Part shown: piece after piece, positions 1 through 32,000 of the stretch | How positions within the stretch are numbered: position 1 is the stretch's first letter | Layout of the letters: each line of letters opens with the position of its first letter | Assembly (NCBI RefSeq): GCF_003044035.1 | Contig: NZ_NVQC01000020.1 | Coordinates: 60,001-92,000, forward strand | Length of the DNA stretch: 32,000 bases | Direction: 5' to 3' | From: Candidatus Methylomirabilis limnetica | GTDB lineage: Bacteria > Methylomirabilota > Methylomirabilia > Methylomirabilales > Methylomirabilaceae | The notes under the pieces: generated by a model | The model's database searches: none | Told to the model about the DNA's origin: nothing | Seen by the model: the letters and a program-made list of their open reading frames with translations, nothing else | Position numbers and translations under genes: made by a program

Positions 1-1214
1 TTGGCCTGCTCCGATCGCTTAAGTGGGATGCGTGGTCGCGTCCGACAGCTTCTCTGCTTCCGCCGGGAAGCGACGCGGAAGCAGAGAAGCTGCTCACCGA
101 CTTGGGTCTCCCCTCTCACACCATGTTAATTGGCATGACCCCCGGTGCTGCCTATGGGACGGCAAAGCGTTGGCCGACTGACCGGTTTGCCGCAGCAGCC
201 GATCTTTTGATTGATCGCCTTGGAGCCACCGTCCTGTTATTCGGTTCACCGAGGGAAGCCTCGTTAACAAGCGCCATCCGCGAGCGGATGCGCGGAGCTG
301 CTATCGACTTCGGTGGCCGGACGACTCTTCCCGAATTGTCCGGCCTGCTCAGTCGATGCGCGCTGCTCCTCACGAACGATACGGGGACGATGCATCTCGC
401 CTCCGCGTTAGGGGTGCCGTGCGTCGCCCTGTTCGGCCCGACGGATCCTCTCCGAACAGGGCCTCTCGGCTCTGGACATCGGGTTCTTCACGATCCGCCG
501 GCCTGCAGTCCGTGTCGCTACCGCGACTGCCCGATCGACCATCGATGCATGCAGGCGCTGGACGTGGAGAGGGTTGTGGCTGCCGTGGAGGCCCTTCTCA
601 CACGATCAACCTCCACTACCGAGGAGAACGTCCGGATGCGGCCCGCGGTCTTTCTGGACCGGGACGGTACCATCAACGAGGAGATCGGGCCGATTCAACA
701 CCCAGACTTGATGAGACCGATTCCCGGGGCGGCAGAAGCGTTGAAACGCCTTGGCGAGGAAGGGTATCTGCGGATCGTGGTCACCAATCAGGCGCGAGTG
801 GCCCGAGGGGACGCAACGGAAGAGCTGGTTGAAGCGACCCATCGGCGACTCCTGCAGTTGCTCCGCGAGGCGGGAGGCGAGATGGATGCCTTCTACTACT
901 GCCCTCATCATCCTCGGGAAGGGCTCTTCCCGTACAGACGGGCCTGCCTGTGTCGTAAGCCTGCCCCCGGGTTGATTCAGCAGGCGGCCTTTGAGCAGCA
1001 GGTAGACATGGAGCGATCGTACGTCGTTGGGGATAAGGTGAGCGATATGCTGCTGGCAGATCGGCTAGGCCTCCCCTCGGTGCTGGTACTGACCGGCTAT
1101 GGGCGCGAGTCGTTGGATCGCCTTCATGCGGCGGGAGGTCCAATGCCCGCTCATACGGCTAGAGATCTGCTGGGCGCCACCGAGTGGATTGTGCAACGGA
1201 GCGGCCGAGGATGA
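1..1214 (+). CDS. GT9 heptosyltransferase (C-terminal half visible) fused to a D,D-heptose 1,7-bisphosphate phosphatase (GmhB-like HAD) domain; 5' end lies outside the window
   Basis: The frame of ORF 102..1214 stays open back to base 3 (GLLRSLKWDAWSRPTASLLPPGSDAEAEKLLTDLGL...), so the TTG at 102 is not the true start. GT9 hallmarks: GAAYGTAKRWP, LLTNDTGTMHLASALGVPCVALFGPTDP, and a CSPC..C..C tail. The second half has the HAD motif FLDRDGTIN, VTNQ, and the GmhB-type Zn motif CPHH...CLCRKP. Confidence 0.8.
   Translation, partial: GLLRSLKWDAWSRPTASLLPPGSDAEAEKLLTDLGLPSHTMLIGMTPGAAYGTAKRWPTDRFAAAADLLIDRLGATVLLFGSPREASLTSAIRERMRGAAIDFGGRTTLPELSGLLSRCALLLTNDTGTMHLASALGVPCVALFGPTDPLRTGPLGSGHRVLHDPPACSPCRYRDCPIDHRCMQALDVERVVAAVEALLTRSTSTTEENVRMRPAVFLDRDGTINEEIGPIQHPDLMRPIPGAAEALKRLGEEGYLRIVVTNQARVARGDATEELVEATHRRLLQLLREAGGEMDAFYYCPHHPREGLFPYRRACLCRKPAPGLIQQAAFEQQVDMERSYVVGDKVSDMLLADRLGLPSVLVLTGYGRESLDRLHAAGGPMPAHTARDLLGATEWIVQRSGRG
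48..90. repeat. Perfect 16-bp inverted repeat with an 11-nt spacer, inside the heptosyltransferase CDS
   Basis: gcttctctgcttccgc (48-63) is the exact reverse complement of gcggaagcagagaagc (75-90). Confidence 0.9.
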
Positions 1215-2359
1215 GAGCCGTGTCTTCAATCGGCGCTGTGCCGATGGAGCAGGTCCAGCGCATCCTCATCATTAAGCCGAGCTCCATCGGCGATGTGGTG
1301 AACGCGCTCCCGTTCCTTAGCTCGCTCAGACAGCGGTACCCTGATCGGCACATCGCATGGCTGGTGGAGGAGGAGGCGGCAGAGCTGCTGCTGGGTCATC
1401 CCTTGCTGGATCGGGTCATCGTTTCAGGCCGCAGGCGATGGGGACGGGAGGTACGGACCCCCTTCCGCGGGGCGAAGGTGCTGCGAGAGATGACCGCGCT
1501 TATCGCTGATCTTCGTCAGGGTCGGTACGACCTTGTTGTCGATTTACAGGGACTGCTGAAGAGCGCCCTCACGGTGGTCTGTACCGGCGCGCGATATCGG
1601 GTCGGTCTCGCGGGGGGGCGCGAGGGGAGCGATCGCGCGTTAACTCACGTGGTGCCGCTTCCACCAGGACCGCTACATGCCGTGGACCGGTACCTGGAAG
1701 CCGCCAGGTTTTTGGGAGCAGACCCACTATCGAAAGCGTTCGTGTTCCCTTCCCGACCCGAGGACGGGGCGAGGGCTGAGGCGCTCCTGGCTGAGGCCGC
1801 CGTGACGCCGAATAATCCGGTGATCGCCCTGAATCCTCAGGCGCGTTGGCGGACGAAACTCTGGGAAGAGGAGCGATTTGCGCGTGTGGGGGAAGTGCTG
1901 GCACAGCGGCATGGGGCCAGGATCCTTGTGATCGGCTCCTCATCGGACCTTCCACTGGCCAGGCGTCTGGTAAGCCACATGAACCCAGCCCCGTTCGTGG
2001 CGGCGGGTCGGACAGACCTAAAGGTCCTGATCGCCCTCCTCCGGCGAATCAACCTCCTGGTGACGGTGGATTCCGGTCCCATGCACTTGGCAGCGGCGCT
2101 CGGAACCCCACTTGTCGCGCTCTTTGGCCCAACCGATCCACGTCTCATCGGTCCCTACGGAGGCGACCCGCCTACCGGCCAGGCAGGTGGGGTTGTGCTC
2201 CGTGTCCCCCTTCCTTGCAGCCCTTGCTCAAAGCGGCGGTGTCAGATTGAAGCGGATCGTTTATGTATGCGCTCGATCTCTGTTGAGGAGGTGACGGAAG
2301 CCGCCTCCGCTCTCCTGGCCACAAGTTCGGCATGTCGAACAGGCCGCGATCTCTCGTAA
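1211..2359 (+). CDS. Glycosyltransferase family 9 (LPS heptosyltransferase, WaaC/WaaF-like)
   Basis: RILIIKPSSIGDVVNALPFLSSLRQRYPDRHIAWLVEE is a typical GT9 N-terminus. Also LVTVDSGPMHLAAALGTPLVALFGPTDP and a CSPC..C..C tail. The ATG at 1211 overlaps the upstream TGA (ATGA). ATG 1244 (MEQVQRILII) is an equally plausible start. Confidence 0.8.
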   Translation: MRAVSSIGAVPMEQVQRILIIKPSSIGDVVNALPFLSSLRQRYPDRHIAWLVEEEAAELLLGHPLLDRVIVSGRRRWGREVRTPFRGAKVLREMTALIADLRQGRYDLVVDLQGLLKSALTVVCTGARYRVGLAGGREGSDRALTHVVPLPPGPLHAVDRYLEAARFLGADPLSKAFVFPSRPEDGARAEALLAEAAVTPNNPVIALNPQARWRTKLWEEERFARVGEVLAQRHGARILVIGSSSDLPLARRLVSHMNPAPFVAAGRTDLKVLIALLRRINLLVTVDSGPMHLAAALGTPLVALFGPTDPRLIGPYGGDPPTGQAGGVVLRVPLPCSPCSKRRCQIEADRLCMRSISVEEVTEAASALLATSSACRTGRDLS

Positions 2360-2415
2360 CCGAAGCTGCAGGGTTAGTCGAGTCCTCCAGAAAAAGCGAT
2401 AATTTATTTATCAGG

Positions 2416-2464
2416 CTTCTCGGTTCCTACTCCAACAGCCTTCAGTCTTCTGCCTATTTACCTG
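2416..2464 (+). repeat. Copy R1 of a ~50-nt dispersed intergenic repeat
   Basis: cttctcggttcctactccaacagccttcagtcttctgcctatttacctg is nearly identical to 3960-4009. It is related to 26914-26949 and, inverted, to 26795-26812. Confidence 0.8.
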
Positions 2465-2638
2465 ACTGAAAGGTAACCATTCAGTTACGGGTGGAAAATC
2501 TCCCCTAACCCCTCTTTTCCAAAGAGGGGGACTAACCGTTTCCCCCTTTGAAAAAGGGGGATTAAGGGGGATTTTATAAAAAAATACCACATTATTTTTA
2601 ATGATTTCCCCCCTCTCACTGAATGGTTACACTGAAAG
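2465..2638. mobile_element. MITE-like non-coding element: 13-bp perfect terminal inverted repeats flanked by an 8-bp direct repeat
   Basis: TIRs are gtaaccattcagt (2473-2485) and actgaatggttac (2618-2630). The direct repeat actgaaag occurs at 2465-2472 and 2631-2638. The interior has two C-run/G-run hairpins (cccctcttt/aaagagggg near 2510-2528; ccccctt/aaggggg near 2543-2559) and an AT-rich core. No transposase ORF is present. Confidence 0.4.
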
Positions 2639-2649
2639 GGCGAATTCCC

Positions 2650-2679
2650 TTGACAGGAAGGGATCAGTTTGCTTACTGT
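2650..2679 (+). promoter_or_regulatory. Possible sigma70-type promoter for the YVTN/IPTL-CTERM gene
   Basis: TTGACA (2650-2655), 18-nt spacer, TACTGT (2674-2679). The -10 is weak. Confidence 0.25.
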
Positions 2680-2754
2680 TAACGGGCTCTTGCGCGACAC
2701 AGCGGAAAGGAAAGCTGCTGGCAATGAAGGCGTATCTGATCGACACTGGACACG

Positions 2755-3906
2755 ATGGTGAAGCGAGCTCTACCGATCACTTATAGGCAATCAGCTCTTC
2801 CAGGAGATAGTGGCCGGCTCCCATGGGGCTTGGCTCTCGCCGGTATTGTCTGTCTGGTTATTGGGGCATCCTGGACGGTGAGGGCGGCGGAGGCTGCGTC
2901 TTCGGCATATGTGACGAATGCTGGCTCGGCCAGTGTCTCTGTCATTAACACCGCTACAAAAACTGTTCTAACCAATATCTCAGTCGGACTAACGCCTGAG
3001 CACATCGCTATCACCCCAAACGGCGCCTTCGCCTATGTCACCAACTCAGGCTCCAACACCGTCTCAGTCATCGCTACGGCCAGCAACACCGTGGTCGGCA
3101 TCCCGATCCCGGTAGGATCCAATCCCGTCGGTATCGCTATCACCCCGAACGGCGCCTTCGCCTACGTGACGAACTTCGGTTCCATCCCCGGTAGCGTCTC
3201 AGTCATCGCTATGGCCAGCAATACGGTCGTTGGCACCGTCACGGTCGGCACCAATCCCACTGGCATCGCTATCACCCCGAACGGCGCCTTCGCCTATGTC
3301 GCCAACTCAGGCTCCAACACCGTCTCAGTCATCGCTACGGCCAGCAATACGGTCGTTGGCACCGTCACGGTCGGGACCAATCCCACTGGCATCGCTATCA
3401 CCCCGAACGGCGCCTTCGCCTATGTCGCCAACTCAGGCTCCCACACCGTCTCAGTCATCGCTACGGCCAGCAACACCGTGGTCGGCATCCCGATCCCGGT
3501 CGGCTCCAATCCCGTCGGTATCGCCATCACCCCGAACGGCGCCCACGCCTACGTATCCAACTTTGTAGCCAACACCGTCTCAGTCATCGACACAGCCACC
3601 AACACCGTGGTCGGCATCCCGATCCCGGTAGGGGAGAGGCCTGACTTCCTGGCTGTGAGTCCGGACGGGGGATCGGTGTACGTGCCCAATCAATCCTCGA
3701 ATACCGTCTCGGTCATCGCTACGGCTACAAACAGTGTGATTGGCAGCCCGATTACGGTCGGCACGGCCCCCACTGGGGTCGCCTTCACCTCTGTAGATAT
3801 CCCAATTATCCCAACCCTCTCGGATGGCGCCCTGTTGCTTCTAGTAGGCGCCATGGCCGCTACACTCACTCTGCGGATCGCTCGCAGGTCCATTGTGAGT
3901 CGATAA
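2755..3906 (+). CDS. Secreted YVTN-family beta-propeller repeat protein with a C-terminal IPTL-CTERM-type sorting signal
   Basis: N-terminal signal-like segment LPWGLALAGIVCLVIGASWTVRAAEA. About eight ~42-aa repeats of the form N-T-V-S-V-I-x-T-A-S-N-T-V-V-G-...-P-x-G-I-A-I-T-P-N-G-A-F-A-Y-V-x-N. C-terminus IPIIPTLSDGALLLLVGAMAATLTLRIARR gives an IPTL motif, a TM helix and a basic tail. There is no clear Shine-Dalgarno before ATG 2755, so the start is uncertain. Confidence 0.8.
   Translation: MVKRALPITYRQSALPGDSGRLPWGLALAGIVCLVIGASWTVRAAEAASSAYVTNAGSASVSVINTATKTVLTNISVGLTPEHIAITPNGAFAYVTNSGSNTVSVIATASNTVVGIPIPVGSNPVGIAITPNGAFAYVTNFGSIPGSVSVIAMASNTVVGTVTVGTNPTGIAITPNGAFAYVANSGSNTVSVIATASNTVVGTVTVGTNPTGIAITPNGAFAYVANSGSHTVSVIATASNTVVGIPIPVGSNPVGIAITPNGAHAYVSNFVANTVSVIDTATNTVVGIPIPVGERPDFLAVSPDGGSVYVPNQSSNTVSVIATATNSVIGSPITVGTAPTGVAFTSVDIPIIPTLSDGALLLLVGAMAATLTLRIARRSIVSR
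3004..3640 (+). repeat. Intragenic tandem repeats (126/129-bp period) encoding the propeller blades
   Basis: Units 3226-3351 and 3352-3477 differ at 4 of 126 positions by my count. A second blade subtype beginning gtggtcggcatcccgatcccggt recurs at 3091, 3478 and 3607. Confidence 0.9.
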
Positions 3907-3959
3907 CTATCCTCCGCCGAGGGATCTGTTCGCAAGGCACGAATCAAGCTATTTACGAT

Positions 3960-4009
3960 CTTCTCGGTTCCTACCCCTAAAAGCCTTCAGTCTTCAGCCT
4001 ATCTACCTG
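3960..4009 (+). repeat. Copy R2 of the dispersed intergenic repeat
   Basis: cttctcggttcctacccctaaaagccttcagtcttcagcctatctacctg lies between the convergent stops of the YVTN gene and selD. Confidence 0.8.
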
Positions 4010-4016
4010 TTACCGA

Positions 4017-5066
4017 TTACGGCTCCACCCAGATCCGGCCTTCCGGATCCTCGATGATTTCGCCAATGAGGGCAAAGGCCGGCGTTTGACGCTCCCGTAA
4101 GCGCTCAATCAGGGCCGAAGTTCTGTCTTTCGGTACCGCGATCAGGAGGCCACCGGAGGTCTGGGCATCGCATAAGATAAGCTGGGCCTCTTGCCGAATC
4201 TCTGGATCCCAGACAATGGCTCCTTGCAGCGATTCATGGTTCCGTCGCGTGCCGCCAGGGCAGATTCCCTCTTGGACCAGTTCCCACGTCCCGGAAAGAA
4301 CGGGAACCTTTGAGAGCGACACCCGCGCTCCCACCTTGCTACCTGCTGTCATTTCGTGCAGGTGACCCAGCAGCCCGAAGCCTGTGACGTCAGTACAGGC
4401 GTGTGCTCCTACCGACACCATGGCCTCCGAGGCGTCTTTATTCAGCGCGGCCATCATCGCTATGGCAGCATCAATCGTTGGTTGCGAGACCTTGTCGCGT
4501 TTGATTCCTGTGGTAATGATCCCGATACCGAGAGGTTTGGTCAGCACCAGATCATCCCCAATGAGGGCGGTCGAATTCTTAAAGATCTTTGCAGGATCGA
4601 TCAGCCCGGTGACGACGAGGCCATACTTTGGCTCCGGGTCATCGGTGCTGTGCCCTCCGATAATTGAGGCGCCAGCCTCGCAAACCTTATCGGCTCCGCC
4701 ACGAAGGATCTCCCCCAGGACGCTCAGCGGCAGCGTTCCCACCGGAAAACCGACGATGTTGAGAGCGAATAGTGGAGTAGCGCCCATGGCATAGATGTCG
4801 CTCAGAGAGTTGGCGGCAGCGATCAGACCGCAGCTATAGGGGTCGTCCACTACGGGTGTGATGTAGTCTACGGTCTGGACGATCGCCTGTCCACTGTCCA
4901 GTCGGTAGACAGCGGCATCATCGGAGGTATCCGTCCCCACAAGGATGTTAGGGTCGTTAAATCGTGGAAGTTGGCCCAGCACCTGGGCCAGATCAGCAGG
5001 GCTGATCTTACACGCTCAGCCAGCCCCATGCGACAAGGACGTTAGCCGAATCCGTTGATCACTCAT
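4017..5066 (-). CDS. selD: Selenide,water dikinase (selenophosphate synthetase) with an in-frame TGA read as selenocysteine at residue 17
   Basis: The ORF-track segment 4017..4982 begins at an internal GTG. Extending the same frame upstream gives MSDQRIRLTSLSHGAG-TGA-ACKISPADLAQVLGQLPRF..., matching the SelD N-terminal glycine-rich loop (E. coli SHGAGCGCKI). The TGA is at 5016-5018 (plus-strand tca). An AAGGAG Shine-Dalgarno lies 7 nt before ATG 5066. An in-frame ATG at 5069 is an alternative start. The body carries AIR-synthase-like SelD motifs (DDAAVY, DPYxxGxIAAANxLSDIYAMG). Confidence 0.85.
4990..5008 (-). promoter_or_regulatory. Hairpin just downstream of the selD UGA (candidate SECIS element)
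   Basis: On the mRNA: UGA-GCGUGUA-AGAUCAGC-CCU-GCUGAUCU. This is a perfect 8-bp stem with a 3-nt loop starting 7 nt after the UGA. The loop lacks the GU of the E. coli fdhF SECIS, so the assignment is tentative. Confidence 0.4.
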
Positions 5067-5085
5067 CATTGATCTCCTTAAGGTG

Positions 5086-5697
5086 CTACTGGAAGGTTTC
5101 CGGCCCGCAGGACGGATGGTCCTTTTTGCCTCTCGATCTTCTCGCATGCTGAACTCGCGCGCTCCGCATGAGACGCTGGACCGCTGCGGCGCCAAGAAGT
5201 CCGATCAGGACTCCCCAGAACGCTCCGCCCAGCACATCGAACGGATAATGCGAGCCAACATAGATCCTGGAATATCCAACCAGAGCTGCTAAAGGGAAAC
5301 AGAGCAACCCTGATCGTGAGTAATTATAGGAGAGAAACGTAGCCAAGGCAAACATGTTGCTGGCATGGTTTGAAGGAAAGGAGAACGAAACGAGATGCGT
5401 GGCATCCCTGAGAGGATGAAATGGCCTGGTCCGTTGGAACAGATCCTTGAGGATGTGGCTGGTTCCATCGGTGAGTAGAATGACAGCGATGGCGGAAACG
5501 ACTATGATGCGATCTCGTTTTGGACGGAAGATCAATACGTAAATAAGCAGAACGGCCACCGGGATGGCGAAGTTCCATTTATTGCTGACGAACGGCATCA
5601 GGAGATCGAAGATCTGGTTCCGCAGGCTTCCGTTAATCAGGCGGAATCCGGCTTCATCCCACTCGCGCAGTCTCTCTAGCCACGGCATAACAGGCAT
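5086..5697 (-). CDS. PAP2-superfamily membrane phosphatase (lipid phosphate / lipid A or undecaprenyl-PP phosphatase-like)
   Basis: All three PAP2 motifs are present: KDLFQRTRP, FPSNHAS, SRIYVGSHYPFDVLGG. There are several TM segments. Confidence 0.8.
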   Translation of the reverse strand: MPVMPWLERLREWDEAGFRLINGSLRNQIFDLLMPFVSNKWNFAIPVAVLLIYVLIFRPKRDRIIVVSAIAVILLTDGTSHILKDLFQRTRPFHPLRDATHLVSFSFPSNHASNMFALATFLSYNYSRSGLLCFPLAALVGYSRIYVGSHYPFDVLGGAFWGVLIGLLGAAAVQRLMRSARVQHARRSRGKKDHPSCGPETFQ

Positions 5698-5712
5698 GGT
5701 TGGTTCCGCAGT

Positions 5713-6690
5713 TTACGGGTCCATCCGGTGCTGAGAGTGACCGACCAGAAACGCGATCCCTCCCAACCCGCTACAGAGGGCTGTGACAGCGAAAAATAAT
5801 AAGGATAGGCTAATTGCGCCAGCCGAATCCAGACCGACCTTGGAGAAGAAGTAGACGGAGCTTCCCTCGCGGAGACCTATGCCAGCGATGGAAACTGGCA
5901 GCATCGAGATGACGTTGATCAACGGGACGAACAGGAAGAAATAGCGAACATCGACGGACAGATTCAGAGCGCGTGAGGTCAGGTAGAAGATCATGATTAC
6001 CAGCGACTGGAGAATCAGTGAGAGACCAACTGCCTGTAACAGGGCCTGCCGGTGAGTCCAGTATCGCCGGATCGATTCGTGCAGCTGCTCCAGCCTCTCG
6101 TGGAACCGGCCTAGCCCCACCCCATTCAGCACCCTAAAGAACAGCGTCTGGAGTCGAACGCTCAGCAAGCCTGCGACGATCCCGATGACCCCCGTGGCCG
6201 CCATGACCACCAACCATACGACGACGGGGTCGTTCAAATAGGTGTAGGCTGGGATCATGGCGATGCAGGCGATGATAGCAAGGGCGACAAAGCCGGAGAG
6301 CCGCTCGACGAGAATAGAGGCCAGTGAGGCTTTGTCTCGCCGGGTCATCTGGAAGACCCGATAGCCGCGGATCACATCGCCGCCGATAGAGGTGGGGAGC
6401 ATCAGATTGAAGAACATTCCCTCGAAGTACAGTAGAGTCAGCCGCCAGAATGGAATGTTGATTTTTTCTGCCAGCAACAGGCATCTCCAGCGAACAACAC
6501 TGAGCATCTGGGCAAGGATGTAGAGAAAGATGGAGGCGAAAAAGATGGGAAAGCGCAGGGAACGGAAGAGCGTCCCAATGGCGTGTAGATCGGTTCTGGC
6601 CAAGAGGAAAGACAGCAGCGCCAGGCTACCGGCGAGTTTTAGCCAAAACTGCCAGGACTTGGCTGCGGATCTATTGATCGGATTCAGCAT
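5713..6690 (-). CDS. Flippase-like / lysylphosphatidylglycerol-synthase-TM-domain (UPF0104) membrane protein
   Basis: Polytopic membrane protein with the family-typical PTSIGGDVIRGY segment. The ATG at 6690 overlaps the upstream GT2 gene by 20 nt. Confidence 0.6.
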   Translation of the reverse strand: MLNPINRSAAKSWQFWLKLAGSLALLSFLLARTDLHAIGTLFRSLRFPIFFASIFLYILAQMLSVVRWRCLLLAEKINIPFWRLTLLYFEGMFFNLMLPTSIGGDVIRGYRVFQMTRRDKASLASILVERLSGFVALAIIACIAMIPAYTYLNDPVVVWLVVMAATGVIGIVAGLLSVRLQTLFFRVLNGVGLGRFHERLEQLHESIRRYWTHRQALLQAVGLSLILQSLVIMIFYLTSRALNLSVDVRYFFLFVPLINVISMLPVSIAGIGLREGSSVYFFSKVGLDSAGAISLSLLFFAVTALCSGLGGIAFLVGHSQHRMDP

Positions 6691-7696
6691 CTATTCCTCC
6701 GGCCTGCTGACCGTAAATCGTTCGCTTAACCATGTAGATCGGTTTGCCCTGCGTTTCGTGATAGACCCGTGCCACCATTTCGCCGAGTAGGCCCATGCCC
6801 ACCAGTTGCACCCCCAGAATCAGGAGGAGGATCGCAAGCAGCAAGAGCGGCCGCCCACCGATCGAGTGGCCCATGAGCAGTTTGAGGCTGGTCAGGTACA
6901 GGAGTAACCCTCCGCCGGTGACTCCGACGGTGAGCCCTAGTCCGCCGAAGATGTGAATTGGGGACGTGCTGAATCGGAGGAGGAATTTTACAGCGATGAG
7001 ATCCAGGAGAACCCGTACCGTTCGTGCTATGGAGTACTTGGAGCGTCCGAACTGTCTGGGGCGGTGGTTCGTCTTGATCTCGGCGATGGCGATCCCCATC
7101 CAACTGGCAATGGCGGGGATGAACCGATGCAACTCTCCGTACAGCCGGAGATTCTCCACTACCGCCCGTCGATACGCCTTCAGGGTACACCCATAGTCGT
7201 GAAGCTTTACGCCGGTTGTCACGGAGATGAGCCAGTTCGCAAGCATAGAAGGCAGCCGCCTGGAGAGGAAGGGGTCCTTACGATTGGCCCTCCAGCCGCT
7301 TACTACGTCGTAGTCCTGGATCGACTCCAGCAGCCTGGGGATATCGGCTGGATCGTTCTGAAGGTCCCCATCGAGGGTCACGATCACGTCGCCCTTGGCG
7401 TGGTCAAAGCCAGCGGATAAGGCAGCAGTCTGCCCGAAGTTTCGTCGGAACACCACCACACTCCACCTCGGGTCGTCCTTCACGATCGCTTCAAGGGCCG
7501 CCAGTGTCCGATCAGTGCTGCCATCGTCCACGGCGATCACCTCGTAGGGCCGTCCAATACCGACCATGGCCGCGATGATCTGGTCGTGGAGGGGCCGGAT
7601 GTTTTCTTCTTCGTTACAAAAGGGGATGATGATGGACAACCACGGCGCCTGCTGAGGATCGTTGTTCAAAGCGCATCGGGGTGAGTCGTCACTCAT
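6671..7696 (-). CDS. GT2 polyprenyl-phosphate glycosyltransferase (ArnC/GtrB/DPM1-like)
   Basis: LSIIIPFCNEEENI, AVDDGSTDRT and LDGDLQNDP (DxD) are present. Two C-terminal TM helices match the GtrB/ArnC class. Confidence 0.8.
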   Translation of the reverse strand: MSDDSPRCALNNDPQQAPWLSIIIPFCNEEENIRPLHDQIIAAMVGIGRPYEVIAVDDGSTDRTLAALEAIVKDDPRWSVVVFRRNFGQTAALSAGFDHAKGDVIVTLDGDLQNDPADIPRLLESIQDYDVVSGWRANRKDPFLSRRLPSMLANWLISVTTGVKLHDYGCTLKAYRRAVVENLRLYGELHRFIPAIASWMGIAIAEIKTNHRPRQFGRSKYSIARTVRVLLDLIAVKFLLRFSTSPIHIFGGLGLTVGVTGGGLLLYLTSLKLLMGHSIGGRPLLLLAILLLILGVQLVGMGLLGEMVARVYHETQGKPIYMVKRTIYGQQAGGIDAESDQ

Positions 7697-9253
7697 CTAG
7701 TACCCGAGCTGCTGCGCCGGAGGGAATCCACGGAAACCGTAGCAGCGAAAGATTGACCACGAGTCAAGGGCGTGCAACTGGCCGACCTTCGAGAGGTGAG
7801 CTGTCCGTTCTAGTTTCACCATGTCGAAGGAGCGGAGAACGGCATCTGGGGGGTCAGACCGATCCGTAACAAAGATGGCGTCCCAACCTCGAACTTCCTC
7901 GGTTCCTCCCCATACGTCAAACTGGTTCATTCGCCGCCCGAGTTGGATATTAAAGGTGGTCGGATGAGCCGGTACATAGAACATCGCCTCACTGGCAATC
8001 TGATACCGATCGCTGAAGACGAATGTCGATCTATTTCGACTCATCTCTTGATGGACGGTACTAACTTGTGTGCCGAGATCTGCCCATCCTCGGAGGCGCC
8101 GGGTCAGATCGAGCTTGTGAGGAAGCGGCAGACCGATCGAGGCAAGTGCGTGCGGAAAGTGACCAATGGCGCTGACGAGGAACCCGGTCAGTAAGGCGAC
8201 CGCGAAAAGGGCACGACTGCGCGTCCATCGCAAGGCAGAGTAACCTTGGATGGGTGCGCCTGATCGCCACTTAGCGGCAGCTATGGCCATAGCGATAAAG
8301 GCCGGCGCGGCCCAGTTCGCCTGTACCTTTGTCCACAGGCTGGTGATGACGCAAGCGAGCAGCAGGGGCACGGAGGCACAGAAGAGAAACAGCGAGGCGT
8401 CGTCACCGCGTCGGGTAAGTCCGGTCCTTCCAACCCCCCAGAGCCCGATCATGAGTACAACGAACAGTACGGGGGTCACCACACCTACCTGGGATGCCAC
8501 AAATTCCCCCAGACTCTTCAGCGGCAGAACCGTATCTTTTCCCCCCCCAAGCTGCTCCAGGAGGTGGCGAAACGAGACCAAGCCGTGCGTCGCATTCCAA
8601 TATATGACAGGGCTAAAGAGGAGGAGCCCCACCCCAAGAGCGAGGTAGGGACCTGATCGCCGCATCCAGAACCGATGGTCTCTGGACAATGCAAGATAGA
8701 GGAAAATCTGCGGCACCATGACTGCCATCGTATATTTACTGAGCAAACCAAGTCCGAGGCTGATTCCCGCGAGGAGCCACCAGCCGTTGCCGTTCGCCGT
8801 GAGAGCGCGGTGGATCAGCAGCAGCGTGAGAGACCAGAAGAATACCAGCGGCGCATCGATCGTCATCAGGATTGAGCCCGCCTCGTAAAGCGGTATGGCG
8901 GCAAGGAGCAGTACTGCTTCCAGACCGGCAATAGTGGAGCGGCAGAGCCGAACTGCCAATAGGAACGTGAGTAAGGCGGTTCCAGTTGAAAGTATGACTG
9001 CAGGGAGCCGGATAAAGAATTCGGTGTCGCCCCCTAACCGGGTGGATAGGGCGATGATGTAGGCCACCATCGGCCCCTTGCTATAGTAGCTCCAGTCCAG
9101 TCGCTTCGACCAGACCCAATAGTGCGCTTCGTCCGGCGCCAGATTGAAGTGGCCTGAGTTGATGAACCAGAGGTGAAAGGTGGTGACGAGGCCAAGGAAG
9201 AAGAGGAACAGCAGCGACGCCTGCCGGCCACTAGCCGGGTACGCCAAATTCAT
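7697..9253 (-). CDS. GT39/GT83-type membrane glycosyltransferase (ArnT/PMT-like)
   Basis: NLAPDEAHYWVWSKRLDWSYYSKGPMVAY is the ArnT/PMT-family loop-1 signature, and the protein has more than 10 TM segments. I start it at ATG 9253 (MNLAYPASG...). The ORF-track start at 9571 would overlap purE and adds an Arg/Trp-rich non-protein-like extension. Confidence 0.75.
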   Translation of the reverse strand: MNLAYPASGRQASLLFLFFLGLVTTFHLWFINSGHFNLAPDEAHYWVWSKRLDWSYYSKGPMVAYIIALSTRLGGDTEFFIRLPAVILSTGTALLTFLLAVRLCRSTIAGLEAVLLLAAIPLYEAGSILMTIDAPLVFFWSLTLLLIHRALTANGNGWWLLAGISLGLGLLSKYTMAVMVPQIFLYLALSRDHRFWMRRSGPYLALGVGLLLFSPVIYWNATHGLVSFRHLLEQLGGGKDTVLPLKSLGEFVASQVGVVTPVLFVVLMIGLWGVGRTGLTRRGDDASLFLFCASVPLLLACVITSLWTKVQANWAAPAFIAMAIAAAKWRSGAPIQGYSALRWTRSRALFAVALLTGFLVSAIGHFPHALASIGLPLPHKLDLTRRLRGWADLGTQVSTVHQEMSRNRSTFVFSDRYQIASEAMFYVPAHPTTFNIQLGRRMNQFDVWGGTEEVRGWDAIFVTDRSDPPDAVLRSFDMVKLERTAHLSKVGQLHALDSWSIFRCYGFRGFPPAQQLGY

Positions 9254-9293
9254 GAACGATTCCCTGGAGTAAGGGCTCTGTGGTAGGGGGAGT

Positions 9294-9800
9294 TCAGGAA
9301 CGGCGCTCTTGGAGCGTGCGATCTTTTTCCTCCACTTCAGAGGCCAGAGCCTCCTTAAATGATTGCAGCGTATGTTGGAGGGCCTCATCTGACAGCGCCA
9401 GAATTCGCGCGGCCAGGATGCCGGCGTTCCTTGCCCCTGCCTCGCCGATAGCCATGGTGGCAACCGGAATCCCCCCGGGCATCTGGACAATAGAGAGAAG
9501 CGCGTCCAGGCCCTTAAGCGAACTCGATGCCAGTGGAACCCCGATGACCGGGAGTATGGTCTGGCCTGCAATGACGCCCGCGAGGTGAGCCGCGGCGCCG
9601 GCGCCGGCGATGATCACCTTAATCCCTCGCGCCTCGGCTTGACGGATATAGCGAAGTGTAGCGTCAAGAGAACGATGGGCAGAGCTGATTTTGAGCTCGA
9701 ACGGGATCCCGAACCGCTCCAGCGCCTTGGCGGTGTGTTCCATGACTGCCAGATCGGAGTCGCTGCCCATGACGATCCCGACTACGGGCTGCGTTGCCAT
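9294..9800 (-). CDS. purE: N5-carboxyaminoimidazole ribonucleotide mutase
   Basis: [21 protein letters not shown] and [27 protein letters not shown] are present. ATG 9800 (MATQPVVG...) is preferred over the TTG at 9818. Confidence 0.9.
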
Positions 9801-9884
9801 ACTGTTATGAGTGGTCAACTGTCGCTCCTTCCACGTATTTTTCTTCCATCCCGACTACGGGCTGCGTTGCCATACCGCTATGAG
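9775..9884. repeat. 37-nt direct duplication of the purD-stop/purE-start junction, copies 73 bp apart
   Basis: 9775-9811 and 9848-9884 (atcccgactacgggctgcgttgccatac[t/c]g[t/c]tatgag) match at 35 of 37 positions. Confidence 0.9.
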
Positions 9885-11155
9885 GCCTTGGCGAGGGCGC
9901 GAACGCCGATGTCCGTCCGGTAGTGTGCGCCTTCCCAATGGATCTTTTTTACCGCTCTGTAGGTGGTGGCGATCGCCCCTTGAATGTCTTGACCGAGGCC
10001 GGTGACACCCAGGACCCGCCCCCCTCCGGTGAGGATCTGACCTTCCATGCAGCTTGTCCCGGCGTGGAAGATCATGACACCAGGCTCTGCTGCCGCTTCC
10101 TCAAGCCCGGCGATCAGAGCGCCCTGGTCGTACGGGCCGGGATAACCTCTTGAGGCCATGACTACGCAGACGCTCGCGTCCGGCATCCAGTCGATTGTCT
10201 GGTCCCGTAGTCGACCGTCTACGACTGCCTCTAGCAGCGGGACCAGGTCAGACTTCATTCGCAGGAGCAGCGGCTGCGTTTCGGGGTCGCCGAACCTGGC
10301 GTTGAACTCGAGCACCTTGATCTCGCCCGCCCTGATCATCAGGCCGGCATAGAGAACGCCTTTGTATGGTCGTCCTTCGGCCGCCATGCCTCTGATGGTC
10401 GGGATCATGATGCGCTCCATGATCTGCTGCTGGATCGGCTCGGTGATGGCCCGCGTTGGAGAGTAGGCGCCCATGCCGCCGGTATTGGGGCCCTGGTCGT
10501 CATTGAACACGCGTTTATGATCCTGGGATGATGCCAGCGGCAAGACGGCGTCTCCGTCAGTCAACGCATGGAAGGAGACCTCCTCTCCCTCCAGGTACTC
10601 CTCAATGAGGATCCGCTCGCCGGCGTCGCCGAAGAGACGATCTTCCATAATCTTCTTGACCGCATCCAGCGCCTCTGGCAAATCGAAACAGACGATGACT
10701 CCTTTTCCCGCCGCCAGGCCATCGGCCTTCACGACGAGGGGGACACCGATCTCCTGGATGTATCGCTTGGCCTCCTCTGCCCGGTCGAACGACTGGAAGA
10801 AGCCGGTGGGGATATGGTACTTCTTCATGAAGCTCTTGGCGAAGACCTTACTCCCCTCAATGAGGGCAGCATCCTTCCTGGGTCCGAAGATGCGGAGTCC
10901 GCGGCGCTCGAATTCATCTACGATCCCAAGCGTAAGCGGACCTTCTGGTCCCACGACGGTCAGGTCAATCCGTTTCTGTTCGGCGAAATCTGCCAGCAGG
11001 CGGAAGTCGGAGGCGCTGATCTCCACGCACTCGGCGATCTCACTTATCCCGGCGCTTCCTGGTGCGACCCAGACCTTCGCCACCTTCGGACTCTGAGCGA
11101 TCTTCCACGCGAGGGCGTGTTCTCTTCCGCCTGAACCGATTACGAGAACCTGCAT
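9878..11155 (-). CDS. purD: Phosphoribosylamine-glycine ligase
   Basis: MQVLVIGSGGREHALAWK, an ATP-grasp body, and a GGAGG Shine-Dalgarno before ATG 11155. The ORF-track start at 11212 adds 19 non-conserved residues. Confidence 0.9.
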   Translation of the reverse strand: MQVLVIGSGGREHALAWKIAQSPKVAKVWVAPGSAGISEIAECVEISASDFRLLADFAEQKRIDLTVVGPEGPLTLGIVDEFERRGLRIFGPRKDAALIEGSKVFAKSFMKKYHIPTGFFQSFDRAEEAKRYIQEIGVPLVVKADGLAAGKGVIVCFDLPEALDAVKKIMEDRLFGDAGERILIEEYLEGEEVSFHALTDGDAVLPLASSQDHKRVFNDDQGPNTGGMGAYSPTRAITEPIQQQIMERIMIPTIRGMAAEGRPYKGVLYAGLMIRAGEIKVLEFNARFGDPETQPLLLRMKSDLVPLLEAVVDGRLRDQTIDWMPDASVCVVMASRGYPGPYDQGALIAGLEEAAAEPGVMIFHAGTSCMEGQILTGGGRVLGVTGLGQDIQGAIATTYRAVKKIHWEGAHYRTDIGVRALAKAS

Positions 11156-11228
11156 GCACCCTCCAAGGGTATAGGGTCTAGGGTAGAGGCAAGGGCTTGG
11201 CTTTTCCCCCACACCCTATCCCCTGCGT

Positions 11229-12830
11229 TTAATGCCGGAAGTGTCGAATGCCGGTGAAGACCATCGCGATGTTGGCCGCATCCGCCGCTTGGATCACCTC
11301 GGCATCACGGATCGAGCCGCCTGGCTGGATGATCGCGGTTACCCCCGCCTCAGCCGCAGTATCAACCCCATCTCGAAACGGAAAGAACGCATCTGACGCC
11401 AGGACCGTTCCACGTGTGGGGGAGATGGCTTTCATCACCGCCAGTCGGCAGGCATCGACCCGGCTCATCTGTCCGGCGCCTATCCCTACCGTGGCACAGT
11501 CGTTTGTCATGACGATCGCGTTTGACTTTACGTGTTTCGCCACCCTCCAGGCAAACCGAAGCGCTCGCATTTCGGCATCAGTAGGCTCGCGGCGGGTCAT
11601 CACACGGAGGGTGTTGGGGTTCAGATCGACCTGGTCCCGTTCCTGTACCAACATCCCGCCAACGATCGGCCGCAGCTCTCGGGCCGCTCGATCAGGGGGT
11701 ATCGTTCCTGGCCAAGGCTCGATCAGTAAGAGCCGAAGGGCCTTCTTCTCTTTAAGGATGGCGAGCGCCGCCTCATGGTATCCCGGCGCAACAATCGCCT
11801 CCACAAAGGTGGCAGCGATCTCGCGCGCGGTCTCGGCATCCACCTGGCGGTTAAGCCCAAGAACCCCGCCGTAGGCCGAGATCGGATCTGCGGACAGGGC
11901 ACGCTGATACGCCTCACTCAGCCTGGAACCGATACCGACGCCACAGGGATTTGTATGTTTCACGACGACAACGGCAGGTTCATCGAATTCTTTAGACAAG
12001 GCAAAGGCTGCGTCAAGGTCCAGGAGGTTGTTGAACGAGAGTTCCTTCCCCTGAAGCTGCTGTGCCCCCGCCACAGAAGGTTCACTTGCGAGTGCGTCGC
12101 AATACAGGGCAGCCTGCTGGTGCGGGTTTTCGCCGTAACGGAGTTGCTTCACCTTGACCAGGCGAAGATCGAGGAGATTGGGGAGCACAGGTTCATCTGC
12201 CTCACCGCATTGCCGCTCCAGATACGCGGCAATCAGCGCGTCATAACGAGCGACGTGCGCGAAGGCCTTTGTCGCTAAATGCAGCCGACAGGCCCGCGAT
12301 AGGCAGCCCTGCGCTTGCTGCAGTTCTGTGCTAACCGTAGTGTAATCGGCCGGATCAACGACGATCGCAACGTCCTCGAAATTCTTTGCAGCAGCCCGGA
12401 TGAGGCTTGGTCCGCCGATATCGATCTGCTCGATGGCCTCCTCCAGCGTAACGCCGCTCTTGGAGACAGTGGCCTCGAAGGGGTACAGGTTGATGACTAC
12501 GAGGTCGATGGGGAGGAGACCGAGCTCGCGCAGTTGCCGCTGGTGCTCGGGGTCGTCTCGCTTCGCCAGGATACCGGCATGAATCCTCGGGTGGAGCGTT
12601 TTGACTCGCCCGTCCAGCATTTCAGGGAAGCCTGTGATGTCGGCCACATCGACCACCGGAATGTTGGCTTCCCGCAGGGCGCGAGCCGTTCCGCCGGTAG
12701 AGATGATCTCGATGGACAGACTCTGTAGAGCCGACGCCAGTTCAATCAGCCCAGCCTTATCGGATACACTGATCAGGGCCCGTCGAACGTGTACCGATCC
12801 CTTTTCGCTCGCAAGCCCGGTTGACATCAT
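11229..12830 (-). CDS. purH: Bifunctional IMP cyclohydrolase / AICAR formyltransferase
   Basis: ALISVSDKAGL, STGGTA and DGRVKTLHPRIHAGILA are present. ATG 12830 overlaps the purN TGA by 1 nt (TGATG). Confidence 0.9.
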   Translation of the reverse strand: MMSTGLASEKGSVHVRRALISVSDKAGLIELASALQSLSIEIISTGGTARALREANIPVVDVADITGFPEMLDGRVKTLHPRIHAGILAKRDDPEHQRQLRELGLLPIDLVVINLYPFEATVSKSGVTLEEAIEQIDIGGPSLIRAAAKNFEDVAIVVDPADYTTVSTELQQAQGCLSRACRLHLATKAFAHVARYDALIAAYLERQCGEADEPVLPNLLDLRLVKVKQLRYGENPHQQAALYCDALASEPSVAGAQQLQGKELSFNNLLDLDAAFALSKEFDEPAVVVVKHTNPCGVGIGSRLSEAYQRALSADPISAYGGVLGLNRQVDAETAREIAATFVEAIVAPGYHEAALAILKEKKALRLLLIEPWPGTIPPDRAARELRPIVGGMLVQERDQVDLNPNTLRVMTRREPTDAEMRALRFAWRVAKHVKSNAIVMTNDCATVGIGAGQMSRVDACRLAVMKAISPTRGTVLASDAFFPFRDGVDTAAEAGVTAIIQPGGSIRDAEVIQAADAANIAMVFTGIRHFRH

Positions 12831-13495
12831 CACGGGTTCATCGCTCCCCATGCCCGCTTGTCGTGCGCCTGAGAGGTCTTGGTCCCATGACAGAGCACCC
12901 GACGACCTCTAATCTCCAACCGCCCTTCGGCGAAGAGTTGGATCGCTTGCGGATAGATCTGGTGTTCATGCGCGAGGATCCGGGCCGAGAGGGCCTCTTC
13001 GGTGTCATCGTCCAGCACATGGACGACGGCCTGAATGATGATGGGACCGGTATCGACCCCCTCATCCACGAAGTGGACGGTGCATCCGGAGACCTTCGCG
13101 CCACACCGAAGCGCCTGGCGCTGGGCGTGCAGCCCAGGGAAGGCAGGGAGAAGCGCAGGATGAATATTCATGATCCTGTTCCGATACTCCCGGATGAAAT
13201 GAGGGCTCAGCAGGCGCATGAATCCGGCTAGACAAACCAGCTCCACCTCGTGCCTACGCAGCAGGTCGATCGCCGCCGCATCGAACTCTTCACTCGTGCG
13301 GTGCAGAGATGGGTCGAGGAAGACGGCTTCGATTCCATGTTGGCGACCTCGTTCGAGGGCGTAGGCCTCTGCCACGTCGCTGATGACAAGGGCGATAACC
13401 GCATCGACCTGACCGCCCTCACAGGCATCGATGATCGCTTGTAGGTTACTGCCTCGACCGGATGCCAGTACGCCAAGTCTGAGCCGTCCCTGCAT
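12830..13495 (-). CDS. purN: Phosphoribosylglycinamide formyltransferase
   Basis: LGVLASGRGSNLQAI, NIHPALLPAFPG and VHFVDEGVDTGPII are present. ATG 13495 has an upstream GAGAGGG. The start could also be at 13513. Confidence 0.85.
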   Translation of the reverse strand: MQGRLRLGVLASGRGSNLQAIIDACEGGQVDAVIALVISDVAEAYALERGRQHGIEAVFLDPSLHRTSEEFDAAAIDLLRRHEVELVCLAGFMRLLSPHFIREYRNRIMNIHPALLPAFPGLHAQRQALRCGAKVSGCTVHFVDEGVDTGPIIIQAVVHVLDDDTEEALSARILAHEHQIYPQAIQLFAEGRLEIRGRRVLCHGTKTSQAHDKRAWGAMNP

Positions 13496-13733
13496 GCCCT
13501 CTCGACCCCTCATTCACCCAGCATTCTTCCCGCATATCCTGCCCTGCTGCGTCAGGACTCCGGTTGTCGGTGTGCGTGACTCAGCTTTCACGGGGCAGTG
13601 CTATCTTGGAAGGGTGCATTCGCGGGCTCTGCACACGTTACGAAGGCACGTCATGGCAACGCCAGACCTACCGACACATAGAGCTCGACAAACCGAAGTG
13701 AGGGTAGCAGAGGGAGAATAATTGGGCAAGAGA

Positions 13734-13763
13734 ATTATAGCGACGTAAGGCGACGAATCACAA
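13734..13763 (-). promoter_or_regulatory. Candidate sigma70 promoter for the pur operon
   Basis: On the minus strand: TTGTGA (13763-13758), 18-nt spacer, TATAAT (13739-13734). This implies a leader of roughly 230 nt before purN. Confidence 0.4.
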
Positions 13764-13813
13764 GTGAGTGGCTGTCTAATTATCCTGTCTAAATCCGATG
13801 TTACAAAAAATTC

Positions 13814-13842
13814 TTGACATGATTCTTCGCTGAAGCTATAAC
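13814..13842 (+). promoter_or_regulatory. Candidate sigma70 promoter for the Rrf2-cysK operon
   Basis: TTGACA (13814-13819), 17-nt spacer, TATAAC (13837-13842), within an AT-rich divergent intergenic region. Confidence 0.5.
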
Positions 13843-13862
13843 TATCAAGTAACTCAATCGAC

Positions 13863-13882
13863 TTACTAGGTATTTACTAGGT
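13863..13882 (+). promoter_or_regulatory. Direct repeat TTACTAGGT x2 (11-nt phase) between promoter and start codon; possible Rrf2 operator
   Basis: ttactaggt occurs at 13863-13871 and 13874-13882. The second copy overlaps the AGGTGA ribosome-binding site of the Rrf2 gene. Confidence 0.3.
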
Positions 13883-13890
13883 GATTAGAA

Positions 13891-14340
13891 ATGAAGGTGT
13901 CCGCGAAGGGCGACTACGCTACACGAGCCATGCAAGATCTGGCTCTCCATTATGAGAAAGGGCCGATTCAGATAGAGGATATCGCCCGACGACAACACCT
14001 GCCGGCCCGTTACCTGGAACAGATCCTGTTAAGCCTCAAGCGAGCCGGCTTTCTCGAAAGCAAGCGGGGAGTCAGCGGGGGCTACTACCTGGCAAAGCAC
14101 CCCAGAGAGATTACGGTCGGAGCCATCATCAGGACCATGGAGGGCCCGATCATCCCTATCTTCTGTGTTGGGAGTGGGCCGCGAGAGATCTGCATTGAGG
14201 AGCCTCGCTGCGGCCTCCGGGATCTCTGGGCTGACGTGCGCGATGCCGTGGTGAAGATTGTGGACCACACCACGCTTGAAGACCTCAGCCGACAGATCCG
14301 TACGAGACAGGAGCGAGAGGGAGTAAGCTACCAGATCTAA
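13891..14340 (+). CDS. Rrf2-family transcriptional regulator (IscR/CymR-like) with three Cys in the cluster-ligand region
   Basis: The N-terminal wHTH MKVSAKGDYATRAMQDLA...IARRQHLPARYLEQILLSLKRAGFLESKRGVSGGYYLAK is classic Rrf2. It also has C-x9-C-x5-C (FCVGSGPREICIEEPRC). Confidence 0.85.
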   Translation: MKVSAKGDYATRAMQDLALHYEKGPIQIEDIARRQHLPARYLEQILLSLKRAGFLESKRGVSGGYYLAKHPREITVGAIIRTMEGPIIPIFCVGSGPREICIEEPRCGLRDLWADVRDAVVKIVDHTTLEDLSRQIRTRQEREGVSYQI

Positions 14341-14373
14341 CCCGTCTGGGCTGCCTGGAGGTTGAATAAGTAG

Positions 14374-15288
14374 ATGCCACGGTTGGCTCGAAATGTCCTG
14401 GAGTTGATAGGCGACACCCCGCTGGTCCAGTTACAGCGAATACCGCGCCCTGGATCGGCCCGAATTCTTGGAAAGCTGGAGTCGCTCAATCCGGGCGGAA
14501 GCGTGAAGGACCGAATCGCCTTGGCCATGATCGAGGCGGCCGAGCGGAGCGGGAGGCTGAAGCCGGGTGACACGATTGTCGAGCCGACCTCCGGCAATAC
14601 CGGGATCGGACTTGCGATGGTGGCGGCGGTCAAGGGGTACCGCCTGATCCTGACGATGCCGGAGGATATGAGTACGGAGCGGCGGAGGTTAGTCGGTCGG
14701 TACGGGGCCGAGGTGATACTCACCCCTGCCATCGAGGGAATGAGCGGCGCAGTCTATGCGGCAGAAACTCTCGTGGCGCAAAATCCTGGTTACTTCATGC
14801 CGCAACAGTTTGTGAATCCGGCCAACCCGGAGGCTCACCGCCTTACCACCGCGCAAGAAATTCTCAAGGCAACGGACGGGCAAATTGACGCTTTCGTGGC
14901 AGGCGTCGGGACTGGCGGGACGATTACCGGGGTGGGTGAGGTGCTGAAAAGGGAAGTCCCTGGCGTTCAGGTGGTCGCGGTGGAACCGGCCAGATCCCCC
15001 GTGTTACAGGGAGGCAGGGCTAGGCCGCATGGCATCCAGGGAATTGGCGCGAGCTTTGTCCCCGGCGTGCTGAACATGGAGGTAATTGATGAGATTATCG
15101 CCGTTGAGGACGAGGATGCCTATCGAATGGCCTCTCGCCTGGCCAGAGAGGAAGGCCTCCTGGTAGGGATCTCGGCCGGGGCCAATGTCTTTGCATCGAT
15201 AGTGGTCGCCGAACGGCTGCAAGCTGGGAAGGTTGTGGTGACGATCCTACCCGACACAGGAGAGCGGTACCTGTCGGTCTCATTCTGA
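14374..15288 (+). CDS. cysK: Cysteine synthase A (O-acetylserine sulfhydrylase), PLP-dependent
   Basis: [22 protein letters not shown] (PLP Lys), [12 protein letters not shown] and [10 protein letters not shown] are present. Confidence 0.85.
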
Positions 15289-15307
15289 TCAATAAGGGAG
15301 CGAACGC

Positions 15308-16456
15308 ATGGATGGCTATCGTGGTGAGAATACCTCTCAGGGGATGACATCACCGGAAGGTGACCGTAGTGTGGCGATCCGTGTCTGCATCCCGACCCCG
15401 TATCGAAGACTGACGCAGAATCAGCCCGTCGTCGAGGGGCATGGGGACAATCTGGTAGAGCTTCTAGAGGATCTGGAGAGGCGTTTTCCAGGTATTCGCG
15501 AACATGTCTTCGATGGAGTTGGAGAGGTCCACCGTCATGTCAATGTCTATGTCAATAACGTGGCTGTGGAGGAGCTTGGAGGGAGGCGGACCGCGCTTAA
15601 GAACGGGGACGAGGTGATCTTGATCCCGGCTATGGCTGGGGGGAGCGCTCCGTTCAGTGAAGAGCAGATTCGTCGCTACAGTCGCCACATCATCCTCCCT
15701 GAGGTAGGCGGTAAAGGGCAGCGCAAGCTTCTGAACAGCTCGGCCCTGCTCGTCGGGGCGGGTGGTCTGGGTTCCCCTGCGGCTCTCTACCTGGCCGCTG
15801 CCGGCGTCGGTCGCCTCGGCATCATCGACGCCGACATTGTGGACCTGAGTAACCTGCAACGCCAGATCCTCCACCACGTGGATGATGTGGGACGACCAAA
15901 GGTTGTCTCTGCGGTCGAGTCGATTGCTCAGATCAATCCGGACGTAAAGGTAGAGCCGTTTCAAACGATCATCTCCTCGGCGAACGCGAAAGAGGTCATC
16001 AGTCAGTATGACCTGGTGGTGAATGGTTGCGACAATTTTCCGACCCGATACCTGGTCAACGACGCCTGTGTACTGCTGAAGAAACCACTCGTAGATGGGA
16101 GTATCTTCAAGTTCGAAGGCCAGGTGACGGTCTTCGCTCCAGGGCAGGGCTGCTATCGCTGTCTCTACCCTGCACCGCCGCCACCAGGGCTGGTCCCAAG
16201 TTGCCAGGAGGCCGGCGTACTGGGTGTACTCTGCGGTATTATTGGGAGTCTCCAGGCGATCGAGGCGATTAAGTTGCTGATCGGGATCGGCGATTCTCTG
16301 GCCGGGAGGCTTCTTTTCTTCGATTCGCTGGGGATGGAGTTTCGGCAGGTCAAGGTGCGACGCGATCTGAACTGTCCGGTCTGTGGTGATCATCCCACCA
16401 TTACCGATCTGATCGATTACTACGAGTTTTGTGGAGTTCCCGGCGGTGGTCACTGA
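15308..16456 (+). CDS. Fusion of a MoaD/ThiS-like ubiquitin-fold sulfur carrier (ending AMAGG) to a MoeB/ThiF-type E1 adenylyltransferase
   Basis: The N-terminal ~90 aa (IRVCIPTPYRRLT...VYVNN...NGDEVILIPAMAGG) is a clear paralog of the free-standing carrier at 28533..28811. Four residues later the E1 begins: EEQIRRYSRHIILPEVGGKGQRKL, VGAGGLGSPAALYLAAAGVG, DxVDLSNLQRQ, with Zn CxxC pairs GCYRC and NCPVC. There is no C-terminal rhodanese domain. Alternative starts are ATG 15344 and GTG 15371 (MAIRVCIPTP, preceded by GGAAGGTGA). Confidence 0.8.
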   Translation: MDGYRGENTSQGMTSPEGDRSVAIRVCIPTPYRRLTQNQPVVEGHGDNLVELLEDLERRFPGIREHVFDGVGEVHRHVNVYVNNVAVEELGGRRTALKNGDEVILIPAMAGGSAPFSEEQIRRYSRHIILPEVGGKGQRKLLNSSALLVGAGGLGSPAALYLAAAGVGRLGIIDADIVDLSNLQRQILHHVDDVGRPKVVSAVESIAQINPDVKVEPFQTIISSANAKEVISQYDLVVNGCDNFPTRYLVNDACVLLKKPLVDGSIFKFEGQVTVFAPGQGCYRCLYPAPPPPGLVPSCQEAGVLGVLCGIIGSLQAIEAIKLLIGIGDSLAGRLLFFDSLGMEFRQVKVRRDLNCPVCGDHPTITDLIDYYEFCGVPGGGH

Positions 16457-16475
16457 GACCGCGAACGGCGCAGCC

Positions 16476-17492
16476 ATGATCCGAATGATGGGCCTGGGTC
16501 TCGTTGTCGGGGCAGCCTTCGGGTACGCCCTGCAGCGTGGGCGCTTTTGCATGAACTCTACGTTCCGCGATATCCTGCTGGCGCGGGATCTCACCCTGCT
16601 ACGGGCCTACATCCTGGCTCTTTTGATTCAGATGGTCGGGGTCAGGGCGATGGCGACGTTGGGTCTGTTCGGGCTGGGCGTCACACCATTTTTTTGGGTA
16701 GCGACGTTGTGCGGCGGGTTCGTGTTCGGTATCGGAATGGCCTTTTCCGGTGGGTGAGGGAGCGGCAGTACTTACCGGTCCGGTGAGGGGATGGTGGGTT
16801 CGATTATTGCGCTGCTCGGTTTTGTATTTGGGATCACGATGACCAATGACGGCGTTTTAGAGCCGGTGCAAGTCGTCTTGCGGAGCTCCGTGGTTGAGAT
16901 CGATGGGCAGCCCGCAACGCTGGATCGCCTCTTGGGCGTGAATCCATGGATACTGGTAGTAACCTTCGTCATAGTTGGCGGTTGGTGGCTTCTGAAAAGC
17001 CCGGCCGGCGGCTACCAGAGAGGGTGGAGTTGGACAAGGAGCGGCATCACCATCGGTCTGATAGCCACGGCTGCCTGGCCGATCTCAGCCCTGACCGGAA
17101 GGGAGTACGGTCTTTCGATCACCGAGCCGATCCGAACGATCTCGGGGTTCCTGTTCACCGGTGAGACCTCCCTGCTCACCTGGGGGAGTTTCATGTGGGT
17201 GGGGCTCATTGCGGGCGCATACGTGGCGGCGAGGTCACATGGAGAGTTTGCCTGGCGCGCCCCTGGCGCTCAGCGTCTTCTCCAGGCTCTCGGGGGTGGT
17301 CTGCTGATGGGCGTGGGGGCCGGCATTGCGGGTGGATGCAACATCGGTCATGGGCTGACTGGAGTTCCACTCTTTGGACTGAGCAGTGTGACGGCGACAC
17401 TCGGTATTATCCTGGGAGTATGGGTCGGAGTCTATCTGTTGTTTGGTAGCATTGCGTTTGAGCGTGGGCCGCGAAACGCCCAGCGGGCGTAG
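16476..17492 (+). CDS. YeeE/YedE-family sulfur (thiosulfate/selenium) transporter, interrupted by an in-frame TGA (16755-16757) at a conserved Cys; candidate selenoprotein, or else split or pseudogenised
   Basis: ORFs 16431..16757 and 16791..17492 share a frame, and only the TGA lies between them. Read-through gives ...GIGMAFSGG-U-GSGSTYRSGEGMVGSIIALLGF..., paralleling the second-half motif GIAGGCNIGHGLTG. The first family Cys is at RGRFCMN. The total is 338 codons, typical for the family. ATG 16476 follows the E1 stop codon. Confidence 0.65.
16771..16787 (+). promoter_or_regulatory. Hairpin 13 nt downstream of the YeeE UGA with a GGUCC apical loop (candidate bacterial SECIS)
   Basis: CUUACC (16771-16776), GGUCC loop, GGUGAG (16782-16787). 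That gives six pairs, one of them a G-U wobble. Loop sequence and distance from the UGA resemble the E. coli fdhF SECIS apical loop (GGUC), recalled from memory. Confidence 0.4.
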
Positions 17493-17536
17493 AGTCTTCC
17501 GAACGTGGTGGCGATCGTAAAATCATGGGGGCAGCG

Positions 17537-17791
17537 ATGACGAAGTACTCCCTTGATGTGACTGGAGAGATTTGTCCGTATCCTTTGATGTTGACCAAAC
17601 AGAAAATGGGGAAACTTACAGCCGGTGATCAACTAGTGGTAATTGTCGATTACGCGAAATCGGTAGAAGATATCCCCAGATGGGCGAAGGAGGAAGGTTA
17701 TGCGGTCCTCGCCATTTCGGAAGTTGGTAGAACTCAATGGGAAATCGTCCTGGAAAAAGTCTCACCTGCATTATTGGAGGAGGGGAAATGA
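17537..17791 (+). CDS. TusA/SirA/YeeD-like sulfurtransferase
   Basis: SLDVTGEICPYPLMLTKQKM contains the CPxP active-site motif in an ~80-aa protein. ATG 17525 is an alternative start. Confidence 0.8.
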   Translation: MTKYSLDVTGEICPYPLMLTKQKMGKLTAGDQLVVIVDYAKSVEDIPRWAKEEGYAVLAISEVGRTQWEIVLEKVSPALLEEGK

Positions 17792-18033
17792 GTGGGGCGC
17801 CTGAGCAGATAGCCGAGTCCCTTGATCTGAAGGGGGAGGTATGCCCCTACACGTTTGTGAAGACCAAATTGGCGCTGGAAGAGCTACAAAGCGGTCAGGC
17901 GCTGATAATCATAGTGGATAACCCTAGTTCTGCTGAGAACGTTCCCAGGAGTTTACGCAGTGAAGGGCATATAGTTGCGGATGCGACGAAGTTGAATGAC
18001 ACTGACTGGGCGATCACGGTAATAAAGGCCTGA
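17788..18033 (+). CDS. TusA/SirA/YeeD-like sulfurtransferase, second paralog
   Basis: SLDLKGEVCPYTFVKTKLALEEL has the CPY motif. ATG 17788 overlaps the upstream TGA (ATGA) and follows GGAGGAGGGG. The ORF-track start at 17737 is an out-of-frame overlap with the first gene. Confidence 0.8.
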   Translation: MSGAPEQIAESLDLKGEVCPYTFVKTKLALEELQSGQALIIIVDNPSSAENVPRSLRSEGHIVADATKLNDTDWAITVIKA

Positions 18034-18085
18034 CCCGTAAGGTGAAGGTGGGCCGGGGACGAGAAGGCCGACAAAGAGGACATGG

Positions 18086-19021
18086 ATGAAAAAAGTCGAT
18101 ATTCTTGATGCGATCGGGCACACGCCGCTGATCGAACTGTCGCGGATGAGTCCCAAGAAAGAGGTTCGGATCTTCGCCAAGCTGGAGGGAGTGAACCCGA
18201 CCGGCAGCTTGAAGGATCGAATAGCGAAGTACATGATCGAGCAGGCCGAGCGGAGCGGCGAACTGACGAAGGGCCAAACGATTCTGGAGCCAACGAGCGG
18301 CAACACCGGTATCGCCTTGGCCATGATCGGGCGGAGGAAGGGGTACAAGGTCAAGGCGGTGATCCCGGAAAACGCTACCCCGGAGAGACGTCAACTCCTT
18401 GAGATCTTCGGCGCCGAGTTGATCTATTCTGATGGGACCAAAGGGAGTAATGGGGCTATTGAGTTGGCTCAAGAGCTTGTGGCGCAGGATCCAACCCTCT
18501 ACATGCCCTTTCAGTACGGTAATCCGGCCAACCCTCTGGCCCACTACGAAACGACCGGGGTGGAGATCCTGAACGACCTCCCGGAGGTTGATGTCTTTGT
18601 GGCCGGCCTTGGGACCGGCGGAACCCTGATGGGCGTGGGGAGACGGCTGAAGGAGCGTAACCCCAAGACCAAGGTCATTGCCGTGGAGCCGAATCCGGGC
18701 GATCTGGTCCAGGGGCTTCGCAGTCTTGATGAGGGTTTCATTCCACCGATCCTTGACACCAGCCTCTTGGACGGCAAAATAATGGTCGATTCTCGCTGTG
18801 CCTTTGCCGCTACCAAAGATCTGACCAACAAGGAAGGGATCTTTGCCGGCGTGTCCTCTGGGGCTGTCGTTCATGTGGCGATCCGGACGGCGCATCGAAT
18901 GGAGAAGGGCAACATCGTGGTAATCCTCTGCGATGGCGGGTGGAAGTATGTGAGCCTGGGTGTCTGGCATAAGGAGTTTCCCGCGCTGGGCGAGAACATG
19001 TACAGTCACCTCTGGTGGTAG
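18086..19021 (+). CDS. cysM: Cysteine synthase B-type PLP enzyme (CysM-like)
   Basis: [32 protein letters not shown] and GLGTGGTLMG are present. It lies next to a JAMM peptidase, as in the mycobacterial cysO-cysM-mec arrangement. Confidence 0.8.
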   Translation: MKKVDILDAIGHTPLIELSRMSPKKEVRIFAKLEGVNPTGSLKDRIAKYMIEQAERSGELTKGQTILEPTSGNTGIALAMIGRRKGYKVKAVIPENATPERRQLLEIFGAELIYSDGTKGSNGAIELAQELVAQDPTLYMPFQYGNPANPLAHYETTGVEILNDLPEVDVFVAGLGTGGTLMGVGRRLKERNPKTKVIAVEPNPGDLVQGLRSLDEGFIPPILDTSLLDGKIMVDSRCAFAATKDLTNKEGIFAGVSSGAVVHVAIRTAHRMEKGNIVVILCDGGWKYVSLGVWHKEFPALGENMYSHLWW

Positions 19022-19046
19022 GCCTGTGGTGAGCCCTGTCGAACCG

Positions 19047-19511
19047 ATGATCCATACGCAACCGGGGCTGAACGAAATCTTCGCTCACGCCGAGGAGGCA
19101 TATCCTGAAGAGGCCTGCGGGGTCGTCATAGGGAAGCCAGGCGATCCGAGTACGAATATTATCCGCAGATGCGCGAATCTGGCGAACCAGTATCAGCAGG
19201 ACGATCCAATTCGTTATCCGAGAGATGCAAGGACCGCCTATATCATGGACCCAAAGGACCTTCTACGGATTCAGAGCGAAGCTGATGCCAAAGGTCTTGA
19301 GTTTGTCGTTATCTACCATTCACACCCAGATCATGAAGCCTACTTCTCTGAGACCGATCGAGACTTGGCGTTGTTCGACGGTGAACCGTTGTGGCCGCAG
19401 ATGCACTATCTTGTCGTGTCAGTGAAAAATGGGAAAGTGTTGTACTTCAAAGCATTCAGGTGGGACGCGATCAAAAAAGAGTTTGCAGAAGAACCATCTG
19501 CTGTCTTTTAG
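19047..19511 (+). CDS. JAMM/MPN+ metallopeptidase (Mec+/HcyD/QbsD-like)
   Basis: Has the catalytic Glu context EEACGVVIG and a complete JAMM motif, HSHPDHEAYFSETD (HxH-x7-S-xx-D). GTG 19026 is an alternative start. Confidence 0.8.
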   Translation: MIHTQPGLNEIFAHAEEAYPEEACGVVIGKPGDPSTNIIRRCANLANQYQQDDPIRYPRDARTAYIMDPKDLLRIQSEADAKGLEFVVIYHSHPDHEAYFSETDRDLALFDGEPLWPQMHYLVVSVKNGKVLYFKAFRWDAIKKEFAEEPSAVF

Positions 19512-19602
19512 CTCAACGACTAGCTTCTCTTTCAGGGTTGCGTGGAGTAGTGAGAAGTGATGTGCAAAGCCTCCGAGGCCGAGATGGATGACCGTGCGAT
19601 GA

Positions 19603-20559
19603 ATGGAAGTAATGGGCATGATGGACCTTGATACCGGGCAAATCACGCTCATAGCTATCACGCTCTTTGCGGCCGCCGTCAATGGGGCGCTAGGGTATGG
19701 GTTTTCATCGCTGACCGTCCCGGTTGCCCTCATCTTCTATTCTAACAGGATCCTGAATCCCGCCTTGGTATTGGTGGAGGTGGCCCTTAATAGCTACGTG
19801 CTGCTCGTCAATCGCAGTAGCATCCGGAAGATCTGGAAGAGGGTGCTACCGATCGTATTTGGCCTTATTCCTGGTGTCATCGCGGGGAGTTATTTCCTCT
19901 CGATGGCGAACCCGGGATGGCTTAAGCTGATCACGTATCTCATCGTGCTGCCGTTGATCCTGCTGCAGGCGGCAGGGGTCAGGCGGCCGATTCGGTCCGA
20001 ACATCTCATTGGTGTCCCGTTCGGCGCCGGAGTTGGCGTTCTCTATTCAACAACCACCATCTCTGGTCCTCCTTTGGCGCTCCTGTTTAACAACCAGGGC
20101 TTTGTCAAAGGCGAGTTTAGAGCCGCCCTTGGTCTGATCAGAATGGTCGAATCAACCGTGACAGCGACCGCGTATTACTTTCTAGGAGTGTATACTGCAG
20201 AGAGTACGGGGCTCCTGTCGTCGATCGTTCCGAGCGTCGCGATCGGGATTCCGATAGGGGCCTACATCATCAGACGCATGAATGCTGAAACGTTCAGAAG
20301 AATCTGTATGAGCTTCGATGCCTGGGTGGTGGGCTTTGGATTATCGAAGGTATTTATCGAGCTGGGATTGATCGCAAGCCCGCGTGCCTACGGTGTCTGG
20401 CTGGCTGTTATCATGATCGATCTCTTTTTACTCTACGGCTTCTTTACGAGGGGGCCGGAGATCTCGGCGGCCGCCTTGGCTGTCGATGCCCCTGATGGGG
20501 GTTCCAGGCTCATGCATCAAAAAACGCCGACCATAACCCAGGACGATCTGCCTGCATGA
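19603..20559 (+). CDS. TauE/SafE (TSUP, DUF81) family anion permease
   Basis: Polytopic membrane protein with the family N-terminus AAAVNGALGYGFSSLTVP and an internal repeat GAGVGVLYSTTTISGPP. Confidence 0.7.
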   Translation: MEVMGMMDLDTGQITLIAITLFAAAVNGALGYGFSSLTVPVALIFYSNRILNPALVLVEVALNSYVLLVNRSSIRKIWKRVLPIVFGLIPGVIAGSYFLSMANPGWLKLITYLIVLPLILLQAAGVRRPIRSEHLIGVPFGAGVGVLYSTTTISGPPLALLFNNQGFVKGEFRAALGLIRMVESTVTATAYYFLGVYTAESTGLLSSIVPSVAIGIPIGAYIIRRMNAETFRRICMSFDAWVVGFGLSKVFIELGLIASPRAYGVWLAVIMIDLFLLYGFFTRGPEISAAALAVDAPDGGSRLMHQKTPTITQDDLPA

Positions 20560-20589
20560 GTGTATCGCCCGGTAGCGAGCGAGCGGTGA

Positions 20590-22359
20590 ATGATGGGGAG
20601 GGCAATAATGAATGATGCGGGCGAAAACAGGCCGTCCTGGGCTAGTGAGGAGGAGATCGATACCTTCGATCAGTTCGTCCAAAGGTTCTGGAATGGGGAG
20701 ATCTCACCAGACGAGTTCAAGCGGTTCCGCCTGCAGAACGGGGTCTACGGACAGCGGCAGGAAGGGGAACAGATGCTCCGGATCAAGATCCCGTGGGGCG
20801 GTCTCAGCTCGGATCAACTGGAGCTGCTCGCCGAGCTGGCGGCGAAGGCTCCGAAGGGGGTAGGTCACGTGACTACCCGCCAGAACATCCAGTTCCACTT
20901 CATCAAACTCGACCAGGTGACAGGACTGACGAGGAGCCTGGCCTCAATCGGGCTGACGACCAGAGAGGCCTGCGGAAACACCGTTCGCACCGTTACGGTC
21001 GGGCACTGCGCCGGGGTCTGCCCTCAAGAAGTGTTCGACGTTACCCCGTATGCCGCTACGATTACGCGATTTCTCCTGCGCAATCCGATGAATCAGAACC
21101 TGCCCAGGAAGTTTAAAATCGCGTTCTCCGGCTGTCCCGACGACCTTGGTCTCACCCCTATCCAGGACATCGGTGCCCGTGCTGCGCTCCGATTGACAGC
21201 AGGAAAGGAGGAGCGGGGCTTTCAGCTTTATGTCGGGGGCGGCCTAGGCCCCACGCCACACCTCGCGGAGTTGCTCGAGGAGTTTACGCCGGCGAATCGG
21301 CTCCTGCCGACAGTGGCCGCTATTGTGCGCGTATTCGACCGCCTCGGTAATCGTGACGATCGACACAAGGCCAGAATGAAGTTCCTGTTGAACAAGCTGG
21401 GGATCGAGCAGTTTCGATTACTGGTGTTCCAGGAGCGGACCGGACTCGAATCAACAATGGCCGGACAGTTTCCCCCTCTTGTCAGTTGGGAGGAGATCCC
21501 GCCTCATCGTGCATCACCTGTTTCGGCGGGTCCCATCAAAGAGTCGGACGATCCTGCCTACCGGGGGTGGCGGACCACCAATGTGCTGAAGCAGAAGCAG
21601 GCCGGATACCTGATGGTTCATGTTCGCCTCGAACTCGGAGACGTCACCTCAGTACAGCTTAGAAGCCTTGCCTTCGCGGCGCGTGAGTTCGGCGATGGCA
21701 CAGTCCGCAGCACGAACCAGCAGAACTTCGCCCTCAGGTGGATTCCCTCTGAGCGCCTCCCTGCGCTCTATCGGTTGCTCCACGCTGTCGGCTTGGCTGC
21801 CCCGTCGGCTGAACGGTTGGCAGATATTACCGCTTGTCCAGGCGCTGATACCTGCCAGCTCGGAATCACCTCCTCTCGCGGCTTGGCGGCTGCCCTGGGA
21901 GCCCTCTTCGATGATGAACTGAGGGATCTGGCGGATGAGGCGGGGATTCGGATGAAGATTTCTGCCTGCCCAAACTCTTGTGGCCAGCACCACCTTGCGA
22001 ATATCGGGTTTTATGGCGGCGCCAAAAAGTTCAACGGCCGGCAGGTGCCGACCTACGAGATGTTGCTGGGTGCGAGTTTGGCGCCGGGCCAGGCGCAATA
22101 TGGCAAGCCGGTGGCACGGATCCCGGCAAAGAATATCCCGGGTGCGGTGGAGGCGGTCCTCCGTCTGTATCAGAAAGAGCGACAGGATGGCGAATCGTTC
22201 AACGGCTTTCTGGATCGCTATGGGTTGGAGACCGTGAAGATAGTCCTGGCGCCCTTTACAGACCTGCTGCCGGTCTCTGAGGCGCCGGATCACTATCTTG
22301 ACTATAACGCTGAAGAGGCGTTTTCCGTCCAGACCGGGCCTGGCGAGTGCGCTGCGTAA
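20590..22359 (+). CDS. Assimilatory sulfite reductase hemoprotein (ferredoxin-type nitrite/sulfite reductase, siroheme-[4Fe-4S])
   Basis: TTRQNIQFH is present. The cluster/siroheme Cys motifs are CPGADTC and CPNSCGQHHLANIGF. The half-domain is duplicated. Confidence 0.85.
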   Translation: MMGRAIMNDAGENRPSWASEEEIDTFDQFVQRFWNGEISPDEFKRFRLQNGVYGQRQEGEQMLRIKIPWGGLSSDQLELLAELAAKAPKGVGHVTTRQNIQFHFIKLDQVTGLTRSLASIGLTTREACGNTVRTVTVGHCAGVCPQEVFDVTPYAATITRFLLRNPMNQNLPRKFKIAFSGCPDDLGLTPIQDIGARAALRLTAGKEERGFQLYVGGGLGPTPHLAELLEEFTPANRLLPTVAAIVRVFDRLGNRDDRHKARMKFLLNKLGIEQFRLLVFQERTGLESTMAGQFPPLVSWEEIPPHRASPVSAGPIKESDDPAYRGWRTTNVLKQKQAGYLMVHVRLELGDVTSVQLRSLAFAAREFGDGTVRSTNQQNFALRWIPSERLPALYRLLHAVGLAAPSAERLADITACPGADTCQLGITSSRGLAAALGALFDDELRDLADEAGIRMKISACPNSCGQHHLANIGFYGGAKKFNGRQVPTYEMLLGASLAPGQAQYGKPVARIPAKNIPGAVEAVLRLYQKERQDGESFNGFLDRYGLETVKIVLAPFTDLLPVSEAPDHYLDYNAEEAFSVQTGPGECAA

Positions 22360-22427
22360 TCATCGGATCAAGAGAGTGCCGTAGTCGGCTGGGAAGGTCG
22401 GTATGAACAACAATGAGAGGAGAGGGA

Positions 22428-23408
22428 ATGGGGAGACGGGTCGTTAAGCTGGCGCCATGGATAACCGGGCTAGCCTTGGTAGTAGGAGTCACGTGGATCG
22501 GCCAGGCCCACGCATACGAAGCATGGGTGACGAATCAGGAAGACCATACCGTCACCGTGATCGATACCGAGACTAATACGGTCCTCGACACGATCACGCC
22601 GGGCGGCAAGAAGCCCCATAACGTCGCCTTTTCACCGGACGGCGCCCATGCCTTTGTCGCGAATGTGGCGTCCAACGACGTGAACATGATCGAGACAAAA
22701 ACGAGAAAGGTGATCGCGACATTTCCCGCCGGGATCAGGGCGCATGGCCTTGCCGTTGCCCCCGATGGTAAGCAGCTCTGGGTGGCGAACCCGGGATCAA
22801 ACGATGTGACAGTCATTGATCTTCAACTCCGGCAAACGATCGACACGATCCCAGTCGGGAAAGCCCCCGCGCTCGTAGTCTTTGATCCGAAAGGCGCGAG
22901 AGCCTTTGTCAGCAACGGGGGATCCGGGGACCTTTCTGTGATCGATGCGAAGAGCCGGAAGATCATTACCACCATCGAGGCAGGCAAGGGCGCCATGGGG
23001 ACAGATATCACATGGGACGGAAAGCTTCTGCTGGTTACAGCGGGGGATGTCGATCGAATCGACGTGATCGATGCGATTAGTCACCAGGTCAAGGCGAGGA
23101 TCCCGCGAGAGGGCGAACCGCATGGCCTTGTGCTGTCGCCTGACGGGAAGCGAGCATACGTTGGGAGCCGCAAGGCGAATGTGGTGTCGATTGTCGATTG
23201 CAAGCAGTTGAAGATTATAAAAGATATTCCAGCAGGCAAGCGGATCGACATCATCACGATTACGCCGGATGGCCGTCGCCTCTACGTGACCAGCCGTGAC
23301 ACCAATACCGTGATCGCCATCGATACGCTAACAGAGAAGGTTGTCGCTGAGATTCCGGTAGGAAAAGACCCTCACGGGATCGCTGTACTTCCTGCGAGCC
23401 ATCACTAA
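22428..23408 (+). CDS. Secreted YVTN-type beta-propeller repeat protein (cytochrome-d1/lactonase-like fold)
   Basis: Signal peptide MGRRVVKLAPWITGLALVVGVTWIGQAHA. Repeats run V-T-V-I-D-...-P-H-G-x-A-x-S-P-D-G-...-Y-V-x-N. GGAG lies 6 nt before ATG 22428, and ATG 22413 is an alternative start. Unlike 2755..3906, it has no C-terminal sorting signal. Confidence 0.75.
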   Translation: MGRRVVKLAPWITGLALVVGVTWIGQAHAYEAWVTNQEDHTVTVIDTETNTVLDTITPGGKKPHNVAFSPDGAHAFVANVASNDVNMIETKTRKVIATFPAGIRAHGLAVAPDGKQLWVANPGSNDVTVIDLQLRQTIDTIPVGKAPALVVFDPKGARAFVSNGGSGDLSVIDAKSRKIITTIEAGKGAMGTDITWDGKLLLVTAGDVDRIDVIDAISHQVKARIPREGEPHGLVLSPDGKRAYVGSRKANVVSIVDCKQLKIIKDIPAGKRIDIITITPDGRRLYVTSRDTNTVIAIDTLTEKVVAEIPVGKDPHGIAVLPASHH

Positions 23409-23428
23409 GATTACTAAGATACAGATAA

Positions 23429-23492
23429 CCCCCCCCAACCCCCCCTTTGTAAGGGGGGGGAGAGAGAAGGGGGGGTAAGAGGGGAACTGGGG
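23429..23492. repeat. C-run/G-run imperfect hairpin followed by four G-tracts
   Basis: C8-AA-C7-TTTGTAA-G8-AGAGAGAA-G7-TAAGA-G4-AACT-G4. It shares the CCCCC-TTT..AA-GGGGG core with the hairpins inside the element at 2473-2630. Confidence 0.85.
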
Positions 23493-23577
23493 ACTTTCGA
23501 AGTAATGGCATGGTCGCAGCCTCGCGTGTAGCTGCGCGAATTATTTCACGTGCGTTGACATATTCCAATAAGGAGGA

Positions 23578-24339
23578 ATGATGGAAAGACAATCGGGAAT
23601 TCAGAGCGCAGAGAGCATTATTGAACTGAACGAGCGGTTCCGGGGGGCCGGGCCGGAGGTGGTGCTTCGGTGGGCGATCGACACCTTCGCTCCCAAGCTG
23701 GCGCTCGCCAGCAGTTTTGGGGCTGAAGATATGGTTTTAATCGATATGCTGTCGAAGCTCGAGCCGGCGACCACGATTTTCACCCTGGACACAGGTCGGT
23801 TGCATGAGGAGACGTACGACATAATGGAGCGGACCCGAGAACGGTACAAGGTTGCGATTGAGAGCTACTTCCCGGGGCGAGACGCCGTAGAGGCGCTAGA
23901 GCGCGAGCGCGGGTTTTATTCCTTCCGGCAGAGTATCGAGGAACGGAAGTTCTGCTGTCGCGTCCGAAAGGTGGAGCCGCTCGGTCGAGCGCTGCTAAAC
24001 GTTGATGCGTGGATCACCGGGCTCCGGCGGGAGCAGGCAGCGACCCGCACCGGCATCGACGCTGTTGAGATTGATGCGAGCCATGGCTCAATCGTTAAGA
24101 TCAATCCGCTCGTCGATTGGACCGAGTCGCAGGTCTGGGCGTATATCCGCGAGCACGATGTGCCCAGCAACGCTCTTCATGACCAGGGCTTTCCCAGCAT
24201 CGGCTGCGCGCCATGCACGAGGGCTATCAAGCCGGGCGAGGATGTACGAGCTGGACGATGGTGGTGGGAAAACCCGGAGACCAAGGAGTGCGGGCTGCAT
24301 CTGGAGAGCGGACACGGCGATCATGGCGCACGCGGCTAA
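23578..24339 (+). CDS. cysH: Assimilatory APS reductase ([4Fe-4S]-type CysH)
   Basis: SFGAEDMVLIDM and the catalytic ECGLH are present. The Fe-S Cys pairs FCCRVRK and GCAPC are typical of APS-specific rather than PAPS-specific enzymes. The start is ATG 23578 or 23581, after AGGAGG. Confidence 0.85.
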   Translation: MMERQSGIQSAESIIELNERFRGAGPEVVLRWAIDTFAPKLALASSFGAEDMVLIDMLSKLEPATTIFTLDTGRLHEETYDIMERTRERYKVAIESYFPGRDAVEALERERGFYSFRQSIEERKFCCRVRKVEPLGRALLNVDAWITGLRREQAATRTGIDAVEIDASHGSIVKINPLVDWTESQVWAYIREHDVPSNALHDQGFPSIGCAPCTRAIKPGEDVRAGRWWWENPETKECGLHLESGHGDHGARG

Positions 24340-24352
24340 GGCGAGGGGTACG

Positions 24353-25567
24353 ATGTCGACAGGAGAGCACACGATGCAGAAATCGATTGAATCGCCGGAG
24401 ACAGAGGCGCCGACACAGATCCTCCCTCACGGTGGGCGGCTCGTCTCTCGGATACTTACAGGAGAGGCCAGGGCCGACGCGATAGGTAGGGCGCAGGATC
24501 TCCCCGCGATTTCCTTGAACGCGAGGGCCGTGTCCGACGTGGAATGCCTGGCCACTGGCGTCTTTAGCCCGCTCGAAGGGTTTATGGATCGGGGTGACTA
24601 CGAGGGGGTGGTCAATGAGATGCGCATGAAGAACGGCATACTGTGGACGCTTCCGATCACCCTGGCCGCGCCCAAAGAGGAAGCGGCCGGGCTACGGGAG
24701 GGGGGAGAGGCGGCCTTGCTGGACTCGGACGGTGAGCTGCTTGGCCTCCTCTCAGTGCAGGAGATCTTCCCCTACGACAAGCGCGCGGAGGCGTGCCTGG
24801 TATACGCTACAGAAGAGACGCGCCACCCTGGCGTGCAGTACCTGTACCAGCGGGGAGAGCTCTTGGTGGGCGGGTCGATCAGCATGGTTCGCCCCCCGTC
24901 GTTACCGGGATTCGAAGACTATTACTGCGTGCCGGCTGAGACGCGGCGACGGTTCAAGGAGCGTGGATGGCAGACCGTAGTCGGGTTTCAGACCCGCAAC
25001 CCGATTCATCGGTCGCACGAGTACATCCAGAAATGCGCGTTAGAGTTGATGGACGGCCTGCTGATCCACCCGCTGGTCGGTCGGACAAAGCTCGACGATG
25101 TCCCATCAGAAATCCGTCTTCGATGCTATCGCGCGCTTGAGGAGTGCTACTTCCCGAAGGAGCGCGTCATGCTGAGCGTCTTCCCTGGCGCTATGCGATA
25201 TGCGGGGCCGCGCGAGGCGGTCTTCCATGCCCTCGTGCGCAAGAACTATGGATGTACCCACTTCATCGTTGGGCGGGACCCCGCAGGGGTAGGCGGCTTC
25301 TATCATCCATACGCCGCCCGTGACCTCTTCCTGCGGCTGTCACGCGACGAATTGGACATCACCCCGCTCTTCTTCGATGAGGCCTTCTTCTGCCGTCGCT
25401 GCGATGGGATGGCCTCGTCCAAGACCTGCCCACATGAGGCGTCCGAGCGGGTGACGCTGAGTGGCACGCGCGTTCGTGAACTCCTTCGGAGCGGTGAGGC
25501 GCTACCAGAAGAATTTACGCGGCCGGAGGTCTCCGAGATCCTGGCGGAATGGATGCAGGGTGAATAA
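24353..25567 (+). CDS. sat: Sulfate adenylyltransferase (ATP sulfurylase)
   Basis: FQTRNPIHRSHEY and HFIVGRDPAGVG are present. ATG 24353 follows the cysH stop and a GAGGGG Shine-Dalgarno. The ORF-track start at 24002 lies inside cysH in another frame. Confidence 0.85.
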   Translation: MSTGEHTMQKSIESPETEAPTQILPHGGRLVSRILTGEARADAIGRAQDLPAISLNARAVSDVECLATGVFSPLEGFMDRGDYEGVVNEMRMKNGILWTLPITLAAPKEEAAGLREGGEAALLDSDGELLGLLSVQEIFPYDKRAEACLVYATEETRHPGVQYLYQRGELLVGGSISMVRPPSLPGFEDYYCVPAETRRRFKERGWQTVVGFQTRNPIHRSHEYIQKCALELMDGLLIHPLVGRTKLDDVPSEIRLRCYRALEECYFPKERVMLSVFPGAMRYAGPREAVFHALVRKNYGCTHFIVGRDPAGVGGFYHPYAARDLFLRLSRDELDITPLFFDEAFFCRRCDGMASSKTCPHEASERVTLSGTRVRELLRSGEALPEEFTRPEVSEILAEWMQGE

Positions 25568-26230
25568 TCAGTTCTTTGGCGGCTTCGGTAGGCGGATGGT
25601 GGGGTAGTTGGCTGTCAACCAGTGGCCAATTCCCCCCGGGACATTGCCGGCCCTTGGGAAGCCGTGGTGAAGCAGGATGCTGGCCGCCGTGCTGCTGCGC
25701 ACACCTTCTTCGCAGATCAGGACGATGTGTCGACGGCGATCGAGTCCGTAAGTCTGCTGCCAGATTTCTGCAAGCGAGATGAGCAGCGAGCCTTTGATAT
25801 AGCCCAGCTCCCACTCGAACGGCTCCCGCACGTCGATCAGTATCAGTTCATCGTCCGGAGCGTTCAGGCGTTGCCAGAGATCCGAGACAGACACTTGTGA
25901 CAGTTGGACCAGCGGCAATCCTGCGTGGTCCCACGCCTCGGCGCCTCCAGTGACGATTCCCTGGAGAGGATTTCGATCCACCCACTGGAGCGCATCAGCC
26001 GCGGCCTCAGCAACACCCTCCTCGCCGGAGAGGAGTATGATCGGGGGACCGGGTGGGATCGCGGTCGCGACGCGCTCAGAGAGGCTTTTACGACTGAAGA
26101 CGATGTTGATACTGCCCGGAATATGGCGTGACGCGAACTCCTTGTGCGGGCGCAGATCGATCAGCAGCACGCCTTCGTCTAATGCGCTCTTTGCCTGATG
26201 TGGCGTCAACGTCGGTATCTCGCTTGGCAT
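25568..26230 (-). CDS. Tandem rhodanese-domain sulfurtransferase
   Basis: Two rhodanese folds. The C-terminal one has the active-site loop CEEGVRS. The N-terminal one has Ser at that position (LSGEEG). The start is uncertain: ATG 26230 or TTG 26329. Confidence 0.7.
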   Translation of the reverse strand: MPSEIPTLTPHQAKSALDEGVLLIDLRPHKEFASRHIPGSINIVFSRKSLSERVATAIPPGPPIILLSGEEGVAEAAADALQWVDRNPLQGIVTGGAEAWDHAGLPLVQLSQVSVSDLWQRLNAPDDELILIDVREPFEWELGYIKGSLLISLAEIWQQTYGLDRRRHIVLICEEGVRSSTAASILLHHGFPRAGNVPGGIGHWLTANYPTIRLPKPPKN

Positions 26231-26396
26231 CGCGCTCACGCTGGTTGAGGGAAGATTACTTTGCACATTGTGCCTTACCTCCGTGTGGAGCTTCTCCTGT
26301 GTGGAGTATACCCTGACTACGCTTGTCAATGCTATTAGGGCACACCGGCTGTTTCGTGACCGAGTAGAGGGATCCCTCTGAGGGGTGTCTTGGAGC

Positions 26397-26425
26397 TTTA
26401 CAGTCCGGTTGAAACCCTTTATACT
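26397..26425 (+). promoter_or_regulatory. Candidate sigma70 promoter for the NIL/ThrC-like/MoaD-like operon
   Basis: TTTACA (26397-26402), 17-nt spacer, TATACT (26420-26425), about 80 nt upstream of ATG 26507. Confidence 0.4.
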
Positions 26426-26506
26426 TCACTGCGTACGAAGGGTTCAAGCGGAATGTGGTCGAATATGTATTCACATGGAATCTAAGATCGCTCTTCGAAA
26501 GACGCA

Positions 26507-26746
26507 ATGGCGAAAAAACGCATACACTTAACGTTTACCGGTAAGCTGGCCGAGGAGCCGATCCTGTGGCAGCTTAGTCAGACCTTCAACGTGGTCTTCA
26601 ATATTCGCCAGGCCGACTTTACCGAGGGAATCGGGTGGATCATGGCGGAGCTTGAGGGAGACCCTCAGCCGCTTGAGAATGGGATTACGTGGCTGGAGGA
26701 TCATGGTGTCCATGTGGCGCCCATCGAGCAGGACGTCGTCTCTTAA
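26507..26746 (+). CDS. Stand-alone NIL-domain protein (MetN C-terminal-like ferredoxin fold)
   Basis: 79 aa. ...EPILWQLSQTFNVVFNIRQADFTEGIGWIMAELEG...GITWLEDHGVHVAPI matches the NIL-domain pattern (..NIl.a.i....G.l.lel.G). Confidence 0.65.
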   Translation: MAKKRIHLTFTGKLAEEPILWQLSQTFNVVFNIRQADFTEGIGWIMAELEGDPQPLENGITWLEDHGVHVAPIEQDVVS

Positions 26747-26794
26747 GGAGATCGAGTCCTTGATTGTTGCTTGATAGGTAGCTGCTCAGGTGTT

Positions 26795-26812
26795 TAGGCT
26801 GAAGGCTGTAGG
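26795..26812 (-). repeat. Partial inverted copy (R4) of the dispersed repeat
   Basis: The reverse complement cctacagccttcagccta matches the core of R1 and R2. Confidence 0.5.
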
Positions 26813-26913
26813 CTGTTAGCCGTTGCGCATGGACCAAATCAAGGCGCCTAGAACCTTTTCGGTCTCCATCATTTTCGCGTCGCATTCGGAAAACGCCTGG
26901 CTCATCGGTGCGC

Positions 26914-26949
26914 GTTCCTACAGTCTAAAAGATTACAGTCTATCTACCT
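26914..26949 (+). repeat. Divergent copy (R3) of the dispersed repeat
   Basis: gttcctacagtctaaaagattacagtctatctacct shares gttcctac...ctaaaag...cagtct...atctacct with R2. Confidence 0.6.
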
Positions 26950-26977
26950 AAGTAGTTACCGGTGAAGGGACCATGTG

Positions 26978-27214
26978 ATGCCAAAACGGATGATCACACT
27001 CATCTACCCACAGGCACTGATCAAAGAGCCGGTGATCTATCGTCTTGCGCGTGAATTTAAGCTCATTCCTAATATTCGCCGGGCGCGAGTGACGGAGCAG
27101 GCAGGCGAGGTCATGCTGGAGTTGGACGGCGAGGAGGAAGCGTTGAATAAGGGGATTGCCTACCTGGCCGGTTTAGGGATCAGGGTGGAGCCGACTCCGG
27201 AGAAGGGACGCTGA
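26978..27214 (+). CDS. Stand-alone NIL-domain protein, second paralog
   Basis: MPKRMITLIYPQALIKEPVIYRLAREFKLIPNIRRARVTEQAGEVMLELDGEEEALNKGIAYLAGLGIRVEP aligns along its length with 26507..26746. Its stop is 1 nt before the ThrC-like ATG. Confidence 0.65.
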   Translation: MPKRMITLIYPQALIKEPVIYRLAREFKLIPNIRRARVTEQAGEVMLELDGEEEALNKGIAYLAGLGIRVEPTPEKGR

Positions 27215-27215
27215 G

Positions 27216-28478
27216 ATGGCGCAGGTGAAAGGATTGAAGTGCAGGGAGTGCGGCAGACCATATCCCGCTGAGCCTCTGCATGTCTGTGAGTTCTGTTTCG
27301 GGCCTCTTGAGGTCGATTACGATTACGACGCACTCCGCGGTACGCTGACCAGAAAAGCGATCGAGGCTGGACCGCCCAGCATCTGGCGATACAAGGCGCT
27401 GCTGCCGATCGAGGGAGAGCCCGTGGTCGGGAAACATTGCGGGATGACGCCCCTCGTGAGGGCCAAGAACCTGGCGCGCGCGTTAGGCATGCGGGAGGTC
27501 TATGTCAAAAACGATACCGTGAGCCATCCCACCTTTTCATTTAAGGATCGGGTGGTGGCGGTAGCGGTGACTAAGGCCGTGGAGTTTGGCTTCAAGGTGG
27601 TGGCCTGTGCCTCTACCGGCAACCTGGCAAACTCGGTGGCGGCCCACGCCGCCGAAGGGGGGCTTCGAAGCTTCGTCTTTGTGCCGTCCGACCTGGAGCA
27701 GGGCAAGGTGCTGGGCACCCTGATCTACAACCCAAAGCTGGTGGCCGTGGACGGCAACTACGATGAGGTCAACCGTCTGTGCAGCGAGATTGCCGATAAA
27801 TATGGATGGGCCTTTGTGAACATTAATATCCGGCCTTACTACGCTGAGGGCTCCAAAACCTTTGGGTACGAGATCGCAGAGCAACTTGGCTGGCGTGCGC
27901 CCCAGCACATCGTTGTGCCGGCCGCGGGGGGTTCGCTGGTCACGAAGATCTTGAAGGGGCTTAAGGAGTTCGATCGACTCGGCCTCCTGAATGGCGGCTG
28001 CGCTACGCGGATGCACGTGGCCCAGGCGGAAGGGTGTGGCCCCATTGTGACCGCTATCAAGGCGAACAGCGAGATCATTAAACCGGTCAAGCCAAAGACA
28101 ATCGCCAAGTCGCTCGCCATCGGGAACCCGGCGGACGGCTACTACGCCTACAAGGTCGTCAAGGAGAGTGGTGGCCACGGGGAACATGCCACAGATGAGG
28201 AGATTGTGGAGGGTATGAAGCTGTTGGCCAGCACTGAAGGGATCTTTTCCGAGACCGCCGGCGGGGTGACGATAGCGGCGGCCAAACGGCTGATCGAGCA
28301 GGGGCGAATCCCCAGGGACGAAAGCCTGGTCCTCTGTATCACCGGCAACGGGCTGAAGACCCAGGAGGCAGTCGCCTCATCACTGAAGGTTCGGCTGCAC
28401 ATCAAACCGACCCTTCGAGCGTTTGATGAAGCGATGGTCTCTCATGGAATCGACGTCACGTCGAGAACAATGGACTAA
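27216..28478 (+). CDS. Threonine-synthase-family PLP enzyme with an N-terminal Zn ribbon (ThrC or MetM-like homocysteine synthase)
   Basis: CRECGRPYPAEPLHVCEFCFGPLEV is the Zn ribbon. HPTFSFKDR holds the PLP Lys, and ASTGNLANS is present. It lies directly upstream of a MoaD-like carrier. Confidence 0.8.
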   Translation: MAQVKGLKCRECGRPYPAEPLHVCEFCFGPLEVDYDYDALRGTLTRKAIEAGPPSIWRYKALLPIEGEPVVGKHCGMTPLVRAKNLARALGMREVYVKNDTVSHPTFSFKDRVVAVAVTKAVEFGFKVVACASTGNLANSVAAHAAEGGLRSFVFVPSDLEQGKVLGTLIYNPKLVAVDGNYDEVNRLCSEIADKYGWAFVNINIRPYYAEGSKTFGYEIAEQLGWRAPQHIVVPAAGGSLVTKILKGLKEFDRLGLLNGGCATRMHVAQAEGCGPIVTAIKANSEIIKPVKPKTIAKSLAIGNPADGYYAYKVVKESGGHGEHATDEEIVEGMKLLASTEGIFSETAGGVTIAAAKRLIEQGRIPRDESLVLCITGNGLKTQEAVASSLKVRLHIKPTLRAFDEAMVSHGIDVTSRTMD

Positions 28479-28532
28479 AGCACGAAAACACGAGAGCGTA
28501 TACGGCGAGCTATTATCGAAAGGAGCAGATTG

Positions 28533-28811
28533 ATGGGTGTGAAAGTGCGCATCCCGACCCCTTTACGTGGTCTGACCAGCGGTCAAGGGGAGGTTGAGGG
28601 GCAAGGGGACTCTATTAATGAGCTGATCGAGAATCTGGAGCAGTCGTACGCTGGCCTGAGGGAGCGGATCTACGATGACTCCGGCAGCGTCCGCCGCTTC
28701 ATCAATATCTATGTGAATGAGGAAGACATCCGATTTCTGCAGGGGGTCTCGACGCAGCTCAAGCCAGGCGATCTTGTATCAATCGTTCCGGCCATCGCTG
28801 GTGGTTGCTGA
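28533..28811 (+). CDS. MoaD/ThiS-family ubiquitin-fold sulfur carrier ending in ...AIAGG-C (one residue beyond the di-glycine)
   Basis: MGVKVRIPTPLRGLT...INIYVNEEDI...PGDLVSIVPAIAGGC-stop. AGGAG lies 7 nt upstream. It is a paralog of the N-terminal domain of 15308..16456. Confidence 0.8.
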   Translation: MGVKVRIPTPLRGLTSGQGEVEGQGDSINELIENLEQSYAGLRERIYDDSGSVRRFINIYVNEEDIRFLQGVSTQLKPGDLVSIVPAIAGGC

Positions 28812-28820
28812 GAGGAGCTC

Positions 28821-29375
28821 TTACTTCGAGGTCAGATTAAACCGTTTGATAATCTCAGCGCTGAGGTCGAGGTTCTTGTCAAAGTACAAGACACCAGGGC
28901 GCCGCGCCTCCAGGATGACGGAAAACCCTTTTTCGGTGGCGTAGGCTTTCAGGATGAGATCGATCTGGCTGGCGAGTTTCTGGATGCTCTCTGTCTCGGC
29001 ATTTTTCAGTTCCTCCGTCTTATCTTCTAGTAGGCGTTGAAAGTTTGCTTCGTCGCGCTCCAGCGTTGCGGCACGGTGCTGCCGCTCCGCGGGGGTGAGT
29101 CGGGACGTTGCCGCCTCAAGATCCTTCCGACGCGCGAGTAGCTTTGCCTCCTCGGCCTTCATCTCTTTCGTCAGCTTCTCGGCAAGTTTCTCCAGCCGCG
29201 CCTTGGTGGCTTTACCGGCTTTGGACCCAATGGCTACCTCTCGGAAGTCCAGTATGCCAATCTTTAGAGGTTCTCGGCCGGATGCTGCCAATGGAACGGT
29301 AAGGATGAGTCCGGTGCTCAGACAGACGACGGAGCACCGGGCAAAGAAATCCGTAATACCTGACCTTCTTGTCAT
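28821..29375 (-). CDS. skp: Skp/OmpH-family periplasmic chaperone
   Basis: Signal sequence, a long Lys/Glu/Ala coiled-coil segment, and the C-terminal ...AYATEKGFSVILE...VLYFDKNLDLSAEIIKRFN typical of OmpH. Confidence 0.75.
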   Translation of the reverse strand: MTRRSGITDFFARCSVVCLSTGLILTVPLAASGREPLKIGILDFREVAIGSKAGKATKARLEKLAEKLTKEMKAEEAKLLARRKDLEAATSRLTPAERQHRAATLERDEANFQRLLEDKTEELKNAETESIQKLASQIDLILKAYATEKGFSVILEARRPGVLYFDKNLDLSAEIIKRFNLTSK

Positions 29376-29908
29376 TGTTTCCTCTCGTGGCGAAGTTCTT
29401 CCAGCCGTCGCTTCATACTGTCCACCGCCTGCTTCGTCTTAGCCTGTAAGGCAGGAGATCCCTCCTGAGCGATAGACGCCGTTAACTCTTCCAAGTGGGA
29501 GGCGTAGAGGTGTGAAATATCGGTCAGTCGCCTCACCAATCCCTCGCCAATAGGGTCGGGATTGCCGCGCTCATGGTAAGTGACGCCTGCTGAGTCGAGT
29601 TGGAAGTGCTCCACCCAGTGAAGTGCTCCCTTATACCAATGCAATCGAAGGAGTTGGGCCTGGCACCGCCGGTTTACCGGCTCTAGCCGCAAAAGATCAG
29701 TGGCCTCGAGATCTGCCGGTTCCCGTTGTAACTCCGGGGCTCTGGTGATCTCATACGCATGGCGCCAACTCATGCCGACCGTAAGCAGATCGTACATCGT
29801 GCCATAGAGGAGCGGTGCTTTGTAATCAGCAGCCCGGCTGACTGCCGGGTAGGTGAACAATAGACACGCGCAGATGGCAAAAGGTGCAAGCAGCCGCTTC
29901 ATTCCCAT
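29372..29908 (-). CDS. Hypothetical secreted protein
   Basis: Signal peptide MGMKRLLAPFAICACLLFTYPAVSRA. The stop overlaps the skp ATG (ATGA). I recognise no family. Confidence 0.55.
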   Translation of the reverse strand: MGMKRLLAPFAICACLLFTYPAVSRAADYKAPLLYGTMYDLLTVGMSWRHAYEITRAPELQREPADLEATDLLRLEPVNRRCQAQLLRLHWYKGALHWVEHFQLDSAGVTYHERGNPDPIGEGLVRRLTDISHLYASHLEELTASIAQEGSPALQAKTKQAVDSMKRRLEELRHERKQ

Positions 29909-29973
29909 GAGCTAAGTTACTGTCCTTATCCGGCATCTGCCGGCTGGAACGCGAGGCCAGGAACCTGGTTCAG

Positions 29974-30426
29974 TCAGAGGGCCAAGCGGCCAGGCAGAGG
30001 CGTTGGTGGCATTGGGGCTGACTGCGACCGGGGGGTGGCCCGAAGCCGGCGGTCGGTCTGCTCAAAGATGAGAGGTGGCCACCAGGTTGACCAGGTCAAG
30101 ACGCCCGACAAATCGCCTTGGGTCAGGACTTCCACCTGCGATTGTTCGGCCCCCATGTCCCGAACAGCGACGTGAACGATCTCCCCCATGCTCTGTTCCC
30201 GGTACGCGGTGGAGAAGTACATGAGACGCGGATTTGAATGACTCGGCACCAGGTCGGTCGGAAAGAAGTTGAGGTCTCGAAGCGCCTGGTTCACGACTAC
30301 GAGAATTTCCATGGCAGGGCGCGGGTAGGATTTGACCTCTCGGCTCGCGCCGGGAAAGCCTGCGCAGCCCGCCATCGCCAGGAAGAGCAACAACATCAGA
30401 TATTGTCGGTAGTTTCGGTAGCTCAT
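29974..30426 (-). CDS. Hypothetical lipoprotein
   Basis: Lipobox LAMAGC after a hydrophobic N-terminus. I recognise no family. Confidence 0.55.
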   Translation of the reverse strand: MSYRNYRQYLMLLLFLAMAGCAGFPGASREVKSYPRPAMEILVVVNQALRDLNFFPTDLVPSHSNPRLMYFSTAYREQSMGEIVHVAVRDMGAEQSQVEVLTQGDLSGVLTWSTWWPPLIFEQTDRRLRATPRSQSAPMPPTPLPGRLAL

Positions 30427-30446
30427 AGCGTATCCTTATGGCCCGC

Positions 30447-30878
30447 TCAGGTCGAGCGCTTGAGAACCACGGCAATCTCGCCCTGGATCCGTTCGGAGGC
30501 GGGGCGATCACCGAAGGTCCCGACACGAACCCGAACCGAGGTCACATCTCTAGTGACCGGTAAAACGGTGACCGTGACGGACGTACCGTCTAATTTCACT
30601 CCAACTGCCTTGGCGCTGATCTGGTCTTTCTGCGTTTCTGAGACGGCGACATGCATCGTCCTTAATGCGTGGAGTGTTGCGTCCCATACCGTGTTGTAAG
30701 GAGCGGCGTGGACCTGCTCCATCTCACCCCTGGCATAGTTGGTCCCGGCTACGCCACCGGTCGCACCCACACCCATGAGGACCATGGGGCACCCTTGCAG
30801 GGCCCCAGCCAGTACCAGGAGGAGCATCAGTGCGATCCATTGAGACGCAACAGCCTGGCTCATTACCCTTCTCCTCAT
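30447..30878 (-). CDS. Lipoprotein, DUF3568-like
   Basis: Lipobox ALQGC, a Gly-rich segment GVGATGGVAGTNYARGE, and RVGTFGD near the C-terminus, as I recall for DUF3568. Confidence 0.55.
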   Translation of the reverse strand: MRRRVMSQAVASQWIALMLLLVLAGALQGCPMVLMGVGATGGVAGTNYARGEMEQVHAAPYNTVWDATLHALRTMHVAVSETQKDQISAKAVGVKLDGTSVTVTVLPVTRDVTSVRVRVGTFGDRPASERIQGEIAVVLKRST

Positions 30879-30991
30879 ACGTCTCTGTCTGCACCGTCTT
30901 GCTTAGCCAGCCACCAGGCCAGCAGGATCGTCAGTGCCATTAACACTGGTGTGATGCCATATGCGAGGGCAATGATTACGATCTGTCGCAT
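30875..30991 (-). CDS. Possible 38-aa single-TM peptide (not in the ORF track)
   Basis: ATG 30991 encodes MRQIVIIALAYGITPVLMALTILLAWWLAKQDGADRDV-stop. Its TGA overlaps the ATG of the downstream lipoprotein gene (ATGA at 30875-30878). The Shine-Dalgarno is weak. Confidence 0.3.
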   Translation of the reverse strand: MRQIVIIALAYGITPVLMALTILLAWWLAKQDGADRDV

Positions 30992-31022
30992 ACCTGTCTT
31001 CCCACCAAGGGTGATCTGCAGA

Positions 31023-32000
31023 CTATGCGGCGCTTGCCACAGGGCTTGTATGCGAGGATAGTCCGTTCTCCATGCTGGCGCGTTCTCTAATGAGCTCCTG
31101 AGGCAGGCCGAAATTCACCTCCTCCCTGATCGATTCGATCTCCTCGATATCGGTCACGCCCAACTTCCTGAAATAGCTGACGACTCCCTGGACCAAATGC
31201 TCGGGGGCTGAGGCGCCCGCTGTGACCCCAATGACCCGCGTGTCCTCAAGCCACGCAGGATTGATCTCGCTGACATCATCGATCAGGTAGGCCCGAACCC
31301 CTACCCCTTTGGCGACCTCGATCAATCGCTTGGAGTTAGAGCTGTTCTGTGAGCCGAGGGCCAGAATGAGGTCAACACGTGAGGCCAGTTCTTTCAGTGC
31401 GGTCTGCCGGTTCTGAGTCGCATAGCAGATATCTTCCTTAGATGGAAAGGCCAGATCCGGAAACTTCCGTCTGAGGGCCTCGATGATCCCAGTAGTGTCA
31501 TCCAGGCTGAGCGTGGTTTGCGTGATGACCGCCACTTTGGTGGGATCGGGAACGTTTAGCTCCTCCAACTGCTCCGCTGACCCAATCACGGTGATGGCGT
31601 CCGGTGCTTCTCCCGTCGTTCCGATCACCTCATCGTGTCCTTTATGGCCGACCAGGATGATAGAGTGGCCTTCCTTGGCGAACTTAATCGCCTCGTTGTG
31701 GACCTTGGTGACCAAGGGACAGGTGGCATCGACGACCTTTAACTGTTTGGCAGCGGCCTGGGTACGCACCTCCGGTGAGACCCCGTGGGCGCTATAAATA
31801 ACGAGCGCACCATCGGGAACCTCATCGAGTTCATCGACGAAGATTGCCCCCTTTTGCCGGAGTTCATCCACCACGTGCCGGTTATGAACGATCTCCTTCC
31901 GGACATACACCGGCTCGTCATACAAATCGAGAGCGATCTTGACCACATCGATAGCGCGGTCTACTCCGGCGCAGAACCCTCTCGGCGCGGCGAGAATCAG
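31023..32000 (-). CDS. ispH: 4-hydroxy-3-methylbut-2-enyl diphosphate reductase; 5' end outside the window
   Basis: The frame stays open to base 32000 (LILAAPRGFCAGVDRAIDVVKIAL...). Also IVHNRHVV, SAHGVSP, DATCPLVTKVH, ATQNRQ and SSNSKRL. Confidence 0.9.
   Translation of the reverse strand: MILAAPRGFCAGVDRAIDVVKIALDLYDEPVYVRKEIVHNRHVVDELRQKGAIFVDELDEVPDGALVIYSAHGVSPEVRTQAAAKQLKVVDATCPLVTKVHNEAIKFAKEGHSIILVGHKGHDEVIGTTGEAPDAITVIGSAEQLEELNVPDPTKVAVITQTTLSLDDTTGIIEALRRKFPDLAFPSKEDICYATQNRQTALKELASRVDLILALGSQNSSNSKRLIEVAKGVGVRAYLIDDVSEINPAWLEDTRVIGVTAGASAPEHLVQGVVSYFRKLGVTDIEEIESIREEVNFGLPQELIRERASMENGLSSHTSPVASAA

Follow-up and report, generated by a model that had tools for sequence, protein, structure and literature searches.

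The membrane protein YeeE (TsuA) and its partner YeeD (TsuB) are known from structures of the Spirochaeta thermophila and Escherichia coli proteins (6LEO, 6LEP, 8J4C and 8K1R; Tanaka 2020, PMC7449682; Ikei 2024, PMC11073785). In the crystal structure of YeeE, thiosulfate is hydrogen-bonded to C293, not to C91. The latter residue, which the structural papers treat as a hydrogen-bonding guide for thiosulfate, is the essential "second cysteine" of the proposed relay; in part of the S. thermophila crystal it is disulfide-bonded to C22. The string "selen" has 0 occurrences in each of these two papers. YeeE/YedE is listed as a predicted selenoprotein family (PF04143, motif GUxSG, with WP_012471001.1 as an example) by Zhang et al. 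(Biomolecules 2022, PMC9312934), and the same listing is found in a 2026 AEM review (PMC13188914). Table S3 of Peng et al. 2016 gives the YeeE/YedE selenoprotein as 5 sequences from 5 organisms; the family is absent from the main texts of GOS 2008 and Peng 2016, and only this supplementary table has it. An earlier note on the DNA studied here was not aware of YeeE/YedE as an established selenoprotein family, a premise that these listings correct.

We have analyzed a 32,000-nucleotide stretch of DNA from the methane oxidiser Candidatus Methylomirabilis limnetica (the window), in which one sulfur-uptake membrane protein very probably carries selenocysteine (Sec) in place of one of three essential cysteines. 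Since YeeE/YedE already stands on lists of predicted selenoprotein families, the yeeE gene described here is an unannotated member of it. The features are collected in Table 1. The earlier note had joined two ORFs, 16431..16757 and 16791..17492, into one 338-codon gene, on the grounds that they share a frame and are separated only by a TGA and 33 nt (11 sense codons); each of these coordinates was verified. Starting from the ATG at 16476, read-through yields 338 codons that include a single internal stop, in the context GMAFSGG-[TGA]-GSGSTYR. With Cys put at the TGA, the read-through protein matches PF04143 over positions 1-310 of 310 (265.5 bits, E 1e-78; gathering cutoff 27 bits). The start methionine is homologous in orthologs of exactly 338 codons, which supports the ATG at 16476, and a GTG at 16431 may be an alternative start. 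In GenBank and JGI gene calls the gene is split into pieces of 93-111 aa and 233 aa. The C-terminal part is deposited in GenBank as PTL36015.1, [quoted passage not shown].

Table 1. Features of the window that bear on yeeE and its proposed Sec codon.
Feature	Position	Strand	Remarks
selD (selenophosphate synthetase)	4017..5069	-	own in-frame TGA at 5016-5018, GAG-U-ACK; TIGR00476 401.9 bits
Upstream operon genes	13891..16456	+	the three genes that follow; profile matches
Rrf2/CymR-like regulator	13891-14340	+	
cysK	14374-15288	+	
ThiS-ThiF fusion (sulfur carrier + E1)	15308-16456	+	
yeeE/tsuA-like CDS	16476..17492	+	338 codons + TAG stop; predicted Sec codon 94; PF04143 full-length match
Wider synonymous-constraint region	16749..16814	+	7 of the 14 most conserved fourfold sites in codons 99-112
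In-frame TGA, proposed Sec codon (U94)	16755..16757	+	C91 in S. thermophila YeeE, C94 in E. coli YeeE
Apical hairpin (putative SECIS)	16771..16787	+	stem 16771-16776 / 16782-16787, loop GGUCC 16777-16781
TusA-family partner (YeeD/TsuB-like)	17525..17791	+	Cys-Pro-Tyr-Pro active-site motif; PF01206 80.3 bits
Second TusA-family paralog	17788..18033	+	motif EVCPYTF; PF01206 match
Downstream sulfur-assimilation genes	18086..25567	+	profile matches

Codon 94 corresponds to C91 of S. thermophila YeeE, and C25 to C22, because the alignment to 6LEO has no gaps (E 1e-49, query 5-106 against chain 2-103); the TGA thus lies at the central conserved cysteine, as had been claimed. Two of the three pore cysteines C22, C91 and C293 have cysteine counterparts in the window protein, namely C25 in RGRF-C-MN and C288 in the second-half motif GIAGG-C-NIGHG, and the C91 column holds the TGA (U94). 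C25 lies 69 residues upstream of codon 94. The earlier note had likened this spacing to that of C22 and C91, with C91 essential and in contact with thiosulfate; the spacing and the essentiality stand, whereas the contact belongs to C293. Cys occupies the column in every full-length homolog aligned. Among the scored loci, TGA is found in 31, which come from independent projects and assemblers (JGI, ENA, NCBI MAGs, Logan), and Cys (TGC or TGT) in the other 134; a recurrence of this kind exceeds chance. A homolog alignment had been proposed in the earlier note as a check for Cys/Sec pairs, and such pairs are found in close and distant relatives alike: the TGA-bearing lineages reach down to 50% protein identity (L020 58%, L022 56%, L110 50%), and the close Cys forms share 83-88% identity with the window protein.

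All full-length TGA-bearing orthologs have 338 codons, with a single internal stop in all but L101. The second stop of L101 is located three codons ahead of the gene end. On both sides of the TGA pN/pS ranges from 0.08 to 0.27, with pS up to 0.5-0.75, so the TGA-bearing genes are not pseudogenes. At the protein level, relatives conserve the 11 codons that follow the TGA, and the ATG that had been supposed to serve as a restart is CTG, CTC or TTG in many TGA-bearing relatives. Reversion to Cys had at least two origins (TGC in one nested clade, TGT in L169), with stem-breaking changes in each. In a Methylomirabilota clade, Sec is the ancestral form.

The hairpin downstream of the TGA is as the earlier note had described it: a 6-bp, fdhF-like element with a GGUCC loop (CUUACC / GGUCC / GGUGAG) that begins 13 nt after the UGA. 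Its loop begins 19 nt after the UGA. The published criteria for bacterial SECIS elements (bSECIS; PMC13188914) are a loop of 3-9 nt with G in the first two loop positions, a stem of 4-16 bp, a distance of 16-37 nt from the UGA and an MFE no higher than -7.5 kcal/mol. The window hairpin falls within all of these limits, with a loop of 5 nt (GUC if G23 pairs with C27), a stem of 6-7 bp, a spacing of 19 nt and a local fold energy of -8.5 kcal/mol. RNAalifold selects the same helix as the apical hairpin, and 97% of the stem cells are paired across 18 Sec sequences. Third-codon positions do not change in the stem, and loop position N27 varies freely, all four third bases being in use in the loop codon UCN. 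Overall, the synonymous sites of the hairpin stay fixed in Sec forms and have decayed in all Cys revertants; hairpin energies range from -7.3 to -12.9 kcal/mol in Sec forms (n=8, one of which is just above the -7.5 threshold) and from -1.4 to -7.0 kcal/mol in Cys revertants (n=6). Conservation of 95% or more is seen at 14 of 107 fourfold-degenerate codons, half of which (7/14) fall in codons 99-112; ACU and GGU are fixed there, although T is the rarest third base. The wider region of synonymous constraint may represent a lower extension of the SECIS stem, with the UGA inside it.

No compensatory covariation was found in the main clade by RNAalifold or pair counts, because the stem is nearly invariant, and support for the hairpin therefore comes from the synonymous-site statistics and the Cys revertants. 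Fold and covariation had both been suggested as checks in the earlier note. In the lower stem predicted by RNAalifold all changes between standard pairs are GC-to-GU or UA-to-UG; a few cells are broken and none of the changes are compensatory. In distant Sec forms a hairpin is kept at this position, its stem having another sequence. A C.A mismatch occurs in the stem of one Sec lineage (L007/L008). Thermodynamically the hairpin is unexceptional for G+C-rich sequence (shuffle z = -0.1 to -1.75), and single-sequence folds of different sub-windows compete. An alternative pairing of CUUACC with GGUGGG (nt 39-44) was ruled out, as L020 and L022 are unable to form it. Searches of Rfam at gathering thresholds gave no match within the window; Rfam has no curated bacterial SECIS family to score against.

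The window also contains a selD that, as had been noted before, itself needs UGA-to-Sec decoding: its translation at the catalytic site reads LSHGAG-[TGA]-ACKISP, and its TIGR00476 score is to be compared with a cutoff of 125 bits. Two stable hairpins lie downstream of the selD UGA (z = -2.8). This gene and yeeE are 11 kb apart on opposite strands, with unrelated genes between them. ARAGORN found no tRNA, and hence no tRNA-Sec, in the 32-kb window, nor were selA or selB found there; for the sister species Ca. M. oxyfera, 6 selenoproteins are listed. A general change of the genetic code was considered and rejected: TGA is an ordinary stop that ends 10 of the 30 genes in the window, and meaningful in-frame TGAs occur only in yeeE and selD.

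The tests that were run all support the biology proposed in the earlier note, with a UGA read as Sec at the conserved central cysteine, an fdhF-like SECIS and a Sec-using host. We put the probability that the UGA of codon 94 is decoded as selenocysteine at about 0.85. Split gene calls in GenBank and JGI, together with TGC or TGT in very close relatives, could instead point to a pseudogene or to a sequencing or assembly error at the TGA. The chance of this is negligible: each half of the gene is under strong purifying selection, neither frame nor length is disturbed, and the recurrence of the TGA across independent assemblies, together with pN/pS, effectively refutes it. A truly split gene, whose two polypeptides (~93 aa and ~233 aa) would be made separately and then assemble, has a parallel in archaea, for which YedE split into two genes has been reported (Lin et al. 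2015, PMC5322559), and could use the ATG 11 codons after the TGA in the window. It is nevertheless very improbable, as the essential C91-equivalent residue would be lost, the 11 intervening codons are kept as protein, gene callers start farther downstream in the relatives whose ATG has changed, and the break always falls exactly at the Cys column. The earlier note had named split orthologs with independent starts and no conserved hairpin as the pattern that would speak against Sec; the orthologs are not independently restarted halves, and their hairpin is evolutionarily protected.

It is also conceivable that the UGA is read through without selenium, by near-cognate insertion of Trp or Cys or by other recoding, and that the hairpin is merely a stimulator of read-through. 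The small, thermodynamically unremarkable hairpin and the lack of selA, selB and selC in the 32-kb window are in keeping with such a mechanism. We consider it improbable all the same, since the site is that of the catalytic Cys, as is characteristic of Sec/Cys pairs, the G-G-U-C loop and its spacing fit the SelB-type bSECIS consensus, the same genome retains a Sec-type selD, and the family has already been catalogued as a selenoprotein with this motif. Decoding as Sec is thus the reading adopted below.

The yeeE gene lies within a cluster of sulfur genes. The order of the upstream operon genes is kept in relatives. A YeeD/TsuB-like partner with a conserved Cys adjoins yeeE, the two PF01206 genes directly downstream bearing the motifs CPYP and CPYT; both TusA-family genes also come after yeeE in relatives. 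The best NCBIfam match of the first is TsuB/YeeD NF041048, under cutoff. Farther downstream are genes for a CysM-like PLP enzyme, a JAB/Mec+ deSAMPylase-like protein, a TauE exporter-family protein, sulfite reductase, a beta-propeller protein, PAPS/APS reductase and ATP sulfurylase. For YeeE itself the best NCBIfam match is TsuA NF052577, with 241.3 bits over residues 5-324 (cutoff 400 bits), and NF041049 gives 205.8 bits (cutoff 645 bits); the window protein is accordingly a relative, not a certified equivalog. The selenium-linked models TIGR04112 (46.9 against 200 bits) and NF033796 (101.7 against 350 bits) are also below cutoff and match residues 4-123 only. Profile scores and gene context place this YeeE in the thiosulfate (TsuA/YeeE) branch and not with YedE/FdhT, and the selenium-channel side of the earlier reading was not upheld. 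The two ORF fragments are one gene of the YeeE/TsuA type. Because the TsuA scores lie below the equivalog cutoffs, thiosulfate specificity is suggested by homology and context only, and we give thiosulfate uptake a somewhat better than even chance of being the function. The location of yeeE in an operon of cysteine biosynthesis and sulfate/thiosulfate assimilation suggests a role in the import and hand-over of thiosulfate-derived sulfur.

Decoding of the UGA would be directed by a putative SelB-binding hairpin within the coding sequence, with a stem at nt 17-22 / 28-33 (counted from the U of UGA) and an apical loop GGUC(N) starting 19 nt after the UGA. The inserted Sec would occupy the "second cysteine" of the line Cys293 to Cys91 to Cys22 to YeeD-Cys17 along the hourglass pore. 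In the window version this line would run from C288 to U94 and C25, and then to the Cys of one TusA/YeeD-like protein of the downstream pair. The exchange of Sec and Cys at this position hints at reactive chemistry there. Natural Sec/Cys exchange is usually seen at redox-active or nucleophilic cysteines. The retention of selenium at the second cysteine across a deep Methylomirabilota clade and the C91-C22 disulfide in the S. thermophila crystal have led us to a speculative and rather unlikely proposal: the C91-type residue might be a reactive nucleophile, YeeE/TsuA a group-translocating sulfurtransferase that works by covalent relay and not a channel, and any catalytic advantage of selenium a faster exchange. 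The relay would pass through Se-S-SO3 or selenenylsulfide intermediates to C25 and on to YeeD. One could further imagine selenosulfate or other S/Se species being handled by the Sec form.

As the family was already catalogued as a predicted selenoprotein, these results do not overturn current knowledge. What is new is modest: a gene that GenBank splits, a Sec form that is ancestral to a Methylomirabilota clade, and a natural Sec/Cys swap at the second cysteine. In Ca. M. limnetica and in dozens of Methylomirabilota assemblies the gene has been deposited as fragments or "hypothetical protein" and should be annotated as one selenoprotein gene. Ancestral Sec, followed by at least two independent Cys reversions and then by SECIS decay, makes a clean small case of selenoprotein turnover. 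The exchange at C91 also offers an experimental handle, through U94C and U94S here and C91U in the S. thermophila or E. coli protein.

Compared with known systems, the hairpin resembles the E. coli fdhF-type SECIS in lying within the coding sequence just 3' of the UGA and in having a small apical loop that begins G-G-U-C. Numbered from the U of UGA, this loop is G22-G23-U24-C25 in fdhF and G23-G24-U25-C26 in the window. In contrast to the fdhF type, the 6-bp stem in the window has no evident bulged U, and SelB binding to it is a prediction. The selenium-linked YedE/FdhT proteins (TIGR04112, NF033796; Lin et al. 2015, PMC5322559) belong to the same superfamily as the window YeeE, and the two are alike in the co-location of SirA/TusA-like genes and in being tied to SelD-containing organisms; the neighbours here, however, are sulfur-assimilation genes and not Sec-lyase or selD. 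With the YeeE of S. thermophila and E. coli the window protein shares the fold family, the alignment of C22, C91 and C293, an adjacent TusA-like partner and a cysteine-biosynthesis context. It differs from them in the predicted Sec at the second cysteine, in having two YeeD-like paralogs rather than one, and in scoring below the NCBIfam TsuA equivalog cutoffs. The published Sec-containing YeeE/YedE proteins have the same Pfam family and, by computational prediction as here, one Sec per protein. Their GUxSG motif, as given in the review table, matches G-G-U-G-S-G-S in the window and G-G-U-A-S-G-S in relatives, and therefore puts Sec in the GGC(x)SG loop of the first half. The window gene differs from the published cases in its lineage (Methylomirabilota/NC10), in an operon context established by our own searches, and in being split in GenBank into hypothetical proteins.

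The yeeE gene of Candidatus Methylomirabilis limnetica is, on well-supported grounds, a real selenoprotein gene that has been mis-annotated as split. Its two ORFs share a frame and are separated by a TGA plus 11 sense codons; the ORFs, frame, TGA and cysteines of the re-examined window match their description in the earlier note. The product read through from the ATG at 16476 is 338 residues long and has the TGA at codon 94, within GMAFSGG-[TGA]-GSGSTYR; C25 (RGRFCMN) lies 69 residues N-terminal to it and C288 (GIAGGCNIGHG) in the second half. The Cys-substituted product covers Pfam PF04143 (Sulf_transp) end to end (265.5 bits). Residues 5-106 align without gaps to residues 2-103 of Spirochaeta thermophila YeeE (PDB 6LEO, E 1e-49), and the alignment to 6LEO pairs the proposed selenocysteine (Sec), U94, with C91, C25 with C22 and C288 with C293. 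The best NCBIfam family is the thiosulfate transporter TsuA (241 bits, full length, under the equivalog cutoff); selenium-type YedE/FdhT models match only partially. GenBank PTL36015.1 ('hypothetical protein CLG94_06885 [Candidatus Methylomirabilis limnetica]') is identical to the C-terminal fragment, so the gene was deposited split.

Coordinates of yeeE, its candidate recoding elements and other features of the window
Feature	Position	Strand	Remark
selD	4017-5069	-	TIGR00476
selD in-frame TGA	5016-5018	-	LSHGAG-U-ACKISP
ThiS-ThiF fusion	15308-16456	+	one ORF
yeeE, N-terminal ORF	16431-16757
yeeE, C-terminal ORF	16791-17492
yeeE in-frame TGA	16755-16757		codon 94
Synonymous constraint	16749-16814	+	to codon 112
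Candidate SECIS hairpin	16771-16787
JAB/Mec+-like protease	18960-19511
Beta-propeller protein	22413-23408
PAPS/APS reductase ORF	23578-24339	+
ATP sulfurylase ORF	24002-25567	+	TTG start
Rhodanese	25568-26329	-
PLP-dependent (PALP) enzyme	27216-28478	+

In a database search, full-length Cys forms 83-88% identical to the window protein came up along with over 30 'proteins' 217-236 aa long, which represent C-terminal fragments whose gene call begins past a stop. Cys occupies the column in all full-length homologs that were aligned, and in eight contigs encoding C-terminal fragments the DNA has TGA at exactly this place. When the column was scored by tblastn in loci from scans of GTDB species genomes and JGI metagenomes, it held TGA in 31 loci versus Cys in 134; the Cys/Sec pairs that the earlier note had proposed to look for are thus present. 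The TGA lineages at three of these loci, L020, L022 and L110, share just 58%, 56% and 50% identity with the window protein.

A pseudogene or a sequencing error is unlikely to account for a TGA that recurs in this column: every full-length TGA gene is 338 codons long, every one but that at locus L101 has a single internal stop, and pN/pS is 0.08-0.27 on either side of the TGA at synonymous divergence of up to 0.5-0.75. A truly split gene, as the deposited fragment and an apparent restart ATG would have it, is improbable as well, given that the 11 codons 3' of the TGA are conserved at the protein level and that CTG, CTC or TTG replaces this ATG in many relatives; orthologs split with independent starts, which would have told against Sec, are not what the relatives have. 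Nor is a general code change likely, since TGA terminates 10 of the 30 window genes, and selD is the sole further gene with a meaningful in-frame TGA. That selD itself needs UGA decoding holds good, with a TGA in GAG-U-ACK and 401.9 bits on TIGR00476. Two stable hairpins follow this UGA, AGAUCAGC-CCU-GCUGAUCU and GGCCCAG-GUG-CUGGGCC (-24.4 kcal/mol, z = -2.8). In the ORF list selD appears only as a 321-aa piece 3' of the TGA. We sought selA, selB and tRNA-Sec within the 32-kb window and found none there; Ca. M. oxyfera is listed with six selenoprotein genes (Peng et al. 2016, Table S2).

Counting the U of UGA as nucleotide 1, the yeeE hairpin pairs C17-U18-U19-A20-C21-C22 with G28-G29-U30-G31-A32-G33 around the loop G23-G24-U25-C26-N27. 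Its loop of 5 nt, stem of 6-7 bp, spacing of 19 nt and energy of -8.5 kcal/mol fall within every limit of the bacterial SECIS consensus (loop 3-9 nt, stem 4-16 bp, G in the first two loop positions, UGA-loop distance 16-37 nt, MFE <= -7.5 kcal/mol; PMC13188914). Against shuffles z is -0.1 to -1.75, which is weak thermodynamic evidence, and a search for compensatory changes in the stem among Sec sequences found none, because the stem hardly varies. Of the hairpin checks suggested in the earlier note, folding agrees with the consensus, and compensatory covariation is absent from the nearly invariant stem.

The case for the SECIS is persuasive on evolutionary grounds. In a set of 20 distinct Sec genes, the third base is at least 95% conserved in just 14 of 107 fourfold-degenerate codons, and 7 of these 14 lie within codons 99-112, directly 3' of the UGA. 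Two of the seven are ACU(99) and GGU(103), with U's that form stem pairs even though no third base is rarer than T in the gene; all four third bases are in use in the loop codon UCN(102). Distant Sec forms have a hairpin of different sequence at the same place: in L020 and L022 the loop is GGUC and the stem is longer and includes a bulged A, and in L110 the stem is GCCUUCC paired with GGAAGGC. The stem is weakened by substitution in all six distinct Cys forms (U18 to G or C, U30 to C, or C17 to G), whose local folds reach -1.4 to -7.0 versus -7.3 to -12.9 kcal/mol in Sec forms. The core proposal, Sec at the central Cys of YeeE/YedE, stands, and we put the probability that this hairpin directs Sec insertion at codon 94 at about 0.85. 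The synonymous constraint extends far past the 6-bp hairpin, and may reflect an extended SECIS or else codon bias. RNAalifold draws a long lower stem between the UGA region and alignment nt 56-65, in which all standard-pair changes seen are GC-to-GU or UA-to-UG switches.

Neighbour-joining places the TGC forms in one clade nested within Sec forms, and the deeper branches are all Sec. A second, independent Cys type, TGT with the motif GGCVSGSS, occurs at locus L169 (GCA_028716865.1) and in proteins P0124 (WP_337289561.1) and P0129. Sec is therefore ancestral in this clade, and at least two reversions to Cys have taken place, the hairpin decaying each time. The TGT type falls inside the window protein's own 90%-identity cluster, which shows that the switch between Sec and Cys is recent and recurrent in Methylomirabilis.

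The yeeE gene lies in a cluster of sulfur-assimilation and cysteine-biosynthesis genes, in the order Rrf2/CymR-like regulator, CysK, ThiS-ThiF fusion, YeeE, two TusA/YeeD-like proteins, CysM-like enzyme, JAB/Mec+-like protein, TauE, sulfite reductase, beta-propeller protein, PAPS/APS reductase and ATP sulfurylase; relatives keep this order from the Rrf2 regulator through TauE. Homology and operon context favour, if modestly, a role in taking up thiosulfate, with transfer to the TusA/YeeD partners. The fusion, kept in every relative seen, carries a ThiS/MoaD-like sulfur-carrier domain (residues 28-112) N-terminal to a MoeB/ThiF/MoeZ-type E1 and adjoins the CysK/CysM-like enzymes and the JAB/Mec+-like protease. 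This set resembles a CysO-thiocarboxylate route to cysteine; on that route, proteolysis would have to free the carrier's C-terminal Gly-Gly. At L005-L008, loci of more distant Sec forms (about 3680-5870), a rhodanese gene of ~305 aa overlaps the yeeE stop and a YNCE-type beta-propeller gene separates the two TusA genes (compare 17492-18033 in the window); the window has a homologous propeller and a rhodanese elsewhere in the cluster. The PAPS/APS reductase and ATP sulfurylase ORFs overlap by ~340 nt, and the start of the latter is probably too far upstream, since its Pfam domains begin at residue 141. The PALP enzyme has a short N-terminal Pfam NinF match (residues 8-32, E 4.5e-9), an odd pairing that may reflect a small Cys-rich or zinc-ribbon-like extension.

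In S. thermophila YeeE, C22, C91 and C293 line the pore and the C91A and C293A mutants have no activity; the thiosulfate in the crystal is in contact with C293, a partial disulfide links C91 to C22, and C17 of the TusA-like partner YeeD is the 'fourth cysteine' (PMC7449682, PMC11073785). The earlier note's statement that C91 contacts thiosulfate was thus imprecise; neither structural paper mentions selenium. A more speculative and rather unlikely reading takes selenium at the second pore cysteine as a sign of chemistry by covalent relay. The premise that YeeE/YedE is not an established selenoprotein family was wrong, since the family is on the lists of a 2022 Biomolecules review (PMC9312934) and a 2026 review (PMC13188914); five Sec sequences from five organisms have been counted (Peng et al. 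2016, Table S3). The window motif G-U-G-S-G agrees with the catalogued YeeE/YedE Sec motif GUxSG. This kind of selenoprotein is therefore already known, as a computational prediction only, and the yeeE of M. limnetica is a hitherto unannotated member of that catalogued, predicted family.

Follow-up and report, generated by a model that had tools for sequence, protein, structure and literature searches.

The chemistry of MoeB-MoaD and ThiF-ThiS requires a free C-terminal carboxylate on the sulfur carrier. In the MetM/MetO pathway, the carrier MetO is matured by Mec (preprint 10.1101/2024.10.14.618325), and linear MoaD-MoaE and SAMP fusions are substrates of JAMM enzymes, which cut them so that the C-terminal Gly becomes free (PMC8832034, citing Yang 2018, Hepowit 2012, and Cao 2015). 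The Ubl-E1 fusion architecture is also on record (Iyer 2006, PMC1779556), together with a proposal that JAB enzymes release fused ThiS/MoaD; Makarova & Koonin 2010 (PMC2948915) later described “Ubl-E1-TBP ... shared with bacteria.” Our literature search found no experimental evidence of cleavage for any sulfur carrier-E1 (SCP-E1) fusion.

We analyzed a 32 kb stretch of DNA from the NC10 bacterium Candidatus Methylomirabilis limnetica (the window), which carries a sulfur-assimilation supercluster combining sulfate/thiosulfate assimilation with Cys and Hcy synthases (Table 1). With a CysO-like carrier, a CysM-like PLP enzyme, a JAMM protease, and an E1, it resembles the CysO/CysM/Mec/MoeZ system of Mycobacterium tuberculosis, but differs in that the carrier is fused to the E1 and the rhodanese is detached. 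An earlier, sequence-only reading had proposed this logic, and it is well supported by the closeness to CysO and CysM and by an intact JAMM as the only peptidase-like gene. We consider it likely that the fused carrier is released by JAMM, activated by its own E1, and feeds cysteine synthesis by CysM, with E1 and JAMM probably shared with a second carrier, SCP2.

Table 1. Features of the window, with positions counted from its first nucleotide.
Feature	Position	Strand	Basis
Rrf2-family transcription regulator, first gene of conserved Rrf2-CysK-(SCP-E1) triad	13891..14340	+	Pfam Rrf2 1.4e-38
CysK-type cysteine synthase A, directly preceding the fusion	14374..15288	+	NCBIfam TIGR01139 cysK, Pfam PALP
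Fusion ORF: CysO-like sulfur-carrier domain + MoeB/ThiF-type E1 adenylyltransferase	15308..16456	+	Pfam ThiS + ThiF
Beta-grasp sulfur-carrier domain, aa ~22-112, C-terminal PAMAGG	15371..15643	+	PDB matches, AF2, GG conservation
Linker SAPF, aa 113-116; cleavage predicted between G112 and S113	15644..15655	+	AF2 pLDDT
E1 adenylation domain, aa 117-382	15656..16453	+	PDB + Foldseek matches, motifs
YeeE/YedE-family sulfur (thiosulfate) transporter, in-frame TGA read through	16431..17492	+	Pfam Sulf_transp on both halves
TusA/YeeD-like sulfurtransferase 1	17537..17791	+	Pfam TusA 9.7e-23
TusA/YeeD-like sulfurtransferase 2	17788..18033	+	Pfam TusA 4.9e-20
CysM-type (M. tuberculosis-like) PLP sulfhydrylase, predicted user of carrier thiocarboxylate	18086..19021	+	PDB match
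JAMM/MPN+ metalloprotease (Mec-like)	19026..19511	+	Pfam Prok-JAB 3.1e-26; PDB 2kcq 4.4e-13
TauE/SafE-family membrane protein (sulfite/anion exporter family)	19603..20559	+	Pfam TauE 1.9e-23
Assimilatory sulfite reductase (NirA/Sir type)	20590..22359	+	Pfam NIR_SIR + NIR_SIR_ferr, NCBIfam
APS/PAPS reductase (CysH)	23578..24339	+	Pfam PAPS_reduct 9.3e-50
ATP sulfurylase (Sat)	24368..25567	+	Pfam PUA_2 + ATP-sulfurylase
Stand-alone tandem rhodanese	25568..26230 (or ..26329)	-	Pfam Rhodanese, two stretches, 1.5e-27
NIL-domain protein 1	26507..26746	+	Pfam NIL 3e-17
NIL-domain protein 2	26975..27214	+	Pfam NIL 1.4e-14
Threonine-synthase (ThrC) homologue, MetM-like; predicted carrier-thiocarboxylate-dependent homocysteine synthase	27216..28478	+	NCBIfam thrC models, Pfam PALP
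Second, free sulfur carrier (SCP2), CysO/MetO-like, 93 aa	28530..28811	+	Pfam ThiS 2.7e-15

The fusion ORF encodes 382 aa if translation begins at ATG 15308, and 361 aa if it begins at GTG 15371. In Pfam, aa 28-112 match ThiS (E 1.4e-12, with a score above the gathering threshold) and aa 124-358 match ThiF (E 1.3e-85); the junction reads ...LIPAMAGG(111-112)-SAPF-SEEQIRRYSRHIILPEVGGKGQ...GAGGLGSP with the Gly111-Gly112 codons at 15638..15643, confirming a GG-terminated carrier joined through SAPF to an E1 with two CxxC pairs. The top PDB sequence match of the carrier domain is M. tuberculosis CysO (3dwg_C, 3.6e-16), the ThiS/MoaD family protein 4n6e_B being another top match; MoaD or SAMP structures match far more weakly, at 3e-06 or worse. 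The E1 part matches ThiF (5.7e-63) and MoeB (9.2e-61) in sequence and both in fold (Foldseek TM 0.90), and has the RYSRH arginine motif, the GAGGLGSP nucleotide loop, Cys299 in an SCxEAGV loop, and the zinc cysteines C282/C285 and C356/C359; none of these E1 residues varies across an alignment of 79 close homologues, and neither does G111 or G112. The AlphaFold2 (AF2) model (mean pLDDT 81.6) consists of a confident beta-grasp, with its strand-helix domain over residues 24-107, a disordered linker region (pLDDT below 50 over residues 109-116), and a confident E1. The two folds suspected from sequence are thus borne out by Pfam, the CysO match, AF2, and Foldseek. Residues 1-21 probably lie outside the folded protein, as their pLDDT is ~30, they are missing from most homologues, and an alternative GTG start is available at 15371.

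Could the fusion be an assembly or sequencing artefact, with a stop codon lost or a frameshift between neighboring carrier and E1 genes? Related genomes (L034, L013, L017, and L022) have separate carrier and E1 genes whose stop and start codons overlap, so a single-base error could mimic a fusion, and the sequence-only reading had worried about a frameshift hiding a stop after GG. The probability of such an error is negligible, and the conservation data refute it: both Pfam domains are present in 117 of the 120 best homologues (66-98% identity), with the same continuous ORF in many independent assemblies from four data sources (NCBI, JGI, ENA, and Logan assemblies), three independent contigs from close relatives concur (L001, L085, and L086), and 23 divergent fused loci were found. 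We conclude that the ORF is a genuine translational fusion with a CysO-like carrier domain.

The 23 fused loci come from at least six phyla, archaea among them, in two architectures, SCP-E1 and SCP-E1-rhodanese, and at 38-55% identity GG is invariant in all. An [IV]P[AS]xAGG motif precedes the linker in every fused sequence examined, while among the other fused loci GG and RYSRH lie 9 to 34 aa apart and GG is followed by A, S, or T without exception. A constant GG followed by a variable linker that starts with A/S/T would be expected where a junction is processed, not where it forms a fixed structural interface. Within one clade of the E1 neighbor-joining tree, a distance tree (like all our NJ trees) without support values, fused and split forms are intermingled, and L034 is an unfused twin with the same gene order, in which the stop codon of the carrier gene overlaps the start of the E1 gene. 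The sequence-only reading had offered a self-priming or stoichiometry-enforcing variant as a possibility; this free interchange suggests that the two forms are functionally equivalent.

As the sequence-only reading held, the only candidate protease is the JAMM enzyme: its catalytic motif is intact (E(EACG)...HSH-x7-S-xx-D), and no other gene in the window resembles a peptidase. Its start is GTG 19026/19029 or ATG 19047. It does lie downstream of the fusion and next to CysM, whose gene directly precedes it, but five genes along (YeeE, TusA, TusA, CysM, JAMM) rather than three. By analogy with the JAMM enzymes that process other linear carrier fusions, this neighboring protease probably cuts the carrier loose after GG to feed cysteine synthesis. 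JAMM genes lie within 10 kb of 19 of the 23 fused loci, often directly adjacent as CysM-JAMM-[SCP-E1-Rhd]; the other four (L002, L012, L025, and L030) have none in their available DNA, by JAMM profile search included. Co-occurrence is therefore not universal, and is no stronger than for unfused carrier-E1 loci (13 of 19, p = 0.47). Linkage to JAMM is a property of the whole carrier-system class and not of the fusion; JAMM presence is explained by a Mec-like or trimming role, and bears no specific testimony to cleavage of the fusion.

This lack of fusion-specific linkage, and the four loci without a nearby JAMM, would also fit a beta-grasp domain that is never cut but remains permanently tethered to the E1 in a docking, regulatory, or pseudo-substrate role, leaving the work to free carriers (SCP2 here; CysM- or MetM-adjacent ones in other lineages). 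A non-ThiS Ubl domain is found at the N-terminus of some ThiF proteins (Iyer 2006, PMC1779556), and Chloroflexota loci have, besides the fusion, separate free carriers next to CysM and MetM. We nevertheless consider permanent tethering rather unlikely: a structural module would have no reason to keep the invariant carrier C-terminus while its linker varies, fused and split versions swap within one E1 clade, and the fused carrier is the sole carrier in the compact CysM-JAMM-[SCP-E1-Rhd] operons, with no other carrier next to CysM in the window. Because CysM is adjoined by its own free carrier in the Chloroflexota loci L003, L006, and L015, the fused carrier may not be the partner of CysM everywhere.

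The proposed recipient matches M. tuberculosis CysM best (3dwg_A/3dki_A, 1.3e-88, versus 1e-72 for ordinary CysK), and in its LRxxDEGF motif R212 occupies the position of CysM R220, in agreement with the CysM-type synthase called from sequence. The enzyme encoded just before the fusion is instead a CysK (TIGR01139, 444 bits versus a cut-off of 351), and the Rrf2-CysK-(SCP-E1) gene order recurs in L001, L002, L003, L005, L006, L007, L015, and L034; throughout the SCP-E1 clade, the gene preceding the fusion is of the CysK type, not CysM. This conserved neighborhood would fit release of the carrier for another use, in molybdopterin synthesis, in tRNA thiolation, or by the adjacent CysK-type enzyme, with CysM using a carrier encoded elsewhere in the genome. 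MoeB models are the best NCBIfam models for the E1, and in actinomycetes one E1 can serve several carriers (MoeZR, 2-thiosugar biosynthesis). Diversion to another pathway is unlikely, however, given that the carrier domain is far closer to CysO than to MoaD or SAMP structures, the assimilatory character of the whole cluster, and the absence from the window of MoaE, MoaA, or any other Moco gene in profile searches.

The fused carrier is one of two in the window. SCP2, overlooked by the sequence-only reading and found by an ORF scan for GG near the C-terminus, ends in ...PAIAGG-C, from which one residue needs removal; it shares 47% identity with the fused carrier and 51% with CysO, and clusters with MetM-adjacent carriers. 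Its gene adjoins that of the ThrC homologue, as carrier and synthase genes adjoin in MetM/MetO (10.1101/2024.10.14.618325), a pairing also present in L015, L033, L034, L037, L038, L039, L042, and L077. From this location beside a MetM-like synthase, E1 and JAMM probably have a second client and serve both carriers.

Several neighbors could supply sulfur. The transporter YeeE/YedE is probably a selenoprotein, judging from an in-frame TGA (16755..16757) at a conserved Cys position within one reading frame that spans both halves; L085 has the same TGA and L001 has TGT, and PMC13188914 lists a GUxSG selenoprotein family. The starts of both TusA genes were picked by analogy with L085. The rhodanese is, as first read, a separate two-domain gene; the catalytic Cys is missing from its N-terminal domain, and only the C-terminal one has the CxxGxR loop (CEEGVRS). 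Its matches include the MoeB/MoeZ models PRK08762 and PRK07878, in their rhodanese domains; it has a 220 aa homologue in L001 and is a candidate persulfide donor to the E1.

From these components we infer cleavage, thiocarboxylation, synthase-carrier pairing, and sulfur source as follows. The fusion would be synthesized as a pro-protein, and JAMM (about 19026..19511) would cut after Gly112 to give a ~270-aa E1 and a ~10 kDa carrier whose Gly-Gly carboxylate is free. ATP-dependent adenylation of the carrier C-terminus by the E1 dimer would yield an acyl-adenylate, which sulfur would convert to the carrier thiocarboxylate, possibly involving the invariant loop Cys299; the sulfur may arrive as a persulfide, relayed by the stand-alone rhodanese, by the two YeeE-fed TusA proteins, or by both, or else as sulfide made by sulfite reductase. 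The thiocarboxylate would then act as nucleophile on the aminoacrylate intermediate of the M. tuberculosis-type CysM, and the same JAMM would hydrolyze the carrier-Cys adduct, freeing cysteine and recycling the carrier. SCP2, with its GG-Cys end, would probably also be served by E1 and JAMM, feeding the MetM-like homocysteine synthase.

The sequence-only reading had taken the fusion for an unusual variant; its spread through nearly all close homologues and the divergent loci, and its record in 2006 and 2010, show otherwise. The novelty is modest: the domain fusion was previously published and is a variation on well-studied systems, but it is real and widespread in environmental bacteria.

The 382-residue product of the ORF at 15308..16456 combines a ThiS-family domain (Pfam, residues 28-112, E 1.4e-12) with a ThiF-family domain (residues 124-358, E 1.3e-85), bearing out the proposal of the sequence-only reading that a ThiS/MoaD-like carrier ending in PAMAGG is joined through SAPF to a MoeB/ThiF-type E1. 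We refer to this protein as the sulfur-carrier protein (SCP)-E1 fusion. The carrier terminates in LIPAMAGG (G111-G112) and is followed by SAPF, the E1 N-terminal helix SEEQIRRYSRH, the nucleotide loop GAGGLGSP and two CxxC pairs (C282/C285 and C356/C359); the RYSRH arginine motif lies 10 residues past the GG. The nucleotide loop, arginine motif and zinc cysteines of this adenylating E1 are all invariant in the alignment of homologues, and neither G111 nor G112 varies in alignments of 16 and 79 sequences. NCBIfam models of SAMP1 and archaeal MoaD align with residues 42-112, and those of MoeB, MoeZ and UbaA from residues 107-117 onward. By PDB sequence search the carrier lies closest to M. tuberculosis CysO (3dwg_C, 3.6e-16), followed by the ThiS/MoaD family protein of 4n6e, with MoaD/SAMP structures at 3e-06 or worse, and PDB ThiF and MoeB match the E1 at about 1e-61 to 1e-63. 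The expected pairing of beta-grasp and E1 also agrees with an AlphaFold2 model (79-sequence alignment, mean pLDDT 81.6), which has a confident strand-helix domain at 24-107, a low-confidence linker at 109-116 and a confident E1 that matches ThiF and MoeB at TM 0.90 (Foldseek). Foldseek with the whole model returned E1 matches alone, and the beta-grasp fold of the carrier is predicted from its sequence similarity to solved CysO and ThiS structures, together with the modelled secondary structure. The protein thus has the Ubl-E1 architecture, in which a single polypeptide carries a beta-grasp domain ahead of the E1 Rossmann domain, and the layout of a linear carrier fusion, GG(111-112)-SAPF-E1 in one ORF. 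Because the GG is internal, proteolysis must expose it.

A frameshift or hidden stop codon at the carrier-E1 junction, which the sequence-only reading had named as fatal to its proposal, is ruled out by conservation across independent assemblies: both Pfam domains are present in 117 of the 120 best database homologues (66-98% identity; NCBI, JGI, ENA and Logan), the other three being truncated or odd-length entries, and the same continuous ORF and gene order recur in the independent contigs L001 (NC10 MAG GCA_028870115.1, 88% identity), L085 and L086 (both 98%). The names of the homologue sources indicate candidate division NC10 or Methylomirabilis. An internal start for a separate E1 is also ruled out, there being no ATG, GTG or TTG between G112 and R123; M109 lies within the carrier motif and is not conserved. 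At the N-terminus, residues 1-21 are predicted to be disordered (pLDDT about 30), are poorly conserved and are missing from most homologues, which begin M-x-V-x-V-Y-I-P-T-P at window residue 21-22. The GTG at 15371, preceded by GGAAGGTGA, is therefore a plausible alternative start, and may be the real one.

Features of the window surrounding the SCP-E1 fusion, in window coordinates
Feature	Position	Strand	Basis
Rrf2 regulator	13891	+	Pfam/NCBIfam gene order
CysK	14374	+	
SCP-E1 fusion	15308..16456	+	
YeeE transporter	16431..17492	+	
Two TusA	17537, 17788	+	
CysM type	18086	+	
JAMM	~19026 (19026..19511)	+	
TauE	19603	+	
Sulfite reductase	20590	+	
Beta-propeller protein (YncE-like)	22413..23408	+	
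CysH	23578	+	
ATP sulfurylase	24368	+	
Tandem rhodanese	25568..26230	-	Pfam
Two NIL-domain proteins	26507, 26975	+	
ThrC homologue	27216..28478	+	thrC models
Free 93-aa ThiS-family carrier, end PAIAGG-C	28530..28811	+	ThiS match

Elsewhere the window carries genes of purine, envelope and isoprenoid functions. Scanned against Rfam, it gave no RNA family, riboswitches included, that reached the gathering score. The Rrf2 regulator, CysK-type synthase and SCP-E1 form a triad (13891..16456) conserved across NC10 and Chloroflexota (loci L001-L007, L015 and L034), which suggests that the E1-linked carrier is co-regulated with the CysK-type enzyme, and is possibly used by that enzyme rather than by CysM. 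The beta-propeller gene between sulfite reductase and CysH keeps its position in L001; a second YncE-like protein is encoded at 2755..3906.

The YeeE/YedE transporter gene is split by a single in-frame TGA (16755..16757) in the motif GG-U-GSG. The same TGA occurs in L085, an independent contig from a 98%-identical relative, with synonymous-type changes on either side; in the 88% relative, L001, the position is TGT (Cys). Downstream of the TGA, a stem ACUUACC/GGUGGGU pairs completely in both TGA-bearing sequences, and in the Cys-bearing one it has two mismatches. A "YeeE/YedE thiosulfate transporter, GUxSG" is listed among selenoprotein families (PMC13188914), fitting the window gene. From these sequence features the TGA is probably a selenocysteine codon, and the gene not a pseudogene.

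The PLP enzyme at 18086 has M. tuberculosis CysM as its best PDB match (1.3e-88), with ordinary O-acetylserine sulfhydrylases at 1e-72 or worse, and its R212, in the motif LRxxDEGF, aligns with M. tuberculosis CysM R220, the O-phosphoserine-binding residue. It is predicted to be a CysM-type sulfhydrylase with an O-phosphoserine-binding arginine. Directly after it, as in the sequence-only reading, lies the gene for a Mec-like JAMM/MPN+ zinc hydrolase, with an intact E...HSH-x7-S-xx-D motif and matches to Pfam Prok-JAB (3.1e-26) and the MPN protein 2kcq (4.4e-13). Its claimed place as the only candidate protease in the window also held, Pfam scans of all ORFs of at least 100 aa across the 32 kb returning no other peptidase family. 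The rhodanese is indeed detached from the E1: Pfam and NCBIfam gave no rhodanese match in the fusion ORF, which stops about 20 aa past the second CxxC, and the separate tandem rhodanese, with an inactive first domain and an active loop CEEGVRS in the second, aligns with the rhodanese portions of the MoeB and MoeZ models.

The cluster was initially pictured with a single carrier, overlooking the free ThiS-family carrier ending GG-C that adjoins the ThrC-like PLP enzyme and clusters with other MetM-adjacent carriers. In the MetM/MetO pathway of Streptomyces, MetO is matured by Mec and activated by MoeZ (Hasebe 2024, as quoted in the GapMind 2026 preprint). The window module at 27216..28811 resembles that system in placing a ThrC-like enzyme beside a ThiS-family carrier predicted to need an E1 and maturation by JAMM (Mec), and its ThrC homologue and free carrier match the described homocysteine module, with the activity predicted from sequence. 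This likeness concerns the free carrier, not the fused one, and the window's two NIL genes fall outside the published description as quoted in the preprint. The stretch 26507..28811 forms a predicted second thiocarboxylate module, comprising the two NIL-domain proteins, the MetM-like ThrC homologue and the carrier ending AGG-Cys. Other loci, among them ones of Nitrospirota and Chloroflexota, repeat the pairing of ThrC-like enzyme and carrier, in most cases along with a NIL-domain gene (L015, L034, L037, L039 and L077).

We searched the carrier domain alone against 1.84 billion cluster representatives, obtaining 2,936 matches at E <= 1e-3, and inspected the residues after the GG in the best 150. 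Among these the GG is followed by nothing, by one to seven residues (R, C, S, CF and others) or by a whole partner domain. That domain is an E1 in about 20 clusters; elsewhere it is a NIL domain (protein P0161), a PLP enzyme (P0170), an amino-acid kinase (P0189), a sulfite reductase (P0256) or a second carrier in tandem (P0139). GG-keeping CysO-like N-terminal carriers give a polyprotein-like pattern across partners in sulfur amino-acid pathways.

A scan of GTDB species genomes, which is a sample and not a census, together with contigs fetched by protein look-up, yielded at least 23 distinct fused carrier-E1 loci spanning NC10, Chloroflexota, Gemmatimonadota, Acidobacteriota and Thermoplasmata, so the uniqueness first ascribed to the fusion was overstated. 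No NC10 genome was among the 600 stretches listed in the GTDB scan. Among the fused loci listed, the SCP-E1 architecture occurs in NC10 and Chloroflexota/Dehalococcoidia, and SCP-E1-rhodanese (SCP-E1-Rhd) in Gemmatimonadota, Acidobacteriota, Thermoplasmata archaea, a Phototrophicaceae MAG and a Ruminococcus-labelled MAG; between 9 and 34 aa separate GG from RYSRH, and an A, S or T invariably comes directly after the GG. By these quantified sequence data the carrier-E1 junction appears to behave as a processing site. When E1 domains are arranged in a distance tree, the SCP-E1 forms fall in one clade with the unfused L034 and L031 basal, and the SCP-E1-Rhd forms are intermixed with ordinary E1-Rhd genes of the MoeZ type. 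L015 has an unfused twin in L034, whose carrier gene ends in a stop codon that overlaps the start of the E1 gene. Carrier and E1 have evidently undergone repeated fusion and fission, and we therefore argue that the fused and split states are functionally equivalent. The Chloroflexota/Dehalococcoidia loci L003, L006, L015 and L034 have up to three carrier paralogues (E1-fused or abutting, CysM-adjacent and MetM-adjacent). The fused SCP-E1 of L002 (10001..11098) lies beside DsrE/DsrH, TusA, GcvH-like, lipoate-ligase-like and radical-SAM genes, a context that looks like sulfur oxidation of the sHdr/LbpA-like kind.

JAMM genes accompany the fusion in the window and, as for JAMM-processed linear carrier fusions, in most of the loci listed: 19 of the 23 fused loci have one in the available DNA, often directly adjacent in the order CysM-JAMM-[SCP-E1-Rhd]. 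The expected association of fusion and JAMM is therefore common but not constant, the available flanks of L002 (10 kb), L012, L025 and L030 lacking a JAMM even by profile search. Among the loci listed, this rate exceeds that of all unfused E1 loci (21/60; Fisher p = 1.5e-4), a mixed set that includes Moco-type MoeB genes, but it does not exceed that of the comparable unfused loci, those with a carrier gene close by (13/19; p = 0.47). We conclude that JAMM belongs regularly to carrier systems of this class and is, since fused and carrier-bearing unfused loci have it at similar rates, not a signature specific to the fusion. Its regular presence is consistent with a Mec-type job and with the trimming of short extensions.

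Beyond the domain assignments, we infer the following steps. The fusion would be made as a pro-protein and cut by JAMM after G112, and the released CysO-like carrier would be adenylated by the E1 and thiocarboxylated, with sulfur from a rhodanese/TusA relay or sulfide. The thiocarboxylate would be consumed by the CysM-type enzyme, and the same JAMM would then hydrolyse the carrier-cysteine adduct. This E1 and JAMM probably also serve the GG-Cys carrier, processing and charging it for the MetM-like enzyme. A free C-terminal carboxylate is needed because of the established chemistry of MoeB-MoaD and ThiF-ThiS. Assignment of the fused carrier to CysM is tempered by the Chloroflexota loci, in which CysM and MetM each have an adjacent free carrier besides the E1-fused one, and by the CysK-type gene that is the invariant upstream neighbour throughout the SCP-E1 clade. 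Of the CysO/CysM/Mec+/MoeZ-like logic first proposed, the identities of the parts and the probable working were largely right, with the reservations that the singularity of the fusion was exaggerated and that one carrier was missed.

On another reading, which we consider improbable, the fusion would be more than a convenient packing of genes: it would be a zymogen gated by cleavage, with JAMM as its single switch. The uncut carrier would be useless without a free carboxylate, and the uncut E1 may be crippled by the tethering of its RYSRH N-terminal helix to a bulky domain. JAMM would then turn on both halves of a protein-bound sulfide relay, for cysteine and homocysteine alike, and the cut carrier would be handed directly to the E1 dimer on which it originated. 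In lineages with three carrier paralogues, the E1-fused one might moreover have a dedicated client of its own.

The pro-protein pathway that we propose resembles the M. tuberculosis CysO/CysM/Mec+/MoeZ pathway in its CysO-like GG carrier, its CysM-type enzyme with the R220 equivalent, its JAMM beside CysM and its MoeB/ThiF-type E1. It differs in that the carrier is the N-terminal domain of the E1 and not a separate gene; in that the E1, unlike MoeZ, has no C-terminal rhodanese, the tandem rhodanese being separate, with SCP-E1-Rhd found in related lineages; and in that the cluster is enclosed by a full operon for sulfate/thiosulfate assimilation, in which CysK is a second cysteine synthase. In the W. 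succinogenes HcyS-HcyD-HcyF and Pseudomonas QbsE-QbsD-QbsC systems, extra residues after the carrier GG are removed by JAMM before E1 activation; there the extension is one or two residues, whereas that of the window carrier is a whole enzyme. An internal-GG carrier joined head-to-tail to a pathway partner is also found in MoaD-MoaE, SAMP1-MoaE and MoaX, and for linear MoaD-MoaE and SAMP fusions cleavage by JAMM enzymes (D. radiodurans DR0402, H. volcanii HvJAMM1), exposing the C-terminal Gly, has been demonstrated (PMC8832034 and its references). In the MoaD-MoaE type the partner is the sulfur acceptor MoaE of the Moco pathway, whereas in the window it is the activating E1, the products would be cysteine and homocysteine, and cleavage is predicted.

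Operons of ThiS/MoaD, E1 and JAB with cysteine synthase or sulfate-assimilation genes have been catalogued (Iyer, Burroughs & Aravind 2006, PMC1779556, Table 1 rows 4c-4e), in a study that also noted a Ubl domain N-terminal to some ThiF proteins, with a C. jejuni example "distinct from ThiS", and proposed that JAB cuts ThiS/MoaD off where it is fused to other proteins; "Ubl-E1-TBP" was later placed among fusions common to archaea and bacteria (Makarova & Koonin 2010, PMC2948915). The window fusion shares with these the N-terminal beta-grasp domain, the Rossmann-fold E1 and a similar ThiS/MoaD-E1-JAB-cysteine synthase operon. Both accounts give the Ubl-E1 fusion a one-sentence mention, without analysis of GG conservation, linker variability or co-occurrence, and do not cover NC10. 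We found no experimental or dedicated study of the SCP-E1 fusion in the literature searched. The architecture has thus been known from comparative genomics since 2006-2010, each individual step has a characterised precedent, and no new mechanism is involved; what is new is the NC10 example, the quantified, processing-site-like junction and the picture of a two-carrier cysteine/homocysteine cluster.

If cleavage were confirmed, this would be the first biochemical case in which a ubiquitin-like sulfur carrier is synthesised as one pro-protein with its own E1, and the rule of JAMM processing would widen from MoaD-MoaE to the activation step. Greater significance would follow only if the uncut fusion gates E1 activity. 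Confirmed cleavage would also supply a rule for annotation, under which proteins with ThiS and ThiF domains in cysteine/methionine clusters are labelled CysO plus a MoeZ-like E1 instead of "MoeB". In practice the benefit is chiefly one of correct pathway reconstruction, in which NC10, Chloroflexota, Acidobacteriota, Gemmatimonadota and Thermoplasmata would make cysteine and homocysteine through protein thiocarboxylates.

Follow-up and report, generated by a model that had tools for sequence, protein, structure and literature searches.

A putative MetM/MetO-type homocysteine branch with two stand-alone NIL-domain proteins in a thiocarboxylate sulfur-assimilation cluster of Candidatus Methylomirabilis limnetica

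In the CysO-CysM-Mec-MoeZ system of Mycobacterium tuberculosis, a PLP enzyme combines a carrier thiocarboxylate with a phosphorylated precursor, and an S-to-N shift is followed by JAMM hydrolysis; to our knowledge, this mycobacterial system has no NIL partners. JAMM peptidases also remove residues after the carrier GG in the Wolinella succinogenes HcyS-HcyD-HcyF-MetY and Pseudomonas QbsE/QbsD systems, and Wolinella makes homocysteine from the protein thiocarboxylate via a MetY-type O-acetylhomoserine sulfhydrylase. In Streptomyces albulus, the MetM/MetO route leads from O-phosphohomoserine to homocysteine (Hasebe et al. 2024, AEM 90:e01247-24, as described in the GapMind 2026 preprint and in PMC12172450), and the pathway components given in the preprint are MetO, Mec, MoeZ, and MetM only. 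NIL domains are known from two other settings. The DUF39 (HcyBio) homocysteine pathway of methanogens and Desulfovibrio, whose substrate is aspartate semialdehyde, includes a NIL-ferredoxin (MA1822, DvMF_0262; PMC5764234), and in the C2 domain of MetN, N295 hydrogen-bonds L-Met across the dimer, with N295A abolishing binding (PMC6233128).

Here, we analyzed 32,000 nucleotides of Candidatus Methylomirabilis limnetica (contig NZ_NVQC01000020.1, positions 60,001 to 92,000; the window), in which a first-pass annotation had proposed a second, MetM/MetO-like thiocarboxylate branch at 26507-28811. The four ORFs placed there are all present on the + strand with the domain matches described (Table 1), and the 1-nt gap noted between NIL2 and the ThrC-like gene is seen in the sequence, where it separates the NIL2 stop (27212-27214) from the enzyme ATG (27216). 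Two 79-aa NIL proteins had been claimed; this length holds for NIL1, but NIL2 is more likely 78 aa. Its ORF was listed as 26975-27214, with the GTG at 26975 giving 79 aa, and we favor the ATG at 26978 because gene callers use it on at least 24 independent contigs and homologues begin MPKRM. The carrier is the final operon gene, with a convergent OmpH/Skp gene next. Since independent samples yield the order NIL1-NIL2-enzyme-carrier on at least 24 contigs, and five related species share it, the arrangement is neither chance nor an assembly feature. The best named homologues (95%) come from Ca. Methylomirabilis (NC10). We propose, with a probability of roughly 0.6, that 26507-28811 provides the homocysteine branch within a thiocarboxylate sulfur-assimilation cluster, in which NIL1 and NIL2 would form a ligand-binding regulatory dimer.

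Table 1. Features of the homocysteine branch and the surrounding sulfur cluster (window positions)
Feature	Position	Strand	Evidence or remark
Rrf2-family regulator, cluster head	13891-14340	+	PF02082, E 1.4e-38
Second CysK/M paralogue	14374-15288		PALP, E 3e-76 and 6e-77 with CysM-like enzyme
E1: MoaD-like domain (end IPAMAGG) fused N-terminally to ThiF adenylyltransferase	15308-16456	+	PF02597 + PF00899
CysM-like PLP enzyme adjoining JAB	18086-19021	+	PALP, E 3e-76 and 6e-77 with paralogue
JAB/JAMM Mec-like peptidase	19047-19511	+	PF14464, E 3e-26
TauE	19603-20559	+	Pfam/NCBIfam
Sulfite reductase	20590-22359	+	Pfam/NCBIfam
Beta-propeller protein	22413-23408	+	Pfam/NCBIfam
APS/PAPS reductase	23581-24339	+	Pfam/NCBIfam
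ATP sulfurylase	24374-25567	+	Pfam/NCBIfam
Tandem-rhodanese protein, 220 aa, divergent from NIL1	25568-26230	-	PF00581, E 1.5e-27, two stretches
NIL1, stand-alone NIL-domain protein, 79 aa	26507-26746	+	PF09383, E 3e-17
Spacer NIL1/NIL2, 231 nt	26747-26977	+	No SAM-I riboswitch
NIL2, stand-alone NIL-domain protein, 78 aa	26978-27214	+	PF09383, E 1.4e-14
MetM-like candidate, ThrC-family PLP enzyme, 420 aa	27216-28478	+	PALP, E 2e-68
MetO-like ThiS/MoaD carrier, 92 aa, end IVPAIAGGC	28533-28811	+	PF02597, E 2.7e-15

The enzyme-carrier pair is widespread, its genome matches numbering at least 586 and spanning many phyla, and loci related to that of the window also hold Sat, CysH, Sir, CysM, TusA, ThiF, and JAB. 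A NIL domain is found in 58 of 80 MetM-MetO loci, lying downstream in 44, fused to MetO in nine, and upstream in five, and every one of six NIL-centered look-ups adjoins MetM-MetO. Fusions among the best 150 representatives include tandem NIL-NIL (11), JAB-NIL, MetM-NIL, and ThiF-NIL, and translational coupling links NIL genes with ThiF or MetM. These associations make it highly probable that NIL is a functional partner of the MetM/MetO branch. While free-standing NIL proteins had first been called unusual, they are in fact regular beside the enzyme-carrier pair, and it is their duplication and upstream position that are lineage-specific. Since the four-component list of the preprint holds no NIL, about 11 well-covered loci of the 80 are without one, and none lies within 6 kb of the actinomycete MetM-like locus that we examined, NIL appears to be dispensable for catalysis. 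Like the NIL-ferredoxin of the DUF39 pathway, NIL is genetically tied to homocysteine synthesis here, and one locus (L005) carries the DUF39 and MetM-MetO systems side by side; unlike that 4Fe-4S protein, the window NIL proteins have no Cys and a thiocarboxylate partner.

NIL1 and NIL2 are only 35% identical, and each belongs to a separately conserved orthologue group, NIL1 being a divergent "GW" paralogue with orthologues 63-82% identical in four relatives (L009-L012). Judged by sequence, they are a Methylomirabilales-specific paralogue pair. The AF2 model of NIL2 (pLDDT 92.3) finds its best PDB matches in MetN C2 domains (TM 0.83-0.85, rmsd 1.0-1.2 Å), with SeMet-bound 3tuz among them. NIL belongs to the same Pfam family as MetN C2 (3dhw, 3tui, 3tuz, 6cvl; PMC6233128) and has retained its Asn and Ala in the methionine/dimer-interface strand. 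The NIL2 motif N32-I-R-x-A36 aligns to MetN N295...A299, is retained in NIL1, and is 97-99% conserved in this family; that NIL occurs in tandem fusions and as paired paralogues implies that the unit is a dimer. On the other hand, NIL is free-standing and not an ABC ATPase tail, is about 20-23% identical to MetN C2, and is partnered with a biosynthetic enzyme-carrier pair and not a transporter. Since a near-invariant, family-specific Arg34 replaces MetN Ile297, the NIL ligand may differ from that of MetN. The methionine-sensing idea raised at first pass fits the predicted fold, the kept N295/A299 positions, and the fusions, and a methionine-type ligand-binding regulatory dimer is the likeliest role for NIL, although we hold it only tentatively, at somewhat less than even odds.

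NIL might instead be a non-catalytic adaptor or cap that binds no ligand, either scaffolding MetM, MetO, E1, and JAB or shielding the carrier C terminus or thiocarboxylate. In the nine MetO-NIL loci, NIL begins 1-3 residues past GG and itself caps the carrier, and the fusions to JAB, ThiF, and MetM, together with the translational coupling, would suit such a part; Arg34 could likewise hold a C-terminal carboxylate or thiocarboxylate and not an amino acid. However, 97% conservation of the L-Met-binding positions of MetN (N295, A299) speaks for a ligand, the tandem NIL-NIL fusions suggest a MetN-like dimer, and NIL fuses to several enzymes of one pathway as do ACT-like ligand-binding modules, for which such promiscuity is expected. 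We consider the adaptor or cap unlikely and retain the ligand-binding dimer as the preferred reading.

The enzyme itself carries a 4-Cys ribbon at residues 8-32 (C9, C12, C24, C27). Zn-ribbon ThrC-family enzymes also occur in unrelated contexts. In a neighbor-joining tree, the window-type enzymes form one clade with Nonomuraea, Streptosporangium, and Planomonospora proteins (100/100 bootstrap), and canonical ThrC (Aquifex 2zsj and five Nitrospirota proteins) group apart (88/100). This placement separates the enzyme from bona fide ThrC, and its link to the characterized S. albulus MetM runs through these actinomycete proxies. The window enzyme is 52% identical to the Nonomuraea protein, whose gene has a MetO-like gene after it and a SAM-I riboswitch before it, and 40% identical to Aquifex ThrC; 22 clade-invariant differences from canonical ThrC lie in substrate-loop motifs, including the TGN-TS, N-S..R, and GNAGN loops. 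A MetO-like carrier lies directly downstream of the enzyme in 77/80 related loci, the remaining three being cut by contig ends, and a canonical ThrC adjoins the pair in five Nitrospirota loci (L039, L055, L080, L082, L084).

SAM-I riboswitches precede the MetM-MetO operon in three phyla. In all five closest related species, one such riboswitch with a terminator occupies the position of the NIL1/NIL2 spacer (RF00162, 78-95 bits in L008-L012), with NIL1 upstream of it; a further locus, L070, scores 96 bits, and our own SAM-I model, R1, finds riboswitches in L068, in L088, and before the Nonomuraea gene. A SAM riboswitch is reported at the same upstream position for S. albulus metM (PMC12172450). 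The window species is without one, as its spacer has no Rfam match at the gathering threshold or at E ≤ 1 and no match to R1 with default filters (best 3.5 bits with filters off). The same spacer, predicted to form a long imperfect hairpin (z = -1.97), occurs on at least 24 independent contigs.

The locus shares with S. albulus a ThrC-family PLP enzyme followed by a ThiS/MoaD carrier with GG, an expected need for a MoeZ-type E1 and for a JAB/Mec peptidase that matures the carrier, an upstream SAM riboswitch (in sister species and Nonomuraea), and an enzyme that pipelines label threonine synthase. Unlike S. albulus, window-type loci add one or two stand-alone NIL proteins, the window E1 contains a fused second carrier but no rhodanese domain, the window species has lost the riboswitch, and the pair sits inside a full sulfate-assimilation cluster. 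The absence of a riboswitch from the window operon counts against the MetM/MetO reading. Together, however, the clade, the carrier adjacency, the canonical ThrC next to the pair in five loci, and the riboswitches in three phyla bear out the first-pass proposal, and the enzyme and carrier are very probably a MetM/MetO-type pair, a thiocarboxylate-dependent homocysteine synthase acting on O-phosphohomoserine.

There is little room for a plain or bifunctional threonine synthase whose neighboring carrier has another use. The enzyme does exceed the cut-off of TIGR00260, the NCBI thrC model (291 against 167 bits), but this model cannot discriminate MetM-like from ThrC proteins, since the MetO-adjacent Nonomuraea protein passes too. 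All of the closest solved structures are of threonine synthases, and a Microcystis homologue, encoded beside a metO-like gene and sharing 51.6% identity with S. albulus MetM, reportedly converted O-phosphohomoserine to threonine in vitro (PMC12172450), so that residual or dual threonine synthase activity of the window enzyme is possible. Against this stand the separate clade with its replaced substrate-loop motifs, the adjacent carrier, the canonical ThrC beside the pair in five loci, and riboswitches, found before the operon in three phyla, that sense SAM and are not threonine-related. Still less probable is another sulfur product, such as another thio-amino acid or a cofactor or natural-product precursor. 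ThiS/MoaD carriers serve many pathways, and the unrelated contexts of Zn-ribbon ThrC-family enzymes would allow it, but the SAM riboswitches before the operon, the surrounding assimilatory sulfate reduction genes with CysM, the breadth of genome matches, which fits a housekeeping function, and an arrangement related to that reported for S. albulus metM-metO all argue for the MetM/MetO-type pair.

An HMM scan of the window finds no second ThiF-type E1 or JAB peptidase, in keeping with the earlier count of one E1 and one JAMM enzyme, which both carriers would share. The JAB motif HSHPDHEAYFSETD is intact (HxH...SxxD), and this single peptidase is expected to take off the Cys cap, separate the fused carrier from the E1, and free amino-acid adducts. 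The CysM-like enzyme probably represents a cysteine branch in the thiocarboxylate system, the genes from TauE to ATP sulfurylase presumably assimilate sulfate as the source of reduced sulfur, and the tandem-rhodanese protein could donate sulfur to the E1, which has no rhodanese domain of its own. An Rrf2 gene recurs beside many MetM-like loci. The logic is that of CysO-CysM-Mec-MoeZ, including a CysM-like branch beside the JAB gene and a GG-Cys end that mimics the CysO-Cys adduct cleaved by Mec; the enzyme of the second branch, unlike CysK/M, is of the ThrC family, and homocysteine is the expected product. A role for NIL in sulfur relay (persulfide or Fe-S), or its origin as disrupted-metN fragments, is suggested by the NIL-4Fe-4S ferredoxin fusion of the DUF39 system (PMC5764234) and by a weak NIL1 score (30.8 bits) against the MetN equivalog model but is effectively refuted by the sequences, as NIL1 and NIL2 lack Cys, only 9/72 NIL domains hold any, no ABC ATPase ORF or remnant lies nearby, and NIL genes encode complete domains of 78-84 aa with their own starts, conserved across hundreds of clusters and, in this species, on at least 24 contigs.

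Like HcyS and QbsE, the window carrier is made with a post-GG residue that needs JAMM removal, although Wolinella uses a MetY-type enzyme. The GG-C end was correctly read at first pass but is not distinctive. What follows GG in related carriers is hypervariable, ranging from no tail through R, K, or C to longer tails and fusions that in some lineages extend into NIL or E1; only 2/75 end in Cys, and the closest relatives stop at GG; by this comparison, the cap is real but incidental, with no special meaning beyond needing a JAB cut.

From the domains, clade, conserved gene order, fusions, relatives' riboswitches, and predicted fold with its retained motif, we infer the following enzymatic steps, NIL ligand, and regulatory target. 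Upstream Sat, CysH, and Sir would reduce sulfate, and JAB would first remove the encoded Cys, as only then could E1 adenylate the C-terminal Gly of the carrier. Carrier-COSH would form with sulfur from sulfide or from neighboring rhodanese or TusA proteins, and the MetM-like enzyme would use it in a gamma-replacement of O-phosphohomoserine. After an S-to-N acyl shift, JAB would free homocysteine and regenerate the carrier. The NIL1/NIL2 dimer may bind methionine, or a related compound such as homocysteine or SAM, across its interface, as MetN C2 does, and tune MetM, MetO, E1, or JAB by protein-protein contact, which would amount to protein-level feedback control. We found no description of NIL as a companion of the MetM-MetO pathway in the searchable literature, and the new point is that small NIL proteins accompany the carrier-based homocysteine pathway in many bacterial phyla.

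The four genes at the center of the locus lie where the first-pass annotation had placed them, with ORFs and Pfam matches in agreement: two small stand-alone NIL-domain (PF09383) proteins (NIL1 and NIL2), a ThrC-family PLP enzyme, and a ThiS/MoaD-type carrier 54 nt downstream of the enzyme. The single nucleotide said to separate NIL2 from the enzyme gene is read in the sequence, between the NIL2 stop codon and the enzyme ATG. Both NIL proteins had been described as 79 aa long, which holds for NIL1, while the most likely start of NIL2 is ATG 26978, which makes it 78 aa long; this is the start chosen by gene callers on independent contigs and found likewise in homologues. Since the ORFs, the Pfam domains, and the recurrence of an identical gene order in independent samples (at least 24 contigs) agree, we regard the observed gene set as real. 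By its nearest named homologues, the window belongs to Candidatus Methylomirabilis (phylum NC10). When the operon and its flanks were scanned for promoters and terminators, no signal rose above chance. The surroundings form one large sulfur-assimilation cluster with an Rrf2 regulator, CysK/M, a MoaD-ThiF fusion, a YeeE-like transporter, two TusA-like genes, a CysM-like gene, JAB, TauE, sulfite reductase, a β-propeller protein, APS/PAPS reductase, and ATP sulfurylase. As had been claimed, the domain scan finds just one ThiF-type adenylyltransferase (E1) and one Mec-like JAB/JAMM peptidase in the window.

Features of the locus and of related loci in other genomes (window positions, or handle and position)
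Feature	Position	Strand	Details
ThiF E1	15308-16456	+	MoaD/ThiS-like domain fused at N terminus; sole E1 of window
YeeE/YedE-like sulfur-transport gene	16431-17492	+	PF04143; single frame broken by one TGA, 16755-16757
TusA-like ORF, first	17525-17791	+	after YeeE-like gene
TusA-like ORF, second	17737-18033	+	overlaps first by 55 nt as listed
JAB	19047-19511		JAMM motif intact; sole JAB of window
YncE-like seven-bladed β-propeller	22413-23408	+	flanked by sulfite reductase and APS/PAPS reductase in the sulfate-assimilation operon
Tandem-rhodanese gene	25568-26230		divergent, directly upstream of NIL1
NIL1	26507-26746	+	79 aa; Pfam NIL E 3e-17
NIL1-NIL2 spacer	26747-26977		231 nt
NIL2	26975-27214 as listed	+	Pfam NIL E 1.4e-14
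ThrC-family enzyme	27216-28478	+	420 aa; PALP E 2e-68; 4-Cys ribbon, residues 8-32
ThiS/MoaD-type carrier	28533-28811	+	92 aa; PF02597 E 2.7e-15; C-terminus IVPAIAGGC
SAM-I riboswitch, Methylomirabilales	L008:74-195		
SAM-I riboswitch, Methylomirabilales	L009:8491-8612		
SAM-I riboswitch, Methylomirabilales	L010:9552-9667		
SAM-I riboswitch, Methylomirabilales	L011:269-394		
SAM-I riboswitch, Methylomirabilales	L012:9481-9597		
Canonical ThrC, Thermodesulfovibrionia-type	L039:8737-9792		next to MetM-MetO-NIL
Canonical ThrC, Thermodesulfovibrionia-type	L055:11419-12510		next to MetM-MetO-NIL
Canonical ThrC, Thermodesulfovibrionia-type	L080:2237-3367		next to MetM-MetO-NIL
Canonical ThrC, Thermodesulfovibrionia-type	L082:2359-3507		next to MetM-MetO-NIL
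Canonical ThrC, Thermodesulfovibrionia-type	L084:11856-12947		next to MetM-MetO-NIL
DUF39/HcyBio gene	L005:13812-15017		
Multi-4Fe-4S protein	L005:15377-16207		
CysK/M with ThiS-like domain	L001:1732-2874		N-terminal domain ending ...FMGGG
CysK/M with ThiS-like domain	L005:4177-5316		N-terminal domain ending ...FMGGG
CysK/M with ThiS-like domain	L093:2712-3875		N-terminal domain ending ...FMGGG

Within this cluster, the TGA that breaks the YeeE-like frame (context ...AFSGG-[TGA]-GSGS...) takes what we take to be the position of the central conserved Cys of the family's GGCxSG motif, and the Cys motifs RFCMN and AGGCNIGHG are intact. A hairpin of marginal stability (z = -1.75) begins about 11 nt past the TGA, which could be a selenocysteine codon and not the mark of a pseudogene. 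YeeE and a TusA-like protein cooperate in thiosulfate uptake; if the pair here does the same, the cluster would have another source of sulfur beside sulfate.

The enzyme-carrier pair had been likened to the MetM/MetO route, first described in 2024 in Streptomyces (Hasebe et al. 2024, via GapMind 2026). In the part of the GapMind 2026 preprint that deals with this route, citing Hasebe et al. 2024, the components are MetO (the carrier), Mec (which matures MetO), MoeZ (the E1), and MetM, a MetO-thiocarboxylate-dependent homocysteine synthase that uses O-phosphohomoserine; the same part names threonine synthase (ThrC) as a common misannotation of MetM. We tested the assignment through proxies, namely actinomycete proteins in place of the S. 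albulus sequences themselves. In a neighbor-joining tree (100 bootstraps), the window-type enzymes formed one clade with proteins from Nonomuraea, Streptosporangium, and Planomonospora (100/100), and canonical ThrC (Aquifex 2zsj and five Nitrospirota ThrC) formed a separate clade (88/100). This places the enzyme with MetO-adjacent actinomycete enzymes and, through these proxies, supports the proposed resemblance to MetM, not ThrC. The window enzyme shares 52% identity with the Nonomuraea protein and 33-40% with canonical ThrC; for scale, S. albulus MetM and a Microcystis homologue share 51.6% (PMC12172450). A SAM-I riboswitch precedes the Nonomuraea gene and a carrier ending AVAGG follows it, whereas the window has enzyme and carrier in the same order but no riboswitch. 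A protein search seeded with the Nonomuraea enzyme, together with a tblastn search of a plasmid database, yielded no Streptomyces orthologue, only Streptosporangiales and distant ThrC-like genes.

The two clades also differ at the residue level, with 22 alignment columns that are invariant within each clade and different between MetM-like and canonical ThrC. The ThrC motifs TGN-T-S, N-S-x-N-P-x-R, and G-N-A-G-N are absent throughout the MetM-like clade, which instead has TGN-L-A, N-x-N-x-R-P-Y-Y, and A-x-G-S (T to L137, S to A138, R to Y209, G to A237, and G to S240). Going by the Thermus ThrC literature, the replaced loop motifs presumably hold the substrate or product phosphate, and their replacement would fit a reaction course other than that of ThrC. 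NCBIfam and Pfam models did not separate MetM-like from ThrC; the window enzyme scores 291 bits with TIGR00260 (cut-off 167), a model that cannot discriminate, as the MetO-adjacent Nonomuraea and L084 (Nitrospirota) proteins pass it as well as canonical ThrC. The Zn ribbon was ruled out as a diagnostic of MetM, since ThrC-like genes of Haloarcula, Priestia, and Bosea, which fall outside the clade and have no carrier neighbor, share the N-terminal ribbon region.

Five Nitrospirota loci carry a canonical short ThrC (351-382 aa; TIGR00260 328 bits; 64.5% identical to Aquifex ThrC) directly after MetM-MetO-NIL. Both paralogues thus coexist, and two presumed O-phosphohomoserine consumers are encoded next to each other. 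The Nonomuraea record has three ThrC-like places. The Microcystis homologue, which is encoded beside a metO-like gene, is reported to make threonine from O-phosphohomoserine in vitro (PMC12172450), and dual activity may occur within the MetM-like clade. With gene context, tree, the Nonomuraea bridge, ThrC coexistence, and motifs in its support, the window pair is, judging from sequence, very probably MetM/MetO, a further case of a known, recently described pathway. The window supplies the E1 and the JAB that the pathway requires, but its E1 lacks the rhodanese domain of MoeZ.

When an alignment of window-type enzymes was run against species-representative genomes, at least 586 matches came back; 80 loci (63-91% identity) were kept and their ORFs scanned with custom HMMs. 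These loci come from Methylomirabilota, Rokubacteria, Omnitrophota, Nitrospirota, Nitrospinota, Planctomycetia, Elusimicrobiota, Deltaproteobacteria, and others. The MetO-like carrier lies directly downstream of the enzyme in 77 of the 80, contig ends interrupting the other three, and the usual company is Sat, CysH, Sir, CysK/M, TusA, ThiF, and JAB. Two contigs labelled Nitrosotalea sp. (L027) and Ca. Nitrosocosmicus sp. (L031) hold a MetM-MetO-NIL set 68-69% identical to that of the window; given their Rokubacteria-type gene order and shared single-Arg carrier tail, they are probably mis-binned bacterial contigs and not from ammonia-oxidizing archaea. L005, and likewise L006 and L007, have genes for DUF39/HcyBio and for a multi-4Fe-4S protein a few kb from MetM-MetO-ThiF-NIL, and one organism of this type may hold two unconventional homocysteine routes. 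Carrier-ThiF fusions like the window E1 occur in the related loci L001, L012, L035, L040, and L057, and in some loci with such a fusion the fused carrier is the only one adjoining the MetM-like gene. The CysK/M fusions of some Omnitrophota-type loci are a further sign of frequent fusion and fission in the carrier system.

NIL proteins accompany this route closely. Look-ups centered on NIL placed it beside MetM-MetO in 6 of 6 loci, one of which has no CysM nearby, and NIL2 homologues stand alone (78-84 aa) in NC10, Omnitrophota, and other lineages. Among the 80 MetM-centered loci, 58 have NIL. It lies downstream in 44 (as MetM-MetO-NIL or MetM-MetO-ThiF-NIL), is fused to MetO in 9, and lies upstream in 5; in 11 of the 22 NIL-less loci, the sequence available downstream is shorter than 1.3 kb. 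Stand-alone NIL proteins had been called unusual, and this view gives way for the family as a whole but stands for the duplicate pair, which is specific to Methylomirabilales. In the MetO-NIL fusions, known here from Planctomycetia, Omnitrophota, and several deltaproteobacterial lineages, a single ORF encodes both parts and NIL starts 1-3 residues past GG. An exhaustive NIL profile search gave 555 representative clusters (E ≤ 1e-10); the best 150 of these comprise 70 stand-alone proteins of ≤95 aa, 11 tandem NIL-NIL, 8 MetO-NIL, one JAB-NIL (P0401), and apparent MetM-NIL and ThiF-NIL, the last two being fragmentary gene calls and less certain. The searchable literature returned no mention of stand-alone NIL proteins in thiocarboxylate clusters; the pathway as laid out in the relevant part of the GapMind 2026 preprint has four components, none of them NIL, to which the window adds NIL1 and NIL2; and the actinomycete (Nonomuraea) locus has no NIL within 6 kb. 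Since NIL is missing from both the published pathway and the actinomycete locus, it is accessory, which suits regulation better than catalysis. Altogether, we put the probability that NIL is a functional partner of the MetM/MetO pathway at about 0.9.

The predicted fold is the β-α-β-β-α-β fold of NIL/MetN C2 domains. For the AlphaFold (AF2) model of NIL2 (pLDDT 92.3), the top 11 PDB matches are all MetN C2/NIL domains, the selenomethionine-bound form included (best matches TM 0.83-0.85, rmsd ~1 Å). A family profile was required to see this in sequence searches of the PDB, where the profile matched 3dhx (9.6e-6) and single-sequence phmmer with NIL2 found no meaningful match. An almost invariant N-I-R-x-A motif (conservation 97-99% in a set of 72 NIL domains) aligns with N295-I-I-S-A299 of E. 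coli MetN, so that N32 and A36 of NIL2, each 97% conserved over the 72 domains, align with N295 and A299. In MetN, L-methionine sits across the C2 dimer, hydrogen-bonded to N295, and is no longer bound by the N295A variant; A299 lies in an interface strand whose register shifts with methionine (PMC6233128). Unlike MetN, where the NIL domain tails an ABC ATPase, NIL1 and NIL2 are free-standing with no ABC ATPase nearby. ACT-like regulatory domains offer an example of a small ligand-binding module that is typically fused to several enzymes of one pathway. For the specific mechanism in which NIL is a methionine sensor, we would give slightly less than even odds. Its main rival, an adaptor or cap that works independently of ligand, can call on the Arg that is invariant in the window NIL family where MetN has Ile, as this residue might just as well hold a terminal carboxylate or thiocarboxylate; against it stand the retained Asn and Ala, and we consider it unlikely. 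A sulfur-delivery role, which the first-pass annotation had also entertained, was rejected: the lack of a conserved Cys (none in NIL1 or NIL2, and any Cys in only 9 of 72 domains) speaks against a persulfide or Fe-S relay, and the two proteins have no Fer4 match, unlike the NIL-ferredoxin of the DUF39 pathway (MA1822 type) with its fused 4Fe-4S domain. Fragments of metN were likewise rejected, as these are complete domains with their own starts in conserved small genes with no ATPase remnant nearby.

NIL1 and NIL2 share 35% identity, and across Methylomirabilales their orthologues are 63-82% (NIL1) and 45-85% (NIL2) identical. The duplication is old and both copies have been kept, which, together with tandem NIL-NIL proteins elsewhere, suggests a NIL1/NIL2 heterodimer. 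When the NIL1-NIL2 spacers of relatives were aligned, the conserved element proved to be a SAM-I riboswitch (Rfam RF00162, 78-95 bits; gathering score 44.4), present between the two genes in all five of the closest Methylomirabilales relatives (L008-L012) and followed in the alignment by a terminator-like hairpin and T run in L009-L011. In relatives, NIL1 is upstream and NIL2 downstream of the riboswitch, and in L010 NIL1 directly follows Sat; since they lie on opposite sides of it, the two copies are probably under different control. In the deltaproteobacterial L070, the riboswitch is immediately upstream of the enzyme gene (96 bits), and a custom covariance model built from these six riboswitches (L008-L012 and L070) added two, at the operon head in L068 (Desulfuromonadales) and before the Nonomuraea gene in L088. 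Genes for methionine, cysteine, and SAM are the targets of SAM riboswitches. A SAM riboswitch is also reported upstream of S. albulus metM (PMC12172450). Together, these riboswitches, a regulatory and not a catalytic feature of the pathway, provide independent functional evidence for (NIL2-)MetM-MetO as a methionine-biosynthesis operon.

The window itself yielded no riboswitch with the Rfam gathering threshold, with Rfam at E ≤ 1 on the spacer, or with the custom model at default filters, and its best score with the custom SAM model and filters off was 3.5 bits. Its NIL1-NIL2 spacer is unrelated sequence with a long imperfect hairpin (z = -1.97, marginal) and short internal repeats (AGGCTGT twice and TACAGTCT twice), and this same 231-nt spacer is found on every contig of the window's species that was compared. 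Since the riboswitch is absent here and present in sister species (90-91% enzyme identity), RNA-level SAM control has been lost in the window's species.

The window carrier ends ...AIAGGC, in agreement with the earlier description of one Cys past the di-glycine. Among 75 orthologous carriers (motif PAIAGG) from the 80 loci, 12, including the three closest relatives, end at GG; 20 have one further residue (R 12, K 3, C 2, and one each of H, Y, and G), 11 have two, and 20 have 3-20, with 3 fused to ThiF and 9 to a NIL domain. With only 2 of 75 carriers Cys-ended, the Cys cap is ruled out as a specific conserved signal, and which residues make up the tail is not under selection. The majority of carriers require trimming, in keeping with the near-constant presence of JAB. 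Mec-type peptidases hydrolyze the CysO-Cys adduct, which the GG-Cys end resembles, so the single JAB is a plausible processor of the window carrier. Like the capped carriers HcyS-Ala and QbsE-CF, the window carrier has a residue after GG and a JAMM peptidase in its cluster. The carrier domain fused to the E1 (junction ...IPAMAGG-SAPFSEEQ...) can only be activated after a cut behind GG.

Building on the anatomy of the locus, its clade placement and conserved neighborhoods, the fusions and riboswitches, and a predicted fold in which the motif is retained, we infer the following course. JAB would trim the carrier, which the single E1 would adenylate and which would be thiocarboxylated; the MetM-like enzyme would join the thiocarboxylated carrier to O-phosphohomoserine, and JAB would release homocysteine. 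A NIL dimer would bind methionine or a close relative and modulate one pathway protein. A joint reading, doubtful as a whole, would make NIL the first known allosteric sensors of prokaryotic ubiquitin-like (carrier/E1/JAB) sulfur transfer, with a methionine- (or homocysteine- or SAM-) binding dimer gating carrier maturation, activation, or use. NIL would then be a removable carrier cap in some lineages, Methylomirabilales would combine a constitutive NIL1 with a SAM-riboswitch-controlled NIL2, and in the window's species, with its riboswitch lost, methionine would control the pathway chiefly by feedback through these proteins.

What appears new here is the conserved NIL partnership, the NIL fusions, and the layout NIL1-riboswitch-NIL2, from which the window's species has lost the riboswitch. 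The route is widespread across bacterial phyla, though databases still call its enzyme "threonine synthase," and MetM-like enzymes can be re-annotated by the motifs specific to their clade, by an adjacent carrier, by NIL, and by the SAM riboswitch. This breadth matters when methionine prototrophy is predicted for uncultured lineages, the nitrite-dependent methane oxidizers among them. Outside actinomycetes, a stand-alone NIL protein is the usual third component of the route, and the NIL domains of the MetN importer, of the DUF39 homocysteine pathway, and of MetM/MetO share a methionine/homocysteine theme. The NIL partnership thus offers a testable hypothesis of feedback control on a ubiquitin-like sulfur-carrier system.
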